64,000 bases of DNA from the IMG/VR virus record IMGVR_UViG_3300022602_000024, positions 124,001 to 188,000 of that record; one strand, 5' to 3'. Of this stretch, positions 1-64,000 are shown piece by piece. The notes under the pieces are model-generated. The model did not search any database, was not told the DNA's origin, and saw only the letters and a program-made list of their open reading frames with translations. How positions within the stretch are numbered: position 1 is the stretch's first letter; each line of letters starts with the position of its first letter. A program made the translations under genes and the position numbers.

Positions 1-983
1 CTAGTGATCAAGTGTTGCCATACTTCGGGCACCTGATGAAAATTCAAATTTGTAATCACAGTATTAAAATTCACTGAGTTTCTTGGATTATTTTTTTCTG
101 CTAACCAATCAAATATAGAATCTATGTTTTTTTGTATGTAAGGCCAACGACTAGGAGTTCTTTGTATGTATGCAATATCATCTATGGCATCTATACTTAA
201 ATTGAACATGACTTGATCAAAATTTCCCAAAATATCCAGCAAACGTTTGTTGACATTGGTACAGTTGGTGTTGATGAATGCCAATATGTGTTGACTATGT
301 CCTGTTGTAACTAGATCTTCTAAGAAATCTATGTTTTCTTTGATAATGGTTGGTTCTCCGCCAGTGAGCCATACCGTTTCCAATGAACTGTAATGATCTT
401 TCAGTATAGTAGCCAATGGTCTCTTAACTGGCCAATCATAAAGATCTCCAAACTCGCCACCGTTGAGAACTCCAATGGATGTTTTGCTAAATTTAATTTG
501 TTGTTTTGTAGTAATATTTCTATCTAAGAAAAATTCTGAATATTGTATACTGTTGTCAGGCCCACACATTTTACAGGCCAGGTTGCATAAATTGCCGGTA
601 CTGATCTGCATGTCAATCCAGTCAACATTTAATTCGCCATTATTTTCTGCTGCATACTGGATTCGATCCTGCACACGACTCAATGGTATTCGATCATTGG
701 CATTTTTTCTTACACTATTGCCTTTGGTGTGATCTTTATTTTCTAGTTTCCAACAAGAGTTACAACATTCAGGTTCCTTGCCGTTGATTAAATCTAATCT
801 TAATTGTTTTTGTTCTTGGCTATTCCAAAAATCAGATATATTGTGTGTATTAACATTATATACTTGTTGTTGATCGTCGGTCATTCTACCAAGTATGGCA
901 CAACATGATACTATATCGCCATTGGGCTGAATCATATTGTGTGCAAAAGGATATGCACAAATTGTAGGACTGTGTATTTCCAT
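1..983 (-). CDS. Radical SAM protein with N-terminal SPASM/twitch-like Cys region (partial, runs off window start)
   Basis: Manual translation from ATG at 983 (not in ORF track): MEIHSPTICAYPF..SCC..CCNSCW, CxxxCxxC motif CNLACKMC at 564-587, LTGGEP motif; no stop before position 1. Confidence 0.85.
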   Translation of the reverse strand, partial: MEIHSPTICAYPFAHNMIQPNGDIVSCCAILGRMTDDQQQVYNVNTHNISDFWNSQEQKQLRLDLINGKEPECCNSCWKLENKDHTKGNSVRKNANDRIPLSRVQDRIQYAAENNGELNVDWIDMQISTGNLCNLACKMCGPDNSIQYSEFFLDRNITTKQQIKFSKTSIGVLNGGEFGDLYDWPVKRPLATILKDHYSSLETVWLTGGEPTIIKENIDFLEDLVTTGHSQHILAFINTNCTNVNKRLLDILGNFDQVMFNLSIDAIDDIAYIQRTPSRWPYIQKNIDSIFDWLAEKNNPRNSVNFNTVITNLNFHQVPEVWQHLIT

Positions 984-986
984 GTG

Positions 987-1298
987 TTAGTTAAGTGCTA
1001 TTAACGCCAGTTTGGTTAATCCCACCATGTCAATGCAAAACAATAATGCGTAGTTGGCCAACATGCCAAATGATCCACGTGTCCATGCTGCCCAGGCATA
1101 GATCAAGGTACTGGCCACCCAGATACAGTATAATTGTAGCAATGGCGGATTGGGCAAAAATATAGTCATGCCTAGTGCACACCCAATACTACCAAACCAT
1201 CCTAGTATTTCAAGGCAAAAGCGTAATGGCCATTCGTTGTAGTCACGTTTCATCCAGTCTGCAGTACTTGAAAAGCATCGGTTGATTATTTGTTTCAT
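987..1298 (-). CDS. Hypothetical membrane protein
   Basis: ORF track; several hydrophobic segments; 4-nt overlap with upstream gene. Confidence 0.6.
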   Translation of the reverse strand: MKQIINRCFSSTADWMKRDYNEWPLRFCLEILGWFGSIGCALGMTIFLPNPPLLQLYCIWVASTLIYAWAAWTRGSFGMLANYALLFCIDMVGLTKLALIALN

Positions 1299-1939
1299 TT
1301 GGGTAAGTGGTAAAATTTTTGTTGGTATTGATCTATTACTTGTCTATACCGTACAATATCACGTTCTAAGAAATTCTTTTGTAGACTATGATAGTTGGTT
1401 TCGTATACTTTTTTGTAGTATTCGATCTGTTTTCTAAGTTCCAGCTCATCAGCAGTGGCAACATTCATACGCCGATCTCGTTCTATAACCAAGTCAAGCC
1501 CGTTCTCTTTGAAGAACATGTTGGTTAAATCGTTGCCCGAGTATAAATGACGGTCAGGATCAAACGGCTCATACGGCTGATGATCTTTGATTGTTGCATC
1601 CAGTGGAATCCAATGTATAGGCAAATCCCAGATGGGACCCAACATCATGGATACACTATAGGTATGCTCGTCAAATACTCCGCTGACCAACAACTTGGCC
1701 ACTTGTGGATCATCTAAACTAATGTCTGGATTGAGCCTCAGGTACTGTGTGATACCTTTGGTATGCCTGACTTCAGGATCTGTTATATGTGCAAAGATCT
1801 TGTACTGTGATAAATCTAATAGTGGATCAAATAAGTTAACATAATCCCACCCATGTGCAGCCAAGAATGTGTTATGTGTTATATAACCATTCTTAGGGCA
1901 CAGTATGTATAGGAAGCGATCTTTGATCCTGCAGAACAT
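1295..1939 (-). CDS. Hypothetical protein
   Basis: 214-aa ORF translationally coupled to both neighbours. Confidence 0.6.
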   Translation of the reverse strand: MFCRIKDRFLYILCPKNGYITHNTFLAAHGWDYVNLFDPLLDLSQYKIFAHITDPEVRHTKGITQYLRLNPDISLDDPQVAKLLVSGVFDEHTYSVSMMLGPIWDLPIHWIPLDATIKDHQPYEPFDPDRHLYSGNDLTNMFFKENGLDLVIERDRRMNVATADELELRKQIEYYKKVYETNYHSLQKNFLERDIVRYRQVIDQYQQKFYHLPK

Positions 1940-2199
1940 TAAAGAGTTTTGCCAACAGTTTCTAAAATAGTATTCAAATCTTCGTGTTCACGATTGGTAT
2001 CGGTGAGTTTTGATTTTTGGGCAATCTTGATTGCTTTTTTCAAAACACTGGGTTTGATTTCTAACTCTTCAGCAATGGCTTTGACTGTATCACTGAGTCC
2101 GGCATTCAAGTCTTCGATTTCTTGAAGTACGTGCATACCTTCGTTGATAATTTGTGTGAGTTTGGCTTTTTGTTCGCCACTGAACATACGTGCTGACAT
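1939..2199 (-). CDS. Small helical DNA-binding protein, T4 DsbA-like
   Basis: Pattern EIEDLNAGLSDTVKAIAEELEIKPSVLKKAIKIA resembles phage DsbA-type proteins; SD AGGAG upstream. Confidence 0.5.
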   Translation of the reverse strand: MSARMFSGEQKAKLTQIINEGMHVLQEIEDLNAGLSDTVKAIAEELEIKPSVLKKAIKIAQKSKLTDTNREHEDLNTILETVGKTL

Positions 2200-2223
2200 A
2201 AGGTCTCCTTAGTTGAAAATGTT

Positions 2224-2252
2224 ATTATATACTAGTTTATTTGATATTGCAA
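2224..2252 (-). promoter_or_regulatory. Sigma70-type promoter TTGCAA-17-TATAAT
   Basis: -35 at 2247-2252, -10 at 2224-2229, 17-bp spacer, upstream of ORF starting 2199. Confidence 0.7.
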
Positions 2253-2267
2253 GACTATTTTGGAATT

Positions 2268-2359
2268 AATGCTCACTTTAGGGGTCTTTGGGCACGACTC
2301 CTATCAACCCTGGCCAGCAGCCGGCCACACCGTAACACAAGGTCACTAAGGTAGGTGTT
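2268..2359 (-). ncRNA. Candidate structured RNA, family not recognised
   Basis: GC-rich intergenic block with stems ACACC/GGUGU, GUGAC/GUUAC, UGGCCGG/CUGGCCA, GGGUU/GACCC; G.U pairs work on minus strand. Confidence 0.5.
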
Positions 2360-4312
2360 CTATTTTTTATAAAGTGCTCGTAATACCTGTTTTAACAGGT
2401 GTTGCACAGTGGGATCAGATGCAGGCAAATTGGATTTGGTTTCCATACTGTAAGCAATATCATTCCACTCTTTGTTTTCTATGGTATTCAATGATCCATT
2501 TGAATTGGCAGAGTTGATTGCTTTCAATCCTGCAATGGTAATGGGCACTATTTGATAAGTGGCAAAGCGCCCGCCTACGGTTCTGTTAATTCTCATGCCT
2601 GCTAATCCTGTTTTGGCTTTTGCAGCAAATTCTTGTTTAACAGCATCTCCAACTGCAACAGGTACGATTTTGACATCTGTTTGTTTAAGTCGACGCTCCG
2701 ACAGATAGTAGTTCAATGCAGTAGTCATTTTGCTATCAAATGCAGCCAACCCAACATTCAATACTGGACTACCTTTGGTACGCAGATAATTTACCAATGC
2801 ACTGGAATCAGCTGGATTTACTGGTCGTTGGTCTTGTGTTATTTTTGCTAATTTTGTCTTGTATTCTTGCACATAAGCAGCAGGATCACTGGCAATGATC
2901 ATGGCACGAACAAAACGTCCCACTGCATTTTTAATGCCCTGCAGGTCCGCCAAGTAGTTGCCGCCAGCATGACGGAAACTGATATACTTGCCGTTGTTGC
3001 TGATACTGGCAGTATGTGCACGGGATACATTGTTGGCAAAGTCGGCTAATTTTTTAATATCAATGGTTGTAGCCTGTGCAGGACGCCCAAACACATCAGT
3101 CTTTTTCTTTTTGACCTTGACATCATTCTCCCAGTTTCCACCTGATAAATCTCGAAACACACTACGAGCATAGTCATTGCCTTCACGACCAAAGTATTTG
3201 AGCACATACTCGTCGCCTAAGAATACTGCCAGTTTAAGTACATCTAACTTTTGTGGGATACTGACATTGATGTGTAACCCTGTACTGTCATTTGTGTATA
3301 GGCCCATTTGTTGTGCAAGGCCATAAAATCGGTTTAATGCGGTCATAGCATCCAAGGCCGGCAATGGGGGACTGACAATTTCTGCAGCAGAATCTTCTTC
3401 ATTGTCAGGCGATAAACTACCATCAGGCTCAATATACCAGTCAGTGAGGTTTTTTGCTTTCTGATGATAACTATGGAACACCTGAACTGTGCTTTCCATA
3501 GCAGTAGTCACTGCTGGTTGTAGTACTGCAGCAGCATCTTCGTAACTGCCCCCATCATCTTCATCATCGTAGTAGTCATCACTTTCATAATCAGTTAATC
3601 TCAATTGATCCCAGACTGTGGATGGATCATAGGTGAAGTATTGACTGGTATGCACATCAACCCGGCCGTTGCCAGTTAGCCAGATCAAGAAGCCTTTCCA
3701 TGAAGTGCCTGCGGCAGCCATAGAACGCATACGTACACCTAGTTGTTCTAACTCATTGTTACTGTTTTTTATGTATAGCAAATAACCAACCATTCGTGCA
3801 AATTTCAGTTGATCTGACAATTTTTTACTGGCAAAACTGAAACTGCGATCATCATCTGCGCGAATACGTTTGACAGCAAGATCGGAATATTTTTTCTGTT
3901 GTGTTGGGGTCAGTTTGTTATACAGTTCAATAACACCAGGCAAGATACCGTCTTTGAAAGCTGGATATGCTGCGGTCGCAGTATCGAATCCTTTGAGTGG
4001 TTGCTTGAATCGAAATACAGAATCAAACCACTCGGGAGTCAGATCAATATCGGCCTGGCGACCACCAATTCGTTCATCCCACACATTGTTCTGATACAAG
4101 GCGTCATCTGTTTGATCTGTGGTATAAGCGGGCTTTTCTCCAGGTTCTTCAGCAGGAGTACCTTTGACAGTAGCCTCGGGCACACATACTTCAAATTCAA
4201 ATCCAACTAACACGCCAGCGGCATGTCCTTGCTCTACTGCTTGTGCAAAGGAAGTAGGGTCCATACGGACTTCATCTAATTCGGGTTGGTGGGCAAATTC
4301 TGTAATCTTCAT
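2360..4312 (-). CDS. Putative amidoligase (COOH-NH2 ligase type 2) with capsid-targeting-like leader
   Basis: Motifs VGFEFE, WYIEPDGSL, AEIVSPP, TNDSTGLHINVS; N-terminus MKITEFA. Confidence 0.75.
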   Translation of the reverse strand: MKITEFAHQPELDEVRMDPTSFAQAVEQGHAAGVLVGFEFEVCVPEATVKGTPAEEPGEKPAYTTDQTDDALYQNNVWDERIGGRQADIDLTPEWFDSVFRFKQPLKGFDTATAAYPAFKDGILPGVIELYNKLTPTQQKKYSDLAVKRIRADDDRSFSFASKKLSDQLKFARMVGYLLYIKNSNNELEQLGVRMRSMAAAGTSWKGFLIWLTGNGRVDVHTSQYFTYDPSTVWDQLRLTDYESDDYYDDEDDGGSYEDAAAVLQPAVTTAMESTVQVFHSYHQKAKNLTDWYIEPDGSLSPDNEEDSAAEIVSPPLPALDAMTALNRFYGLAQQMGLYTNDSTGLHINVSIPQKLDVLKLAVFLGDEYVLKYFGREGNDYARSVFRDLSGGNWENDVKVKKKKTDVFGRPAQATTIDIKKLADFANNVSRAHTASISNNGKYISFRHAGGNYLADLQGIKNAVGRFVRAMIIASDPAAYVQEYKTKLAKITQDQRPVNPADSSALVNYLRTKGSPVLNVGLAAFDSKMTTALNYYLSERRLKQTDVKIVPVAVGDAVKQEFAAKAKTGLAGMRINRTVGGRFATYQIVPITIAGLKAINSANSNGSLNTIENKEWNDIAYSMETKSNLPASDPTVQHLLKQVLRALYKK

Positions 4313-4318
4313 AATATG

Positions 4319-4332
4319 TATTTATATAAATA
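4319..4332 (-). promoter_or_regulatory. T4-late-type promoter TATAAATA (palindromic, present on both strands)
   Basis: tatttatataaata 7 bp upstream of the amidoligase ATG. Confidence 0.6.
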
Positions 4333-4336
4333 TCTA

Positions 4337-4446
4337 GTGCCGTTGCAATACGGATAGATGAAGATTTGAAAAACCTGGGGACTTTCCGTATCTTGCCCCT
4401 GGGCAACAACGAATTGGCAGGCGAGTTTCATTAATCATCGCGGCAC
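4337..4446 (-). ncRNA. Candidate structured RNA, family not recognised
   Basis: Outer stem GTGCCG/CGGCAC (4337-42 / 4441-46), inner ATACGGA/TCCGTAT (4348-54 / 4385-91), hairpin TTGCCC/GGGCAA (4393-4406). Confidence 0.45.
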
Positions 4447-4452
4447 ACTGTT

Positions 4453-6417
4453 TCATAAATTAATCTGCGGTGATTTACCAACCCAGCGTGAATCTCTAAT
4501 AATGGTTCCTACTTTAAAGTAGTTATCATCTACTTTGCGTACACCCATAGTGATCCAATTGTCATTACGGGTATCAGTAAATGCATATCCAGTACCATTG
4601 GGTTTGTCTTTAAAATATCTTAGTCCGCGATTCAACATGGCTGCACAGGCTTCCATCAATTGTTCAACCGTCATTCTGGAGCCTCTATTCAATTTGATTT
4701 GATCAAAAAAGTGCTTGGTAAACTCTAATTTAATACCCTTGGCATGGGCAAAGTGTTGTGTAGCTGTTGTCACTAGTTGTAGTTTGCGCATCAGTTCTTC
4801 GGTATAATAGGGATCAACTTCCCAGTCACTGTGTTCGTGAATCTTTTTAGCCTTGCCGGCTTTCATGTTGGCCAACCAATGTGCCATGCGTTGTTTTTCG
4901 CCTGTACTGTGTTTGGCAACATTTCTTAATGTACTTACGCTGGCTTTGGTATTAACGCCTGAACGTTTAGCAAGTCCTTTGCGTCCGGGATGTTTACCAT
5001 CAGCAAAGTTTTCTGCCACACCTTGCTTAACGAATTGAACGTTTAATTTGGCATTCTTCCACAACGGATTCTTAGGATCCATTCTTTGTTGTAGCAACCA
5101 TATAGCGGATACTCTGTGTGCCCCATCTTCAAACTTGCCGTTTAACACTATTATTGGATCGAGTTGGGCTAATGACTCTGGATGTTTTTTAAAATACTCA
5201 GCATACTCTATTGCCTTTTCAGTTACGTTCCAACTGTGGTAATCTTTAGCGTCCCAATCATCAACTACATTGTTATAGTAAGGCACACCGGGTATAGATG
5301 ATATAATCTGGCCTACAGTCATTTTGCGAGTTGTTATCTTTGCATCGGACGCAAATGGTTTAGGCTTACCAGAACTTGGTCCCGGTTGTGGGACACCATC
5401 GGCAAAGTTTTCCCATACATTTTTACCCGGCTTGTGCTTGTCCCAAAAGCCAGCACCAGCATCAGTCTGTTGACCACTGCGGCGAATTTTATATCCTTTG
5501 CTCTTTACGTAGTCATACATTGTTTTAGCAATACCTTGACTACGATAGCGTTCGTCAACTTCCAAGTCCTGTGGTAATAATTCATCACCATCAAAGGCAA
5601 ATAATACATGACCTAACTCACGACCATTACTACTTGCAGTAACATACATTACTTGGTTATCATAATCGTCATCATCAACGTATTCATCATCTTTTTGTAT
5701 TTCAATATTGATATCTATACCATTAAATGCTTCTTCTTCTAAACTTTCGCCACGATAAGGACGTACCCAAGAGAAACGTGTGCTGGCCGGAATCCACTTT
5801 AATCCTAAACCGCGATTGCCTTTGGCTGGATCAGTGTCAATCAACAACCAGTCTTTTTCATCGCTAAACTTTACTTCGTGTTGCCGACGAATAATACGCA
5901 CAATCTTGCCTGTGCTTTCAATCTTGGCCATCATGGCAGGCTCTGTGTCTTCATCTAGGAATGTGCTGGCAATCTTACGACACAGATTTTTTAACTTTTC
6001 ATTCTTTGTTTCTACTACGCGGAAACGTGCTGAACTGGTATCTTGTGTGGGATCAATGTATCCACAGTATACACGTTTAATACCTACTCCGTGTAAAAAT
6101 CGACTGCAACTTTCGTCATGGCGATCATCCATTGCTTCACTGCAAGGACTCAATGTTGTAATGACTGTAGATCCTGGGGGAACAGGACCGTTTTCACTAA
6201 CGTAAGCATTGACAGCTACACGTTCAGCGTGTATGCGCTTGCCCTCTGAATCGGGCAAGTTAATACCGCAAACTTCTACTCCGTTGGGATCTAACACACA
6301 AGCTGCTACGCAACCATATGTGTCTTCATCACGTTCTTGTCCAGAAATGACCATTTCGCATAACCTGGCCAGTATGCGATCTAAATGTTCTGTACTGAGT
6401 ATTTCTTTAGTCTGCAT
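4453..6417 (-). CDS. Modular polyprotein: Zn-dependent deaminase + small domain + GNAT + ParB-like + basic module + FTKHF C-terminal domain
   Basis: HAE..TTLSPC..C deaminase motif; RYRSQGIAKTMY GNAT motif A; PIIVLNGKFEDGAHR ParB-like; junctions VWENFADG and GVAENFADG. Confidence 0.7.
   Translation of the reverse strand: MQTKEILSTEHLDRILARLCEMVISGQERDEDTYGCVAACVLDPNGVEVCGINLPDSEGKRIHAERVAVNAYVSENGPVPPGSTVITTLSPCSEAMDDRHDESCSRFLHGVGIKRVYCGYIDPTQDTSSARFRVVETKNEKLKNLCRKIASTFLDEDTEPAMMAKIESTGKIVRIIRRQHEVKFSDEKDWLLIDTDPAKGNRGLGLKWIPASTRFSWVRPYRGESLEEEAFNGIDINIEIQKDDEYVDDDDYDNQVMYVTASSNGRELGHVLFAFDGDELLPQDLEVDERYRSQGIAKTMYDYVKSKGYKIRRSGQQTDAGAGFWDKHKPGKNVWENFADGVPQPGPSSGKPKPFASDAKITTRKMTVGQIISSIPGVPYYNNVVDDWDAKDYHSWNVTEKAIEYAEYFKKHPESLAQLDPIIVLNGKFEDGAHRVSAIWLLQQRMDPKNPLWKNAKLNVQFVKQGVAENFADGKHPGRKGLAKRSGVNTKASVSTLRNVAKHSTGEKQRMAHWLANMKAGKAKKIHEHSDWEVDPYYTEELMRKLQLVTTATQHFAHAKGIKLEFTKHFFDQIKLNRGSRMTVEQLMEACAAMLNRGLRYFKDKPNGTGYAFTDTRNDNWITMGVRKVDDNYFKVGTIIRDSRWVGKSPQINL
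5011..5025 (-). repeat. GVAE linker repeat, variant CAAGGTGTGGCAGAA
   Basis: In frame within 4453..6417; one synonymous change from the core repeat. Confidence 0.75.
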
Positions 6418-6790
6418 GCTTCAACCCAAAGTATTCAGGATTGGCTTGAGCAAAGTCACGCATGATGATGCCGGCATTGCTGTTGGCTTCGTTTTCTTCT
6501 GGGGTACCAGTTTCGCCAGCACCGTCGTACAACTTGCCCTCTAAGTCTTGCTTGTAGTGTGTGAGTTCGTGTGCTAGTGTTCTTAATACATCAACAGGAT
6601 GACGACCAGCAACCACCAGTTCAATAGACTTGGTGTTGGGATTATATCCGCCAAAACTGGTGTCTACAGGGCGTGCTAATAATTTAATAGGAGGCAATTT
6701 TTCCAGCTCTAATCGTTCGGCTACCCAAGGGGCAAACCGATGAACAAACTGCTTGGCCATGCCTTCAATTAAAAAATCACTTGCTCTCAT
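6407..6790 (-). CDS. HEXXH zincin-like metallopeptidase domain protein with leader MRASDFLIE
   Basis: LRTLAHELTHYKQ motif. Confidence 0.6.
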   Translation of the reverse strand: MRASDFLIEGMAKQFVHRFAPWVAERLELEKLPPIKLLARPVDTSFGGYNPNTKSIELVVAGRHPVDVLRTLAHELTHYKQDLEGKLYDGAGETGTPEENEANSNAGIIMRDFAQANPEYFGLKHAD

Positions 6791-7142
6791 TCAAAATCCA
6801 CGTCTGTGCCGATTCTAACAATTGTTGTAATTCTTCTACACTCTCACAATGCCATTTACGCAATGACTTGTTGATACGGCTATTTGGATCATGTGCAGTT
6901 TTTGCACTAGTACGACTCTTTTTCATGCCCTTCATACGTGCGCAGAAACTGGCACGACGTTTGGCAGCTTTTGATCCTTTTTTCAGTTTACTGGGTTTAG
7001 TAGTTACAGCAGTCTGTAGTTTGCTACCAGGATGTTCTTTACGATAACTGGCAACACCTTTTTTGTTCAGTCCGCCGTTTTTGTTCTTGCCTGATTTTTT
7101 CTGCCAGGCTGCAGTTTCTGTGACAATTTCTTCAAATTTCAT
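6777..7142 (-). CDS. Basic phage protein with leader MKFEEIVTE
   Basis: Start moved to 7142 for ATGA overlap with the dps stop; Lys/Arg-rich AAWQKKSGKN..RRASFCARM. Confidence 0.65.
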   Translation of the reverse strand: MKFEEIVTETAAWQKKSGKNKNGGLNKKGVASYRKEHPGSKLQTAVTTKPSKLKKGSKAAKRRASFCARMKGMKKSRTSAKTAHDPNSRINKSLRKWHCESVEELQQLLESAQTWILNESK

Positions 7143-7573
7143 TTTGATGTGGCCCTTAACATCCATGCGTGTTTACGGAACGCGTCCATACGTTCTGCTA
7201 AGAAGTTGCTAAATCCATGCTCGCCCTCGGCTTCGGCAATATCATATACACGCTTTAAAATCAATACCATATTCTCAGCATCTTGTAATAGTTCAGCAAC
7301 CATTTGTTCACCAGGTACAACTTCGGTAGCATCATCAATGCCGCTCAACACACTGAAGCGACTGTTACTACCAGGAGCATAACTGCCTAGGGCACGAATC
7401 TTTTCTGCAAACTCATCCACGGTACCATATACTTCAGTGTAGATGGTTTCAAACAATGCGTGTAGTTCTTGGAAGTTGATGCCTTCTACATTCCAATGAA
7501 AGAACGCAGCTTTCAAATAAAATGTAAATTGGCTAGCAAAGGCTATCTTTGCGGCTTTGGCTAATTCGTTCAT
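7139..7573 (-). CDS. dps: Dps / DNA-binding ferritin-like protein
   Basis: FHWNVEG..LHALFE..DEFAEKIR..HAWML motifs; start at 7573 by ATGA coupling. Confidence 0.9.
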   Translation of the reverse strand: MNELAKAAKIAFASQFTFYLKAAFFHWNVEGINFQELHALFETIYTEVYGTVDEFAEKIRALGSYAPGSNSRFSVLSGIDDATEVVPGEQMVAELLQDAENMVLILKRVYDIAEAEGEHGFSNFLAERMDAFRKHAWMLRATSK

Positions 7574-9687
7574 AGGTCGTATCCTGCTGCTTTCATTTCC
7601 TGTAGTCGCCATTGTATCTCAAGGCGTTCTAATCTTTGTTGTTGTGATTCGTTTAGGCCTGGTGTTCCGGGAATAGCACTTGAGCTATCGTTGGGCACAC
7701 TAGCGGCTGCTGGGTATTCGTTTAGGCTTTCGTGTGCCCATTGATCGTGCTCACTGCTCCATTGTCCTTGCCCATCCGACCATGAGTCTTCGTCGATCCC
7801 ATTTTTAAATGGCCAACCACTGGCATCTTCTTCGGCATATTGCTTGTGCACTTCACGAGCCTTCTTTTCGTCGGCATCACGGCTTTGTACTACTTTAGGC
7901 TGTGGTGCTACGGGTTCTTTTTCAAACTCTTTACGCATTTGCGACAAACTGGTATTGGGTTTCTTAGCCGCAGGCTTTGCAGTTTGGAATCCTAGTATTT
8001 CGTCAACTTGACCTTTGGTGCTATCTTCTTCAGTTTTTTTCTTTAAGAAGTTAGGAACCGTGGTATTTCGATCAAGTCTATCAACTGTGGTTTTAGTTAT
8101 GCTTGGCTTTATTTTTGTGGCAATTTTTCGATCGTTCCAATTGACGTCAGCATCCTTGGGATTCATTAATTCTATATCACGGTCGTTTTTAGATAAAGAG
8201 TTTCTATCATCTGGCCAACGTTGACCTTCCGCCACACCTTGCTGTTTACCGCGAACAAAATAATACACATCAACGTCTCTGTTGGCGGCATTTAGTTTGT
8301 TGGCGTAATCTTCTGCCTCTTGATCATTATTGAATGTTTTTACTACTTCGGTTTCGTGGTCTCTTTCGCCATTTGGATACAATGTAGTATCTTGGCGATA
8401 AACGATCCATGACATAGTAGAGCCTTCCGCCACACCTTTCTTTTTCAATGTATCAGGATGTGCTAGACCTTTTTTGACTTTTTCTGCCTGACTCATTTTA
8501 TCAACTTGTTTGCCAAGTTTGGGATCAACATCGTGCCAAGTCTGTGGATGTGGCTTTTTGTCGCCTTCCGCCACACCTTGCTTCTTCATATACTTCTTAC
8601 GCAATTTTAAGTCTGCTGGCGTTGCTTTTCTGATTAAATTCAAATATTTGTTTACTGGAATTTCTTTTATCTCAATGGGTTTGATGCCTTCTACTCCGGG
8701 AATAGAATGAAACTCTCTGCTATTGCCACCTTGAACAAACTGTGGTTTTCCATCTGGACCCTTGAATGGTAATTTATGTAGATACACATATTCACCTTTT
8801 CTAATCTGGCCACTGAACAAAACCATTTGTGGATCATTGGGGAACATACCTGTGTCTGAACCTGGTGTAGTCAGACCCATGGCTATAGCAACTTTTGGAT
8901 CTGAAGTAGCGTAGATAGCATTTTGATTACTACCAGCGGCACCACCTGTATCTACAGATTGTCTTGGTTCTAACATAGTAATCTTTTGTCTTGACCCATG
9001 CCAAAGATAGGTATTAATAACTTTGCCTTCCGCCACACCTTGCTGTCCAATTTGAAGATATTCAGTGGGCCAATCAAACACTATGTTATCGTATGCATCA
9101 AACACTGTCTCGAGGTAATCTCTTAACTCGTCAGGTATACGCTCTTTACTCCATGCTTTGGGCATTTCAGAATCATCGCCGTGCCATGCTTTCCAAGCCA
9201 TTGGGGTCCAATAGTCTAAGGCATCACTATCCAAATTGCCGGCTTTTTGCAATGCTGGAGCAACAGACTTAAACCCTTCTCTGTTGGCCCAAGTAGCAAA
9301 GATTTTGTGATAAGGCTTGTTATTTGCCACTGCCCATTGATATAGATCTCGTACATCAGTTGGTGGCATTTGTGTATCAGGAATACGTGGTTCTTTTTGC
9401 ATCCTGCCCATCATGGTATCAAATCGCTTGTCGCCAGTTGCCTCCGCCACACCCTCTGACTTGGGCTTTTTGTGATGCTTCTTCATGTTGATGGCAATAG
9501 CAGCCTGTTGTGCGGCATTGGCAGCTTCTTCTACTGACTCATTGGGCACACAGTTATTGACTCTGACACCACCTTTGATCTTGGTGCCTTCTTTGTGCTT
9601 GCCAGTCCAGCACTTGGCATCCAAGCGTTGTTTAATCGCCCGGGCTTCTTTAACAGTTAGTGCATCAACAATATCATTTAAAAGCAT
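7570..9687 (-). CDS. Modular polyprotein with five GVAE(G) linkers, including an ADP-ribosyltransferase-like module
   Basis: Linkers at 9453, 9039, 8577, 8436, 8238; module 2 has LWHGS..AIYATSD..E pattern. Confidence 0.75.
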   Translation of the reverse strand: MLLNDIVDALTVKEARAIKQRLDAKCWTGKHKEGTKIKGGVRVNNCVPNESVEEAANAAQQAAIAINMKKHHKKPKSEGVAEATGDKRFDTMMGRMQKEPRIPDTQMPPTDVRDLYQWAVANNKPYHKIFATWANREGFKSVAPALQKAGNLDSDALDYWTPMAWKAWHGDDSEMPKAWSKERIPDELRDYLETVFDAYDNIVFDWPTEYLQIGQQGVAEGKVINTYLWHGSRQKITMLEPRQSVDTGGAAGSNQNAIYATSDPKVAIAMGLTTPGSDTGMFPNDPQMVLFSGQIRKGEYVYLHKLPFKGPDGKPQFVQGGNSREFHSIPGVEGIKPIEIKEIPVNKYLNLIRKATPADLKLRKKYMKKQGVAEGDKKPHPQTWHDVDPKLGKQVDKMSQAEKVKKGLAHPDTLKKKGVAEGSTMSWIVYRQDTTLYPNGERDHETEVVKTFNNDQEAEDYANKLNAANRDVDVYYFVRGKQQGVAEGQRWPDDRNSLSKNDRDIELMNPKDADVNWNDRKIATKIKPSITKTTVDRLDRNTTVPNFLKKKTEEDSTKGQVDEILGFQTAKPAAKKPNTSLSQMRKEFEKEPVAPQPKVVQSRDADEKKAREVHKQYAEEDASGWPFKNGIDEDSWSDGQGQWSSEHDQWAHESLNEYPAAASVPNDSSSAIPGTPGLNESQQQRLERLEIQWRLQEMKAAGYDL
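8225..9453 (-). repeat. Five dispersed in-frame copies of GGTGTGGCGGA(A/G)G
   Basis: Plus-strand ccttccgccacacc at 8225, 8423, 8564, 9026 and cctccgccacacc at 9441; spacings 198, 141, 462, 414 nt. Confidence 0.9.
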
Positions 9688-10412
9688 TACTTTTGTCCTA
9701 ACTTGGCCTGTTTAATAGCATTAGCAACTTGTGTTACTTGTGCAGGATTACCGGTAGTAATCAAATCTTCGATAGACTTGCCCAACGCACCTGTGGTCTT
9801 TTTAGCAGCTTGATCCATGCCTTGTCCTGTTGCAGGATTTGCTTGTGGATTATTGGCCATTTTAACTGCACTTTGTGCGGCCTGTGAGGGACTTGTAGTC
9901 ATATTCACACCAGCGGACTTTAATTTGTTTATATTTTGTTGTGCGTTTTGCACTTCTTTGTTCATTTTGGCAGCATCAATGGGATTACCTGTTGTTCCGG
10001 TTGCTCCAGTGGGCATGATGTTTTCTTCAACATACTTTGACCACTCGTTCATTAGTTCTTCTTCTAGACTTGCATCTTCAGCACATCCGCCTACACCTTG
10101 GCCGGGTTTGGGAGTACCTTTATCGGTGCCCTTCCAGTAACCGCCAAACTTAGAACCACTGGCATGATGTTCAGCATCAGCCATTGAATCTTCTTCTACA
10201 TCTGCGTTGATGTTTTTTTCATCGGGCACTACTCTGGCTATATTGGCCAGAGATATAGCTCTATTGTCTGCAGCTTTTTGTACAATTGCTTTGGCTTGTG
10301 CAGCGGCTGCAGGGGATGGTTGGTCTATTGTGGCTGGCTTACCAAAGTTGCCTTCATTGCCTTCATCCAAACGTTTGAAGATATTTAATATATCTGCGAA
10401 ATTGTTATCCAT
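9687..10412 (-). CDS. Hypothetical low-complexity (A/Q/N-rich) protein, possible head cargo
   Basis: Coupled to both neighbours; leader MDNNFADILNIFKRLDE. Confidence 0.6.
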   Translation of the reverse strand: MDNNFADILNIFKRLDEGNEGNFGKPATIDQPSPAAAAQAKAIVQKAADNRAISLANIARVVPDEKNINADVEEDSMADAEHHASGSKFGGYWKGTDKGTPKPGQGVGGCAEDASLEEELMNEWSKYVEENIMPTGATGTTGNPIDAAKMNKEVQNAQQNINKLKSAGVNMTTSPSQAAQSAVKMANNPQANPATGQGMDQAAKKTTGALGKSIEDLITTGNPAQVTQVANAIKQAKLGQK

Positions 10413-12367
10413 TATTTTACCTTCTTAACGTTGGTTAGTCTATTGCCGTAGCCACTGAGTTTCTTTTGCAGTGCTTTACGAGTAAATGCTTCGTCGCCAA
10501 ACTCACTTACCACACTAGCAATACTGCTGGAACTAGTTGCACCTGCATCTTCTTTAACTGTTTGTTTGCTTTCACGGAATCCGCGACGCTGACTCAAAAG
10601 ATCTTCATAATCAGAATCATCTTCTTCGTGATCTGGACGTGCTACACCAGTGCCACCACATGATCTGCAACTGGTTCCTTCCCATTGGCCTTCGCCAGTG
10701 CCACGGCAATTATAACACTCGTGATCATCGTCATCCTCGTGTGAGCCTTCTGCCATGCCGCCAAATCCTGTCTTGGCTTTGTTGTACATTTTTTCAACAT
10801 TGGCATCACTAGCAGGACCAACATTTGGCGCTTGGGTCTTCTGCTGAATTTCTTGATCTTTATTGTATTTTTTACCGGAGCTAGTTGTTAGCATTTGTGA
10901 TAACTTCTTAATTAGATCAATGCCAAACTTTGCAAATAAAAATTCTGCGGCCCATTCTAATCCATTATCTACTAGGGTTTCTTTCAACTCATCTTTAGCT
11001 ACATCAGCTACTGCGCCGGCAACCCCGGCATGAGCAGCTCCTGCTACTGCTGCATGACCAGCTAGTCCCACACCTAAAGCCATAACAACAAGATCTTTCC
11101 ATTGTGCGTTCATAAATTTGATCTGTGCAGGGGTTGCTTTACCTTGTCTTTTCAAATTTAAAATTTGAAGCATTTGCCATGTTTCTTGTGCTTCATTTTG
11201 GCCTATAGTGAATAGTTTGGTTAGAAAACTAGGAACGATATTGGCAAATTTAGTTATTCCATTTAATGAGAAACCTTCTGCTACATCTTGTGGTAGTGCA
11301 TAAGTTTGTGCAAAAATATCTTTTTTAACAGCACCATAATCATTGGCACCGTGGCGAACAATGTAGTCGTTGCCTGCGGTATATTGTAAGTCTCCCCAGC
11401 TGGTATGTAGTACACCATCGTGGTCAGCTAACTTGGCTAACTTGGGAATTTTTTTGGGAGTAGCGGTACCGTCGCCGTTGTCATCATATAGTTTGGCAAA
11501 CTTAGCTGGTTCCACTGGATATTGCTCACCTTTGGGCCCAGTAATAATATGTGCCTGAGCAGAATGTTTCATCGGACCTTCTAGTGTTTTGACTGTACCT
11601 GGTTGTCCTGGTACTGTGTATTTGACAGGGGTGGCCTTTTTATAAGTTTGGAATGCGCCTTGTTTGAACCAAGCATCATTGATCGCTGGAGAATCGCCCT
11701 CCGCCACACCTTGCTTAACTGTTTTATAAGCACTCTGTAAAACAAACATATATTCTTTATCTGTGATATCCGGTAGTATACCTTCAACCGCGGTACTAAA
11801 AAAGTCATCACCTGCTATCATATTCATAGCATGTATCATACCCAATTCATCAACATTTTTTTGTTTTGCTACTTGTATAGCAATTTCCAATAGTTTTCTT
11901 AATCTACGACTTCTTTCATTATCGCCACCGTCGTTATTTGGAGGAACAAACTCATTTAAATTGCCCTCCGCCACACCTTCGGGTTCTCTAATAGCAGGAT
12001 TGTCAATCTGTTGAGCAACTGCTGTTAGGCTTTCATTGCTATTGGTAATCTTTTTGTACATCCATGCTTCAAGTGGAGTTCCTGATTTCACATGTTGATA
12101 AATCTTCTTAGCATCCTGTACAATGGCTTTTAATTCACCCAATGCCATGCCGTCTAATTGTTCGTCTTCTGACATGTCCTTATTATAATGCTTTTTAACA
12201 TCATTAGCAAATTGTTTTTTGGTGGCCTTTACTATACCGCTAAAACGCTTGTCTCCGCGCTTGTAGTTGCCGGCTTTGTCAGCCGCACTTGCATCTGCGC
12301 CTGCGGCAGTTTTGTAACGTGCTAGTGCATCGTTGCTTAATTCTGTGACAAATTCTGTAGGTTTCAT
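10412..12367 (-). CDS. Modular polyprotein with GVAEG/DVAEG/GMAEG linkers and a DnaJ-type Zn finger
   Basis: Leader MKPTEFVTE; linkers at 11977, 11710, 11287, 10759; CYNCRGTG..CRSCGGTG. Confidence 0.75.
   Translation of the reverse strand: MKPTEFVTELSNDALARYKTAAGADASAADKAGNYKRGDKRFSGIVKATKKQFANDVKKHYNKDMSEDEQLDGMALGELKAIVQDAKKIYQHVKSGTPLEAWMYKKITNSNESLTAVAQQIDNPAIREPEGVAEGNLNEFVPPNNDGGDNERSRRLRKLLEIAIQVAKQKNVDELGMIHAMNMIAGDDFFSTAVEGILPDITDKEYMFVLQSAYKTVKQGVAEGDSPAINDAWFKQGAFQTYKKATPVKYTVPGQPGTVKTLEGPMKHSAQAHIITGPKGEQYPVEPAKFAKLYDDNGDGTATPKKIPKLAKLADHDGVLHTSWGDLQYTAGNDYIVRHGANDYGAVKKDIFAQTYALPQDVAEGFSLNGITKFANIVPSFLTKLFTIGQNEAQETWQMLQILNLKRQGKATPAQIKFMNAQWKDLVVMALGVGLAGHAAVAGAAHAGVAGAVADVAKDELKETLVDNGLEWAAEFLFAKFGIDLIKKLSQMLTTSSGKKYNKDQEIQQKTQAPNVGPASDANVEKMYNKAKTGFGGMAEGSHEDDDDHECYNCRGTGEGQWEGTSCRSCGGTGVARPDHEEDDSDYEDLLSQRRGFRESKQTVKEDAGATSSSSIASVVSEFGDEAFTRKALQKKLSGYGNRLTNVKKVK
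11697..11977 (-). repeat. Two in-frame copies of GGTGTGGCGGAGGG
   Basis: Plus-strand ccctccgccacacc at 11697 and 11964, 267 nt apart. Confidence 0.9.
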
Positions 12368-12391
12368 GTAATTTTTCCGTATTAACTATAT

Positions 12392-12667
12392 TTATTCGGA
12401 TATAACAAAGTCGGTTGCGGAAGCGGCACCATTGACTTTGATGTTTCGAACAGTAATAGATCCATGTCGATTCACGTGTTCTATTCGTACTGAGTGCAGT
12501 CCAGGTTCTAAATTTACTATGATATTTTCTTGTATATAAACTTCGGGACCAGGCCAAGTAAAGTCCCGCTCAGTAAGCAAATCATCATCCACATATACTC
12601 GGTAAGTTGGATGCCCCGTACTCCAGGATGCATAAACATCTACAAGTATAGAGCATTCTTGGATCAT
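12392..12667 (-). CDS. Hypothetical beta-rich protein
   Basis: ORF track; 4-nt overlap with upstream gene. Confidence 0.6.
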   Translation of the reverse strand: MIQECSILVDVYASWSTGHPTYRVYVDDDLLTERDFTWPGPEVYIQENIIVNLEPGLHSVRIEHVNRHGSITVRNIKVNGAASATDFVISE

Positions 12668-13752
12668 TTTAAGCCTCTACCAATGCCACCTTTGATGGGT
12701 TGTTGTCCAGTTTTTGTGGGTTTGCGTCCTGTTAGTCCCAAGGCTTTCATTTCTTTGCCCAAGGTATCGCCTGTTACATCGTTTTGATCACCAGCAGTGG
12801 CCATAACATAACGAGGATCGTTTCCACCTCGAACAACACCTACCCCGCCCATTTCAGCAACACGCCCATAGCGTTCTTCACCTTCAGACGGTTTCCAAGA
12901 AAAGCGATTTTCGTGAGCCATGCGCTTTTGTACTAGTGTATTGATAATTCTGTCTAATTGGTCTTTGGGTACATGTTGTGCTACTAGTTTGGTCTTGCTG
13001 TTTCGATTCATGGGTTCGTAATACAAATCAACAAAAGCAGGATCTATAATACGTACTTCATTTAGTCCAGCGGCTTTGACAGTTTTAGGAAGTTTAACAG
13101 GTCTTGGTGCTTCAATTGGGGCAGCAGGAGCAAGTTTATCGGTCATTAGTTTTTCGGCTTCTACTGTATACTTGCCAAACAAATCTTTAATAATCGCTTG
13201 ACGTGTTTTTTCATCTGCAGCCACATACTGCGCACGCAACTCAGTACCTGATCGCATGGGTTGTCCTAGTACATCAAAATCAAATGTAGGAACAGTCATA
13301 ATATAAGCATGACGATTCATGCCTTCTGTTTCCTTCATGTTACCCGGCATCTTTTGCAAGTAAGCAGGTGTGCCGTCTTTTTTGGTAAAGGATTTGAAGC
13401 GTGGATCTTCGGCCATGTCTTTTTCGCTCACTGCAAAGATCACCACAGTATTGGCAGGATCAGCAATGCTTAAATTACCGCCAGTAATAACAGTTTCAAT
13501 TTGATATGGGCTTGTTGCTTGTATGATACGGTCAGAAGGAACCCCTGTTAGTTGCATAAAGTAAGCCTTTTCTGCAAAACTAAAGGGGCTCTTTGGGGGT
13601 TCTACTTTATTACTAGTAGCAATATAGACGTTGTTGCGTCCGTATTTTGTGGTTAGATAGTTATATACCGCGTGGTGACCTTTGTGAAAAGGCTGAAAAC
13701 GCCCAGGGTATATAACCAACAGTTGTGGTTCTGATAATTCCGTAATATACAT
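12664..13752 (-). CDS. Cytidyltransferase-like (HIGH-motif) nucleotidyltransferase with leader MYITELSE
   Basis: IYPGRFQPFHKGH motif; SPFSFAEK; RSGTELR. Confidence 0.75.
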   Translation of the reverse strand: MYITELSEPQLLVIYPGRFQPFHKGHHAVYNYLTTKYGRNNVYIATSNKVEPPKSPFSFAEKAYFMQLTGVPSDRIIQATSPYQIETVITGGNLSIADPANTVVIFAVSEKDMAEDPRFKSFTKKDGTPAYLQKMPGNMKETEGMNRHAYIMTVPTFDFDVLGQPMRSGTELRAQYVAADEKTRQAIIKDLFGKYTVEAEKLMTDKLAPAAPIEAPRPVKLPKTVKAAGLNEVRIIDPAFVDLYYEPMNRNSKTKLVAQHVPKDQLDRIINTLVQKRMAHENRFSWKPSEGEERYGRVAEMGGVGVVRGGNDPRYVMATAGDQNDVTGDTLGKEMKALGLTGRKPTKTGQQPIKGGIGRGLK

Positions 13753-13781
13753 AGTAATAGTCCGCTATTACTATATTTAGT

Positions 13782-14165
13782 TCATATATTTTTTAGCAGC
13801 CACATATAAAGAGGAGTCTCAAATGTTAGTCTGTATATTTCTATAATATTATTGGTACCTATGCTGGCAGTATGATTATTTGATATTTTGTTTAAGATAG
13901 GACTTAAATAATATCCATTTATCTCTATATTTTCTGTTAATAACAAATTATCATCGTCTGCATCTTTATTGGGGAAAACAATATCAACGGTGTGAGATCC
14001 CGCCGGTAAAATATTATCAAAAGTCACTAAAATTTTCCCCCCAGTGATCCCGGATGTATTGCCGGTAACAACGGTTTTTTTATTTAATTTAATAATATAT
14101 TTAGGTGGTATATTCTTAAAGATGCTGACTAAAGTTATTTTAAAATATAATTTTTCTGTCAACAT
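13782..14165 (-). CDS. Hypothetical protein, paralog-like to 14177..14626
   Basis: Both begin ML(T/D)..EKL.FKI and end F.(T/S)P.Y.WLL..I. Confidence 0.55.
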   Translation of the reverse strand: MLTEKLYFKITLVSIFKNIPPKYIIKLNKKTVVTGNTSGITGGKILVTFDNILPAGSHTVDIVFPNKDADDDNLLLTENIEINGYYLSPILNKISNNHTASIGTNNIIEIYRLTFETPLYMWLLKNI

Positions 14166-14176
14166 TTACAGGTTTA

Positions 14177-14626
14177 TTAAATAGTTTCAAGTAACCAAAT
14201 ATAAAAAGGCGAATTAAAAGGAAAAGTCCATGCTCCGTTCCAACCCAAATCGATACAATTATTTAATACGGGACGTTCAGGATCATCACCTGTAAAAATA
14301 CTATTGCTATGTAGTAAGGTTCCAACATCTATTTCGTCGATTTCGACACTCTTGATATTAAGTACCATATCTTTAAGTATCTCGGTTTTGTCTTCGCTTT
14401 GTACAGTATCGCTGTTGTCTTTGTTCTCTAATCGAATTTTTAAAACAACGGGACCCTCTTCTACGGTATAATCAAACTCTTCGTAGTATGTTTCTTCACT
14501 GGCACCTGTAATGGCCTTGTGATCAACTATTACAGAGTCGTTGATTAATATACTATAGACGGGCACTTTTTTCCAATAAGTGCCCGCTATGCCGATCTTA
14601 AAATGAAGTTTTTCGGTATCTAACAT
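14177..14626 (-). CDS. Hypothetical protein
   Basis: ORF track; C-terminal FPFNSPFYIWLLETI. Confidence 0.6.
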   Translation of the reverse strand: MLDTEKLHFKIGIAGTYWKKVPVYSILINDSVIVDHKAITGASEETYYEEFDYTVEEGPVVLKIRLENKDNSDTVQSEDKTEILKDMVLNIKSVEIDEIDVGTLLHSNSIFTGDDPERPVLNNCIDLGWNGAWTFPFNSPFYIWLLETI

Positions 14627-14627
14627 A

Positions 14628-15515
14628 TTAGTTTGCTGGAGTAGTTTCCAATGGTTTATCTAGTTTATGTCCTTGTGCAGCCAGGGTATCTTCAATGATA
14701 CCAATTGATCCACGATTGCCGATAGCAATCTTGTCAAGGTCTCCGGCATACTCATAATGTCCCACATGGTTCAACAACACTTTGCTATGTGCCCAAATCT
14801 CGCCACCTAGTTTTTGCCAACGTCTGCAGAACAACCAGTCTTCGCTCAAATAATGTCCACGCTCGTCAATTTCACAATCAAAGATTGAATACATCATGGG
14901 CTCGTATTGTTTGCCCAAGCCCACATCATCAACATATTTTGTCTCTGGATGTGCTGCAATCAATTGCTCATATACGCTACGACGGAACAACAAGAAGCCT
15001 GTGCCCATAGTGTCCACTGTAAAGATATCGCCTTGGATCTTGGTCTGTGGCTTCAAGTTAATAACATAGTTAACTGGCAAGGCTTTCTTGGGATACAATC
15101 CGCCAATGACTTCTTTGTCATATGCCAACATCTGTAGAATTGATTCTGGTTGGAAACGAATATCTGCATCAATGAACATAAAGTGTGTGGCCTGTGTATT
15201 GGTCATCATTTTGGCCATCAAGTTGTTACGTGCACGTGTAACCAATGACTCGTTAACCATGGTATCTAAACTCCAGTTGAGTCCTGCTTGTTGTGCCAAC
15301 AAGGTAAAACGCAAAAAGCTAGTCATTGTGGGCTCACTTACCATACCACCATAGCATGGAATACCAATATGCAAATGTATCTTGCTAAAGTCAAATGGTG
15401 TGCCCTGTTGTTGCGGAGCAGGTGCTTGTGCGGCTTGCGCTTTTTGTTTGGCTGCAGCTGCTTTGATTAAGTTAACTGCGTCACTTTGATTTACAGGTTT
15501 TTTTGAATCACTCAT
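14628..15515 (-). CDS. GT-A fold glycosyltransferase-like protein
   Basis: IGIPCYGG, RARNNL, FIDADI (DxD), LSEDWLFC motifs. Confidence 0.7.
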   Translation of the reverse strand: MSDSKKPVNQSDAVNLIKAAAAKQKAQAAQAPAPQQQGTPFDFSKIHLHIGIPCYGGMVSEPTMTSFLRFTLLAQQAGLNWSLDTMVNESLVTRARNNLMAKMMTNTQATHFMFIDADIRFQPESILQMLAYDKEVIGGLYPKKALPVNYVINLKPQTKIQGDIFTVDTMGTGFLLFRRSVYEQLIAAHPETKYVDDVGLGKQYEPMMYSIFDCEIDERGHYLSEDWLFCRRWQKLGGEIWAHSKVLLNHVGHYEYAGDLDKIAIGNRGSIGIIEDTLAAQGHKLDKPLETTPAN

Positions 15516-15539
15516 GGGTTTCTTTCTTTGGTTAATTGA

Positions 15540-15716
15540 TTATGCTTTGCTAACTTCGACAACAACTCCGTTGCCGAGTAATTCTTCTGCTACACTGGTT
15601 AAGGCCAGTAAGGATTCTTCACTGACGATTTCACTGTCGGTTTCTGTTCCTTCTGGTGTAGTTTTATGTAATTTACTTACAGTAATAACGATTACTTCTT
15701 CTTGAATACGTGCCAT
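15540..15716 (-). CDS. Small hypothetical protein (58 aa)
   Basis: Manual translation MARIQEEVIVITVSKL..VVVEVSKA; SD GGAG upstream; below ORF-track cutoff. Confidence 0.6.
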   Translation of the reverse strand: MARIQEEVIVITVSKLHKTTPEGTETDSEIVSEESLLALTSVAEELLGNGVVVEVSKA

Positions 15717-15740
15717 CATGCACTCCTTGAATATATGCTA

Positions 15741-16472
15741 TTATTTAGCAGGTGGTACTACCAACTCATGAATATTTGTTACCAAACCTGGGCTTATAAG
15801 GTTCAAAAACGTAACAATAGACAAATCATTGGCGTAGAAGTACAGACTCCACATATAACCACTGGTTGATTGTAGTGCTCTACTTAATCCCCCAGTCATT
15901 TTAACTATTTCTTTGTCGGCTGAATTAAAATAATTCCACAACTGTTGTCTTGTTTCCCCGGGATAAAATCCATCTTTGAGTATTATTTTGTATCGGTATC
16001 CATTGTCAGTTTTTTTAATAATGGCACCAGAATTTAAAATTTCAGCAATAAAAGAATCTTCGGGTCCTGCAAGACCATGAGTATATTTTTTAAACAACAC
16101 GGGTGCTTGATCTACAATCTCTACTAGATCGTCTTCGGACTCTGTGTAGATTTGAATCCATGGTTCCTCTACTCGAATACGTGTATTGATAGTACGATCC
16201 TGCTTGAGTTGACGAATATGTTCTAAAAACTCAATATCGGCAGCTTCTAGGTCACGAGTTCTGCGACCCCACCAGCCAAAATGATTCATGTCTCGGTCCC
16301 AGACCTTTCGATGTTCAATAGTGCTCTCAATATCTTTGCTGTCAATGGCACGTCCACCAGGGGCATAAACCACAAGTTTGTAAAGATACTGATTAAAGTA
16401 TTTTTTAGTAGTGTGGGCTATTTCAATCTTAGGATTGAACTGAGTCCAGAACAATATATCCATTTGAATCAA
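15741..16472 (-). CDS. Hypothetical protein
   Basis: 243-aa ORF downstream of clpA. Confidence 0.6.
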   Translation of the reverse strand: MIQMDILFWTQFNPKIEIAHTTKKYFNQYLYKLVVYAPGGRAIDSKDIESTIEHRKVWDRDMNHFGWWGRRTRDLEAADIEFLEHIRQLKQDRTINTRIRVEEPWIQIYTESEDDLVEIVDQAPVLFKKYTHGLAGPEDSFIAEILNSGAIIKKTDNGYRYKIILKDGFYPGETRQQLWNYFNSADKEIVKMTGGLSRALQSTSGYMWSLYFYANDLSIVTFLNLISPGLVTNIHELVVPPAK

Positions 16473-18717
16473 TCATAGGTGAGGTTGGTGTAAATGGTCC
16501 CAACACATTGAATTTAAATTCTTTGTCAAAATCAACTTCTATAACGGTATTTACAGGCACATTTTCAAAAAGTATTTTTTTACTAAGTGGGACTTTAATC
16601 AAATCATTGATCTTACGTCCTAGGGGTCTAGCACCCATTTTGGCATCGTATCCTACTTCTGCCAAGTGATCTACCGCAGTTTCTGTAACACGAATACGAA
16701 TAGACTTTTCGCTAAGTAATTCATTAATTTCATTAATGAATTTACCGACAATTTTCTTGATACTCATGTTATCTAGTTTGTTAAACTTGCAAATACCGTC
16801 TAAACGATTACGAAACTCAGGTCTAAAGAAGTCTTTAACAGCCTTGTCGTCTTCGTCGGTTTTTTGTAATGCAGTACTAAATCCAATAGTATTGCGTTCA
16901 TTGTCGCTGGCACCCAAGTTACTAGTAAGAATAACAATGGCATTACGAGCATCAGCTTTTTTGCCATTACTGCTGGTAATCATACCTTCGTCCATTAAGG
17001 CCAGCAGGATGTTGGTAACGTCTGGGTGTGCTTTTTCAACTTCGTCGAATAAAATAATACAGTTAGGATTCTTTTCGATATCACTAATCAACATACCGCC
17101 ACCTAAGTTGCTGTCATCGTAGCCTACATAGCCCGGGGGTGCACCGATCAGTTTTGCAACTGTATGCTTTTCTTGATATTCACTCATGTCATAGCGTAAC
17201 AGTTTCATACCCATGCCTTCAGCCAATAACTTGGCCAATTCTGTTTTACCAGTACCTGTTGGGCCTAGAAACAAATAACTACCCACAGGCTTGTCCGGAC
17301 TCTTGAGTCCGGCACGAGCAACATAGATCTTTTCCAACACAGTATCTACTACTGTGTCTTGTCCGTACAACTTGTTTTTAATTGTTTCTTCCAGTCCTAC
17401 TAAGCTCTTGGTTGATTCGTTACCAATTTGTTCCACAGGAATCTTGGTAAACTTACTGATAATGTCTACAATATTGCTCTTACGTACAGTCCATCCCATA
17501 GCATTGATTTTTAACTTGGCGGCTGCAGTATCAATCAAGTCAATGGCTTTGTCAGGCAAACGTTTGTCTGGTTGATAACGCACACTTAAATCTACTGCAG
17601 ATTCAATAGCATCGTCACTGATATTGCCACCATGAAACTCTTCAAAATACTCACGTAGTCCACGTAAGATTTCTTTGGCAGTTGCTGGAGTAGGTTCTTC
17701 TACTGTTAGTCTACAGAATCTGCGCATTAGGGCACGATCTTTTTCAAAACTTTGTGTATATTCTTCCCATGTGGTCGAAGCAATAACTTTGATTTGTCCT
17801 TTGGTCAATGCAGGTTTAATCATGTTAGCAAAGTCTACACTTGATCCACCACTGCCAGCACCTGCACCACGCATTTGATGTGCTTCGTCAATGAACAATA
17901 TACATTTGCCTTTGGTTTGTAATGCACCAATAACGTCTTTGAACTTTTCTTCAAACTCGCCACGATACTTACTACCAGCAAGCAATGATCCGATATCTAG
18001 ATTGTAAACGACATAATCACGCAGGTAACCGGGAACTTCACCATTGACAATGTTACGTGCCAGGCCTTCGGCAATGGCAGTCTTACCTACTCCAGCATCT
18101 CCTACTAGTAATACATTTGATTTATTGCGTTTAGCTAATACCTGTGCTATTTCGTCTAGTTCAAATTCACGTCCCACTACAGGGTCAATACGACCTTCAC
18201 GTGCTTGTACATTTAAGTTTTCGCAATGTTCTTTTAGTATTTCGTCGGCACGAGCACTCATAGTACCACGGCGTGGTTTGGTTTCAACATAGTAACTGTT
18301 GTAGAACTCAACTACTGAGCTACGCTCCATTCCGTATTTGACAAAGAAGTAACTAGCGTAACTATTTGTTTCTCCAGCAAGACTCAAAAAGATATCGACA
18401 ATCTGTACATGATGGCGACCGCTAAACAGGACTTGTGTAAGTGCACGATTAAACACACGTTCTAAACTGTGTGTTTTCTTTGGAACACAATCTGCTTCGT
18501 TACTGACCAAATAAGTTTGTTTATTTAAATAGTCTTCTATATCATTCAGTAACCCAACAGTATCTACACCAAATGCAGTCATCAGGTCATTAAATGGTTT
18601 AAAGGTCATTAAGCCGTGTGTGAGATGCTCTAGCGTAACATACTCATGATTATATTTTTTTGCAATGTCTGTGGCATTGGCAATAACGACTTCAATTTCG
18701 GGATTGTGTTGTATCAT
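16429..18717 (-). CDS. clpA: Clp/Hsp100 ATPase, ClpA-like
   Basis: N-domain, Walker A GDAGVGKT and GPTGTGKT, FIDEAH, LIGAPPGYVG, FRPEFRNR, GARPL; no ClpB middle domain seen. Confidence 0.9.
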   Translation of the reverse strand: MIQHNPEIEVVIANATDIAKKYNHEYVTLEHLTHGLMTFKPFNDLMTAFGVDTVGLLNDIEDYLNKQTYLVSNEADCVPKKTHSLERVFNRALTQVLFSGRHHVQIVDIFLSLAGETNSYASYFFVKYGMERSSVVEFYNSYYVETKPRRGTMSARADEILKEHCENLNVQAREGRIDPVVGREFELDEIAQVLAKRNKSNVLLVGDAGVGKTAIAEGLARNIVNGEVPGYLRDYVVYNLDIGSLLAGSKYRGEFEEKFKDVIGALQTKGKCILFIDEAHQMRGAGAGSGGSSVDFANMIKPALTKGQIKVIASTTWEEYTQSFEKDRALMRRFCRLTVEEPTPATAKEILRGLREYFEEFHGGNISDDAIESAVDLSVRYQPDKRLPDKAIDLIDTAAAKLKINAMGWTVRKSNIVDIISKFTKIPVEQIGNESTKSLVGLEETIKNKLYGQDTVVDTVLEKIYVARAGLKSPDKPVGSYLFLGPTGTGKTELAKLLAEGMGMKLLRYDMSEYQEKHTVAKLIGAPPGYVGYDDSNLGGGMLISDIEKNPNCIILFDEVEKAHPDVTNILLALMDEGMITSSNGKKADARNAIVILTSNLGASDNERNTIGFSTALQKTDEDDKAVKDFFRPEFRNRLDGICKFNKLDNMSIKKIVGKFINEINELLSEKSIRIRVTETAVDHLAEVGYDAKMGARPLGRKINDLIKVPLSKKILFENVPVNTVIEVDFDKEFKFNVLGPFTPTSPMIDSNGYIVLDSVQS

Positions 18718-18725
18718 AAAAATAT

Positions 18726-19577
18726 TTATTGTGAATTGACAATTGTTTGTATGTAATCGATTTGATCTGTGGTTAGATTATTTGGTATAGTTATTGCTAA
18801 TTCTGCGTACAAATCCCCTCGCTGGTTAGTATTCATCTGATATAGTCCTTGTCCGCGCAATCTAAATTTCATTCCAGGTTGTGTACCTGGTGGTAATGAC
18901 ATTTCAAATGTCGTTCCATCAATTCCGGTTACTATAACAGTACCTCCGGTGATGGCTTTTAAGCAGTTTACACTGATTTGTGTGTAAAGGTCAATGTTGT
19001 TAATGCCAAACCCTTCTGCAGGTTGTACAGTAAACTGAACAAATAAATCTCCACGTGGCAGTGTATTAAATAGATTATCTCCTAATCCAGAATATCTTAT
19101 TTGTGTACCTGTAGTAACACCTCTAGGTACTTGCACTTCTAATACAGATGTTTCTCCATTTGTTGTTCTTACTTGTACTGTTTTAACTTGATCTGTTAAT
19201 GTAGATGCCAATGATAAAGGAATTTCGATTCGAAGATCTTTATTCTTGCGTGTTTGCTGTTGTTGCCTTACGTGAGCAAATGGATCGTTACCAAAGCCAA
19301 ACTGTCTGAATATATCCCCGATATCTCCGGGCATGCCATTTGAGTGCCATTGGAAATGTACACCACCGGGCATACCTCCAGGATTTTGTCTTTCAAAATC
19401 ATATTGTTGCCGTTTATTGGCATCAGCTAAGGTATCGTAAGCAGTCTGTATTTCTTGAAACCGCCGGGTATCGCCGCCTTTGTCGGGGTGATGTTGACTG
19501 GCCAATTTCCTATAGGCCTTTTTGATTTCATCTGCACTGGCAGACTCACTAACACCCAATGTTTCGTAATGCGTCAT
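18726..19577 (-). CDS. dnaJ: DnaJ-class co-chaperone (CbpA-like, no Zn finger)
   Basis: J domain with HPD (HHPDKGG); C-terminal DnaJ domain. Confidence 0.85.
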   Translation of the reverse strand: MTHYETLGVSESASADEIKKAYRKLASQHHPDKGGDTRRFQEIQTAYDTLADANKRQQYDFERQNPGGMPGGVHFQWHSNGMPGDIGDIFRQFGFGNDPFAHVRQQQQTRKNKDLRIEIPLSLASTLTDQVKTVQVRTTNGETSVLEVQVPRGVTTGTQIRYSGLGDNLFNTLPRGDLFVQFTVQPAEGFGINNIDLYTQISVNCLKAITGGTVIVTGIDGTTFEMSLPPGTQPGMKFRLRGQGLYQMNTNQRGDLYAELAITIPNNLTTDQIDYIQTIVNSQ

Positions 19578-19583
19578 ACTAAT

Positions 19584-19612
19584 ATTATAAAAGAAAAACC
19601 GGATAGAGTCAA
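19584..19612 (-). promoter_or_regulatory. Sigma70-type promoter TTGACT-17-TATAAT for dnaJ-clpA
   Basis: -35 at 19607-19612, -10 at 19584-19589. Confidence 0.75.
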
Positions 19613-19623
19613 ACTATCCGGTT
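19590..19623 (-). terminator. Intrinsic terminator after holin
   Basis: Perfect 10-bp inverted repeat AACCGGATAG/CTATCCGGTT followed by a U-tract on the minus strand. Confidence 0.8.
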
Positions 19624-19639
19624 AAAGTTAACAGGTAAC

Positions 19640-20320
19640 TTACTTGGCTGCTACGCCTGCTTCTTTTTCTTTGGTACGTCCAAATGCGCTAACACCTAGA
19701 ATACCACCAAAGGCCAAGTGGATAAGTCCACCGTTGCTCAAGGTCAAACTTTGCCATGCAGTATATCCAATTTGAACACCAAAGCCACGTTCTATAATAG
19801 GCAGGAACATACTGATCATAGGAAACGCCACAAAGTCCATAAAACAAATCAACATATATAACCAACCCATTGCTGGACGCCAAAATGCTTTCATCCAGTG
19901 TTCGGGTTCTTGTCCGGCCTGTGCGTTCATTAACTGTCCAAATGCTGCAGTGGTATTGGCATCGGGTGCTACCTGTTGCTGTTGTCCCATCATCGGGCGT
20001 TGTTGGTTGTATCCACTGCCAAATCCTCCTGATGGATTACCGAACCCGCCAGGTGAGCCTCCAAACCCGCCTCCGCTAAAGCTACTTGCGTTGTTCCCGC
20101 CGAGCGGGGTTGCACCAAAACCACTTGTGCTGGGACTGCCGAATCCTCCTGCTTGAGGTGCGCCAAATGCTGGTGCAGGTGTTGTTGCGGTGGGCGCGAC
20201 GGGTGTTGCATTGCTGGCTCCAAAGAAACTGGGAGCACTAGACGTTGCTCCGGGTGGTAATGCTGCAGGCGCAGTTGTTGTGGTTGCAGTTAATTGATCA
20301 TCAGGGTCTAATTTTGGCAT
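19640..20320 (-). CDS. Putative holin (GTA 3TM-like) with long Gly/Pro/Phe-rich N-terminus
   Basis: C-terminal WRPAMGWLYM..FGGILGVSAFGRTKEK; end of lysis cassette. Confidence 0.6.
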   Translation of the reverse strand: MPKLDPDDQLTATTTTAPAALPPGATSSAPSFFGASNATPVAPTATTPAPAFGAPQAGGFGSPSTSGFGATPLGGNNASSFSGGGFGGSPGGFGNPSGGFGSGYNQQRPMMGQQQQVAPDANTTAAFGQLMNAQAGQEPEHWMKAFWRPAMGWLYMLICFMDFVAFPMISMFLPIIERGFGVQIGYTAWQSLTLSNGGLIHLAFGGILGVSAFGRTKEKEAGVAAK

Positions 20321-20330
20321 TTTTCTTTCC

Positions 20331-20588
20331 TTATACTAAGCCGGCTAAATTGATTAGTCCATTTATAATAGTATTCAATTCTTCTTTGAAAGCAAGTTGT
20401 TGCTCGTCTTGGATAATATCCATTTGACGTTGAATATCTTTGAGAGTCTCTCCTGCTTCAGCAGGGCTCATGGCATTTGTTTGTACCTGTTGAACAACTT
20501 GTTGAACAAATTGTGCGGCGTTAGCAAATGCTGCGTCGTGGCCAGAGGCCATTGTGGCTAAACGTTGGTTAATTTCATCTAAGTTCAT
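20331..20588 (-). CDS. Hypothetical helical protein
   Basis: ORF track; coupled to upstream lipoprotein. Confidence 0.55.
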   Translation of the reverse strand: MNLDEINQRLATMASGHDAAFANAAQFVQQVVQQVQTNAMSPAEAGETLKDIQRQMDIIQDEQQLAFKEELNTIINGLINLAGLV

Positions 20589-20989
20589 CTTGGTCTATTT
20601 CCTATAACATGTTGCATTAAACCTGCACTATTTTCTATCGCTCCAAACTTCAACTTACAAAACACAGGACTCACAGGATCGCCTTTGTTATAGCGTTCTA
20701 CTAGGCCTTGTGCAATTTCGTTCAATGATGTAGCAGCTTTGTAGTTGTCATCATTCTTGGGAATATTTTCACTGTACAGTTTAAATGCATTGGTTTCGTA
20801 GGCTATACGTTCAGCATTGGCACGACTGGCCACTGCGTCATCACATTTGGTTTTAAACTGGCCGGCATCAGCACGGATAACAGTAATGTTGTTGTACTCG
20901 TTGGGATCATAATGCGTCATCAAGTAAGCATCAATTACAGTACAACTTGAAAGCATCAATACTGCAGGGATTAGTAGAAGTTTGCGCAT
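20585..20989 (-). CDS. Putative lipoprotein
   Basis: Signal MRKLLLIPAVLMLSSC (lipobox LSSC). Confidence 0.65.
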   Translation of the reverse strand: MRKLLLIPAVLMLSSCTVIDAYLMTHYDPNEYNNITVIRADAGQFKTKCDDAVASRANAERIAYETNAFKLYSENIPKNDDNYKAATSLNEIAQGLVERYNKGDPVSPVFCKLKFGAIENSAGLMQHVIGNRPR

Positions 20990-21267
20990 TATTTTACCCG
21001 ATCAAATATTTGTTTTTGTGTATTATACCAGTCATTCCAGTTGTCAACACGTGCACGGCATTCATGATACTTGGTATAGTTGTCGGCTACATTACCAATC
21101 ACATCACTGAGTTTGTCTGTGTCAACAGGCAACACACCAAGATCTGGGCAAGCAACTTTTAAATCTTCAGGCACATCTGGGAATGACATAACAACAGGAA
21201 CTGGCTTGCTGGCACACCCAGACAACATTAATACTGTGGCTATTAAAAATATTTGTCCATATCTCAT
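20989..21267 (-). CDS. Putative o-spanin (Rz1-like lipoprotein)
   Basis: Lipobox LSGC, Pro-rich segment, follows i-spanin-like gene. Confidence 0.65.
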   Translation of the reverse strand: MRYGQIFLIATVLMLSGCASKPVPVVMSFPDVPEDLKVACPDLGVLPVDTDKLSDVIGNVADNYTKYHECRARVDNWNDWYNTQKQIFDRVK

Positions 21268-21725
21268 TTGTTGTCCTTCTTGGGTGCTAGTGGGTACTTG
21301 GCAGCTGAATTCAATATGTGTACTGCATCAGGATCTACTTTGCACTCAGCATCAATTTTGGTTGCAATGGTCTTGATACGTTCATGTATAACAACTTGAC
21401 GTTGATGAATAACTTTAACTTTTTGTTTGCTGGCCTTGGCCAACTTATCATTGGCCGCTTTTCCGGCTGCTTCGGCTGCCGCAACTTTGGCCTGCACTTC
21501 TTCAACTCGCTTACGCCACTCTAATTCTGTACTGTAACTGCCAAAGAAATAAACTCCGGCTATGGTGATTACCACTGCGGCTACTCTCACTGGAGTTTTG
21601 ATCAGCAATGCTGGTTTGTAAAATTGAAACAGGTAAGTGGCAAGATATGTCACCACACCCAAGACCATAATAGCAATAGTTGCCAAGTATAACCAACTAT
21701 CGGGAATGAAACTTAACATCCACAT
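21264..21725 (-). CDS. Putative i-spanin (Rz-like)
   Basis: N-terminal TM segments then coiled coil; directly after endolysin. Confidence 0.6.
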   Translation of the reverse strand: MWMLSFIPDSWLYLATIAIMVLGVVTYLATYLFQFYKPALLIKTPVRVAAVVITIAGVYFFGSYSTELEWRKRVEEVQAKVAAAEAAGKAANDKLAKASKQKVKVIHQRQVVIHERIKTIATKIDAECKVDPDAVHILNSAAKYPLAPKKDNK

Positions 21726-21726
21726 G

Positions 21727-22350
21727 TTATGCTCCGAATACTTGTAGTGCGTGTTGGAAGCGTGCTACCCGATCGTCTAGACCCAGGTAACCACCATTGA
21801 TCACTTTGGTTAGTCCATGCATGTCTTGTACATCTGCATAGTGATTGCAATTGTGATGTTCCCAGAAGAAACAAGCCGACTCTACTGCCCCGTCGGGAGT
21901 TTCACAATAGTTAACAGTTTCTTCTAGTCCTTTACCAATTTCCTTGGCAAATGCTTCGTATAGGCTACGGCCAGTGAGTTGAATCAATCCACGACCATGG
22001 AACATCCATCCATCTCCGCTTTCTTCGGGACCATTGCCCATACGGTCACAATAGGCTCGGTTGGCAATCATTTCAGGATGATGTGCGTATTGTTCGGCTA
22101 CACCTGGCGGGAAACGTTTTGGCCAAATGCTGCTTAACGCATGAGCCTGATAGTTTAAATTTTCTTTGAGCGCAGTATATCCGCCGGACTCGTGGGCAGT
22201 TTGCGCCATGAATGCCGCAACTCTTACTGGACTGGTAATTTGGTATTTAGGCAATTCATCACACAAGGCAGCATGCCATTGTGCGGATTGATGATTGCCT
22301 GCTAATATTTGTGCTACTTGATCTGCTCTAAAGTCAAACTCGAATGCCAT
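21727..22350 (-). CDS. GH19 chitinase/lysozyme-family endolysin
   Basis: AAFMAQTAHESGG, ENLNY, FHGRGLIQLTG, TKVINGG motifs; start at 22350 has SD GGAG. Confidence 0.9.
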   Translation of the reverse strand: MAFEFDFRADQVAQILAGNHQSAQWHAALCDELPKYQITSPVRVAAFMAQTAHESGGYTALKENLNYQAHALSSIWPKRFPPGVAEQYAHHPEMIANRAYCDRMGNGPEESGDGWMFHGRGLIQLTGRSLYEAFAKEIGKGLEETVNYCETPDGAVESACFFWEHHNCNHYADVQDMHGLTKVINGGYLGLDDRVARFQHALQVFGA

Positions 22351-22422
22351 AACTAACTCCTTTGATACAGTATTTACCAAAGGAGTTGTTAAATTTTATT
22401 ACGTTTCTATTATATACGCAGT

Positions 22423-22968
22423 TTATCGTATACCAGCGGCTGCACGCAATGATTCTGTAAAATCGTTTTTGGGTGCTTTGGTATCTACTTTGACACCAGC
22501 GGCAGTTTTTAGTTGGTCTATTGCTTCGTGTCCGTATTCACGTTCGTATGCTTCGGGACTGTTGGGTATTAAGTCTTGTAGTGATTCTAAACTTAGTTGC
22601 GTTTCTGTGCGTCCTTTGTAGTAACGAACACGCCAATCCTCAATCTTTTGCTCAGTTACATTCATTAGGTCTTCCATCAAAGCCATGATGTTTTCAGCAA
22701 CATCATGTTTACGATCCAACTCTACAAAAACAATGTAACTACCATCATCCATTTCACCCGAACTAACATCTGCATCAATAACCCAAGGATAACCTTTTTC
22801 AATAAATGCCACCAAGTCTTGTGCGGGCTCTTTGGCATCCAGTTTAAAACTGACCACAACAACATCGCAGTCGTCGCCTAGTTTGCTTTTGAATTCGTCA
22901 ATATGCAATTCAGGGTGTACTAAACGCTTTAGATCTCCGTGCTCAAGTCCTTCGAATATATTAGACAT
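22423..22968 (-). CDS. Conserved-type phage hypothetical protein
   Basis: Start at 22968 (MSNIFEG) has SD GGAG and ATG beside upstream stop. Confidence 0.6.
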   Translation of the reverse strand: MSNIFEGLEHGDLKRLVHPELHIDEFKSKLGDDCDVVVVSFKLDAKEPAQDLVAFIEKGYPWVIDADVSSGEMDDGSYIVFVELDRKHDVAENIMALMEDLMNVTEQKIEDWRVRYYKGRTETQLSLESLQDLIPNSPEAYEREYGHEAIDQLKTAAGVKVDTKAPKNDFTESLRAAAGIR

Positions 22969-23524
22969 TTGCAGCTCCTGGTTGTTGCTCTGGAGCAATA
23001 CCTGCTTCAGCATTGACATTTGACTGTTGATTTACAGCTTCATTGTCGGCGCCAGTTTCGTAGGCTTGATCGACTTCTTCCATGTCAACTGTACCCGACT
23101 CTAATTCTAACGCACCTTGTTGTATGTCCTGCATTAGTTTCTTGGGCATAATGATTTCAACCAGCCATACAGGACTTTTTACATCCTTGGGCACTTTAGT
23201 ACCAGGCTTAAAATCGTATGGGGTCTTAATCTTTACAGGGTGTTCAAAGTAATCTTTTTTGTAGTTTACTTCAATGTCGTATTCGCTTAGACGTGCAGCT
23301 CCGCGTGGATCAGGCATTTTTTTGTAGGGCCACATAAAAGTACATTTAACAAAATACTTTTCGTATTCGGGACCGTCTACTAATTCACCTTGTTTCCAGT
23401 TGGCAAATGCATATAAGTCAAGTTCGTCTACAACACGCTCAAAATCTAACAGTGTGCTGACAGCACTATCTGTCATTAAGATTTCTTTGGTGTTTTGTAA
23501 TAAGTCTCTAATTTTTGCAGGCAT
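22961..23524 (-). CDS. Phage hypothetical protein
   Basis: ORF track; preceded by GATAAATA. Confidence 0.6.
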   Translation of the reverse strand: MPAKIRDLLQNTKEILMTDSAVSTLLDFERVVDELDLYAFANWKQGELVDGPEYEKYFVKCTFMWPYKKMPDPRGAARLSEYDIEVNYKKDYFEHPVKIKTPYDFKPGTKVPKDVKSPVWLVEIIMPKKLMQDIQQGALELESGTVDMEEVDQAYETGADNEAVNQQSNVNAEAGIAPEQQPGAANV

Positions 23525-23560
23525 AGTGTAAATATTTATCAGTTATTTAAACAATGCAAC

Positions 23561-24856
23561 TTATCTGATCTGCTTTAATTTTTTGTCTTTTATTGTAACA
23601 TTATTGTTAGTATAATTTTGCAAATACCCATTATTAGTAAATGCAGGAACGGTGTTATTGGTTGCAGTACTGGGTCCTAAATAATAAAACGGACTTAGTT
23701 GTATAGTTAACCCAGTGGGTTTATTTGATTCGTACAAAAAATATTTTGGATCTATTTTGTCTATTAGAAAATTAATTCCAGCCTCCCAGGCTCCGTACAA
23801 TTTTGTATTTTTAAAGTTCTGATAGAACCAAGTATCCATTTCATTATAAAAACTGTTGGTGGGTTTGCTTGTTTGCCATGTAGATAGGTCATAGTCTGGA
23901 TATATTATAGATTTAACAATATTCTCGTATGTACTGCGCCTAGCGATATTATTCATATTGGCAAATTCTACCAGGTAGTTAAGATGTGAATTGTGTGCTT
24001 GATCAAACCAATTTTTAACCAGATGAGCTTGTTTAATACATATTTCCGGAAAGTCGGGAGTCCAGTAGAACAATTCGTTTGTAATATTAGAGTAATCTCC
24101 AACTATTGGGTGAGCACTATTTGTATGCAAATCAGAAAAGAATAAGTACCACTCTTTATTAATCAACAATAAACGTGGTTTATCGATCCCAATAACCACT
24201 GCAATTTTTTTACCCGAATCTAATAAAGCACGATGCTCGGGCAAGTTAAATTGATCATATTTGTCACTGTGTGCTGGCTGAAACCAATGTCTTGTTTGAA
24301 AAATCCATGACTCATCTCTAGTATCTGCTTGTTCGAGCATATTTTCTGCAAAATCGTGAATCCTGACAATGGTTTTTGGAAAATTTGTTTTAACCCAATT
24401 TAACAAAGGCTGTGCAGCAAACTGAAACTCACTTAGAGTATTTTCTGCACTGGTGTTAAATGGATCGTTGGTTACATCTTTTTCGCCGGTTTTAGGATAT
24501 CTAAAAATTATCTCGTCTAAATGTATACCATTTAATAAAAAAGCAAATGCTGCAGTTGTGCTATCACTGCCCCCGCTGCATTCTAAACGAATATAATCAT
24601 AGTTGTCTCGTAGTTGTTGTGCACGCATACGATACAATTCTCTAATGTTAACACCGGGCTCTATTGTCCAGTCTAACTTACCATAAGTATCTAAATTAAA
24701 TTTCCAACTTGGCCCTTGGTTAACTTTGGTTGCATACATATACGCCTGGGGTTTAGAATAAAATATCTTATCACCAACTTTGTAGTATCCAAGTTTGGGG
24801 TTGGTATCAACCCCGGGTATATCGTAAATTGCCATAAGTTTATTGTAACGAGACAC
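23561..24856 (-). CDS. PP-loop (adenine nucleotide alpha-hydrolase / asparagine synthetase-like) protein
   Basis: SGGSDS motif; clear paralog of 26940..28130 (KLGYY.VGDKIF, FYWTPD.PE, WQ/FQTSKPTNSFYNEMD). Confidence 0.7.
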   Translation of the reverse strand: MSRYNKLMAIYDIPGVDTNPKLGYYKVGDKIFYSKPQAYMYATKVNQGPSWKFNLDTYGKLDWTIEPGVNIRELYRMRAQQLRDNYDYIRLECSGGSDSTTAAFAFLLNGIHLDEIIFRYPKTGEKDVTNDPFNTSAENTLSEFQFAAQPLLNWVKTNFPKTIVRIHDFAENMLEQADTRDESWIFQTRHWFQPAHSDKYDQFNLPEHRALLDSGKKIAVVIGIDKPRLLLINKEWYLFFSDLHTNSAHPIVGDYSNITNELFYWTPDFPEICIKQAHLVKNWFDQAHNSHLNYLVEFANMNNIARRSTYENIVKSIIYPDYDLSTWQTSKPTNSFYNEMDTWFYQNFKNTKLYGAWEAGINFLIDKIDPKYFLYESNKPTGLTIQLSPFYYLGPSTATNNTVPAFTNNGYLQNYTNNNVTIKDKKLKQIR

Positions 24857-25751
24857 CTTGTGTCAGACGGCGCCAATCATTGGTTTGTTTGTGGTACCAA
24901 GTTTGAATTTCGGCATCAGGGGCTTGGTCAATGTCTTGGCAATGGTCGGGCTTGAATGAATCTAATACAACTTGGCTACGACCTGCTTTTAGCAAGATTT
25001 CGCGCCATTCTTTAAATTTACTATCCGACATATTTGCAGGCACTAATAACTGTGCTGGGCTATTCATTAACTCTAAATCTTTGCTGAATCCTTCTGATGC
25101 TAATGTTTTGACTCCAGCAACAGTCTGATTACCGGTAATACCCAGTGCATAAATTTGATTTTTACCTTCTTTGTATTGTTCAATGTCGCCTAGGAAGTTG
25201 ACAGAAAAATCAGTTGTACCATTTAGAACTGACAATACTGCTTCGCTGGTGCTTTTAAAAGGAATAACAACCAAGTTGGGATATTTTTTAGCAAGTTGTG
25301 TAACTACAAGATGTGTAGTTGTGCCAAGCCCACTGATCCCGATGCTCAATGATTTATCATGTGGTACTTCATTCCATGATTTGTATTTTTTACTTGCAAT
25401 AACAATAGGGGCACTGCATACTGGCAATAGTTCTTTAAATTGACCAATGTCGTGACTTTCAGACACAGGAAAGAAATTGGGTCTAATAAAAAATGCAGAA
25501 CTATTTGCTAGAATAGAATTGTTTTGTGAATTACTTAGTATATAGTTGGCTGCAACACTACCACCAGCCCCGGGTTTAGTATCGAAAATAAATGTGTATT
25601 TGTCTTGTATTTTGTTTGCTTCGTCAGCAAGCGAGCGATGAAAGTTTGCTGCCGTGTCGGATGCTGTCCAACTATAAATGATTGTTACAACTTCTCGTGC
25701 CTGTGCAGTTAGTACAGAGGCGAGAAGGAGAACTGATAAAAGTTTTTTCAT
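24840..25751 (-). CDS. Bug/TctC-family periplasmic solute-binding protein
   Basis: Signal MKKLLSVLLLASVLTAQA; KPGAGGSVA; GLGTTTHL; IPFKSTSEA. Confidence 0.8.
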   Translation of the reverse strand: MKKLLSVLLLASVLTAQAREVVTIIYSWTASDTAANFHRSLADEANKIQDKYTFIFDTKPGAGGSVAANYILSNSQNNSILANSSAFFIRPNFFPVSESHDIGQFKELLPVCSAPIVIASKKYKSWNEVPHDKSLSIGISGLGTTTHLVVTQLAKKYPNLVVIPFKSTSEAVLSVLNGTTDFSVNFLGDIEQYKEGKNQIYALGITGNQTVAGVKTLASEGFSKDLELMNSPAQLLVPANMSDSKFKEWREILLKAGRSQVVLDSFKPDHCQDIDQAPDAEIQTWYHKQTNDWRRLTQGVSLQ

Positions 25752-25831
25752 AAAATATTTCCTATTTGTTTGTATGAGTATACGAGAAAGTGAATGGGAA
25801 GTCAATCCCATTCACTGATTGAAATTACCGA

Positions 25832-26773
25832 TTAGCTGTTCTTGATGTTGTTGATCAATCCAGCAGTAAAGTAGTCTTGATATTGATCATAAACTACTGC
25901 GGTAGCGGCCTTGAATCTAGCACGCTCTGTCACAGACAAATGTGATACTTTGATACCATCCTTAGCGGCTTGTTCTTGTACGTCGGCAATGTCACTGATA
26001 CTTTCAACACGTTCAATTTGTGCTGCTTCTAATGCTGCTTGTTGGAAGATTGTTTGAGTTTCGGCGTCCAAGCTGGCCCACAAGTCTTTGTTGATGATGA
26101 TACTGGTCAAGAACAAACTGTGTTCAGTGTGATTGATAACAGTGGAAACTTTGTATTGTCCCATGTTGTAGATGCGTGGGTATGTGCTTTCGCCCATGTC
26201 AACAGATCGATTACCAATGGCACCAGCCAAGTCTTCAATGGCCATAACAACTGGTTCTGCACCGACTGCTTTGAATGTGTCCACTGCCACTGGGCAATTT
26301 GCAACACGAATCTTCAAACCTTTGAATTGCTCAATACTGTTGATTTCTTCGTTGCCAGGAATGACACGGAAACCACCTGAGTATGTGTAAGCCAGGCCTT
26401 TGACGTTGGACTTGGCAGCCAAGCCATCAAACAGCTGTTGACCAACTGCGCCATCTAACACACGGCTAGCATGATCGTGGTCTTCAAAAATGTAAGGCAT
26501 ATCTAATGCATACATATCTTTGTCTAGTTGCCCCAATGTAGTTGTGTACATTTGGCTGATGTTGATTTCGCCATTATTAACTAAATCTAACAACTGATAA
26601 CGATCAACGCATTGGCCATTGTTGTATTTTTCTTCCCATTCAGTACAACTCAAAATCTCAATTTCGATATTGTTGTTGGTTTTTTCAGCTACTACTCGGC
26701 TGAAATGTTGTGCTGCACGCAAGAATAGATCGTAAGGCTCATGTGCTAGAACCCATGTGAGTTTTTTTGTCAT
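25832..26773 (-). CDS. dctP: DctP-family TRAP solute-binding protein lacking an obvious signal peptide
   Basis: DMPYIFEDHDH, GLAYTYSGGFR, FKGLKIRV, GAEPVVM motifs. Confidence 0.8.
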   Translation of the reverse strand: MTKKLTWVLAHEPYDLFLRAAQHFSRVVAEKTNNNIEIEILSCTEWEEKYNNGQCVDRYQLLDLVNNGEINISQMYTTTLGQLDKDMYALDMPYIFEDHDHASRVLDGAVGQQLFDGLAAKSNVKGLAYTYSGGFRVIPGNEEINSIEQFKGLKIRVANCPVAVDTFKAVGAEPVVMAIEDLAGAIGNRSVDMGESTYPRIYNMGQYKVSTVINHTEHSLFLTSIIINKDLWASLDAETQTIFQQAALEAAQIERVESISDIADVQEQAAKDGIKVSHLSVTERARFKAATAVVYDQYQDYFTAGLINNIKNS

Positions 26774-26810
26774 TTTGTTTTCCTTGTCAAAAAGTTTTAA
26801 TTTTTTGGCT

Positions 26811-26920
26811 AGTAGAGATTCTACTTACGGGAATCGGCGTTCTAAGTGTATCACACTAGTAAAAGGGTTTCACTACCCTAAGCGTCAATTTTGTTCCGAC
26901 GTCGGTTAATCCGGCGTTGC
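26811..26920 (-). ncRNA. Candidate cis-regulatory leader RNA of the dctP-bug operon
   Basis: Hairpins AGGGT/ACCCT (26864-79), AGTGT/ACACT (26845-57), AGTAGA/TCTACT (26811-25); palindrome CCGACGTCGG; ATAAATA just upstream at 26927-33. Confidence 0.45.
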
Positions 26921-26939
26921 TAATTTTATTTATCGCTTA

Positions 26940-28130
26940 CTAAAATTTGTGATGTATATTGATACCGGAATCTACAAAATGTGCATCACCTAGTTCGTAA
27001 AAAGGACTCAGAAATCCTATAAACCCCACTGGATTACCCATTTCTTTGTTAAAATATTTAGTATCAATATTATCTACTATGTATTTCAGTCCAGCTTGCC
27101 ACGCAGAATATGCGTGGGTGTCTTTGAAATTTTGATAAAACCAGTAATCCATTTCATTGTAAAAACTGTTGGTTGGCTTGCTGGTTTGAAATGTTGCTGG
27201 ATCGTAATCTGGATACAACAAAGGTTTAATAATATGTTCAAAGGTGGTTCTTTGTGCAAAGCTGTAGTTAGGCCATCTGGCTAGATACTGTAGATGTTTG
27301 TTCTGTGGCATGGCAAACCAGTTTTTAATTATGTGTGCTTGTTTACATAATAATTCCGGCATGTCGGGAGTCCAATAAAAATATTCATTTGTGATATTGG
27401 TCCATCGGCCCACTTCAGGATTTGCATTATTGGCCTGAGCATCTAAGAAATACAAGTACCATTTGCCTTCTTTGATACAGACCTTGGGTTTATCAACTCC
27501 CCATAACATGCATACACTTTTGCCGCCATCGAGAGTGTGTTTGTGACTATCCACTGCATCTACTGTGTGTTTAAATGCATGCCCGGGCTGAAAGTAATCT
27601 TTGGTGCGAAAGACCCATTCTTCGTCATGCCCGGTGTTCAGCATGTCTTGGGAATAGTCGTGAAATGTAATTTTTGTGTTGGGTGAATTGTCTGCTATCC
27701 AGTTTAAAAATGGTTTAGCCGCATACTCCCATTCGCTTAACGTATTTTCTGGTTTAGTGTTGAACGGATCTGCTAACATATTCTTTTCCCCAGTCTTGGG
27801 ATATCGAAATACAACTTCGTCTAAATGAATTTTATTTTTTATAAAACTATACGCTGCCGTTGAACTATCGCCGCCCCCAGACACCTCTAGTCGAATATAA
27901 TCATATCGGTCTCGTAACTGTTGAGCACGCAGTCGGTACAATTCCAATAAGCTGGATTCTGGTTCAACTTTCCACTGCACCTTACCAAAAATATCATTAT
28001 TGAAATTCCAAACTGGAAAATGCCCGGACTTGCTGGCATCAATCAATGCCAGTGGTTTTACGTAGAAAATTTTATCTCCTACTGTATAGTAACCTAATTT
28101 GGGATTTTGTTCGTTGAGAATTTCGGTCAT
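26940..28130 (-). CDS. PP-loop (asparagine synthetase-like) protein
   Basis: SGGGDS motif; paralog of 23561..24856. Confidence 0.7.
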   Translation of the reverse strand: MTEILNEQNPKLGYYTVGDKIFYVKPLALIDASKSGHFPVWNFNNDIFGKVQWKVEPESSLLELYRLRAQQLRDRYDYIRLEVSGGGDSSTAAYSFIKNKIHLDEVVFRYPKTGEKNMLADPFNTKPENTLSEWEYAAKPFLNWIADNSPNTKITFHDYSQDMLNTGHDEEWVFRTKDYFQPGHAFKHTVDAVDSHKHTLDGGKSVCMLWGVDKPKVCIKEGKWYLYFLDAQANNANPEVGRWTNITNEYFYWTPDMPELLCKQAHIIKNWFAMPQNKHLQYLARWPNYSFAQRTTFEHIIKPLLYPDYDPATFQTSKPTNSFYNEMDYWFYQNFKDTHAYSAWQAGLKYIVDNIDTKYFNKEMGNPVGFIGFLSPFYELGDAHFVDSGINIHHKF

Positions 28131-28897
28131 AATGTATTGGTGCGTAGTCTGAAACTGATGGCCATTAATTTGTCTGTTGAATAACTAGCACATGGTTTAA
28201 TTTGATGCAAATATCTGCTGTCCCACACCATTATTCTTCCGGGACGGGGAGCCACTACATTTTCTACATCGCCAATGGGAAAGTTGCGTGGTTGATCTTG
28301 CTCGTATTTGCCGGTAAAATCTCCAGTGGTTGCATCATCACCGTGGAACAAAGTTTCACCGTACAATTGCGGGTGCCATTCGGTGTTGGCAAAATATACC
28401 AAGGTGTAGCAAGTATCATCATCCAAGAATGGGTTGTCACGGTGCACTGCCTTGCTGCGGGCACGAAACTCTACATCCATGCCGTCACCGTACACACGCC
28501 AGGCACTGTTGGCTGCACCGGGTTCGCCATTGCTTTTTGTTATTCCCTGCACTGGACTAATGCCCTGCATGTAATTCATACTTTCCGGAACTCCGGCAAT
28601 GGTGAACTTGTTTTCGGTCAACTCATTTATGTGTTGCCATAATTTAAACACTCGATTGGCACGATTTTCTAAACTGGCTTCGTCCCACGCCAGGGGTAAC
28701 CTCAACGCAGCCGGTAAATCTCTCGGGGTTACCCATTTGTTATTCCTGGGATACCAATTTGAATGTGGCCGATCATAGAAGTTTACGCAATATTCACTGT
28801 CTAGCAAATACTCGTATACATCATTTAGCAATGTTGAAGGTACTTCGTTATCGTACACCACCAATGAGTACGACCCCGGTTTAATTGATTTGGTCAT
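28127..28897 (-). CDS. 2OG-Fe(II) oxygenase (prolyl hydroxylase-like)
   Basis: HRD..YTLVYFANTEW..GETLF..PGRI..LH..ISFR; start moved to 28897. Confidence 0.8.
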   Translation of the reverse strand: MTKSIKPGSYSLVVYDNEVPSTLLNDVYEYLLDSEYCVNFYDRPHSNWYPRNNKWVTPRDLPAALRLPLAWDEASLENRANRVFKLWQHINELTENKFTIAGVPESMNYMQGISPVQGITKSNGEPGAANSAWRVYGDGMDVEFRARSKAVHRDNPFLDDDTCYTLVYFANTEWHPQLYGETLFHGDDATTGDFTGKYEQDQPRNFPIGDVENVVAPRPGRIMVWDSRYLHQIKPCASYSTDKLMAISFRLRTNTL

Positions 28898-28904
28898 AAT
28901 TCTT

Positions 28905-29561
28905 TTATGTATTATTGAGTCTGGTATTTCTTGTTGGTTGACACCCTGCAAGTATAACTTCATCTAACCAATATGACTCAATTGGTGTTATGTATTTGTG
29001 ATTGGCATCTACAGTTATAAACTTCATAATATCAGGGTCATCGTATGCAACAGGGAATTCTAATATGCGACTAACCCATTTTAAATAATGAGTAGTGTGT
29101 AAAAAGAAAGCCTCATGATCTAAGTAGTGTACAGGAAAATCACTGTTAAGTAAAGTGTTATAGTAATAATTTTGGGCAATTGGAGTGGTATGTTCTTTAC
29201 GAACTCGAAGTTGTTGTACTTGGTTAATATTTTGGTCCCGCACAATGATTGCTATTTGCACGTCGACCCCAAACTCACGAGCACGCTCTGCCACTTCTAG
29301 GATCTTGGGAACATAACGTATCCCATCAAAAAAGAAAGGGCAACTTACATTGGCTAGATGATAGTCTTTGCCGTCAAACATTGACTCTGTTAAACGTTCG
29401 GGGTGCACCCAATACTCAGCAAAGGGTTCTTGATCACTAGGTATCCAGTAGTTGTCCAGCATTTCTTCCCAACCAGCGACCTCGGGATGTAAACTTAATA
29501 ATCGACTAAACAAATGGTTACCTGATCCTTGGGGACCAGTGATAATTAATAACTTCTTCAT
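28905..29561 (-). CDS. Sulfotransferase-like P-loop protein
   Basis: IITGPQGSGNHL N-terminal loop; IIVRD motif. Confidence 0.55.
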   Translation of the reverse strand: MKKLLIITGPQGSGNHLFSRLLSLHPEVAGWEEMLDNYWIPSDQEPFAEYWVHPERLTESMFDGKDYHLANVSCPFFFDGIRYVPKILEVAERAREFGVDVQIAIIVRDQNINQVQQLRVRKEHTTPIAQNYYYNTLLNSDFPVHYLDHEAFFLHTTHYLKWVSRILEFPVAYDDPDIMKFITVDANHKYITPIESYWLDEVILAGCQPTRNTRLNNT

Positions 29562-30229
29562 ACAGTCATTATAGAACTGTTTTTCAATCTTGTCAAAAAC
29601 TTTCTGGTGTCGGGAGTAATAATACCAGTTAACTGCAATGTCACACGTGGTTTAAATCCTGCGTTGGCAGTACTGTGGGGAACATTTTGCCAATCAAATG
29701 TGGTCACATCGCCTGACTTCCAGCCGCGGTAATGGAAATTACCGTACTCCCAAAACTGGCCTGGTTCCCAATCAGTCAATGCTATGAAGTATCTACCAAC
29801 CCGAGTTGGATCTTCAGGAAACCATTTGTACAGTTTATCAATGTGTAGGTGCCATAATTGTCCGGGCATTTGTACATGTATTCGCTCCATGCAATCTTCT
29901 AACGCAAAATGATCACTTATGCGTTGCAGTGGCTCGGGCAATTTCCATGCCAAGTTGGTAATGGTGACTTTGGGATCTACACCAATGCGTTCTAAATCGT
30001 ATTCTTCTTCCTCTAGTTCGGGCTTGGGTACAAATACGCCTTCGCCTTTGAACCCGCGTGTTTCCCAGTTAGCTGGTTTTGAATCTGCCACAATCTGTTT
30101 TACTTCTTCATCCCAGTTAGGTTCAAATTTTCCTAACTTGATCACAGTATCGAACCGTGGGTCAATACGATCATTATCAAAATGATATTCACTTTTTTCT
30201 GCTAATTTATCCCAGCTGCTTTGTTTCAT
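29558..30229 (-). CDS. 2OG-Fe(II) oxygenase (Asp/Asn beta-hydroxylase-like)
   Basis: HLHID, PHSTAN..PRVTLQ. Confidence 0.7.
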   Translation of the reverse strand: MKQSSWDKLAEKSEYHFDNDRIDPRFDTVIKLGKFEPNWDEEVKQIVADSKPANWETRGFKGEGVFVPKPELEEEEYDLERIGVDPKVTITNLAWKLPEPLQRISDHFALEDCMERIHVQMPGQLWHLHIDKLYKWFPEDPTRVGRYFIALTDWEPGQFWEYGNFHYRGWKSGDVTTFDWQNVPHSTANAGFKPRVTLQLTGIITPDTRKFLTRLKNSSIMTV

Positions 30230-30846
30230 ATTACTGTTACCCTTATGTCATCCGCACCGTAATTTTGATTGTACTCGGTGGGCGGTTGTTGTATATTTAC
30301 TACTTTGGCCAACTCTTGATTTGTATTAACAATGTGTCCCTTATAACGCCATACTGCTTCTTGTATGTCTCGATTTTGTGCTGAGATAATTGTAGCCATT
30401 GTGCGTAAATCTTTATAGTACTGATCGTACCTAGGATAAGTTATATCGAAGTGCCCACATTTTACCCACCAGCCAAGACAAGCATCATTGGGACGTTGTA
30501 CCAACACAATGGGGCAGTCTGGCCAGTAATCCTTTAAGAAGTCTATGTGATGTGCAAATACATGACTCTTGATGATGCGCACACCCGATCCTCTGAACGG
30601 GCGGTCAAATTCGGCTTCGCATAATTCTTTGGTATAGCGATTGATCGTGTCAAAGAAGCCGCCAAATTCCATGCCGGGATCAAAGTATGCACCCATGTGC
30701 ATCAACTGTGTAGTGCCTGATGCATCATGATAATAAGTACGCTCTTCACTATAATCTGACCTATCAATGTCGGCACTGTAGTAAATATTCTTGCTTACAC
30801 TGCTCCATTTAGAACCTGGAGCACCAGTCATAAAAATATACTTCAT
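30226..30846 (-). CDS. Sulfotransferase-like protein
   Basis: FMTGAPGSKWS; IIKSH; IVLVQR. Confidence 0.5.
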   Translation of the reverse strand: MKYIFMTGAPGSKWSSVSKNIYYSADIDRSDYSEERTYYHDASGTTQLMHMGAYFDPGMEFGGFFDTINRYTKELCEAEFDRPFRGSGVRIIKSHVFAHHIDFLKDYWPDCPIVLVQRPNDACLGWWVKCGHFDITYPRYDQYYKDLRTMATIISAQNRDIQEAVWRYKGHIVNTNQELAKVVNIQQPPTEYNQNYGADDIRVTVI

Positions 30847-31817
30847 TCTTTACTTAAATCAATCTTTTCCAATACAGGTAAAAAGGTTGCACGTAATTCA
30901 TCCATGGTTCGCCGCAGGCCTGCAGGTGTTAACTCTGACTCTTCGTAAAACACTACATTTGATTCCATCCACTCTGCATATTCTCGACTGCGAATTGCAG
31001 CACTGAACTTTCGCTGGTACCAATCAACCACATCGGCTGGTGCACCTTTAGGCAACTCTAAACTCCAGGCCGCATACACTCTGATACCAGGTGCCACATC
31101 TCGCAACAATGGAACGTCAGGAAACTGTTTCATCGTTCTGGTTCCTGTAAATCCAATGGCACGAACCTTACCTGCATCGACTAATGGTTTAGCAACTGCA
31201 ATGGGCATGATACCAAACTCTGTGCCGACCCGGCCATCATACTGTGCTACACTTTGTACTGCTGGTGCTGGCCCATTGAACTTGATTGGCTTGACCATGT
31301 CTCTATTGCCATGTCCTTTTTCCATCAAGTATTCAAATGCAGTACGATGTGCTCCGCCCCCGACAGCTATGTTAATAGGAGCACTGGTGATTCGAATAAG
31401 TCTTATAAACTCCTCAGGAGTAGTAATAGTGCTCTTAGTACTTGCTACTAATACTAATGGGCTCTTACCCATTGTTAGTACATCTGTAAAATCATCATAG
31501 CAAAACTTTTTAACTTTCTTTTCCCAAATGTCATTGGTAACATATGTACTCATATGACTAGGCAAGCTAATAGTATACCCATCTGCAGGCTCGCCTAAGA
31601 ATTTGTTTTGTGCAACTACGCTATCTGCTCCGGGAATGTTTTGTACCACATAGGTAAAATTAGGATTTGTTTTTTGTACAATCTCTGCTAGTTTTCTAAA
31701 TGCAATTTCATTACCAGCACCGGGAGTGTTGCCTACAATAACTGTCACTGGCCGAGTAGGTTCCCAGGCTAACGCTAGCACAGGTACTAGTAATAATATT
31801 GCTAAAAGTTTTTTCAT
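30843..31817 (-). CDS. Bug/TctC-family periplasmic solute-binding protein
   Basis: Signal MKKLLAILLLVPVLALA; PGAG, IPGADS, DAGKVRAIG, FPDVP. Confidence 0.85.
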   Translation of the reverse strand: MKKLLAILLLVPVLALAWEPTRPVTVIVGNTPGAGNEIAFRKLAEIVQKTNPNFTYVVQNIPGADSVVAQNKFLGEPADGYTISLPSHMSTYVTNDIWEKKVKKFCYDDFTDVLTMGKSPLVLVASTKSTITTPEEFIRLIRITSAPINIAVGGGAHRTAFEYLMEKGHGNRDMVKPIKFNGPAPAVQSVAQYDGRVGTEFGIMPIAVAKPLVDAGKVRAIGFTGTRTMKQFPDVPLLRDVAPGIRVYAAWSLELPKGAPADVVDWYQRKFSAAIRSREYAEWMESNVVFYEESELTPAGLRRTMDELRATFLPVLEKIDLSKE

Positions 31818-32377
31818 TTTGTTTCCTTGAATAATAAATTGTTAATTTCGTCTGGTATCCATGCAACTGGCATACGTTCGGGGTGCCATACAACACCAGC
31901 TATTGCTAATCTTCTGTCTATCCACGCTTCGCAGTTGCCATGTTCATCTGTAGCAAGTTCGGTGGCAGTATCTTGCAACTGTTCAATGTACAAATTATGA
32001 TAACTGTTTACTAATTTTGTTTCACCAAAATAATTCACTTGATGTGCAGTATCCAGGTGTCCTTCTATTTCGCCTATTTTGCCGCCTAATATGTCTGTTA
32101 GTAAAAAACAACCATGGCAAACACCAACCACAGGCTTTTGTTGCTTTATTGTTTCTATTACTAGGTTTAACTCTGTTGTTCTACGTACTGCACTATCATC
32201 CCCGCCGGTTATAACAAGTGCATCAATTGAATTGGCCAATTCTGTAAAATCTTGATCTGCTCTATTTGCAATAGGAACGAGCGTATGACTTTTTAAATAC
32301 ACGTACCACAGGTGTTCCAGTGAATCATACGCTCGACCTTTATGAAATAAAACTCGTTGAGTGAGTCCTATCTTCAA
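31814..32377 (-). CDS. Class I glutamine amidotransferase-like (peptidase C26/PuuD-like)
   Basis: ITGGDD, GVCHG, VNSYH, WHPE; likely TTG start at 32377 beside upstream stop. Confidence 0.8.
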   Translation of the reverse strand: MKIGLTQRVLFHKGRAYDSLEHLWYVYLKSHTLVPIANRADQDFTELANSIDALVITGGDDSAVRRTTELNLVIETIKQQKPVVGVCHGCFLLTDILGGKIGEIEGHLDTAHQVNYFGETKLVNSYHNLYIEQLQDTATELATDEHGNCEAWIDRRLAIAGVVWHPERMPVAWIPDEINNLLFKETK

Positions 32378-32378
32378 A

Positions 32379-33071
32379 TTACCATCCGTAAGCGTCAGCA
32401 ACCAATTGCTTGCCGGATTTAGCAGCAACTGTATTACGGCAGCTAATATCATACAGGTCTCTGCGCATTGCAGCTACCAACTCTTGTATACGGTCCATAT
32501 TTTCTTCTGTGACCAATTGTTCTAATTTGCGTCCGCCGATGTTGGCATGGAAGCCTTCGTCCTTGGCAATCTTGCGATATGCACCAGAGATAAACTCATC
32601 TTCAATACAGTCGGCCATGGTGTTCCATACTGCTTCTGCACGACCTTCAGCAACTAGTTGATAAGCGGCCAATGCAACTGGATCAGTTTCGGCACCGTAC
32701 TTGGCTAATAGTCCAGCGCCTTTAGCAGTTGGTTTTGCAGCCTCTTTAGCAATAGCAGCTTCAACATCAACTGGGCCGCCTTGGATGTGTTCAATGACTT
32801 CTTTGACTAAACGGAAGTGCACTGCTTCATCGTGTGCTTGTTGTGTTAACAGTTGTAGTTCTACTGGATCTGCGTCTGCGGGCATTGTAGCGATTGCTTG
32901 GCTGATTTCAACCATGTTCATACGCTCATTTACCATACGACCAACGAAGTGTTCTACTAGTTCTTCCTGGGCAGGCTTTGAGTCAAAGTATGCTTTGACA
33001 TTGTGTTGGCTTGCTCGGAATAGTGCTTGATTGTCTGCTACGATTTGAGCAACAAATTGTTTTGCGTTCAT
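32379..33071 (-). CDS. Ferritin-like di-iron protein
   Basis: Two ExxH motifs (DEAVH, DEGFH) plus NERMNMVE and AEGRAE helices. Confidence 0.7.
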   Translation of the reverse strand: MNAKQFVAQIVADNQALFRASQHNVKAYFDSKPAQEELVEHFVGRMVNERMNMVEISQAIATMPADADPVELQLLTQQAHDEAVHFRLVKEVIEHIQGGPVDVEAAIAKEAAKPTAKGAGLLAKYGAETDPVALAAYQLVAEGRAEAVWNTMADCIEDEFISGAYRKIAKDEGFHANIGGRKLEQLVTEENMDRIQELVAAMRRDLYDISCRNTVAAKSGKQLVADAYGW

Positions 33072-33165
33072 AAATTCTCCTAGTGTATTTAATGAATTTT
33101 AACAAGAATAAAAATTTTAATATCTTGTTTAAATATTTACCAAAAAATAATATTTTTTTAACTAC

Positions 33166-33834
33166 TTATTGATTTTTTAAATAACTAGCGTAAAATTCAT
33201 TGGCTATTTCTATATATTTTTTATCTCCATTTACAAAATTATCTATTCTTACGATGTTGTTGTGCATACTTTGTTGATTGTGTACTTCAGAAAAGTCTAT
33301 ATTCAGTAATCGTGCAGAATCTGGACTTGCATTTCTTAGTTTTAGAAAATCGTCTAATATCTGTTGCACTTTAAATGGATGATGTGGCTTAGCGTTTGGA
33401 TGCCAGTTTGTATTTTTATTTGCCCATATTTCTCGACATTTTACTATGTCATCGGCAGTAGTTGGGTATACTGCAATTATTTTTGCATTAGTAAAGGTAT
33501 TTAACAATGAGTTGATGCATATTAAATGTGTTGGGATAATGCATATTTTATGGGTATCGTATATTTTGATCTTAGTAACAAAATCTTTAAATAATTCATT
33601 GTTGTTGTTATTAAGTTCTGTAACTGCATTCAGCAGTTGATACGGGGATCCTGCTCCCAACAACAATGGGATAAAATTTGTTATTTGTTCTCGTTGAATA
33701 TGTCCATTTACTGCGCCGTTGGGCAAAATTCGTCCAACTGTATCACCAGTTAATAATATTTCAGTTAACGCACTAATAAATTGCCCGCCAGCACCTGCGT
33801 GATAGCATACAAAATATATTTTTTGATCGATCAT
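33166..33834 (-). CDS. Sulfotransferase-like hypothetical protein
   Basis: VCYHAGAGGQFI N-terminal loop; ..PTH motif. Confidence 0.4.
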   Translation of the reverse strand: MIDQKIYFVCYHAGAGGQFISALTEILLTGDTVGRILPNGAVNGHIQREQITNFIPLLLGAGSPYQLLNAVTELNNNNNELFKDFVTKIKIYDTHKICIIPTHLICINSLLNTFTNAKIIAVYPTTADDIVKCREIWANKNTNWHPNAKPHHPFKVQQILDDFLKLRNASPDSARLLNIDFSEVHNQQSMHNNIVRIDNFVNGDKKYIEIANEFYASYLKNQ

Positions 33835-33875
33835 TTATGTGTAAATAAAATACTATTTATAAACAAAGAATTTCA

Positions 33876-34613
33876 ATGAATACTAAAATTTTTAAACTAA
33901 TCAAAGAAAATTTGCAAGAATCATTTAGTTTACCCAAGTACCAGAATATCATCATAGATGAAACAACTGCGGTAGATCAACTGCCATGGACACCTGCTCG
34001 CTACAGAAAGTTCAAGGACTCTGTAGAAGCTGAGTTGAGTCTCCCCTGTGACTATATTGGTGCCTTAGGTGCGATTGTTGCCGACCTCAGTGAACGTTAC
34101 ACACATCGTTTCTTTGCAGAAATCTGGAAACCCAGAACTGGTGATTATGACTACACTGGCTGGGCACTTGCAGATGAAATCAACAAACAAGATCCTCAAG
34201 CAGTGCTTGATGTAGGTTGCGGATATCATCCTTTCAAAGGACGTATCGACAATCTAGTAGGAATCGATCCTTACAACAACTGCGCTGACTTTGAAGTTGA
34301 TATATTAGACTATAGAGTTAAACAAAAATATGATCATATCATTGCATTAGGATCAATTAACTTCAACAGTCGAGATGAGATTGAAGCACGTTTTGCACAT
34401 TGTGTAGATTTGCTTGCACCCAATGGCCGGTTTTATCTACGTGCTAACCCTGGCATTGCACACAAGACTGGACCTTATGTGGATATCTTTCCTTGGAGTT
34501 TTGAAATAGTATCCGAGTTTGCTGAAAAGTATAACTTAAAATTGTTAGAATTCAAACGTGACGGCAACGAGCGACTGTATTTTAGTTATCAAAAAATTAA
34601 AGCAACTCATTGA
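33876..34613 (+). CDS. Class I SAM-dependent methyltransferase with N-terminal helical domain
   Basis: VLDVGCG motif I, GIDPY, YDHIIALGSI. Confidence 0.8.
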   Translation: MNTKIFKLIKENLQESFSLPKYQNIIIDETTAVDQLPWTPARYRKFKDSVEAELSLPCDYIGALGAIVADLSERYTHRFFAEIWKPRTGDYDYTGWALADEINKQDPQAVLDVGCGYHPFKGRIDNLVGIDPYNNCADFEVDILDYRVKQKYDHIIALGSINFNSRDEIEARFAHCVDLLAPNGRFYLRANPGIAHKTGPYVDIFPWSFEIVSEFAEKYNLKLLEFKRDGNERLYFSYQKIKATH

Positions 34614-35433
34614 TATCTATCTTCCACGGAATAGAGATTTGTGCATTTGCATATTGGTTAATCAACTCTATGCAATTTGCACGTCGATCATCTGTTAACT
34701 GGATGCCCACAAACTCTGACATTTCTTCTAACAAACCAATTATTTGCTGATTGGCAATGGTATGAAATGGCAAGTTATATTCGGGTGCAGCAGCAAATGG
34801 CACAAGTTTAGCAAATTGTTGACTGTACCATCCAACAATTAATTTTTCCATTGCACAGATAAGTTGAAGATTTGAGTCAACTGTGTCAAAAGTGATGCTG
34901 CCAAATTTGTCAGTTATCAATGTATACTTTGCTGGGTAAAATTTTTGAAATAATGTAGTCAACTTGTCAAGAGCAAATTTTGTTCTATCTTTGGCAATGT
35001 TTTTATACACACTATTAAACACAATTTGGTCAAAGTCGTTGTCGGTAAATGTAATATTGATCACTTTGCAGTTTTCTATAGATTCAGTGATTATACTGGG
35101 ATCAAGTGAATGACTAGCAATAGAAATAATCTTTGGTTCTTCTTGGTAATTTATTTGAAATCGGCTTTCAAACCAAGTTTGATATTCTGTAAAATTGTTG
35201 GTATAGTCTGAGAGACGAGGATTGGTATACTCGGCAAACTTGGCAAATGCCTGTATGGAAATAATGTCTTGGAAATTGTGTAGGTGCAACCACTCTCGAT
35301 TTTTGTGTGCATATACAGGATCATTTAATGGGTTTAGAGGATAACAAAAACCATTAAGAAGAAGTGCAATAAATCTACCCGAGGCTCCGCCTAGATACCT
35401 GACTACAACAGCTGGACATGGACAAGAAATCAT
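34597..35433 (-). CDS. Sulfotransferase-like hypothetical protein
   Basis: VRYLGGASGRFI loop, similar to 33166..33834. Confidence 0.4.
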   Translation of the reverse strand: MISCPCPAVVVRYLGGASGRFIALLLNGFCYPLNPLNDPVYAHKNREWLHLHNFQDIISIQAFAKFAEYTNPRLSDYTNNFTEYQTWFESRFQINYQEEPKIISIASHSLDPSIITESIENCKVINITFTDNDFDQIVFNSVYKNIAKDRTKFALDKLTTLFQKFYPAKYTLITDKFGSITFDTVDSNLQLICAMEKLIVGWYSQQFAKLVPFAAAPEYNLPFHTIANQQIIGLLEEMSEFVGIQLTDDRRANCIELINQYANAQISIPWKIDINELL

Positions 35434-35557
35434 TGAAAAACTTTTGTGCTAGCCTAATACTTATCTCGTAAAAAATATTTAATAAACCCTGTTAATTGCC
35501 CGCCGGTGGGTTCCGTAAATACTTGGTGACTTTGAACCAACTTCAAATCACAACATC

Positions 35558-36364
35558 ATGAAAGATGACAAGTTCACACTAAACCAAAAGGAGGCACACT
35601 TGTCCAAACGCAGAAATCGATTAGTAGAAACCCAAGTATATCAACAACCCAAACAAGTCAAATACAAACAACCCGATTTAAAAATAGTAAATGACGACTA
35701 TGTAGTTCAAAGACGTAGAAAAGTAGAATTAATCCCCAAGAGTCTAAATCAAGAAACTTATATTGATTTATTGACCAATCCCCACAAACTTATTATATTT
35801 GCAACAGGACCAGCAGGCACGGGTAAAACCATGCTGGCGGTAATGGCTGCAATACAGGCATATCAAGCAGGCGACTGTAATAAAATTGTAATCACACGTC
35901 CCGCAGTAGGTGTGGACGACGAACAACATGGCTTTTTACCTGGGGACCTGAACGCAAAAATGGCACCATGGACCAGACCAATATTAGACGTATTTGCCGA
36001 ATACTATCGGCCTGTAGAAATCACTAAAATGCTAGAAGAACAAACAATCGAGGTATCTCCACTGGCATTTATGCGAGGGCGGACATTTAAAAATTCGTGG
36101 ATCATTGCTGACGAGATGCAGAATGCCACGCCAAGTCAAATGAAAATGCTGCTCACCCGCTTAGGTGATAATAGTAAGATGGTAGTAACTGGGGACACAC
36201 AACAGGCTGACCGCAAAGAGAACAATAATGGTCTCATTGATTTCAAGCGTTTAGTTACAGAATATCAAAACTGTAAGTACGTTAGCGGCATTGAGTTTGA
36301 AGGTAGAGATATTCACCGTCATGCTGCTGTTGTGGAAATCCTAAAGATATATAAAGAACTTTAA
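35558..36364 (+). CDS. phoH: PhoH-like ATPase
   Basis: GPAGTGKT, LGFLPG-like HGFLPGD, PLAFMRGRTF, DEMQN, GDTQQAD. Confidence 0.95.
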   Translation: MKDDKFTLNQKEAHLSKRRNRLVETQVYQQPKQVKYKQPDLKIVNDDYVVQRRRKVELIPKSLNQETYIDLLTNPHKLIIFATGPAGTGKTMLAVMAAIQAYQAGDCNKIVITRPAVGVDDEQHGFLPGDLNAKMAPWTRPILDVFAEYYRPVEITKMLEEQTIEVSPLAFMRGRTFKNSWIIADEMQNATPSQMKMLLTRLGDNSKMVVTGDTQQADRKENNNGLIDFKRLVTEYQNCKYVSGIEFEGRDIHRHAAVVEILKIYKEL

Positions 36365-36945
36365 GAGGTAATTAACGAGAATATTTCTTTCCAATTTTTA
36401 ACCAGTGGGATATGGTCATGATAGTAATTCATATTATGACCATGTTCGACTACAATGGATCGTAATCCTAACCTGTGGCCAACTTCGGCATTGATAGGTT
36501 TATCTTCAATCCAATAACACCCAGTATCACGATAAGGCAATAGTGCGTGATCTTTATCAGCACCGGTGTCTAAACATACCACTTTAGTAAATGCAGTCTT
36601 TCCAAACAGTTTGGCAAGATTCATTTCACGTAGTTTACCTGCATTGGGATCTGTACTTAAACTGGTAATACAATGGAATGTGTATCCGTATTCTTCGTGT
36701 AAACGTTTAACATAATACATGGCATCACGTAAGGGAGGTAAAAACCCAATCGCTGCCGACTCGTTAAACATCTTGATCAGTTTACGACCTTGTTCGTAAT
36801 CAATGCCGTATCTACGATCAATATTGTAATCAAACTCACCACCGGGAATTTTGGTAAATCCATGTTGTTCCATCCAAACTGCAAACGCATATTCCCAGTT
36901 CAACAACACACCGTCGGCATCAACCAATATAACACTATCTTTCAA
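36361..36945 (-). CDS. HAD-family 5'-nucleotidase-like protein (T4 30.2-like)
   Basis: ILVDADGVLLNW, ITSLS, WIEDK. Confidence 0.8.
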   Translation of the reverse strand: MKDSVILVDADGVLLNWEYAFAVWMEQHGFTKIPGGEFDYNIDRRYGIDYEQGRKLIKMFNESAAIGFLPPLRDAMYYVKRLHEEYGYTFHCITSLSTDPNAGKLREMNLAKLFGKTAFTKVVCLDTGADKDHALLPYRDTGCYWIEDKPINAEVGHRLGLRSIVVEHGHNMNYYHDHIPLVKNWKEIFSLITS

Positions 36946-37121
36946 ATCAACTCCTTAAACATTCGTTTCCGACCTTCTTCGCCTATTTCAGCATCAAAGA
37001 TTTCTCTGACACGTTGCATCATTGCACAGGCCAACATCAATAGATCATTGCGATCATCTGTTAGCTGAATACATGAATCAATGGGAACCATCAGTTCTAA
37101 CATGCGTTCTTGCAAATCCAT
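36942..37121 (-). CDS. Small hypothetical protein (59 aa)
   Basis: Manual translation MDLQERMLELMVPID..MFKELI; coupled at both ends. Confidence 0.6.
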   Translation of the reverse strand: MDLQERMLELMVPIDSCIQLTDDRNDLLMLACAMMQRVREIFDAEIGEEGRKRMFKELI

Positions 37122-37774
37122 TACAACACCTTTACAAAATTTAAAAACGTAACTTTAGCATTGCTACGATAAGAATCTTGTCTATGCGATTTGACACGAC
37201 CTTGAATCTTTCCTGTTTCACACACCTTGTCTGCACGATTGGCCCAGTAAGACATCAAATTGCCATCACTGTCGCATCCATATACCAGCCAACTGTTGGT
37301 CTCTTTGAAATACCGTTTGTCGATCATGGTAAAGTCAACGGTGATTTTTTCTCGCTCGCGACCCACATAACGACTTTTGGTTTCGTATTGCGAACTGATT
37401 TCACGAACACGATCCTTGGCTTGATAATCTCGCATGAGTTTTGGCGCCCATGCCAGCAAGCCCAGTTCGTTGGCTTTGACAGTTTCGTTAGCCAACAACT
37501 TGTTAATTTGAACCAAAAAGCTATCTGCTGTGCCTTTTGTAAGAGTTTGCATGATTTCTGCTTGTTGTAAATAAACAACAATTTCGTCAGCAGCATCACG
37601 CTGTTGCTGATTTACAACAGCCTCAGAATCCAATGTTTCCCGGATAATCTGGCGATTTGGCACTAGAGTTCGATCCTCTACCCGAGTGGGATCTTTATAT
37701 ATCAAATGCCCATTGATTTCAAACGCAGAAACAGCAGTTGCAAGTGCTACTCGAGTATTATACGTGGGTTTCAT
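37121..37774 (-). CDS. Hypothetical protein with OB-like C-terminus
   Basis: Start moved to 37774 because a promoter lies at 37806-37834. Confidence 0.55.
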   Translation of the reverse strand: MKPTYNTRVALATAVSAFEINGHLIYKDPTRVEDRTLVPNRQIIRETLDSEAVVNQQQRDAADEIVVYLQQAEIMQTLTKGTADSFLVQINKLLANETVKANELGLLAWAPKLMRDYQAKDRVREISSQYETKSRYVGREREKITVDFTMIDKRYFKETNSWLVYGCDSDGNLMSYWANRADKVCETGKIQGRVKSHRQDSYRSNAKVTFLNFVKVL

Positions 37775-37805
37775 TGTTGATCCTTTTGTCCTAACTAATG
37801 CTGTT

Positions 37806-37834
37806 ATTATAGCACTATTGGATTTATTGGTCAA
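37806..37834 (-). promoter_or_regulatory. Sigma70-type promoter TTGACC-17-TATAAT
   Basis: Exact spacing; -35 overlaps the upstream TGA stop. Confidence 0.8.
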
Positions 37835-38073
37835 CCTTTTTTGTTTGTAATAAACTGGTGCAGGTAGTTTAAATAGGAGGTTTGATTGGCTAATTTCGCC
37901 TCTAACGACTCCATTCTGTTCCGTAATTTGCGGTTTTCGTCTTGCATTTGCTCCATTGTATACACGGTGTCCTTTAGACGCTTTTCGTGATTTAGCAAGT
38001 TAGGGCGTGGTGGAGCATTTGGGTCCACTGGACGCTTTTTCTTGGGTTGCATTGCTTTAAATAACGGATTCAT
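37831..38073 (-). CDS. Coiled-coil hypothetical protein
   Basis: ORF track. Confidence 0.55.
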   Translation of the reverse strand: MNPLFKAMQPKKKRPVDPNAPPRPNLLNHEKRLKDTVYTMEQMQDENRKLRNRMESLEAKLANQTSYLNYLHQFITNKKG

Positions 38074-38393
38074 ACGTAATATTTATCGTTAGGCGGACCT
38101 GGTGCTTTAAGACAAACCGTATAAGTATCTTCCTCATAGTAGGCTTCGTTTTCTTCTCCGGGCTCAAATATAAAAATATCACCGGTGTAGAAATGCTCAC
38201 CATTGACCACAACATGCCCCTGTGTGATCAAACTCAGCTCTCTTGCTATCTTGTGATAGTGTCGGGGGCTGACATCACCTTTGGGGTTGAATGTGTAACT
38301 CAATTCAAAGTCTTCGGTTTTCCATACAGCTCGATCAAACGAACCTACAAACCAACCACGGTCACCAGATTCACTCAGCTTGAACTTCTGCAT
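38070..38393 (-). CDS. Cupin-fold protein
   Basis: SPRHYHKIARE..GDIFIFEPGE. Confidence 0.7.
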   Translation of the reverse strand: MQKFKLSESGDRGWFVGSFDRAVWKTEDFELSYTFNPKGDVSPRHYHKIARELSLITQGHVVVNGEHFYTGDIFIFEPGEENEAYYEEDTYTVCLKAPGPPNDKYYV

Positions 38394-38775
38394 TTTCTGT
38401 TTTAACTTCTACATCAGTGACTGTATCTTTGGCTTCTTCTTTGGGCAAGAACTGTGCCAAGTATTCGGGATCTAATTCAGTCATTACTTTGGCCACATAC
38501 TGTGGATAGCCTTCTAAGAAGTATTTGAACAACTTGTCAAAATCACTGTTTTGTTTTGTTACATCGTATCTGTTTTGAATCACAGTTTTCTTGTTGAGGT
38601 TTAAAATAACGCCAGCATAAACTTGATCTTTACTGCTTAGGCCACGAGTAAATTCAATGCGTTCATCGTATTGATGATTGGCGGGGTCTGCCATATAACC
38701 CTTTTGACTGGTCTTTTTTGGGTCACGTGGTTTGATTACATAAAATGCTAGTAGGTGTAGGTCTTTGATTTTCAT
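38371..38775 (-). CDS. Hypothetical protein
   Basis: ORF track. Confidence 0.55.
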   Translation of the reverse strand: MKIKDLHLLAFYVIKPRDPKKTSQKGYMADPANHQYDERIEFTRGLSSKDQVYAGVILNLNKKTVIQNRYDVTKQNSDFDKLFKYFLEGYPQYVAKVMTELDPEYLAQFLPKEEAKDTVTDVEVKTENAEVQAE

Positions 38776-38776
38776 A

Positions 38777-39697
38777 TTAGTTGATTTGTGTTAATTCGAT
38801 TAAGGTTGCTGACAAGTTGATTTCGGGATCTGCGCAGACTGCATGATTGACTAGTCCTGTGCGTATTGCTAAGATTGCACGATCTTGTCCATCTTCAGTT
38901 TTACTCCACAGTTCAAGGTTATCATAACACCAACGGAAAATCTCGTCAATGTCTTCGGATGATGCTTGATTGCAAATGGCTTGGCGTGCTTCCTTGATAC
39001 GTCCTGCTTTGAACAATTGAACTGCATCCAGTTTCCAGTCTTTGACTGAACGATCATTTTCACCGGGTGTGCTTAGTCGTCCTGTGGTACTGTTGGCTTG
39101 CAACAGATTCAAACACTTGCGCAGGTCGGGATATGTTGCTTTGACATAACTGTCTAAAGTTTCTAAATCAAACTCTACTGATTCAGAAACCATAACAGTT
39201 GCGGCACGTGCAGTAAATTCTGTTACATCGCTTTTGTCAATGTGAAAGCCTTGGCATCTACTGTGTAGTGCATCCATGATCTTGTGTGGCTTATTACAAG
39301 TAAAAATAAACCTAGCAGACTCTTGGTAAGTCTCCATCAAGCCACGCATGATGGCCTGTGCATTGTGACTCAAGTAGTCGGCCTCGTCCATTAAAATAAC
39401 TTTAAATGGACCAAATGGCATTGTGCTGACAAATCCCTCTACACGAGTTTTGATAAAGTCCACACCATTGTCTCTGGACGCATTGATATGTAAGGTATCA
39501 TAATCTTCGATGCCCAACTCATTGATCAACACCTTGGCTAGAGTTGTTTTTCCTGTTCCGGGACTGCCACTTAATAATATGTGCGGAATACTTCCTGATC
39601 GGATCCAGGATTCAATTTGCTCACGCTGACTAGCATCTGTAAACACATAATCCCCAATGGTCTTGGGCCTATACTTTTCTGTCCATAACTCTTTCAT
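38777..39697 (-). CDS. Clamp loader ATPase subunit (RFC / T4 gp44-like)
   Basis: LWTEKYRPK, GSPGTGKT, INASRDNG, DEADYL, SRC, YPDLR. Confidence 0.9.
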   Translation of the reverse strand: MKELWTEKYRPKTIGDYVFTDASQREQIESWIRSGSIPHILLSGSPGTGKTTLAKVLINELGIEDYDTLHINASRDNGVDFIKTRVEGFVSTMPFGPFKVILMDEADYLSHNAQAIMRGLMETYQESARFIFTCNKPHKIMDALHSRCQGFHIDKSDVTEFTARAATVMVSESVEFDLETLDSYVKATYPDLRKCLNLLQANSTTGRLSTPGENDRSVKDWKLDAVQLFKAGRIKEARQAICNQASSEDIDEIFRWCYDNLELWSKTEDGQDRAILAIRTGLVNHAVCADPEINLSATLIELTQIN

Positions 39698-39903
39698 GCA
39701 AATCTCCCAATGGTGTTGTAAATTAAATCGTCTAGTTCTCTTGAGAAGTCTTGTCCAGCTCTGCGCTTTTCAAAGATAGCCTCAACGAGCTCGTCGGTAG
39801 GAACATATCGATCATCGCGATGTTTAAGTTCGTCAATTAAATCTTCAGTAGTAAACTCTGACAAGTCAACGTCCACTTCAACTTCTGTGTAAATTGTTGG
39901 CAT
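39694..39903 (-). CDS. Small hypothetical protein
   Basis: Start moved to 39903 (MPTIYTEVEV), SD GAGGAG. Confidence 0.55.
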   Translation of the reverse strand: MPTIYTEVEVDVDLSEFTTEDLIDELKHRDDRYVPTDELVEAIFEKRRAGQDFSRELDDLIYNTIGRFA

Positions 39904-40070
39904 TATACAATCTCCTCTAAAATTCCCAGTGCTTCTGCTGCAATGAGCAACCACCCTGCTTCAGGCAAGCCCACTATAATTAATGATGCGCCTGCTCCAA
40001 TTCGTAATACACTCTTTACAAGACTAACATAAAAATGTCCTCGGCTTGTATCTTTAGGTTGAATTTCCAT
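39903..40070 (-). CDS. Small membrane protein
   Basis: Start moved to 40070 (MEIQPKD), hydrophobic C-terminus. Confidence 0.5.
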   Translation of the reverse strand: MEIQPKDTSRGHFYVSLVKSVLRIGAGASLIIVGLPEAGWLLIAAEALGILEEIV

Positions 40071-40303
40071 TATAATTTCCAATCTTTCTTTACTTGTTGC
40101 CAAACTTGGCGTGGGTGAGTCACTGTCCATACAGGTATTATAGCACAGGCCGCTAACAATAAAAACCATTTAGGAAAAGTTTTTATCATAGGAGGATGGT
40201 GCGGACACCGACCTTGTTTATAGTCACATTCGGGTGTATACGTCTGGCGGCATACGTTGCATTTTACTTCTTCAGGATTTCTACTATCCGGTCCTGTTCC
40301 CAT
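40070..40303 (-). CDS. Small protein with CxxC..C..H and a TM segment
   Basis: CNVC..CDYKQGRCPHH. Confidence 0.5.
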   Translation of the reverse strand: MGTGPDSRNPEEVKCNVCRQTYTPECDYKQGRCPHHPPMIKTFPKWFLLLAACAIIPVWTVTHPRQVWQQVKKDWKL

Positions 40304-40485
40304 TGTTCTTCTCCGGCAAATGTTGGAAGTTGATTGTATCTATCTTCCAACCAACATTTTAGCAGGTATAGATCTCTTTTGCAATAGGAAGCGGTAAAAC
40401 CGTCGTTGTAAGGACTAGCAATTTCTACCAAAACTTTGCTAATGGCGTTGCGAACGCCATCAAGGTCAGGTTTTGCAAATCCCAT
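40264..40485 (-). CDS. Hypothetical protein
   Basis: ORF track. Confidence 0.5.
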   Translation of the reverse strand: MGFAKPDLDGVRNAISKVLVEIASPYNDGFTASYCKRDLYLLKCWLEDRYNQLPTFAGEEQWEQDRIVEILKK

Positions 40486-40486
40486 A

Positions 40487-40858
40487 TTACCACCGTTCTT
40501 TGCTGTCGATCAAGTCAGCAGTACTGATATTATCGTCACTGGGTTCTGTATCGGACACCATTAAGATATCATTGGTATCAATGCGTCGGATAGTGACATC
40601 ACCAGTTTGATCTTCAATGTCCACTCCACGTGTCCAGCGACCGTGTGCAACCAATACCCATTGTCCGACTTGAATATCAGTTTGTTCGGGACCTACTGCA
40701 TATACCTGTGCCCAACGTGGGCGAATGCCTGCCGAACGCAAATCATCGCCCAGCAACAAAATGCCACTGCTTAATTTGCGTCCTTCAAAATTCATATCCG
40801 CTACTAGAACATGATCCTTTAATGCTCGAATTTCATTTACTTTGATTGGTGCAAACAC
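40487..40858 (-). CDS. groES: GroES-like co-chaperonin
   Basis: IRALKDHVLV, SGILL, VYAVGP, VGQWVL. Confidence 0.75.
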   Translation of the reverse strand: MFAPIKVNEIRALKDHVLVADMNFEGRKLSSGILLLGDDLRSAGIRPRWAQVYAVGPEQTDIQVGQWVLVAHGRWTRGVDIEDQTGDVTIRRIDTNDILMVSDTEPSDDNISTADLIDSKERW

Positions 40859-40860
40859 TT

Positions 40861-41316
40861 TTAAATCCTTGTTGGTCCGTTTGATTTACGTTGTTCTGCC
40901 GGAGTAGGTCCAGGGCCTTGATTAACGTTAACTGTTTTAGCAACAGATCCTGCCAGGCTACCACGTGCCGGCGGTGTTGCTGGTTGTGCAGACTCTGTGG
41001 GCTCTAAGTTAGTTGTCGGTTTGACCAAATTGTTAGCTAAATCGTGTAGTGCTTGTGCTTTGCTTGCTTCCATATTTGCCTGCTGTTGGTTATAACTTAT
41101 TGGGTCGTTTGGACTGTACCCTTGGTCAGCAGCGGGAACTGCATAAACTTGATCCATCACTTGATTACGGCCTGCAGCAATTTTGCCGCCACTGCCAATT
41201 ACATCGCCACGTGCATTAACTCCCATATTACCCACTGCATTAGTGGTCTCTTGGGACAATCGAACTTTATCAATGTCGATCATTTTGCCACGGGACGATT
41301 TGTATACTCTTGCCAT
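40861..41316 (-). CDS. Phage hypothetical protein
   Basis: GNMGVNARGD motif; low-complexity tail. Confidence 0.6.
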   Translation of the reverse strand: MARVYKSSRGKMIDIDKVRLSQETTNAVGNMGVNARGDVIGSGGKIAAGRNQVMDQVYAVPAADQGYSPNDPISYNQQQANMEASKAQALHDLANNLVKPTTNLEPTESAQPATPPARGSLAGSVAKTVNVNQGPGPTPAEQRKSNGPTRI

Positions 41317-41329
41317 ATGTATTTCCTTA

Positions 41330-41848
41330 TTATTTCAAAAACTCTTCAATCGGTAAGTCGTAGTAAAGACTGTTGATTCGGTGTACTCCCAGTAAGTATA
41401 ACACATAACTGGCCACACTACTACCTCTACCTAGACCCCATACTACCGAATTTGCTCGCATGGTATCTACAAAGTATTTAAGATAACGCAACAGATCAAA
41501 CAAATCTCTTTCGTGATACAACAACAGTTCTTGACCTACACGTTGTAATTCTGCATCTGTAGTACACAAATCCAACACATGTTGGGCTATGTCTAACTGT
41601 CGGTACTCTGCGGGCATGTGCCACGATTCTTGTTGTGTTCTATGAAATATGTCAACACTATAGTCAGGTGGCAGTGGGTGATACTCTTTTACTGCAGGTA
41701 AATCGCTATAAGTGCGTTTTACACTGGTGTTGTACTTGTCCCAATCTTCAACTAAAAATTTAGATACATCCGTTGTGGGATCCTTGTAAAGTAGTTCACA
41801 AAGTTCTTCTGTTGTAGTGTATGCTCGGCCAAACGGATCATACTTCAT
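41330..41848 (-). CDS. Short DnaE (Pol III alpha)-like protein without catalytic DxD
   Basis: LQRVGQELLLY, VWGLGRGSSVASYVLYLLGVHRI; ends at PIEEFLK. Confidence 0.7.
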   Translation of the reverse strand: MKYDPFGRAYTTTEELCELLYKDPTTDVSKFLVEDWDKYNTSVKRTYSDLPAVKEYHPLPPDYSVDIFHRTQQESWHMPAEYRQLDIAQHVLDLCTTDAELQRVGQELLLYHERDLFDLLRYLKYFVDTMRANSVVWGLGRGSSVASYVLYLLGVHRINSLYYDLPIEEFLK

Positions 41849-42084
41849 TGTATGTCAATGATATTTTTAAATTGTTTAGAATTCTTTTCCATTTCTTCCA
41901 AAGCCTTGCGGTTTCGAAGTTGGATCTCTGTTTGATAATCTTCTTGTAACAATTGTAGTTGATAAACCATATCTGTGCTACCAGTTCGGTAAGCAAAGGT
42001 AATACGGCGCATGATATCGCCGTATTTTTGGTTTAGTTCTTCGTTAGTAAACTTACTAAGATCAGGTGTAAGAGGATGTCCCAT
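41845..42084 (-). CDS. Hypothetical protein
   Basis: ORF track. Confidence 0.55.
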   Translation of the reverse strand: MGHPLTPDLSKFTNEELNQKYGDIMRRITFAYRTGSTDMVYQLQLLQEDYQTEIQLRNRKALEEMEKNSKQFKNIIDIQ

Positions 42085-42128
42085 AGTGCAAGTATACGAC
42101 TTTCCCGTCGATTAGTCAACTGTTTTGG

Positions 42129-43538
42129 TTAAGTACGATACCAAGTTGCAGTACTGGCCAAATAAGTGAATTTTGCTGCAATGTTGCCACCAAAGAATAT
42201 GGTACTAGGCGCAAACTTAACTGTGTGACCAGATCCATAAATATTAGCACTGGCAATGTTGGACACCGTACTGATCTTGATAGTTTGACGATCCACTGGA
42301 TTGGGCGGAAGTATAATATTGGCAAGTGGAATAGGTACTTCTAGTGAACTGTCAATAACCAAAGTACTTACTGCATTGTTGGCAGTGAAGTTATTTGGTC
42401 CTGAACTAGTGAATATCTGCAGATACGTGCCACCTTCAACAATACCAGCAAAAGTTTTTACTGCCTGATTGTTTTCAATGCTTAGGGCCTGAGTAGTTTG
42501 ATCAAAGGTACTTCGACCATCAGGTGAAGTAAAGAACGCAATATTACCACCTAGACCATAGGTAACATTGGAACCTGTAGCAAAGAAATTAATTCCGGCA
42601 GTTTGTTGAAAAGTATTGGCAGTATTGAATGTGCCAGTATAAGTCAATGCATTAAAGTAGCCCAGCAAGTCATTGGTTACTGCTGGTGCTAGTGTACCGG
42701 TGATTAGATTACCACGAGCACCAGTTACACTATAACCACCTAATCCACCGGTATCAGTCTGTGTATAGGTTACATTGGCCAAGGATAAATTACCGATACC
42801 TACAGAATTGATACTGCCATGAACGCTAAGGATATCTTGTCCTTGCTCCAAAGCCAAAGCAGTGGTTAGACTGGGGCCATAACCCAACATGAATGTGGAG
42901 TTTGTGGTTGGGTTATAGTACAAATCTGGATCGCGGAAGGTGCTACGATTACGTGTTACGTCAAAGATCAAATAGGTATTACCGCCATCAACACTAGAAA
43001 AATCAAATACATAACTACCAGCAGCATCAAAGGTGATAGAGTTAGTAGATGAACTATAACCGGCAATGTCATTAACTGCAATGCTAACGCTCAATGGTAA
43101 TGTTAGTGTATGACTAGGATCGCTAACAACAACCCAAACACGCATAACACCGTAACCTAAAGCACCTGCACCGACTGATGCAGGCCAGTTAACAAAGTTA
43201 ACAGAAATAGGAGCTGCAGTTGTGATCTTTTGGAAGTTAGCAATGTTAAAGTCTAGTGTAACTGCATTGCTGACTGCACCATTGTCAAACAGGGCCTGTG
43301 TCCATGCGCTCAATTGTGGACGCTTGATCTGTGTACCAGCCATGTCATTGGTAATGGTCTGCCCAGAAAGTGCACTGGTAACAATAACTTTGCTTTGTAA
43401 ATCTGTAATCTCGTTGGCTGCAGACAGCAAATTGTTCTTGATGTTGGTGAAATTGTCACGGAAACCTTGACTGGGATTGTCTTGTCCTGCAATAGGGAAG
43501 GTTCCGTCAATGTTGTATGGGTTGATTTGTGATGCCAT
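42129..43538 (-). CDS. Virion fibre/baseplate-associated protein
   Basis: N-terminus FPIAGQDN.SQGFRDNF shared with 44070..45029; Thr/Gly/Asn-rich beta body. Confidence 0.6.
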   Translation of the reverse strand: MASQINPYNIDGTFPIAGQDNPSQGFRDNFTNIKNNLLSAANEITDLQSKVIVTSALSGQTITNDMAGTQIKRPQLSAWTQALFDNGAVSNAVTLDFNIANFQKITTAAPISVNFVNWPASVGAGALGYGVMRVWVVVSDPSHTLTLPLSVSIAVNDIAGYSSSTNSITFDAAGSYVFDFSSVDGGNTYLIFDVTRNRSTFRDPDLYYNPTTNSTFMLGYGPSLTTALALEQGQDILSVHGSINSVGIGNLSLANVTYTQTDTGGLGGYSVTGARGNLITGTLAPAVTNDLLGYFNALTYTGTFNTANTFQQTAGINFFATGSNVTYGLGGNIAFFTSPDGRSTFDQTTQALSIENNQAVKTFAGIVEGGTYLQIFTSSGPNNFTANNAVSTLVIDSSLEVPIPLANIILPPNPVDRQTIKISTVSNIASANIYGSGHTVKFAPSTIFFGGNIAAKFTYLASTATWYRT

Positions 43539-43567
43539 TTAAGTGTTATCCTAGATTATTGTAGTAT

Positions 43568-44068
43568 TTAGCCTATGGCCTCGTAGGCAATTACTACATC
43601 AAACGGTATAGCATAATAACTTGGTTGACCGACCTGTGTAACGTAGGCACAAATAACTAGCCCTTCATTCAAATAAATTGGAATATCTTTGGTTATTGCA
43701 GCAACACGACCTGCGAAATGTTCGCGATATAGCAAGTACTGTGTGTTATTAACAGTGTTGTATATGTGTATCTGTACCAGGTAACTTGCTACATTTCCAA
43801 TACCAGCATTATAAGTAAATTGCCATTCCCCTGAGACACTTCCTAAGTTAGAGCTTGCCTCAGTTATTAACATAGTATTGATTTTATATACCAAATTACT
43901 ACCACCAGGGTTTTGAAATATACCGTAAGGTGTACTTGGAATAAAGGGGGCATTATAAAGTTGTTCGCCTTGTCCCGGAGCATAATAATTTACAGGTCCG
44001 ACGGTTGCATTCCAGAAAAAACTAAGTGGTGTGATTGTGGTTATATTTGCTAAATTAGGGGTTGCCAT
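43568..44068 (-). CDS. Putative virion protein
   Basis: In structural cluster; TAAATA upstream region. Confidence 0.5.
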   Translation of the reverse strand: MATPNLANITTITPLSFFWNATVGPVNYYAPGQGEQLYNAPFIPSTPYGIFQNPGGSNLVYKINTMLITEASSNLGSVSGEWQFTYNAGIGNVASYLVQIHIYNTVNNTQYLLYREHFAGRVAAITKDIPIYLNEGLVICAYVTQVGQPSYYAIPFDVVIAYEAIG

Positions 44069-44069
44069 T

Positions 44070-45029
44070 TTATCCTCCGAAGATCATTGACATAATGATG
44101 GGTAGTGCTCTGTTGTAATAAGGGGTGCCATTTGCCCAAAATACGCCTGTATTGGTAGTGACTCGTCCTGCAGTGACATTTCCAGTGGTAGTAACATTGC
44201 TGGTCAAATTCTGCAACAATGCAACTGCGGTAGCATTGGTATAAAATCCACTGCTCAATGAATTGATTTGCACCTGCTGACTTGCAGCATTGGCTTGCCA
44301 TGCCACATTGGCTGCAGTCAAGTTGGCTTGCCATGCAGTATTTACCGTGGTTATTTGTGTGTTTACATAGCTGGTTATATTGGCAGTAACATTAGCAGTA
44401 ACAACATTACCAATATTACTGAGTTGGCTATTTACATAACTCAGCATGCCTGTGTTGGCAGTTATGATGGCAGCATTTGCAGCATTGATAGCAAGTATCA
44501 AGTTTGCACTTAGGCTAGCGATTGAATTGTTAACATTTGCACTCAAATTGCTAACTGCTAGTGTTATGTTGGTGTTTAATAACGAAACATTAGTAGTTAA
44601 TTGATTTATTGTTGCAAATCCTGTGCCAGTTGTAAATGCCGCCACATTGGCTTGTATACTTTGAATAGTGGGATCGTATGGCAAGTATTGTGCTACTTGT
44701 GCATTGCCGTAGTTAAAAGTGGTCAAAGTATTGTTGGTAGGAACTTTGACCCAGTTGTTTATATATGGATATCCGCCCACACAAAAATAAATCCAGTTAT
44801 TGTCGTATGCAAACTGGTTTGGTGTGCCGTAATAACTCAGTGTAGGAGGTACAGTGGTATTCAATGCGGCCAAGGCCACATTGGCTTCCAGATTGGTTAT
44901 TTCTACTGCGGCAGTATTAAGATTGTTCTTAATAACAGTAAAATTTGTACGAAAACCCTGTGTATCATTGTCCTGCCCAGCAATAGGGAAGGTGATATCC
45001 AGATCAGTTACGTTAATATTAGATGACAT
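44070..45029 (-). CDS. Virion fibre protein
   Basis: FPIAGQDNDTQGFRTNF N-terminus, coiled-coil N/A-rich body. Confidence 0.6.
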   Translation of the reverse strand: MSSNINVTDLDITFPIAGQDNDTQGFRTNFTVIKNNLNTAAVEITNLEANVALAALNTTVPPTLSYYGTPNQFAYDNNWIYFCVGGYPYINNWVKVPTNNTLTTFNYGNAQVAQYLPYDPTIQSIQANVAAFTTGTGFATINQLTTNVSLLNTNITLAVSNLSANVNNSIASLSANLILAINAANAAIITANTGMLSYVNSQLSNIGNVVTANVTANITSYVNTQITTVNTAWQANLTAANVAWQANAASQQVQINSLSSGFYTNATAVALLQNLTSNVTTTGNVTAGRVTTNTGVFWANGTPYYNRALPIIMSMIFGG

Positions 45030-45055
45030 TTAAAGTTTATCCTGCGTTTTAGTAT

Positions 45056-48000
45056 TTATTGAAATGCCGTTACCTGGGGGAATTTCACGTATTCGTCATT
45101 GGCATTGGGTTCGTAGTACTTGTCTCTATTGGTAAAGAATTTGGTACTGCCATTGTTAAATGTAGTTGCGTGTTTGACAACATTTACAGCAACTTTATAC
45201 AAAGTATACTCAGGTACTGTTTGTCCAATGGTTAATATAGGGTTGTAATACAAAATGGCACCGTTATTGGTTTTGCCATTAATAACCTGCACCCGTTGAT
45301 TTACTTCAATTTGTTTTACAAATTCTAATGTTACTACATCTCCAACCAAGTTGATTTGCCATACACCGCCACGTTGATTTTCTGCATATATAATTTGAAT
45401 ATTTGGTTCTACTGCTGCCGCAAGAGGTGCAGTTTTAAATGTAATATTTTTATTATTGACCTGGTAAGAACTAGGGGATTGTATTGCTCCGTTAATCAAC
45501 ACTGTTGGAGGAGTAAGTGAATTGTTATATTCAACCTCACTCATAACAAATGTAGTAGTTCCTACTATGTTACCGTTTGTGTCAACATACCCGTCGGCAA
45601 CAAAACTGTCTTCGTTGCGATCAGCATGGAATATTTGAATATTTTTAATTGGTGTTGGTTTTGGTGGTGGAACAACAAAAGTAATGATATCTTCAGATAT
45701 GGTATATGCGCTGCTTGACTGTATTAGTCCGTTAACAAATACATTAGGAGTTTTATTCAATACGATTGGTAATCTGAAACTAACAGTATTTCCGTCGCCA
45801 GTTAAAGTAACACCTGCTTGTATATTATCTAAATATCCCGGGATTACGGTATATGAATCATATCCTTCGGAATCATATCCTTCAGTCTGGTAAGTATCAA
45901 TGTTATCGCCAATGAATCCATCATAATAGTTTACCCACCCGTCATACGGTCCAGCATTGATGAAATTTTCTTGTTGAGCAAAAATTAGTGTCTGACCGTT
46001 AGTGAAATTGGTAATACCATCTAATCCACCTGCAGCCTGTATTGTTGAAATGGTATGACCGTTAATACTAGAAAAAGGAACTCGAACTGCATAGTTTACA
46101 ACTGCAGCTATAGTTCCTACATTGGTATAAGGCAGTGCATCAAAAGTTGATTCGGCACCACCTATCCAAGTATTACCAACAAAATACTCACTATAATATT
46201 TGTCAATCTCGTATCTATCTACAGTAAATTCGATGTTGTTAAAATTAATACCAGCACGGTTTAATCTGTATGCAATCAAAGCGCCAGCACCGGGTGTTGC
46301 ATAGGCAAGAACCACTGCTTTAGTATATCCCAATGGCGGACTAAATGTTGATGTAGTAGAGCCAGGCTGGTTGCTGGTCATCCAAGGTGGTAAACTGCTT
46401 TGATCATAATATCCCACGCCATCAACCAATCGTTGAATCATATTTTCTGTGGTGTTAGGATAGATTGTATATATGTCTTGTCCGTCAGCATTGACATATG
46501 GGTTGGTAATCATTCCTTGTAAATCAATTTCAAGTGCCGGACCTTTACCGGAAGAATTTAAGTCCGGATCAATGACTTCAACATAAACAACTTCGTACTT
46601 GACCTTATAACTCTTGTCCAATACAACCGCAGTTTTTATACCGCCAAAATCATATGTTTTTGTCCAGTGGTTGTTGATGATTGATTCTTCGAATACTGTT
46701 AAGTTAGCAGAATCCAGTCCTGGTAAAAATAACATATTCATTTCAGTGTTGACACCAAACCATGGATCCAATGGTTTATAAATTAATTCTGGATCAAAAA
46801 TCTCTGTATTACTGATCACAGAATTAAAGATTTGTCGTTGTGCAGTTGACGGCATTGCTTTGAGATATACATCAACATAAGGATTCTTGTCAATGACATT
46901 TAATTTTATCATAAATGTTTTCATTGCACTAGCAGTGCCATCTGAAGTTTCTGCCAATACTGTAAATTCATATTGTTTGTCAACAGTAGTTGTACCACCA
47001 TCGAACATAGTATCGTAAGTGTCTAAATCAAACGCTTCAAACGCAACACGACCGCTGATATCACCTGAAGGTAATAGTTCTAGTCCTTGTGGTAATCTTG
47101 CTGGTACCCCTGGTGAATCCACAATACTGTAAACCAATGGTTTTCCAATGGGACTCACTGCAACAACACTCAAATCACTGACTGACCCATTGTCGATTGT
47201 TCCCAAGTCAGTTGCAGTGGTCCAGTTGATAATGTTGTTGACATCACCTAGGATTGGCAAACTGAAGAATTTGGGTGTGCTGGAATAAGTTACATTGCTG
47301 TAGGTTATGGTACCGCTGATATTGCTGGCAGTATTTACAGTCTTGCTGACCACTATGGCAAGATTGAATTCCTGTAGTGCCGCAATCTGCGAATTAACAT
47401 GCCCGTACAACCAACCAGTCTGTTCGTCTAACTGTAGACCTGGCAAGCCAATGTTGCTTGATACATTGCCCTGTATATAACTGTCAAACGGAATGTTGTC
47501 AAATCCGATATCATAGACCGGAATGTATGCGTCAAAGGTACCAGCAGTATCCACAATAGAATATTTTAATCCCACATTTCCACTAAAGTCGGTGCCGACA
47601 AATTGATACGCATAATAACTCAACTGGCGACCTTGTGGGAGACTAGTAACGGTATTCAACAACACTGGGGGAGTAACATTCAGTGTGTCAATGGTTAAGA
47701 AAGTATCGTCGGTGGTATCAAGTTGGCTATCAGCAGTAAATCCACTGCGTGCCACAACATTAATAAAATACGTTTGTGTGTCGTAGTTGGCACCATCGAA
47801 TGCCTGTACTGTAAAACTGTAACCAACACTTTGATTCAACTGTGTAAAATCATAAGGACCATAATCATACTCTTGCTGACTCATAGTATTGTAAACTGTG
47901 CCAGTGAGAGTAGTGGGAGTATTTAAGTTTTGTAACGGAGTAACTGTCCATACATTGTTGTTGACCTTGCCCACAATCTGTGTTCCGGGTGCAACTCCGC

Positions 48001-48961
48001 CACCAGACAGCACCATTTGCAAATAAATTGGACCCGATGCAGATCCAATGGTCAAGGTATTTTTTGCTATGATACAGTTTGACAAGGTAACAGTTGCACC
48101 AATGTTGCTGGTATCATTGCCATCATATCCAGCCGGTCCGTAAGGTCCGATCAATTGTACAGGCTGTAAGTATCCGCTAATCAATCCAGTAGTCGGCGAT
48201 AAAGTTACACCCGGGGGCAAGCTGCCGTCTTTTAGTGACCATTGTATGACTGCATTTGGGTTAAGTTCTGCCACAGTTAACTGTTGTGTAAACAAAGATC
48301 CATCAAAAAACGTACCTAAATTTGTTGTAGTAGGTTCAATTACCGCACCATACACGTTGGTTAATGTCAGACTAAATGATTGATCCGTAACATGTCCTGT
48401 ACTGCTAGTAGCACGTACAGTAAATCTATACGTTTGGCTCTGGTCAACTGCAACAGAATCTAAAAATGTTGGCACACCTTGCAAGTAACCTAGAGCGGTG
48501 AGTTCCATACCTGTAGGCAATTCTCCAGATATTAAACTGTAAGTGACTGGCAAATTGTTAATGGTCTGTGCTTGCAGTTGCAATGAATAAAATTGACCAT
48601 TGGGAATGGTTCCTAGATCTCCACTGGGTGTGACCCAAGAAAAATCATTGTTTACAAAATTTGATAGTTCTAAAGTAAAACTTCCGTCTAATATGTATCC
48701 ATTGGCACTGCGTGCTCTTATGATAAATGTATAATCCGTTGCGGTGGCATAGTTAGTAGATGCGCTAGTGATGGGAGTACCCGATATGACTCCGTTGCTA
48801 TTTAATACAAGACCTGATGGTAAAGCTCCATTGATAACAGAGTACGTTACTTCTGCTCCGTTATCAGCAGTATCTAATGCTAATATATCTATAGATACAG
48901 GAACACCGTTTAATAAATTAGCCAGCGAACCTGTGGGAGTTATCCATTGCAATTGTGCCAT
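45056..48961 (-). CDS. Large structural protein with repeated Ig-like (He_PIG-type) domains, probable baseplate component
   Basis: Repeated W.T..G.LG..Y.L..G.LP.G..L...G.I.G.P units. Confidence 0.7.
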   Translation of the reverse strand: MAQLQWITPTGSLANLLNGVPVSIDILALDTADNGAEVTYSVINGALPSGLVLNSNGVISGTPITSASTNYATATDYTFIIRARSANGYILDGSFTLELSNFVNNDFSWVTPSGDLGTIPNGQFYSLQLQAQTINNLPVTYSLISGELPTGMELTALGYLQGVPTFLDSVAVDQSQTYRFTVRATSSTGHVTDQSFSLTLTNVYGAVIEPTTTNLGTFFDGSLFTQQLTVAELNPNAVIQWSLKDGSLPPGVTLSPTTGLISGYLQPVQLIGPYGPAGYDGNDTSNIGATVTLSNCIIAKNTLTIGSASGPIYLQMVLSGGGVAPGTQIVGKVNNNVWTVTPLQNLNTPTTLTGTVYNTMSQQEYDYGPYDFTQLNQSVGYSFTVQAFDGANYDTQTYFINVVARSGFTADSQLDTTDDTFLTIDTLNVTPPVLLNTVTSLPQGRQLSYYAYQFVGTDFSGNVGLKYSIVDTAGTFDAYIPVYDIGFDNIPFDSYIQGNVSSNIGLPGLQLDEQTGWLYGHVNSQIAALQEFNLAIVVSKTVNTASNISGTITYSNVTYSSTPKFFSLPILGDVNNIINWTTATDLGTIDNGSVSDLSVVAVSPIGKPLVYSIVDSPGVPARLPQGLELLPSGDISGRVAFEAFDLDTYDTMFDGGTTTVDKQYEFTVLAETSDGTASAMKTFMIKLNVIDKNPYVDVYLKAMPSTAQRQIFNSVISNTEIFDPELIYKPLDPWFGVNTEMNMLFLPGLDSANLTVFEESIINNHWTKTYDFGGIKTAVVLDKSYKVKYEVVYVEVIDPDLNSSGKGPALEIDLQGMITNPYVNADGQDIYTIYPNTTENMIQRLVDGVGYYDQSSLPPWMTSNQPGSTTSTFSPPLGYTKAVVLAYATPGAGALIAYRLNRAGINFNNIEFTVDRYEIDKYYSEYFVGNTWIGGAESTFDALPYTNVGTIAAVVNYAVRVPFSSINGHTISTIQAAGGLDGITNFTNGQTLIFAQQENFINAGPYDGWVNYYDGFIGDNIDTYQTEGYDSEGYDSYTVIPGYLDNIQAGVTLTGDGNTVSFRLPIVLNKTPNVFVNGLIQSSSAYTISEDIITFVVPPPKPTPIKNIQIFHADRNEDSFVADGYVDTNGNIVGTTTFVMSEVEYNNSLTPPTVLINGAIQSPSSYQVNNKNITFKTAPLAAAVEPNIQIIYAENQRGGVWQINLVGDVVTLEFVKQIEVNQRVQVINGKTNNGAILYYNPILTIGQTVPEYTLYKVAVNVVKHATTFNNGSTKFFTNRDKYYEPNANDEYVKFPQVTAFQ

Positions 48962-48962
48962 T

Positions 48963-51329
48963 TTATAGTATTACCGCTTCAATGATTTTTTCGCCTGGTT
49001 CCAAATTGGTAGTGAGTGATTTGGCAAAAACTGCTTGCCCCAACAACACAGTGCCTACACTGGCAGCATACCCAGGAGTGTTGGAAGTTACCAAACTGTC
49101 GCCTTTGGTAACAGGGCCAATCAATTTAACAGGAACTCGTCCACGTAGTGCAACTGGCAATCCTGTCACTGCATCATTCATCAAGTATGCGGGATTGGTT
49201 GATATGGCTCCAGCGACTCTTGTATCGCAGTGAAGATTTGTTGTGGTGATTTCAGCATCGCCGCCAAAGATAACAACTGTACCAGGTTCGTAGTCTGCGT
49301 CAGCAACATATATCTCTGCCAAGTCGGCGTATTGTGCGTGAATAGCAGTACCATAAATGTTGTTCCACCAAGCAGTAGTACTACCAATATTGTAAGTCAG
49401 GTTAGCACTAGGAGTAATGTTACCCGTAACAGATTCGTTGTAAACTGTTGTAGTAGTACCTTGCACAGTCAAGTTGCCACTGACTAATATGCTACCAGCA
49501 GTGACATTACCGGAATAAACACCTGTGGTACCAATTACATTACCGTAGTGTGTGGTTGCAATCACATTGCCAGCAGTGACATTACCGGAATAAACACCTG
49601 TGGTTGCGATCACATTACCATAGTATGTTGTTGCAATCACATTGCCAGCAGTTACATTTGCAAATGTAGGACTTGCAGTGGTTCTAATGTCTTGTGGAGT
49701 GCTAATGTTGGCATAACTAGAACCCACTGCAATAGTAACACCATTGGTACTGGCAAAAGTCAAGTTACCACCTGTTGACAGTGTTCCTGATCCTGAGGTG
49801 CCTACTAAAGTTATATTTGAGTTGGGTACTGTAAAGGTTACATTTGCAGCTGTTATTATTCGACCAAATGCGTCTGTGGTAATAACAGGAATATTGCCAT
49901 TTCCGCCCACTGTTACAGCGCCAGGTCCCACCGGGGTCAAGTTAATAGCATTGGCCGAAATGGTCAGGTTACCTGCACCAGAACTAACAGAAACAACACG
50001 ATTGCCGTAGTCATATACACCTGTTCCGTTGACTGTTCCGTTGACAGTACCGTATAATGTTCCGTAACTATTTCCGATCACGTTACCAGCAGTTAAGTTT
50101 CCGGATACGCTAGCAGATGGTGCAGATACTGTGGCAGTTATATTCAATGTGCCGATTGTAGAGTAGCTGGCTCCTACATTGTTGGCTTGTAATATACCTG
50201 TACTGATAGTACCAGTACCAGTTACAGTTAGCCCTGTTAAGGTTCCTAAGCTAGTAATATATGGTTGTGCTGCAGTTTGTACTTGGCCATAATATGGACC
50301 TACAATACCCAGTGCAGAAACGTTACCACCTACGCCGACGCCACCTGTAACAACCAACGCACCTGTTGCAGTTGACGTTGACGGAGTAGGAATGCCAATA
50401 GCAACATTTTGTGTAAAATATCCACCAGAAACTGCATTATACAGTATACCAACGCCAGGTGAATTTGGAGTAATAACTGGATAGCCTCCAGAATATACAG
50501 TCCCAGCAGCTACAATGTTTCCTGCGGTAGTTAGGTTACCACTTCCACTGACAGAGATATTCCCACCAACATTTAAATTGCCGCCTACGCCTGCACCGCC
50601 TGCTACAATCAACGCACCAGAAGAAGTAGAAGTTGAAACAGTTGAGTTACTTAAGAATTGACTTCCAAAATGTGTATTCCCGTAAACACCACCAACAACA
50701 ATATTATTTCCTAAAGTTGCATTAGTTGGGGTTATTATGTAAGCAAAGTCATTGGTTGTGTATTGATGCCCAAAGAATGCATAGGTATTTGAACCATAAT
50801 TGTTATACACATTACCAAAAATACCAGTATCTTGATAGTCAGTTGCAGGGTCGTTTGCATGAATTAAGAATAAACCAGCACTGCTGGTATTGTTTACAAC
50901 ATTATTAATACTTTGAAAACTTGCATAGATATTGCCAATGGGGTTTGTTGGAGTACCAATGTTAAGTCCCGACCCAATTGGTAACAAATTTCCTGATACA
51001 TTGATATTACCATAAAAGAAAGACTTCCCACCGGCATAAACGCCAACATTTGCAATTATATTGTTGGCAGTAACATTGCCGGTTATGTTGGCATTAGTGG
51101 CGGTTATGCTAGGAGAATAAAGATTTGTGATATTTGCTGAGCCGGCATTTAGTTGCAGTTCAACGTTGGCATTTAACCAGTCTTGGCTTACACTCGACAA
51201 TTGTGCCGAAATATTAGCAAAATTGTTATCAACCTTATTAAAAGCGTCAAATAGCGTATCGCCAGTCCCACTGTTGGGAGTTGATGTGTTGATATTTACG
51301 ACCGAAGTCGAGCCATTCCAGAATGCCAT
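48963..51329 (-). CDS. Tail fibre-like protein with C-terminal intramolecular-chaperone-like domain
   Basis: GxxVGG/GNV repeats; YADLAEIY..YEPGTVV..ALRGRVPVK. Confidence 0.7.
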   Translation of the reverse strand: MAFWNGSTSVVNINTSTPNSGTGDTLFDAFNKVDNNFANISAQLSSVSQDWLNANVELQLNAGSANITNLYSPSITATNANITGNVTANNIIANVGVYAGGKSFFYGNINVSGNLLPIGSGLNIGTPTNPIGNIYASFQSINNVVNNTSSAGLFLIHANDPATDYQDTGIFGNVYNNYGSNTYAFFGHQYTTNDFAYIITPTNATLGNNIVVGGVYGNTHFGSQFLSNSTVSTSTSSGALIVAGGAGVGGNLNVGGNISVSGSGNLTTAGNIVAAGTVYSGGYPVITPNSPGVGILYNAVSGGYFTQNVAIGIPTPSTSTATGALVVTGGVGVGGNVSALGIVGPYYGQVQTAAQPYITSLGTLTGLTVTGTGTISTGILQANNVGASYSTIGTLNITATVSAPSASVSGNLTAGNVIGNSYGTLYGTVNGTVNGTGVYDYGNRVVSVSSGAGNLTISANAINLTPVGPGAVTVGGNGNIPVITTDAFGRIITAANVTFTVPNSNITLVGTSGSGTLSTGGNLTFASTNGVTIAVGSSYANISTPQDIRTTASPTFANVTAGNVIATTYYGNVIATTGVYSGNVTAGNVIATTHYGNVIGTTGVYSGNVTAGSILVSGNLTVQGTTTTVYNESVTGNITPSANLTYNIGSTTAWWNNIYGTAIHAQYADLAEIYVADADYEPGTVVIFGGDAEITTTNLHCDTRVAGAISTNPAYLMNDAVTGLPVALRGRVPVKLIGPVTKGDSLVTSNTPGYAASVGTVLLGQAVFAKSLTTNLEPGEKIIEAVIL
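49495..49658 (-). repeat. 75-bp (25-aa) tandem repeat in fibre gene, about 2.2 copies
   Basis: ccagcagt(g/t)acatt at 49495, 49570, 49645. Confidence 0.85.
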
Positions 51330-51403
51330 ATGTCAAATCCTTGTATATGCTTATTTAGCGGATTTGAACAAAGCGGGTATTTGACCCTGAATTAAGTAGG
51401 TAG

Positions 51404-51730
51404 TTATCCGGGACTAAAACTACTGCCGCAACCACAGGTAGTTTGGGCATTGGGATTGTTGATGCTAAAACTTGCACCCATCAAGTCATCTTTGAAATCG
51501 ATAGTGGCACCTTGCAAATATTGGCTACTCATTGAATCTACCAATACTTTGACCCCATCAAAGTCTAAATCAAAGTCGTCTTCGTTGACTTCTTCGTCAA
51601 AGGTAAATCCGTATTGCATACCTGAACAACCACCACCTTGTACAAAAACACGCAGTTTAAGGGCAGGATTATTTTCTTCGGCAAAAATTTCTTGTATTTT
51701 TGCAGTTGCGTTTTCTGTTAATGTAATCAT
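51404..51730 (-). CDS. erpA: A-type Fe-S carrier (ErpA/IscA/HesB)
   Basis: GGGCSG and CGCGSSF motifs. Confidence 0.9.
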
Positions 51731-52272
51731 AATTTTTTATTAATAGCGTCCCAGTCCATGATACGCCAGATGTTGTCTAAGTATTTTTCTTTGTCAGCAT
51801 GGTAGTCTAAACTCCACGAGTGCTCCCACCAATCCACTAACAAGGCAATATCAGTGCGTTTAGCATGATTTCGTATTGTCTTGATTGTGCCGCTTTTGCT
51901 GAGATAAATCCAATTACTGCCCTGCAGTTTCATGGCTTCTTCTTTGAATGCTTTCTTAAAATCTGTAAAACTCTTGTGATTACGATTGATCAAGTCCAGG
52001 ATTCTACCATGTGGTTGACGAGTGCCAGGCGACTTAAACTGTGCAAAGTAGATACTGTGTAAGTAAGCACCCGCTTCATTAAATGTAGCATCGCCTTCAC
52101 CTTTGTTAAACTTTTCAACGTAGGTTTTGTACAAGTGCCCGTAATGATAATCGATAGTGGCTGAACTCATGACAGGGCTTAATCCGCCTTTGGCATATGG
52201 CAGTTTGATCTGTTCTAATTCTACCCGATTTTTTGCTTCCAGTAGATCCAGTGTTTGTCTGATATCGTTCAT
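51727..52272 (-). CDS. sod: Fe/Mn superoxide dismutase with leader [12 protein letters not shown]
   Basis: [22 protein letters not shown] ligands. Confidence 0.85.
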
Positions 52273-52276
52273 ACTG

Positions 52277-52495
52277 TTATTTAGTACGATACACTACACG
52301 CCCACGATTCATGTCGTATGGGCTCATTTCTACTTCTACGTTATCGCCTAATAATATGCGTATATTATTTTGCCTGAGCTTACCACCAATGGTTGCCATT
52401 ATCCTGTGATCATTTTCCAACACAATTCTAAACATTGCATTGGGCAGGACTTCTTCAACGCGGCCTGCCATTCGTATTAAATCTTCTTTACTCAA
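52277..52495 (-). CDS. infA: Translation initiation factor IF-1
   Basis: [31 protein letters not shown]. Confidence 0.95.
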
Positions 52496-52501
52496 TGGTT
52501 T

Positions 52502-52900
52502 TTATCTCCTCATACTACTTATCTCAACAGCTTGTTCGTCTGTGAATACTGGAACGGCATTTGACTTGTGCATGGTAGCAATGCCTTTGACCTTGGTACC
52601 TGTGTAAACTTTTGCTGGTGCTAGGGTAGCAACACCTGCACCAGAATTGAGGCTGGGAATATGATTGGTAGTTGTACGGCCTACAGGAGTAGATAATTTA
52701 TACGTCAATGGTTCGGCTTTAAGGGCACGGTTGCGTTTTCGAGTTTCAGCTTCTACTTCTACACCTTGACGTTTAAGTAGGTCTTGCCATTCTTGTGCTA
52801 AACGCTCATGCTCACGTTTTGCTTCGGCACTTTTGAACTTGATTTTGCCACGTTTTTTGCCAGTGGTTGATAGCCAAGGACCTTCAAGATGCATAGTCAT
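52502..52900 (-). CDS. Phage hypothetical protein
   Basis: YTGTKVKGIATMHKSNAVPV motif. Confidence 0.65.
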   Translation of the reverse strand: MTMHLEGPWLSTTGKKRGKIKFKSAEAKREHERLAQEWQDLLKRQGVEVEAETRKRNRALKAEPLTYKLSTPVGRTTTNHIPSLNSGAGVATLAPAKVYTGTKVKGIATMHKSNAVPVFTDEQAVEISSMRR

Positions 52901-52923
52901 AGTAATACTCCTGATAAAAACAT

Positions 52924-52952
52924 ATTATAACACAGGTTGATTTAATGGTCAA
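52924..52952 (-). promoter_or_regulatory. Sigma70-type promoter TTGACC-17-TATAAT
   Basis: Exact spacing; extended -10 TG. Confidence 0.8.
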
Positions 52953-53314
52953 ATCTTGATTTTTTGCAAATTTGCCACACTCATGTCTACCATTTCAAAT
53001 TCAGGACCCACCATTAGATACTTGTCGTCCAGCACAAAAATATGGTCTTTGAAGCGATCTTTTAGTACTGCAACAATTTCTTCTGTGTTTTTGCCTTGTG
53101 CAATAAACTGATCATCATCTTTGTCAAACCAATAGATCATATCGCCGTGGTGTTCAATTTTGACCTGGTGTATCATTTCGTTTAATACTTTATGCACTTC
53201 CCGTTCAATCTCTCGACGATGCGAAGCGTACCCTTCAAAATAGCCTTCTACAATGTTGACCAGCAACCAAGTGCACGCAAACCAAATCAAAAATGTTCCC
53301 AAATCTTCAAACAT
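52949..53314 (-). CDS. Hypothetical protein with N-terminal TM
   Basis: ORF track. Confidence 0.55.
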   Translation of the reverse strand: MFEDLGTFLIWFACTWLLVNIVEGYFEGYASHRREIEREVHKVLNEMIHQVKIEHHGDMIYWFDKDDDQFIAQGKNTEEIVAVLKDRFKDHIFVLDDKYLMVGPEFEMVDMSVANLQKIKI

Positions 53315-53317
53315 AGT

Positions 53318-53989
53318 TTAATCCCATAAGTTTTGATAATATTTTCCAAACAACACAAAGCCGTTTTGGATACGCTTTTCTACTTTTTTCATGCCCTCAT
53401 AATCACACCGGTAAGTATGATTGGGTCCATTTACTAGTTTAAACATTTTGGGTTTACCATTTTCATACCACTCGCAGGCCACACTTCGATGGTCGGCCAC
53501 TCCTGAACTAAATGCATCTTGCCACGAGTCATCTACTTTACATTCAAATGCAAAGATCATTTCGTCCAAGACCCAATCCCAACGCTTGAAGTGGTTGCCA
53601 TCAATATCCCACTCATTCTCTCTAGGTGGGGCACTTGTACTACGCAATTCTTTGGGTACGTCCCGGTCATCTACATTGGGAGCACCGTGTTTGCTGGCTT
53701 TCAATTGTCTCAACATAGGCAGTATGATATCAGCCAATGTATGATCCATGCTCCAAGTATCATAAGGGTCAATCTGTACGTAATTGATTCGAGGATGTAC
53801 AAAGTCTAAGAATGCCTGCCAAGCAACGCAAAAGGGTTCTAAACGGTTAACCCACCGGGTATATCGGTGGTTGGGGCGATCTTCAATATTGTAAAATACA
53901 CTGTCATCCCGTTCCCAAAAGCAAACCGCTTTTAGGATATCATATGGGCTGACCCAGTGATTGCGATATTTTGATTTGTAAATTTTCAT
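53318..53989 (-). CDS. Phage hypothetical protein
   Basis: DTWSMDHTLA..WDWVLDEMIFAF..GKYYQNLWD. Confidence 0.65.
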   Translation of the reverse strand: MKIYKSKYRNHWVSPYDILKAVCFWERDDSVFYNIEDRPNHRYTRWVNRLEPFCVAWQAFLDFVHPRINYVQIDPYDTWSMDHTLADIILPMLRQLKASKHGAPNVDDRDVPKELRSTSAPPRENEWDIDGNHFKRWDWVLDEMIFAFECKVDDSWQDAFSSGVADHRSVACEWYENGKPKMFKLVNGPNHTYRCDYEGMKKVEKRIQNGFVLFGKYYQNLWD

Positions 53990-54267
53990 TTATCGTCCTT
54001 GAGTATGTTCCATGCGGCTTCTTGTTGTTCTCGATATTCTTTGTACTTATCTTTAACTAGGCTTATGGTCAGTTTAGTCCAAACATAAGTAAATCCCACA
54101 ATGGCTATTGCACCACAGACAGTTTTGTATGCGCTGTCAGGAACTGAATCCGAAGTAGACTGCAGCGCACAAAATACCCACATTACAATCAAGGCCGGGT
54201 CACGCATGCTTTTGATAAAAAACCAAATAAAACCTAATTCTAACATAAGATCTCCTGCAAAATACAA
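53986..54267 (-). CDS. Membrane hypothetical protein
   Basis: Hydrophobic segments; true start may be MLELG, since a promoter -10 lies at 54267-72. Confidence 0.5.
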   Translation of the reverse strand: MYFAGDLMLELGFIWFFIKSMRDPALIVMWVFCALQSTSDSVPDSAYKTVCGAIAIVGFTYVWTKLTISLVKDKYKEYREQQEAAWNILKDDK

Positions 54268-54284
54268 TTATAGCACACCGTGGA

Positions 54285-54539
54285 CTATCCTACAACTGGA
54301 GTGTTGTATTTTAGCAAAAAATAAGTGGCGTCTTCATCACTCAAGTTGGCAGTGATATGCACACGATATCCGTAGCCCATATGGTCAAATCCAATGGTCC
54401 ATGAGGGTTCGGGACGACTATGAGCCATAACCCATTGTCCCATTTTGGTTTGTTGCCATTGGTAAATTGGCTCAGCGGCATAGATTTCAGGATCTTCCGA
54501 GTCACTCATTCTAAAACTGTGTACTGTAATTCTTTTCAT
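54285..54539 (-). CDS. Small protein, F-L-x-W/Y C-terminal family
   Basis: DATYFLLKY. Confidence 0.55.
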   Translation of the reverse strand: MKRITVHSFRMSDSEDPEIYAAEPIYQWQQTKMGQWVMAHSRPEPSWTIGFDHMGYGYRVHITANLSDEDATYFLLKYNTPVVG

Positions 54540-54802
54540 CGTGAATACTTTAATAAAAATACCATATATTTCTGTTCATCCACGATATCTACTTCTCGAC
54601 TTATATTTCCAATATAATCCGCATCAGAGAATTTCAACCGTATGCCGTAGGTATCTCGGAAAAATGCAAACATTCCCGCATTGGTTTCGCAGGCCGCAGC
54701 ACCTTCGGTTTTTCGGCATTGACTCATCATAGACCAAAATCGGTAATCGCCTAACACAGTATTTAGGCGTTGGTCGTGGTCTTTGTACAGGTCATTCGTC
54801 AT
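54536..54802 (-). CDS. Small protein, F-L-x-W/Y C-terminal family
   Basis: KYMVFLLKYS. Confidence 0.55.
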   Translation of the reverse strand: MTNDLYKDHDQRLNTVLGDYRFWSMMSQCRKTEGAAACETNAGMFAFFRDTYGIRLKFSDADYIGNISREVDIVDEQKYMVFLLKYSR

Positions 54803-54895
54803 TGACTATGTGATATTGACTGTAAGGGTAAGTATCCTGCAACCACTCCAGTAGGCCAGGCTCATTGGGCAGGCGAATATCACCTGTACGATTTG

Positions 54896-55144
54896 TTATG
54901 TACATTTTCTCAATCCTGTAATATCTGAGTAAGCAACACGGACAACGTTGTATACAACATCATCCAACTTGAAGGGCAAGTCCAAACTTACCGTGACTTT
55001 GGGCCCTTCAGACAAGTTTCTAATATTATCTGCACCCACGGTGCCCACAAACGGCACACCTTGATATGTGCCTTCCACTCTATCGCCGAATTGATAGCGT
55101 GGTTTGGGAATGGTTTCGTTAAAAAAGTCAGTTAGATTGCCCAT
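54896..55144 (-). CDS. Small SH3-like hypothetical protein
   Basis: YQFGDRVEG..FVGTV. Confidence 0.5.
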   Translation of the reverse strand: MGNLTDFFNETIPKPRYQFGDRVEGTYQGVPFVGTVGADNIRNLSEGPKVTVSLDLPFKLDDVVYNVVRVAYSDITGLRKCT

Positions 55145-55155
55145 ATGTTTGTATA

Positions 55156-55770
55156 TTATTTTAATGTAATAGGACCAACTTGTTTTAAAAAATCTGCAAC
55201 ATCATCATAATGGTTAAAAAACTTAAATTGCAGTATTTCTCTATGTCCCTTGGACCATATTTCGTGTGGATGCGATGTGTTAAGTAACCATGCATGATTT
55301 AATGTTGATGGGTATGACTCATAATATGAATCTTCATTGGAATCGTATACAATAGTTTTTGCTAGTTGGTCTTCAGACGACACAATATAATTGATTTTGC
55401 ATTGAGGTAAACTATATTCCTCTGAAATTTTAGCATCAACATGCCGAGTAACATCAGCAATGGTATCACTCCATATAACCATACCAAAATTTAGTGGTTT
55501 AAATATTTCAACCACTTGTTTATGCCATGGTAATAATCTATTAAGTATAGGACCGCTCAATGAGCCCCAATTTGGACTTAGACGTTGACTTAGCATTAGT
55601 GATCCATGCCGGTCTAAATTATATTGTGTGCCGCCCCATTCGTCAACTTCTATCAAATCGTGGTCCAACTTACCAAGTTTTTGTTTATCAAACACAGTAC
55701 GATATAATGCCCTGATACTATCCCAATTTTGTTCTATTGTTATATTCACCGGACAACATAGTTTATTCAT
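55156..55770 (-). CDS. Possible 2OG-Fe(II)/DSBH-fold protein
   Basis: RHVD..CKINY..AWLLNTSHPH..REILQF. Confidence 0.45.
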   Translation of the reverse strand: MNKLCCPVNITIEQNWDSIRALYRTVFDKQKLGKLDHDLIEVDEWGGTQYNLDRHGSLMLSQRLSPNWGSLSGPILNRLLPWHKQVVEIFKPLNFGMVIWSDTIADVTRHVDAKISEEYSLPQCKINYIVSSEDQLAKTIVYDSNEDSYYESYPSTLNHAWLLNTSHPHEIWSKGHREILQFKFFNHYDDVADFLKQVGPITLK

Positions 55771-56052
55771 ACGTCATTCTTTCTAAGCAACATAAAGATC
55801 TTAGCAGCAGCCCAACAGAGTGCCACAAACCCAATGGTTGCACAAACCGTACGTACTACTTCTTCGGTCAGTGTGATTGTGATATGTAAATCAGGTGTTA
55901 TCATTTTTGTCTTCCTTTATGTGTTGTTTAAAATACTGTACCCATTCGTATAAAATACGATTCTGTTCTTCCAGTTGCTCTACTCGCTTGGTCAATGCAA
56001 TTATACGCTCTTCCTGCGACATGTCAACCAGGAATTCTAATACACTCATCAT

Positions 56053-56292
56053 TCAACTCCATTTTAAAATTCTAAATGTCCATAGAGGACTATTAGAATC
56101 AATATCAAACCATAACTGGTTATTTTCAATCCAGACAGTTAGTCCTTTTTGACTGAAATATTCTTGCCCGAATTCCAATAATCTCGGACGGTCGTTACAA
56201 TATTTTTTTCCCTTATTATGAAATTCAACTAGATATTCGGCTATCAAAAAATTTGTAAACCAAGAAGGGCAAGTGTTAAATGGAAATTTCAT
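56053..56292 (-). CDS. Small hypothetical protein
   Basis: Ends FRILKWS; ATGA coupling. Confidence 0.5.
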   Translation of the reverse strand: MKFPFNTCPSWFTNFLIAEYLVEFHNKGKKYCNDRPRLLEFGQEYFSQKGLTVWIENNQLWFDIDSNSPLWTFRILKWS

Positions 56293-56483
56293 TGTTCAAT
56301 TCCGAAATGTTCTCTAATCTCATCGCCCATAGTCCCGCCACCATCTTTCCGTTCACGCAAGATGTTATCTACTCGGCCGGCACATTCCTGGACCAGCAAC
56401 TCGGCCAATTGTTGAGCACGCCCGGCCAACTCTGGAGCCGCATAGCCAGCCTCCAGCATCAATTTTCTTAGGTTTTCGTTCAT
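56289..56483 (-). CDS. MNER-FAELIV-HFGVE family small protein
   Basis: MNENLRKL..LAELLVQEC..EHFGIE. Confidence 0.7.
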   Translation of the reverse strand: MNENLRKLMLEAGYAAPELAGRAQQLAELLVQECAGRVDNILRERKDGGGTMGDEIREHFGIEQ

Positions 56484-56596
56484 CGTCCATCCTTAGCATC
56501 ATTATAGCCCATCAAATAACCCATCACCAAAGCAAACAACATACCCGCAATAGCAATGGCTGTGCCAATGATTGGTCCCAAATTAAATTCATTCAT
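56480..56596 (-). CDS. Small membrane peptide (38 aa)
   Basis: MNEFNLGPIIGTAIAIAGMLF..; coupled to neighbours. Confidence 0.5.
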   Translation of the reverse strand: MNEFNLGPIIGTAIAIAGMLFALVMGYLMGYNDAKDGR

Positions 56597-56765
56597 GCCG
56601 GTCCTTTTCCCAAGGGGTAAATTCGTATCTGTAAAAGGGTAACAGGCCAAACAACCATGTACCAACCTTTACTTGTTTTAATTCTCTATGCTCAACTTCG
56701 GGCCGGTATTGGTCTGGGGTATTTCTAATTCTCGTGAAGTCATCTTGGAAATTTGTTAGATTCAT
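56589..56765 (-). CDS. Small hypothetical protein (58 aa)
   Basis: Manual translation MNLTNFQDDF..WEKDRHE; ATG overlaps upstream stop. Confidence 0.45.
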   Translation of the reverse strand: MNLTNFQDDFTRIRNTPDQYRPEVEHRELKQVKVGTWLFGLLPFYRYEFTPWEKDRHE

Positions 56766-56983
56766 CATTCAACTCCGTAAGATTCTTTAATGGCGTCAAT
56801 CATTTTTTCACAAGCACGGTCATACCCAATAACATAATGTGTATCAGTTGCTGGTTTTCCTCTAACCTCAAAGGCAATGTCTAAACAGTCTCTGACAATC
56901 AACTCGGCGAACTTTTGAATTTCACTGCCAGCAAGAACTACACCACCTGCTTTTTCTGCTAACTCTTTTACTCTTGGATTCAT
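56765..56983 (-). CDS. MNER-FAELIV-HFGVE family small protein
   Basis: MNPRVKELA..KFAELIVRDC..SYGVE. Confidence 0.7.
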   Translation of the reverse strand: MNPRVKELAEKAGGVVLAGSEIQKFAELIVRDCLDIAFEVRGKPATDTHYVIGYDRACEKMIDAIKESYGVE

Positions 56984-57168
56984 TTTTGATCCTTTAAGGT
57001 AATATGCTCAATGATGCCTTTTACTTTATCAGTGGTAATATCTGATAATTGATTAAATGTAAAATGACCTAGCCCAACCTCGTGTAATACTGCGGTGCGT
57101 TGGATAGCATTGGCATTTAATTTGTCCAGGACTTCATTCAATAGTTTTTCTTCATTTGGATTTTTCAT
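56980..57168 (-). CDS. Small hypothetical protein
   Basis: ORF track; ATGA coupling. Confidence 0.5.
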   Translation of the reverse strand: MKNPNEEKLLNEVLDKLNANAIQRTAVLHEVGLGHFTFNQLSDITTDKVKGIIEHITLKDQK

Positions 57169-57626
57169 TTTACACCTTTTATTTTACAGTTATCACCGTG
57201 CCAGCGTTTGTAGTTGGGCACATTAGCAGTATTACCACAATGTGGGCAAGTCATTGTTTCACGCATTGTTTGAGCACCTTTGTTGCGAGCAGGATCTTTC
57301 ATTGCCGCACTATGATCGGGCCTCTCAACTCCTAATGCTTTTAAGTTTGGAACACCTTTTCGTGCTTTACTAATCTTATCTCCAAAACCCTCAGGTTTAG
57401 CAACTCCGGGCCTGCCAATCTGCGGCAACGCCTTGCCTTTGTTAGGATGTTCTTTCCCGGCCATTGAGTTCTTCTCGCCACTCATACGGGCACTTTGGTC
57501 TGCTCTCTTACGCCCTGTAAGTTTTTCTGCCTGCCGGGCATTTCCTATAATTTTTTTATCACTAACATTATGTTTTTTGCTAGATTGTAAGTCCCGCATC
57601 ATTTTATCAAAATCTTTTTTATTCAT
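57165..57626 (-). CDS. NUMOD3-like repeat DNA-binding protein with CPHC..WHGDNC tail
   Basis: RMSGEKNSMAGK, KISKARKG; start moved to 57626. Confidence 0.6.
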   Translation of the reverse strand: MNKKDFDKMMRDLQSSKKHNVSDKKIIGNARQAEKLTGRKRADQSARMSGEKNSMAGKEHPNKGKALPQIGRPGVAKPEGFGDKISKARKGVPNLKALGVERPDHSAAMKDPARNKGAQTMRETMTCPHCGNTANVPNYKRWHGDNCKIKGVK

Positions 57627-57627
57627 A

Positions 57628-58500
57628 TTAAGCCTTTTGTTTTTCCCAACGGGCACGATAATCTTTTTTGTTTGGATACTTTGCCATATAACGCCATAAC
57701 TTATCCTCAACAAATCTTACACTTGTTTCTTTAGCATTTGTCCAGTTATCCCATAGCCAATCTAGCATCTCTGCTTTTTGTTCTTCTGTTGCCCCTGGGC
57801 ACATTGTTGTGTTCCAAACAACATCAGCAATCCACCCCCAGTATGTCTCACGATCCATGAGCAAATCCTCGTAAGTGACTCGACTGTAAATAGCGTGCCT
57901 GTTATTCAACGGAATCCATTTTGGACTTCCAGCAGGATATTGTGCTAAATCTTGAGCCGTGGCCAATGGAGTATTCATTGTAAAAATAAACTTTACTCTA
58001 CCATTAAATGGAATAACAAATCCAGTTCTTGTTGGGTCAAGGTCTTTCCAGTGCTGAATTGCGGCTTGTTCAATTTCTTCTGCCTGAGTAACCTGACTTC
58101 CTAAACTTGTGTTATATTCTAAACGATCACCAGAATTCTTATCCATAGCAATCTTAAACATATCTAAAAAGCCTTTGCTTGGTGTAAATAAATCATTCAT
58201 ATCATCAATGTATACTGCCAAGAATTCATTAGGTTGTAACAAATAAACACCAACTGCAATACTTTTAACAAACGCCCAGGGTTTCATATCACCTTTAAGC
58301 GTAATCATTTTTGTATTTTTTTGGTCTGCGGTGTCTTCCACAGTCCAACTTTTTCCAACACCCGGTTGGCCAGCAATGTATAAATTATGGTCTTGGTCGT
58401 CAAAAAATTCATCTACTGCACTAACAAAAAGACGCCTATAATCTTGCCCTTTTAGTAAAAATGCTTGATGTTGTGCCCCAAAATAGTCAGAAAAAGACAT
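57628..58500 (-). CDS. P-loop (AAA-like) ATPase
   Basis: IAGQPGVGKS; VYIDD; FIFTMN. Confidence 0.65.
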   Translation of the reverse strand: MSFSDYFGAQHQAFLLKGQDYRRLFVSAVDEFFDDQDHNLYIAGQPGVGKSWTVEDTADQKNTKMITLKGDMKPWAFVKSIAVGVYLLQPNEFLAVYIDDMNDLFTPSKGFLDMFKIAMDKNSGDRLEYNTSLGSQVTQAEEIEQAAIQHWKDLDPTRTGFVIPFNGRVKFIFTMNTPLATAQDLAQYPAGSPKWIPLNNRHAIYSRVTYEDLLMDRETYWGWIADVVWNTTMCPGATEEQKAEMLDWLWDNWTNAKETSVRFVEDKLWRYMAKYPNKKDYRARWEKQKA

Positions 58501-58529
58501 TTTACTTTCCTTTAGTTAAACAATAAGTT

Positions 58530-58558
58530 ATTATAGCATTATTCGGATTTTGAGTCAA
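58530..58558 (-). promoter_or_regulatory. Sigma70-type promoter TTGACT-17-TATAAT
   Basis: Exact spacing upstream of the ATPase. Confidence 0.75.
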
Positions 58559-58754
58559 GACCCCAGTGTTGTAAAACCACAACAGGGTCACTACACAATA
58601 AGGCACATTCCCGCACAATCAACTCGGCGAACTTTTTGTAATCTTCTAATCTTGGATACTTAAAATCACCATCGTTTATATTAGATTCATTTGTCATCCA
58701 GTTGTGATAATTTAATCCAGCCTCATCAGCAAGTTGTCGAATTCGTTCGTTCAT
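58539..58754 (-). CDS. MNER-FAELIV family small protein, variant C-terminus
   Basis: MNERIRQLA..KFAELIVRECA. Confidence 0.7.
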   Translation of the reverse strand: MNERIRQLADEAGLNYHNWMTNESNINDGDFKYPRLEDYKKFAELIVRECALLCSDPVVVLQHWGLDSKSE

Positions 58755-58757
58755 TCT

Positions 58758-58871
58758 TCAACTCCGAAATGTTCTTTTAAGTATATTACTAATGCCAACA
58801 AATACAAAAATAATTGGCAAAACTAATAAACCAATAACGACCATCCACCAAGGCATATCTCGTTCGTTCAT
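58758..58871 (-). CDS. 37-aa membrane peptide with MNER start and family terminal DNA read in a shifted frame
   Basis: Manual translation MNERDMPWWMVVIGLLVLPIIFVFVGISNILKRTFRS. Confidence 0.6.
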   Translation of the reverse strand: MNERDMPWWMVVIGLLVLPIIFVFVGISNILKRTFRS

Positions 58872-59119
58872 GGATTATTCCCAAAATAAGTGCTACGGTT
58901 TCTCAGTTGTTGATTAATACCGGATTCTTCAACTCCGAAATGTTTCAACAAAAATTCTAAATCAGGATGTCCTCTATGAAAGGCAGTATCAATACATTCT
59001 TTCACAATCAACTCGGCGAACTTTTCTTTGTCAAAGACTTCAATGTCGTGTTTTCCTTCAACGAGCACTTCTTTGTATGAAGTGGCCTGTTCAGCAAGTT
59101 CTTTAATTCGTTCGTTCAT
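58868..59119 (-). CDS. MNER-FAELIV-HFGVE family small protein
   Basis: MNERIKELA..KFAELIVKEC..KHFGVEE plus extension. Confidence 0.7.
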   Translation of the reverse strand: MNERIKELAEQATSYKEVLVEGKHDIEVFDKEKFAELIVKECIDTAFHRGHPDLEFLLKHFGVEESGINQQLRNRSTYFGNNP

Positions 59120-59361
59120 AGTTCAACTCCAAAATGTTTTTTCATGTCTTCGTAAGTAAAGTCAATGGCTCGATCCCATTCAACACCATCCCCATTGCCC
59201 CCTCCAAGTTGTTTTTCAACAACTTCCATACATTCCCGAACAATCAACTCGGCAAACTTGTCCTTTAGTATTGATAACTGAGAATGGGTCAGTGTAGTCC
59301 AAGTTTCTGGTATAGATTGATCCATAGCCTGTCCAAATAGTTTATTGATTCGTTCGTTCAT
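59116..59361 (-). CDS. MNER-FAELIV-HFGVE family small protein
   Basis: MNERINKL..KFAELIVREC..KHFGVEL. Confidence 0.7.
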   Translation of the reverse strand: MNERINKLFGQAMDQSIPETWTTLTHSQLSILKDKFAELIVRECMEVVEKQLGGGNGDGVEWDRAIDFTYEDMKKHFGVEL

Positions 59362-59403
59362 AGTCTGACTCCTTGTATGTATTATAGCACATTTTTTGTA
59401 TCG

Positions 59404-59658
59404 TTACCCCCAACGTAGCAGAAAAGCCACAAGATCTTGTTCATCTTTGAACTCAAATATGCCTTCGCTGACAAAACGCCAGCGTGATGGACTGTCGTGT
59501 GAACGCATTTCGCCAAATTGGTGCGTACACCATTCCAAACAGGGTCGCCAGCCTTGATATCTGTACTTGCCGTTGATGGTTTCGTCTGTTGGCGGTGCCA
59601 CACTGGCCACGTGCCATCGACTCAATTTGTTCATCATAGCCACATCAAACTGAACCAA
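59404..59658 (-). CDS. Small protein, WC..F-L-x-W family
   Basis: EWCTHQFG..FEFKDEQDLVAFLLRWG. Confidence 0.6.
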   Translation of the reverse strand: MVQFDVAMMNKLSRWHVASVAPPTDETINGKYRYQGWRPCLEWCTHQFGEMRSHDSPSRWRFVSEGIFEFKDEQDLVAFLLRWG

Positions 59659-59888
59659 ACCGCCGATTTTTCTTCGGCAAAGTAAAAGGTTGTATTACGA
59701 AAATTCGCATTCCAATGCCAAGGTCTATCATCGTCAACTGTGTCTTTGGTTGGTGCTTCCTTACCAATGTTACGACAACACCAATCTACCATCCTGGAGA
59801 TTTTTAGGCCCGATACAGTCACTTGGGCCGCTATCATGCCCACTTTAACAAAAATGCAGTCATATCTTCGGGAGTCCGAAACCGCCAC
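59634..59888 (-). CDS. Small protein, WC..F-L-x-W family
   Basis: DWCCRNIG..FYFAEEKSAVWFSLMW. Confidence 0.6.
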   Translation of the reverse strand: MAVSDSRRYDCIFVKVGMIAAQVTVSGLKISRMVDWCCRNIGKEAPTKDTVDDDRPWHWNANFRNTTFYFAEEKSAVWFSLMWL

Positions 59889-60121
59889 ATGTTGAAACTG
59901 ATCCTAATACCGCAACCAGTTTCTTTACTCCATTCATGTATAGGGTCCATGTCTGATTCGTTCAAGCCCATTTCCAAGCCACGTGGACCCGGAGTCCAGT
60001 TTGCCCGCAGTTTAAATCCAGGTAGTCTTTCCCATTCTATCTTAATCGGTTTTCTTGCCATATTGTACTTTCCACCATTAAATTCTCTGCAAAACTTTTC
60101 TGAAAACGCAATCATAGCCAC
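59834..60121 (-). CDS. Small protein, WC..F-L-x-W family
   Basis: EWSKETG..WRFRTPEDMTAFLLKWA. Confidence 0.6.
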   Translation of the reverse strand: MAMIAFSEKFCREFNGGKYNMARKPIKIEWERLPGFKLRANWTPGPRGLEMGLNESDMDPIHEWSKETGCGIRISFNMWRFRTPEDMTAFLLKWA

Positions 60122-60342
60122 CTTAACGAAAACAATACAAAGGTCTGTTCATCTGGCAGTTCCACAGTCATGCCCACCACTTGGCCTTGATGTAGTCGAC
60201 ACCATTCTTCAAGTTCATGGTAGTGATCAATCCAATAGGCCGTATCTGTTAAGACCAATATGATGTTTTCGCTTTCCACATACACATTGTTGGCAACAAC
60301 AAACCGAACATTTTTCCAACTCTCAAATACATCTTCATTCAC
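60112..60342 (-). CDS. Small protein, WC..F-L-x-W family
   Basis: EWCRLHQG..PDEQTFVLFSLRW. Confidence 0.6.
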   Translation of the reverse strand: MNEDVFESWKNVRFVVANNVYVESENIILVLTDTAYWIDHYHELEEWCRLHQGQVVGMTVELPDEQTFVLFSLRWL

Positions 60343-60646
60343 GATCTAAATACCTTAAGCGGAACCAAGTTTCTTTGGCATCATCATAAAAGTCCAAACA
60401 AACAACATCCTTGTGGATATTCTCCCTGTGGAACTTACGATTCTGTTCAGTATCATGCCAAATATTATCACTGCGGTCGTAGTCATCGAGCTCTTGGGCT
60501 GTTCTGGGTGTGTATCCCGAATGTCTGCGGACAGTAAAGCCTAACTCACGCCGCATGACGTCACGAATCAGCAGGTGACTCGGTGGCCAATCCTTGGCAA
60601 GGCGATTGTAAATATCGGCCCATTCTTTATCGTTTAGCGTGACCAT
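60335..60646 (-). CDS. Small protein, F-L-x-W/Y family
   Basis: LDFYDDAKETWFRLRY. Confidence 0.55.
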   Translation of the reverse strand: MVTLNDKEWADIYNRLAKDWPPSHLLIRDVMRRELGFTVRRHSGYTPRTAQELDDYDRSDNIWHDTEQNRKFHRENIHKDVVCLDFYDDAKETWFRLRYLDRE

Positions 60647-60813
60647 CTCAGTGCAAAATGTGTAGCATGTTCAGGTTGTCGGAATTTGAATGTCCAATTC
60701 CAACTGGGGAATTGATTATCAATTGCAAAGTTTTCAAATCCAACGTGTTCTTGACACCATTGGATAGCATCATGAACACTGGTTTTACCATCTCTTATAG
60801 TTACAGTAGTCAT
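60634..60813 (-). CDS. Small protein (59 aa), WC..F-L-x-W family
   Basis: Manual translation ..QWCQEHVG..FKFRQPEHATHFALRW; directly after promoter. Confidence 0.6.
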   Translation of the reverse strand: MTTVTIRDGKTSVHDAIQWCQEHVGFENFAIDNQFPSWNWTFKFRQPEHATHFALRWSR

Positions 60814-60818
60814 ACTAT

Positions 60819-60847
60819 ATTATAACATATTTGTCTTTATTGGTCAA
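60819..60847 (-). promoter_or_regulatory. Sigma70-type promoter TTGACC-17-TATAAT
   Basis: Exact spacing; heads the small-gene array. Confidence 0.8.
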
Positions 60848-61353
60848 TCGCGTCGCAGTATATCCCAAGCACGCTTCTTTTCCAGGTATTCAGCCAATTT
60901 GGTTCGATATTCATCAGCCAGGTGCCGTAGTTCTTCAAAGTCATTTTCAAGTTCGGTATTGCGAACCAAAGTACTAGGAATTCGTAACTGCTCTTTGATT
61001 TCTTTCAGTGCATCCATTAGACTTTCGCCATTTACTCGAATGTCGGCGTTTTCGCCCTGTAATTCAATGGTACCACTGGGATGAGCCGCAATCGCAGTGG
61101 TTGCCCAAGAACTGGACCCATTACCAATCACATATGGATTGTAAGAATAACCGGGTGCAGCCCCTACGCTGAGTCCCCCGATCCCACCAGTATAGCCATA
61201 TGAGGCACTCATGCTGGCCAAGTCAATCGTAGCCCCTATGTCCGATATAGTGATAGTATCTACTGTGTCTGTATCTGTTGTTAAGGTTATGTTTGATGTA
61301 GTCATAAAAAAGCCTATACGGTTAAGTATAGGCAGTTTGTTGAGAGATGTCAA
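60844..61353 (-). CDS. Hypothetical protein
   Basis: ORF track; true start likely internal (MTTSNI). Confidence 0.55.
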   Translation of the reverse strand: MTSLNKLPILNRIGFFMTTSNITLTTDTDTVDTITISDIGATIDLASMSASYGYTGGIGGLSVGAAPGYSYNPYVIGNGSSSWATTAIAAHPSGTIELQGENADIRVNGESLMDALKEIKEQLRIPSTLVRNTELENDFEELRHLADEYRTKLAEYLEKKRAWDILRRD

Positions 61354-61362
61354 CTGTTTAGA

Positions 61363-61911
61363 TTAGAAACTAAAGCCAACACCTAAACCATATGCGTTCT
61401 CAGTAATAGTTTGGTAACTCTTACTTGCGTTGATGTTAACTGCAACACCTTTAGCAACTGGAATGCTGTATGTAGCATAAGCAACTGATTGCTTTGGATT
61501 TGTACTACCTGCGTCATTTACACGAGTTTTAGCACCGACCAATGCAAAACCAGGACCTGCTTTTACACCAACTTGTGCGCCAAGCAAACCGTAGTTGTAA
61601 TGACTTGTTGGTTTTCCGCTAACACCATTGTCGTAGCCTAGGCCAACGTATGGTTGAACGATACCGATGTTTTTACCAACTGTGGTTTCGATACTGGTGA
61701 ATGTACCGCCACCGCCTTGATAAACAGCAGTACGGTCTTGAATACCAAACTGTAAGCCGGCAATTTCTTTACCAGCACGTAAGTATTCGGCGGTGCTCAA
61801 CTGTTTAGTTGTTGTATCTCTAACGTGATCAATGTCAAAAGACAAATAGTCTGCAGCCATGCTAGTTACAGATGCTAGTGCAATCAAAGATGCAATTGCG
61901 ATTTTCTTCAT
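61363..61911 (-). CDS. Putative outer-membrane beta-barrel protein
   Basis: Sec signal MKKIAIASLIALASVTSMA; alternating beta strands; C-terminal GLGVGFSF. Confidence 0.7.
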   Translation of the reverse strand: MKKIAIASLIALASVTSMAADYLSFDIDHVRDTTTKQLSTAEYLRAGKEIAGLQFGIQDRTAVYQGGGGTFTSIETTVGKNIGIVQPYVGLGYDNGVSGKPTSHYNYGLLGAQVGVKAGPGFALVGAKTRVNDAGSTNPKQSVAYATYSIPVAKGVAVNINASKSYQTITENAYGLGVGFSF

Positions 61912-62014
61912 TTTTTAATTTCCTTTAAAATAAGTCTACTGACTTGTACTATTATTTATATACCAATGGGTATATATGTTTAAAATAACTCCAAAAGACA
62001 CCAATTACGGATAT

Positions 62015-62857
62015 CTACAGGGTTATTTCGAACTCCTGAGGATTGAACTCTTCGGCTCTTTCCTCGTATCCTTTGTAGCCACGCGGGTTGCACACAATGC
62101 GGCATTCACCAATGGTGTAATCAAACTTGCTATGAGTATGACCATGTGTCCAAAGTTGTATCTCTGGATGATCTAAAATAAACTCACTTAGGTCACTGCT
62201 ATAAGCACCATTCATAATGGTTTCGTTAACATAGCGTGGATGTGTACTCGCCTTGCTGGGACTATGATGTGTTACCACTACCACTGGATTGGTTAGACCT
62301 GCTGCTCGACGTTCTGTTAAAGTCTTCTTGAAGTAGGCCATAGTTTGATGGTGATCCGCCATGGTACGCTCGGGCTGTAATCTAAAATAATTGCCATTGG
62401 TTTTGGCAGTGATCTGGCGATAATCATTCATCATTGACCTCATTTGCCAAAGTGTAATTTCATCTCCGCGATTCATATCAGTCCAAAGTGTAGCACCCAT
62501 AAAAGTAACGCCATCTAATTCATATGTTTCATTTTCTAACAAATGAACATTATCAGGTAACTGACTACGGATATGATCGTAGGTTTTGTGATACTTAAAC
62601 CCATAGTGTTCATGATTGCCCATAACCATGATGGTCTCGCGATACTTGCGGCCACACTCTTCTTCTAAGAATCTGTAGAAACGATCTGGTCTATGATCTG
62701 CACGCTCATGCTCCAACAACACCATGTTGGGATTGTACTCGGCTTTTCGAATACTCTTTGCTTCGCACAGGTCTCCTGAAATAATCAGCACATCGCCGCC
62801 GGGTAATGTCAGATCAGCAAAGTCCAAATGGAGGTCAGAGATTACATTTATTTTCAT
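62015..62857 (-). CDS. Calcineurin-like metallophosphoesterase
   Basis: SDLH, GD, GNHE, THH, HGHTH. Confidence 0.9.
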   Translation of the reverse strand: MKINVISDLHLDFADLTLPGGDVLIISGDLCEAKSIRKAEYNPNMVLLEHERADHRPDRFYRFLEEECGRKYRETIMVMGNHEHYGFKYHKTYDHIRSQLPDNVHLLENETYELDGVTFMGATLWTDMNRGDEITLWQMRSMMNDYRQITAKTNGNYFRLQPERTMADHHQTMAYFKKTLTERRAAGLTNPVVVVTHHSPSKASTHPRYVNETIMNGAYSSDLSEFILDHPEIQLWTHGHTHSKFDYTIGECRIVCNPRGYKGYEERAEEFNPQEFEITL

Positions 62858-62863
62858 ATAGGT

Positions 62864-62892
62864 ATTTTAGCACAAGTTGTGCTGAAGGTCAA
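62864..62892 (-). promoter_or_regulatory. Sigma70-type promoter TTGACC-17-TAAAAT
   Basis: Exact spacing; extended -10 TG. Confidence 0.7.
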
Positions 62893-63254
62893 TCGAAATA
62901 ACGCTTGGTTTGGACAATCCAGCCAATTTTGGCTATGTCCGTTTCCACTTCGGGTGTGATATAACTTTCTTCTACAAATCCATCAAAGTCTGTTCCGCTA
63001 AATCCAGTGCCGGAACAATACCAGTTATGGTAGCTATCATCTTCCCGTATTTCGGATATCATTACTGCGGCATGACTCCAACTGCAATCCCATTGAATGT
63101 TTTTCAATATGGCCCATACATCCTTGGGAGAATACAGGTTATTGCACAGGGCAGCATATAAATTTTGAGCGTAAATTTCCCGATGCCGTACTTTATCAAT
63201 GATCCAGTTGGCACCACGTATATCGCGTTCTAGATTAAAAACACGTCTGCTCAT
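62889..63254 (-). CDS. Phage hypothetical protein
   Basis: YAQNLYAALCNN..YHNWYCSG. Confidence 0.6.
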   Translation of the reverse strand: MSRRVFNLERDIRGANWIIDKVRHREIYAQNLYAALCNNLYSPKDVWAILKNIQWDCSWSHAAVMISEIREDDSYHNWYCSGTGFSGTDFDGFVEESYITPEVETDIAKIGWIVQTKRYFD

Positions 63255-63376
63255 AATAGTATTTACATCGTTTATTAAAAAATACCAAAGACATAAATAA
63301 TATTATAATTCAACACAATAGTGCGGCTCGGTCCGATACACATTCGATAAATATTACTAATACACAGGAGTATCCT

Positions 63377-64000
63377 ATGACAGAACGTCGTAAAATTCGT
63401 TGGCTAATTGCCCATTTTCCCGCATACTTATTCATAAGAACTGCAGAAGCATTTAGTGCCGAATTAGAAAAAATGCGCCCAGGAGAATTTGAAATTGAAA
63501 TTCTCACCATGAAAGATTATGTAAACAAATACAACAAATTGCATGAATTCCTGATAGCACCGCCAGGAGTTGAAGGACTTGAAGATGGCCCAGCTGGCGG
63601 CGCAGCTAGATGGGAAAAAGCAGTGAGCAAATGGCCTAAAATGTTCGCGGCATTAGGTGATGGCGAGTTTGAACTAAGTCAAACGCCAATTGGTCTAATC
63701 GGAACACATCTATATAGAAATTTCTCCGCAATAGATCTACCTTTCTTATTTAAAGATCATGACCACGTAACTGACGTATTAGATGGGCAAATTGGAGATA
63801 GCTTATGTAATCAACTAGCCAAAGAAACACCTATCAGAGGGTTAGCATTTACCTATTCGGGTGGGTATAGAGTAATAGGTTCAAAGCAGAAAATTAAAAA
63901 TCTAACAGAACTTTCTGCAACCAAGTTGTTAACACACAGTATACACAGTAGCAAATTATTCAAAGGCATAGGAGCCAAAACATTTGGTAAACAATATTCA
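63377..64000 (+). CDS. Second DctP-like TRAP solute-binding protein (partial, runs off window end)
   Basis: Manual translation MTERRKIRWLIAHFP..DLPFLFKDHDH..GLAFTYSGGYR; SD AGGAG; not in ORF track. Confidence 0.8.
   Translation, partial: MTERRKIRWLIAHFPAYLFIRTAEAFSAELEKMRPGEFEIEILTMKDYVNKYNKLHEFLIAPPGVEGLEDGPAGGAARWEKAVSKWPKMFAALGDGEFELSQTPIGLIGTHLYRNFSAIDLPFLFKDHDHVTDVLDGQIGDSLCNQLAKETPIRGLAFTYSGGYRVIGSKQKIKNLTELSATKLLTHSIHSSKLFKGIGAKTFGKQYS

What the first reader, a model, noticed from the sequence alone, without database searches (positions are those of the whole stretch)
56289..59361. MNER-FAELIV-HFGVE gene array with DNA-conserved anchors and variable inserts
Seen: five paralogs keep three helical anchors but differ between them. 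A 21-bp sequence acaatcaactcggcgaacttt is exact at 56895, 58615, 59004 and near-exact at 59240; the terminal ttcaa(c/t)tcc(g/a)aaatgtt occurs at 56295, 58757, 58928, 59122; attcgttcgttcat starts three genes. Inference: a second recombination-diversified cassette system. The terminal motif also encodes the GGAG SD of the next gene, which may explain part of the conservation.
Basis: partly seen in the sequence, partly recalled or inferred. Interest (0 to 1): 0.65.

Follow-up and report, generated by a model that had tools for sequence, protein, structure and literature searches.

The report
Recombining small-gene family in lake phage
Five neighbouring small genes of a 354-kb T4-like lake phage belong to a very large, unnamed phage gene family; its three short conserved stretches are kept almost letter for letter as DNA, and natural phages have swapped gene halves and whole genes at exactly those stretches.

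Summary
Five minus-strand paralogs of 64-83 aa share a start block, a 20-22-nt mid block (peptide KFAELIV) and an end block. The segments between them are no more alike than shuffled DNA.

The window lies in a 354-kb T4-type freshwater phage. The family has at least 7,866 relatives, all unnamed, with no Pfam, PHROG or NCBIfam match. Models show small acidic three-helix proteins.

Across 76 independent viral contexts the three blocks use fixed, mostly rare codons. The exact 20-mer occurs in 63 of 119 KFAELIV members, against about 0.07% expected.

The end and start blocks together form a portable ribosome-binding region: GGAG, a spacer, then an ATGA stop/start overlap. This region also stands before non-family genes and is read out of frame.

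Natural contigs carry a gene made of the N half of g5 joined to the C half of g2, with the joint at the mid block. That form lacks 2.3 kb of the window. The g2 C module is found on 52 unrelated N modules.

Best reading: short DNA homology patches drive in-frame module and gene shuffling in a hyperplastic early region. This works like T4 PeSLs, but with one patch inside the gene. A programmed cassette system is not shown. Protein function is unknown.

The parts
59116..59361 (-). g5, family member, 81 aa, first gene behind the promoter
   Evidence: AF2 model has three helices (3-16, 26-52, 60-77), pLDDT 83.
58868..59119 (-). g4, family member, 83 aa. It reads 20 codons past its internal HFGVE block.
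   Evidence: The identical protein P0010 is in the public collection.
58758..58871 (-). 37-aa membrane-peptide ORF bounded by the start block and the terminal block, with the terminal block read out of frame
58539..58754 (-). g3, family member, 71 aa. The third anchor is replaced by promoter-bearing sequence.
58530..58558 (-). sigma-70-like promoter, TTGACT-17-TATAAT with upstream TG, inside the 3' end of g3
57628..58500 (-). P-loop ATPase-like ORF, 290 aa. Part of the 2.3 kb that is absent from the chimeric relatives.
57165..57626 (-). NUMOD3 and zinc-ribbon DNA-binding tail of a homing endonuclease, without a nuclease domain (153 aa from the ATG at 57626)
56980..57168 (-). 62-aa ORF of unknown function, within the segment absent from relatives
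56765..56983 (-). g2, family member, 72 aa. It carries the commonest C module of the family.
   Evidence: AF2 model has three helices (3-12, 20-41, 49-69), pLDDT 84.6.
56589..56768 (-). 59-aa ORF coupled to g2 by an ATGA overlap; conserved in L007-L010
56480..56665 (-). 61-aa membrane ORF; conserved in L007-L010
56289..56483 (-). g1, family member, 64 aa, with degenerate anchors (QLAELLV)
56053..56292 (-). 79-aa non-family ORF coupled to g1 by an ATGA overlap
59240..59260 (-). mid anchor of g5 (2 mismatches); left end of the 2.3-kb insertion/deletion
59004..59024 (-). mid anchor of g4 (exact)
58615..58635 (-). mid anchor of g3 (exact)
56895..56915 (-). mid anchor of g2 (exact); right end of the 2.3-kb insertion/deletion
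56392..56412 (-). degenerate mid anchor of g1 (core GCCGAGTTG kept)
59106..59138 (-). g5/g4 junction: end block, GGAG SD, ATGA overlap and start block, forming one translation-initiation cassette
58741..58773 (-). junction between the membrane-peptide ORF and g3; the same cassette, with the end block out of frame
58928..58944 (-). end block inside g4. About 55 nt of other sequence separate it from the next start block (58858-58871).
56295..56311 (-). end block of g1. It is the right boundary of the 96.5%-identical mosaic segment shared with L007-L010.
56768..56784 (-). variant end block of g2 (SYGVE). It is the right boundary of the segment shared with L011 and L012.
59348..59361 (-). start block of g5. 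It is the left boundary of the shared mosaic segment in all four foreign contexts.
59381..59389 (-). extended -10 promoter element (TGCTATAAT) upstream of g5

Best explanation
The array lies in a hyperplastic early-gene region of a 354-kb T4-type freshwater phage. Its five genes, plus a sixth elsewhere in the genome, belong to a very large uncharacterised family of small, acidic, three-helix phage proteins. The family is built as start block, variable 1, mid block, variable 2, end block.

The three blocks are conserved as DNA, not only as peptide.

The end block plus the next gene's start block form one portable translation-initiation cassette: GGAG, a 7-8-nt spacer, an ATG overlapping the TGA stop, then fixed first codons. 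This cassette chains small genes by translational coupling.

The mid block is an in-frame patch of 20-22 nt.

All three blocks act as short homology patches for homologous recombination, both between paralogs and between co-infecting related phages. Crossovers at the junction cassette move or delete whole genes. Crossovers at the mid block swap N and C modules in frame. Unequal crossovers between mid blocks of different paralogs insert or delete everything in between; in this window that is 2.3 kb, including an ATPase and an endonuclease remnant.

What is shown: the DNA-level conservation, the ribosome-binding role of the end block by its context, and natural recombinants whose boundaries lie at the blocks.

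What is inferred: that repeated exchange is what keeps the mid block identical as DNA; that the phage's own UvsX/RecA-like recombinase does the exchange; and that the proteins are early host-directed binders whose variable segments carry specificity.
For: Genome and family
- The phage has T4 Gp23 at E 7e-99 and a RecA/UvsX-like gene.
- All genes run on one strand, with sigma-70-like promoters at 59381-59389 and 58530-58558.
- Family size is at least 7,866 hits, all unnamed. Arrays reach 10 members per 8 kb in 86 loci.

Codon fixation in 76 independent contexts with GC 33-52%
- AAG 89% against 32% background; GCC 76% against 22%; GAG 86% against 25%; TTG 88% against 27%; CGA 90% against 13%; GGA 92% against 24%.
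- The exact 20-mer occurs in 63 of 119 KFAELIV members.
- The same holds for members not found through the search pattern: 32 of 66.
- Variable columns, and conserved G and D columns outside the blocks, show background codon use.

Translation-initiation cassette
- ATGA overlap in 194 of 237 downstream neighbours.
- The cassette occurs alone before non-family genes and out of frame at the ends of unrelated ORFs.

Recombinants
- L007-L012 carry window 59361-59240 (98.4% identity) joined at the anchor to window 56914-56287 (96.5%) or 56914-56762 (98.7%). Other shared genes are only 66-84% identical and lie elsewhere in the genome.
- The joint falls within about 5 nt at the anchor's 5' edge.
- Outer boundaries lie at the g5 ATG and at the g1 or g2 stop.
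- The g2 C module sits on 52 N clusters, and there are two four-gamete squares. The exact 41-aa module is in 30 of 120 top hits.
- Eight more recent half-gene swaps are seen at DNA level.

Other support
- In four lake metagenomes, summed word depth at the anchors is 1,000-7,000 against 1-6 over the unique parts.
- The solitary sixth copy encodes KFAELI with 6 synonymous changes but keeps the canonical end cassette.
Against: - Homologous recombination on only 20-22 nt is near the lower limit for RecA-type enzymes. This limit is from my own knowledge and was not tested here.
- The prediction that arrayed copies keep the canonical DNA better than solitary ones is not significant: 0.9 against 1.5 mismatches, with only 8 solitary copies, p = 0.2.
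- Recombination explains why the joints lie at the blocks. It does not by itself prove why one particular rare-codon string is fixed in 39 of 58 contexts. A sequence-specific function of the mid block is not excluded.
- No read-level evidence exists for ongoing exchange within this phage's own population. Only Logan contigs were available, and they break at the anchors.
- Protein function is unknown: there is no informative fold or family match.
Confidence: 0.7

Rival explanations
1. The mid block is conserved as DNA because it is itself a sequence-specific functional element. Candidates are a target of a homing or other nuclease, a protein-binding site, an RNA structure or a translational pause site. 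Recombination at the block would then be a by-product.
For: - One specific codon is fixed at each position, across contexts with GC from 33% to 52%.
- Conservation stops sharply at the third position of the Val codon.
- A homing-endonuclease remnant sits inside this array, and a full HNH-NUMOD3 endonuclease is encoded elsewhere in the genome.
Against: - No homolog of that endonuclease occurs in the 86 other array loci.
- No consistent RNA pairing of the mid block with the start or ribosome-binding region was found in 85 mRNAs; the highest mean pair probability was 0.06.
- There is no Rfam match.
- The block never occurs outside family ORFs, except in ORFs truncated at contig ends.
- The sixth copy keeps the peptide with 6 synonymous changes, so neither the protein nor its expression needs the exact string.
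- A pause-site reading would allow other rare codons, but GCG and CTG are almost absent.
Confidence: 0.2
2. Ordinary tandem duplication followed by divergence, with the three motifs kept only by selection on the protein.
For: - The motifs map to the three predicted helices.
- They are conserved as peptide in thousands of relatives.
Against: - Variable segments are at the shuffled-sequence level while the blocks are 82-88% identical.
- Synonymous sites in the blocks are fixed on rare codons. The exact 20-mer is found in 53% of members against about 0.07% expected.
- Conserved residues outside the blocks show background codon use.
- Chimeras have joints exactly at the blocks.
Confidence: 0.04
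3. A programmed diversification system, either pilin-like switching from silent cassettes to an expression site, or a retroelement-driven one.
For: Tandem copies with conserved DNA anchors and variable inserts look superficially like cassette loci.
Against: - Every copy has its own start codon and SD and a full reading frame.
- Two promoters drive the array.
- The genome has no reverse transcriptase.
- No recombinase or nuclease is recurrently next to the arrays.
- Variable parts are unrelated sequences, not mutated copies of a template.
Confidence: 0.03
4. The chimeric genes are metagenome mis-assemblies at the repeated anchors.
For: - Contigs often end at the arrays.
- Logan contigs break at the anchors.
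Against: - The same g5N/g2C joint occurs in six samples from two assembly pipelines, in four different flanks.
- The anchor is 21 nt, much shorter than the reads and the final assembly word size. This point is an inference from the contig names (k141).
- The chimeric ORFs are intact and in frame. Their downstream genes continue at 96-99% identity.
Confidence: 0.03

Closest known systems
PeSLs (promoter-early stem-loops), the mobile regulatory cassettes of T4-type phage hyperplastic regions (Arbiol et al. 2010, PMC2839356; Comeau et al. 2014, PMC4122927)
   Same: - Both occur in a T4-type phage, in a hyperplastic region of small non-essential early genes.
- Both are short conserved DNA motifs repeated between genes that have a regulatory role.
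- In both, insertions, deletions and replacements between related phages have their ends at the motifs.
   Different: - PeSLs are intergenic promoter-plus-terminator composites.
- Here the junction motif is a ribosome-binding and translational-coupling cassette that overlaps two coding ends.
- Here there is also a further anchor inside the reading frame, so half-genes are exchanged in frame.
- No stem-loop or promoter lies in the anchors.
T-even internal-protein (IP) locus, with diverse proteins sharing only a conserved capsid-targeting leader (Repoila et al. 1994, as cited in PMC3012670)
   Same: - A polymorphic set of small phage proteins keeps one short conserved N-terminal leader while the rest is unrelated.
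- From my own memory, not read here: that paper proposed exchange through the conserved flanks.
   Different: - The MNER leader here is not known to target anything. It coincides with a translation-initiation cassette.
- There are three anchors, not one.
- There is no evidence that these proteins are packaged.
Polymorphic toxin loci (CdiA-CT after the VENN motif, Rhs tips) with orphan cassettes
   Same: By established knowledge, a short conserved coding motif marks the point where variable C-terminal modules are exchanged by homologous recombination. The mid block plays that role here.
   Different: - These proteins are 64-83 aa with no delivery domain and no toxin or immunity signature.
- All copies are complete genes.
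- Both halves vary, not only the C-terminal one.
Conserved boundary or 'linker' sequences at gene junctions of lambdoid phages (modular theory of phage evolution; from my own knowledge)
   Same: Mosaic segment boundaries coincide with short conserved sequences at gene junctions.
   Different: The conservation here spans thousands of genes in many phage lineages, and it includes an intragenic in-frame anchor.

Membership tests
PeSL-type mobile regulatory cassettes | Composite of a strong sigma-70-like early promoter and a stem-loop terminator | tested here: not met
   The anchors hold no promoter or stem-loop. The promoters at 58530-58558 and 59381-89 lie outside the anchors. No consistent pairing of the mid block was found.
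PeSL-type mobile regulatory cassettes | Intergenic position between small genes of a hyperplastic region of a T4-type phage | tested here: inconclusive
   The T4-type phage and the small-gene region are confirmed. However, the junction cassette overlaps coding ends and the mid block is intragenic.
PeSL-type mobile regulatory cassettes | Insertions, deletions and replacements between related phages end in the motif | tested here: met
   The 2.3-kb insertion/deletion ends in two mid blocks. The outer boundaries lie at a start block and at end blocks.
Silent-cassette antigenic-variation loci (pilE/pilS type) | Promoterless or truncated donor copies plus one expression locus | tested here: not met
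   All five copies have an ATG, an SD and a full frame.
Diversity-generating retroelements | Reverse transcriptase with a template/variable repeat pair | tested here: not met
   The genome has no RVT_1 match. The variable parts are unalignable.
Homing-endonuclease target site | A nuclease gene recurrently next to, or inserted at, the conserved site | tested here: not met
   Only this array holds a nuclease-less NUMOD3 remnant. No homolog occurs in the 86 other loci. Cleavage itself cannot be tested with these tools.
Any curated protein family (Pfam, PHROG, NCBIfam, PDB) | Significant profile or fold match | tested here: not met
   No hit passes a threshold. Foldseek against PDB gives nothing with E below 1. 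VIA-align gives Z of 6.4 or less, all generic helical matches. BFVD matches only uncharacterised proteins of uncultured phages.
Polymorphic toxin cassettes (CDI/Rhs) | Large delivery domain, with toxin and immunity gene pairs | tested here: not met
   The proteins are 64-83 aa with no toxin or immunity family match. Downstream partners are diverse small ORFs.

The most novel reading that the evidence does not exclude
The three DNA blocks are evolved shuffling signals, a phage counterpart of exon shuffling. The string is kept identical across thousands of genes and many phage lineages because lineages that keep it can draw on a shared pool of N and C modules and of whole small genes. This would yield combinatorial libraries of early host-directed proteins. 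A stronger variant is that a dedicated enzyme recognises the mid block.
Probability: 0.25. Interest if true: 0.85.

Novelty: new variant of a known kind. Interest (0 to 1): 0.68.

Why it matters
Phage mosaicism is usually put down either to rare illegitimate joints sorted by selection or to intergenic linker motifs such as PeSLs.

Here a family of thousands of unannotated genes carries its own homology patches, and one of them lies in frame inside the gene. As a result, protein halves recombine like exons.

Synonymous-site fixation across 76 genomic contexts gives a clean, measurable signature of selection or exchange acting on DNA rather than on protein.

It also has a practical side. The arrays break metagenome assemblies, and a whole class of lake-phage early proteins has no name. 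These proteins are likely arms-race factors. The family offers a natural experiment on how short a homology patch can be and still sustain gene flow between phages.

Tried and rejected
- **Family scans.** Pfam, PHROG and NCBIfam scans of the five proteins gave nothing.
- **Cultured phages.** blastn and tblastn against 50,697 deposited phage genomes gave no match. No cultured carrier is therefore known from that collection.
- **Structure and feature searches.** PDB by sequence, Foldseek against PDB, VIA-align wide and the ESM Atlas by shape and by features gave only generic helical look-alikes or unnamed viral clusters.
- **Host inference.** A scan of 185,579 species' genomes gave only 14 hits. 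All are on freshwater MAG contigs from several phyla and are probably mis-binned phage DNA.
- **Chi-like hotspot.** The shared core GAGTTGA is only about 1.5-1.8 times over expectation genome-wide, so this idea was dropped.
- **Extra anchor-like site.** The site at genome 293593 is a chance match inside a GroES-like gene in another frame.
- **RNA explanations.** Rfam gave nothing. There is no conserved pairing of the mid block.
- **Homing-endonuclease linkage.** It is not recurrent.
- **Arrayed against solitary copies.** Too few solitary copies were available; the test is inconclusive.
- **Laying public runs.** Only Logan contigs were available. They fragment at the anchors, so the many 'joints' show only that the anchors are shared by very many sequences. 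They do not show live recombination in this phage.
- **Literature.** A full-text search for the peptide FAELIV found no relevant paper. Repoila et al. 1994 could not be read.
- **Not run.** It carries no names and would not settle function.


Full report
**1. What is in the sequence**

The stretch 56053-59361 is a run of short minus-strand ORFs. Five of them are paralogs:
- g1, 56289-56483, 64 aa
- g2, 56765-56983, 72 aa
- g3, 58539-58754, 71 aa
- g4, 58868-59119, 83 aa
- g5, 59116-59361, 81 aa

They share an N-terminal MNERI..LA..A block, a central KFAELIV(R/K)EC block and, in most, a C-terminal HFGVE block.

They occur nowhere else in the 354-kb genome, apart from chance look-alikes.

Divergence is not uniform. 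The blocks are 82-88% identical between paralogs. The two segments between them score 0.49 and 0.53, the same as shuffled sequence at 0.47 and 0.51.

- The terminal motif at 58757 closes a 37-aa membrane-peptide ORF (58758-58871). That ORF begins with the MNER block but reads the terminal motif in another frame.
- The motif at 58928 is internal to g4.
- g3 has no terminal motif. A sigma-70-like promoter (TTGACT-17-TATAAT with TG, 58558-58530) lies in its 3' end.

**2. Context**

The window is bases 124001-188000 of a 354,429-bp IMG/VR virus record with CheckV completeness of 98%.

- The genome encodes a T4-type major capsid protein (Gp23, E 7e-99) and a RecA/UvsX-like recombinase.
- It has no RecT, ERF or reverse transcriptase.
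- Nearly all genes of the window lie on the minus strand, at about 40% GC.
- An extended -10 element (TGCTATAAT) stands just upstream of g5, and the promoter in g3 precedes the next genes.

So the array sits in an early, hyperplastic small-gene region of a T4-like jumbo phage. Public runs that hold the stretch are lake and freshwater metagenomes.

Between g3 and g2 lie three further ORFs:
- a P-loop ATPase-like ORF;
- a 153-aa NUMOD3 plus zinc-ribbon protein, which is the DNA-binding tail of an HNH homing endonuclease without its nuclease domain; a complete HNH-NUMOD3 paralog lies at genome 283576-284394;
- a 62-aa ORF.

**3. The family**

A profile of the five proteins finds at least 7,866 clusters at E of 1e-3 or better among the 8,000 candidates scored. 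All are unnamed and none has a Pfam domain.

There is no match in Pfam, PHROGs, NCBIfam, PDB sequences or deposited phage genomes.

AlphaFold models of g2 and g5 are three-helix proteins with pLDDT of 84.6 and 83, and one block lies in each helix. Fold searches return only generic helical arrangements or uncharacterised proteins of uncultured tailed phages.

The proteins are acidic, with median pI 4.9 and median length 76 aa.

In 86 fetched viral loci I found 270 members, up to ten per 8 kb. The loci represent 76 independent genomic contexts with GC from 33% to 52%.

**4. The blocks are conserved as DNA**

Across those contexts the codons in the blocks are fixed, mostly on codons that are rare in the same phages.

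| Block | Codon | In the block | Background |
|---|---|---|---|
| Mid | AAG | 89% | 32% |
| Mid | TTC | 74% | 30% |
| Mid | GCC | 76% | 22% |
| Mid | GAG | 86% | 25% |
| Mid | TTG | 88% | 27% |
| Mid | ATT | 93% | 48% |
| Start | AAC | 86% | 41% |
| Start | CGA | 90% | 13% |
| End | GGA | 92% | 24% |
| End | GTT | 90% | 36% |

- The exact 20-mer is present in 63 of 119 members with the peptide KFAELIV, and in 39 of 58 contexts. The product of the background codon frequencies gives an expectation of about 0.07%.
- Members that were not found through the search pattern give the same result, 32 of 66. Sampling bias is therefore not the cause.
- Codon homozygosity equals background in the variable columns and at conserved Gly and Asp columns outside the blocks. 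It also falls to background at the third position of the Val codon that ends the mid block.
- In four lake metagenomes, summed contig word depth over the anchors is 1,000-7,000, against 1-6 over this phage's unique DNA. The same DNA strings therefore sit in very many other sequences in those lakes.

**5. The end and start blocks form a translation-initiation cassette**

The end block contains GGAG 7-8 nt before the next ATG. In 194 of 237 cases the next ORF overlaps the stop as ATGA.

The downstream gene is more often a non-family small ORF (167 cases) than a family member (70 cases). These partners are diverse, with median length 67 aa, and 24 of 135 have a membrane segment.

The end-block DNA also occurs:
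- alone in a 5' leader behind a promoter-like site, before non-family genes (L007 5733-5747 and L047 2694-2708);
- out of frame at the ends of unrelated ORFs that finish ...ETFRS* (two in L045, and window 58758-58871).

The conserved entity is therefore the DNA or RNA of the ribosome-binding region. The HFGVE peptide partly follows from it.

**6. Recombination at the blocks**

Public proteins are chimeras of the window's paralogs:
- P0001 is the N half of g5 joined to the C half of g2, residue for residue.
- P0011 carries the N variable segment of g3 on a g2-like C half.
- P0104 carries the N half of g1 on a g2-like C half.
- P0116 carries the C half of g5 on another N half.

At DNA level, contigs from six samples (L007-L012) carry window 59361-59240 at 98.4% identity. 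This is joined directly to window 56914-56287 at 96.5%, or to 56914-56762 at 98.7%.

The 2.3 kb between the mid blocks of g5 and g2 is absent from these contigs. That segment holds the C half of g5, g4, the membrane ORF, g3, the ATPase, the endonuclease remnant, the 62-aa ORF and the N half of g2.

The joint lies within about 5 nt at the 5' edge of the block. The outer ends of the shared segment fall at the g5 ATG and at the stop of g1 or g2, and the flanks are unrelated in each of four contexts.

Other genes shared between these phages and the window's genome are only 66-84% identical and lie elsewhere in the genome. The segment is therefore a recent transfer or is kept by exchange.

In L007 a further family member is followed by the homolog of the gene that follows the sixth copy in this genome.

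Family-wide evidence:
- The g2-type C module (at least 80% aa identity) is attached to 52 different N clusters, and there are two four-gamete squares.
- Its exact 41 residues are present in 30 of the 120 best hits.
- Among 202 members with DNA, there are about eight more pairs, besides the window's, in which one half is at least 93% identical and the other is unrelated. Some of these pairs lie within one array.

Mis-assembly is unlikely. The same joint recurs in two pipelines and four flanks, and the repeat is only 21 nt.

**7. Mechanism and its limits**

The best-supported reading is that the three blocks serve as short homology patches for homologous recombination, both among paralogs and between co-infecting relatives. 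I infer that the phage's own UvsX-like enzyme carries this out.

The junction cassette moves whole genes. The mid block exchanges N and C modules in frame.

The junction cassette has an independent function in translation that explains its conservation. For the mid block, repeated exchange is the leading explanation of the DNA identity.

A single observation fits this. The solitary sixth copy encodes KFAELI with six synonymous changes yet keeps the canonical end cassette. So neither the protein nor its expression needs the exact string.

The general prediction that arrayed copies are more canonical than solitary ones could not be confirmed. There were only 8 solitary copies, and p = 0.2.

A sequence-specific role of the mid block remains possible. 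Against it:
- no conserved RNA pairing;
- no Rfam family;
- no recurrent nuclease;
- fixation of one particular codon at each position rather than of any rare codon.

There is no sign of a programmed cassette system. All copies are complete genes, and there is no reverse transcriptase.

The function of the proteins is unknown. From their size, charge, early position and modular variability, I infer that they are host-directed binders whose variable segments carry specificity. My confidence in this is low.

**8. Comparison with what is known**

The closest described mechanism is the PeSL. PeSLs are conserved promoter-terminator cassettes in the hyperplastic regions of T4-type phages, and recombination at them produces insertions, deletions and replacements (PMC2839356, PMC4122927).

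The present case shares the phage type, the kind of region and the coincidence of breakpoints with the motifs. It differs in three ways:
- it lacks the defining promoter and stem-loop;
- its junction motif is a translational-coupling cassette that overlaps coding ends;
- it has an in-frame intragenic anchor that shuffles protein halves.

It also resembles the T-even internal-protein locus, where diverse proteins keep only a short conserved leader (PMC3012670). In concept it resembles the VENN and Rhs demarcation motifs of polymorphic toxins; that comparison rests on my own knowledge.

I rate it a new variant of a known kind, and the family itself appears undescribed. A full-text search for the peptide found nothing relevant.

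No genetic code other than table 11 was used.

Noticed in passing
window 59404-60813 and 54285-54802 (minus strand): A second family of eight small paralogs (59-103 aa) ends in an F-x-L-[RK]-[WY] motif. The ORFs are 59404-59658, 59634-59888, 59834-60121, 60112-60342, 60335-60646, 60634-60813, 54285-54539 and 54536-54802. None has a Pfam match.
   Followed up: partly
window 57165-57626; genome 283576-284394 (L107): A NUMOD3 plus zinc-ribbon protein without a nuclease domain sits inside the array. A complete HNH-NUMOD3 homing endonuclease and two more paralogs lie elsewhere in the genome.
   Followed up: yes
L007 5733-5747; L047 2694-2708; L045 1411-1425 and 3658-3672: The end-block DNA occurs as a stand-alone leader and ribosome-binding site before non-family genes. 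It also occurs out of frame at the ends of unrelated ORFs (...ETFRS*).
   Followed up: yes
L007-L012 contig ends; window 56200-59400 in runs X1, X2, X3, X5: Public contigs tend to end at or near these arrays, and Logan contigs fragment at the anchors. The family is therefore a systematic cause of assembly breaks in lake viromes.
   Followed up: partly
genome about 293,480-293,640 (outside the window): A GroES-like co-chaperonin ORF (MNLRPLQDRVIV...) is encoded by the phage. An anchor-like 21-mer with 3 mismatches lies in it by chance, in another frame.
   Followed up: partly
window 16429-18717: A 762-aa ATP-dependent protease matches phrog_4871 at E 1e-238. This is unusual cargo for a phage.
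   Followed up: no
window 56000-56027 (minus strand): A perfect TTGACA-16-TATAAT promoter consensus lies just downstream of the 79-aa ORF. Further near-perfect promoters are at 55618-55646, 60819-60847 and 61325-61353.
   Followed up: no
window 61363-61911 (minus strand): A 182-aa ORF has a signal peptide and a Gly/aromatic-rich pattern that looks like a small outer-membrane beta-barrel. It was not scanned against any family library.
   Followed up: no
P0009 (public protein, 117 aa): This variant of the g5/g4 junction has lost the TGA/ATG overlap. As a result g5 reads on through the g4 DNA in another frame, a natural inactivation of g4 at the junction cassette.
   Followed up: partly
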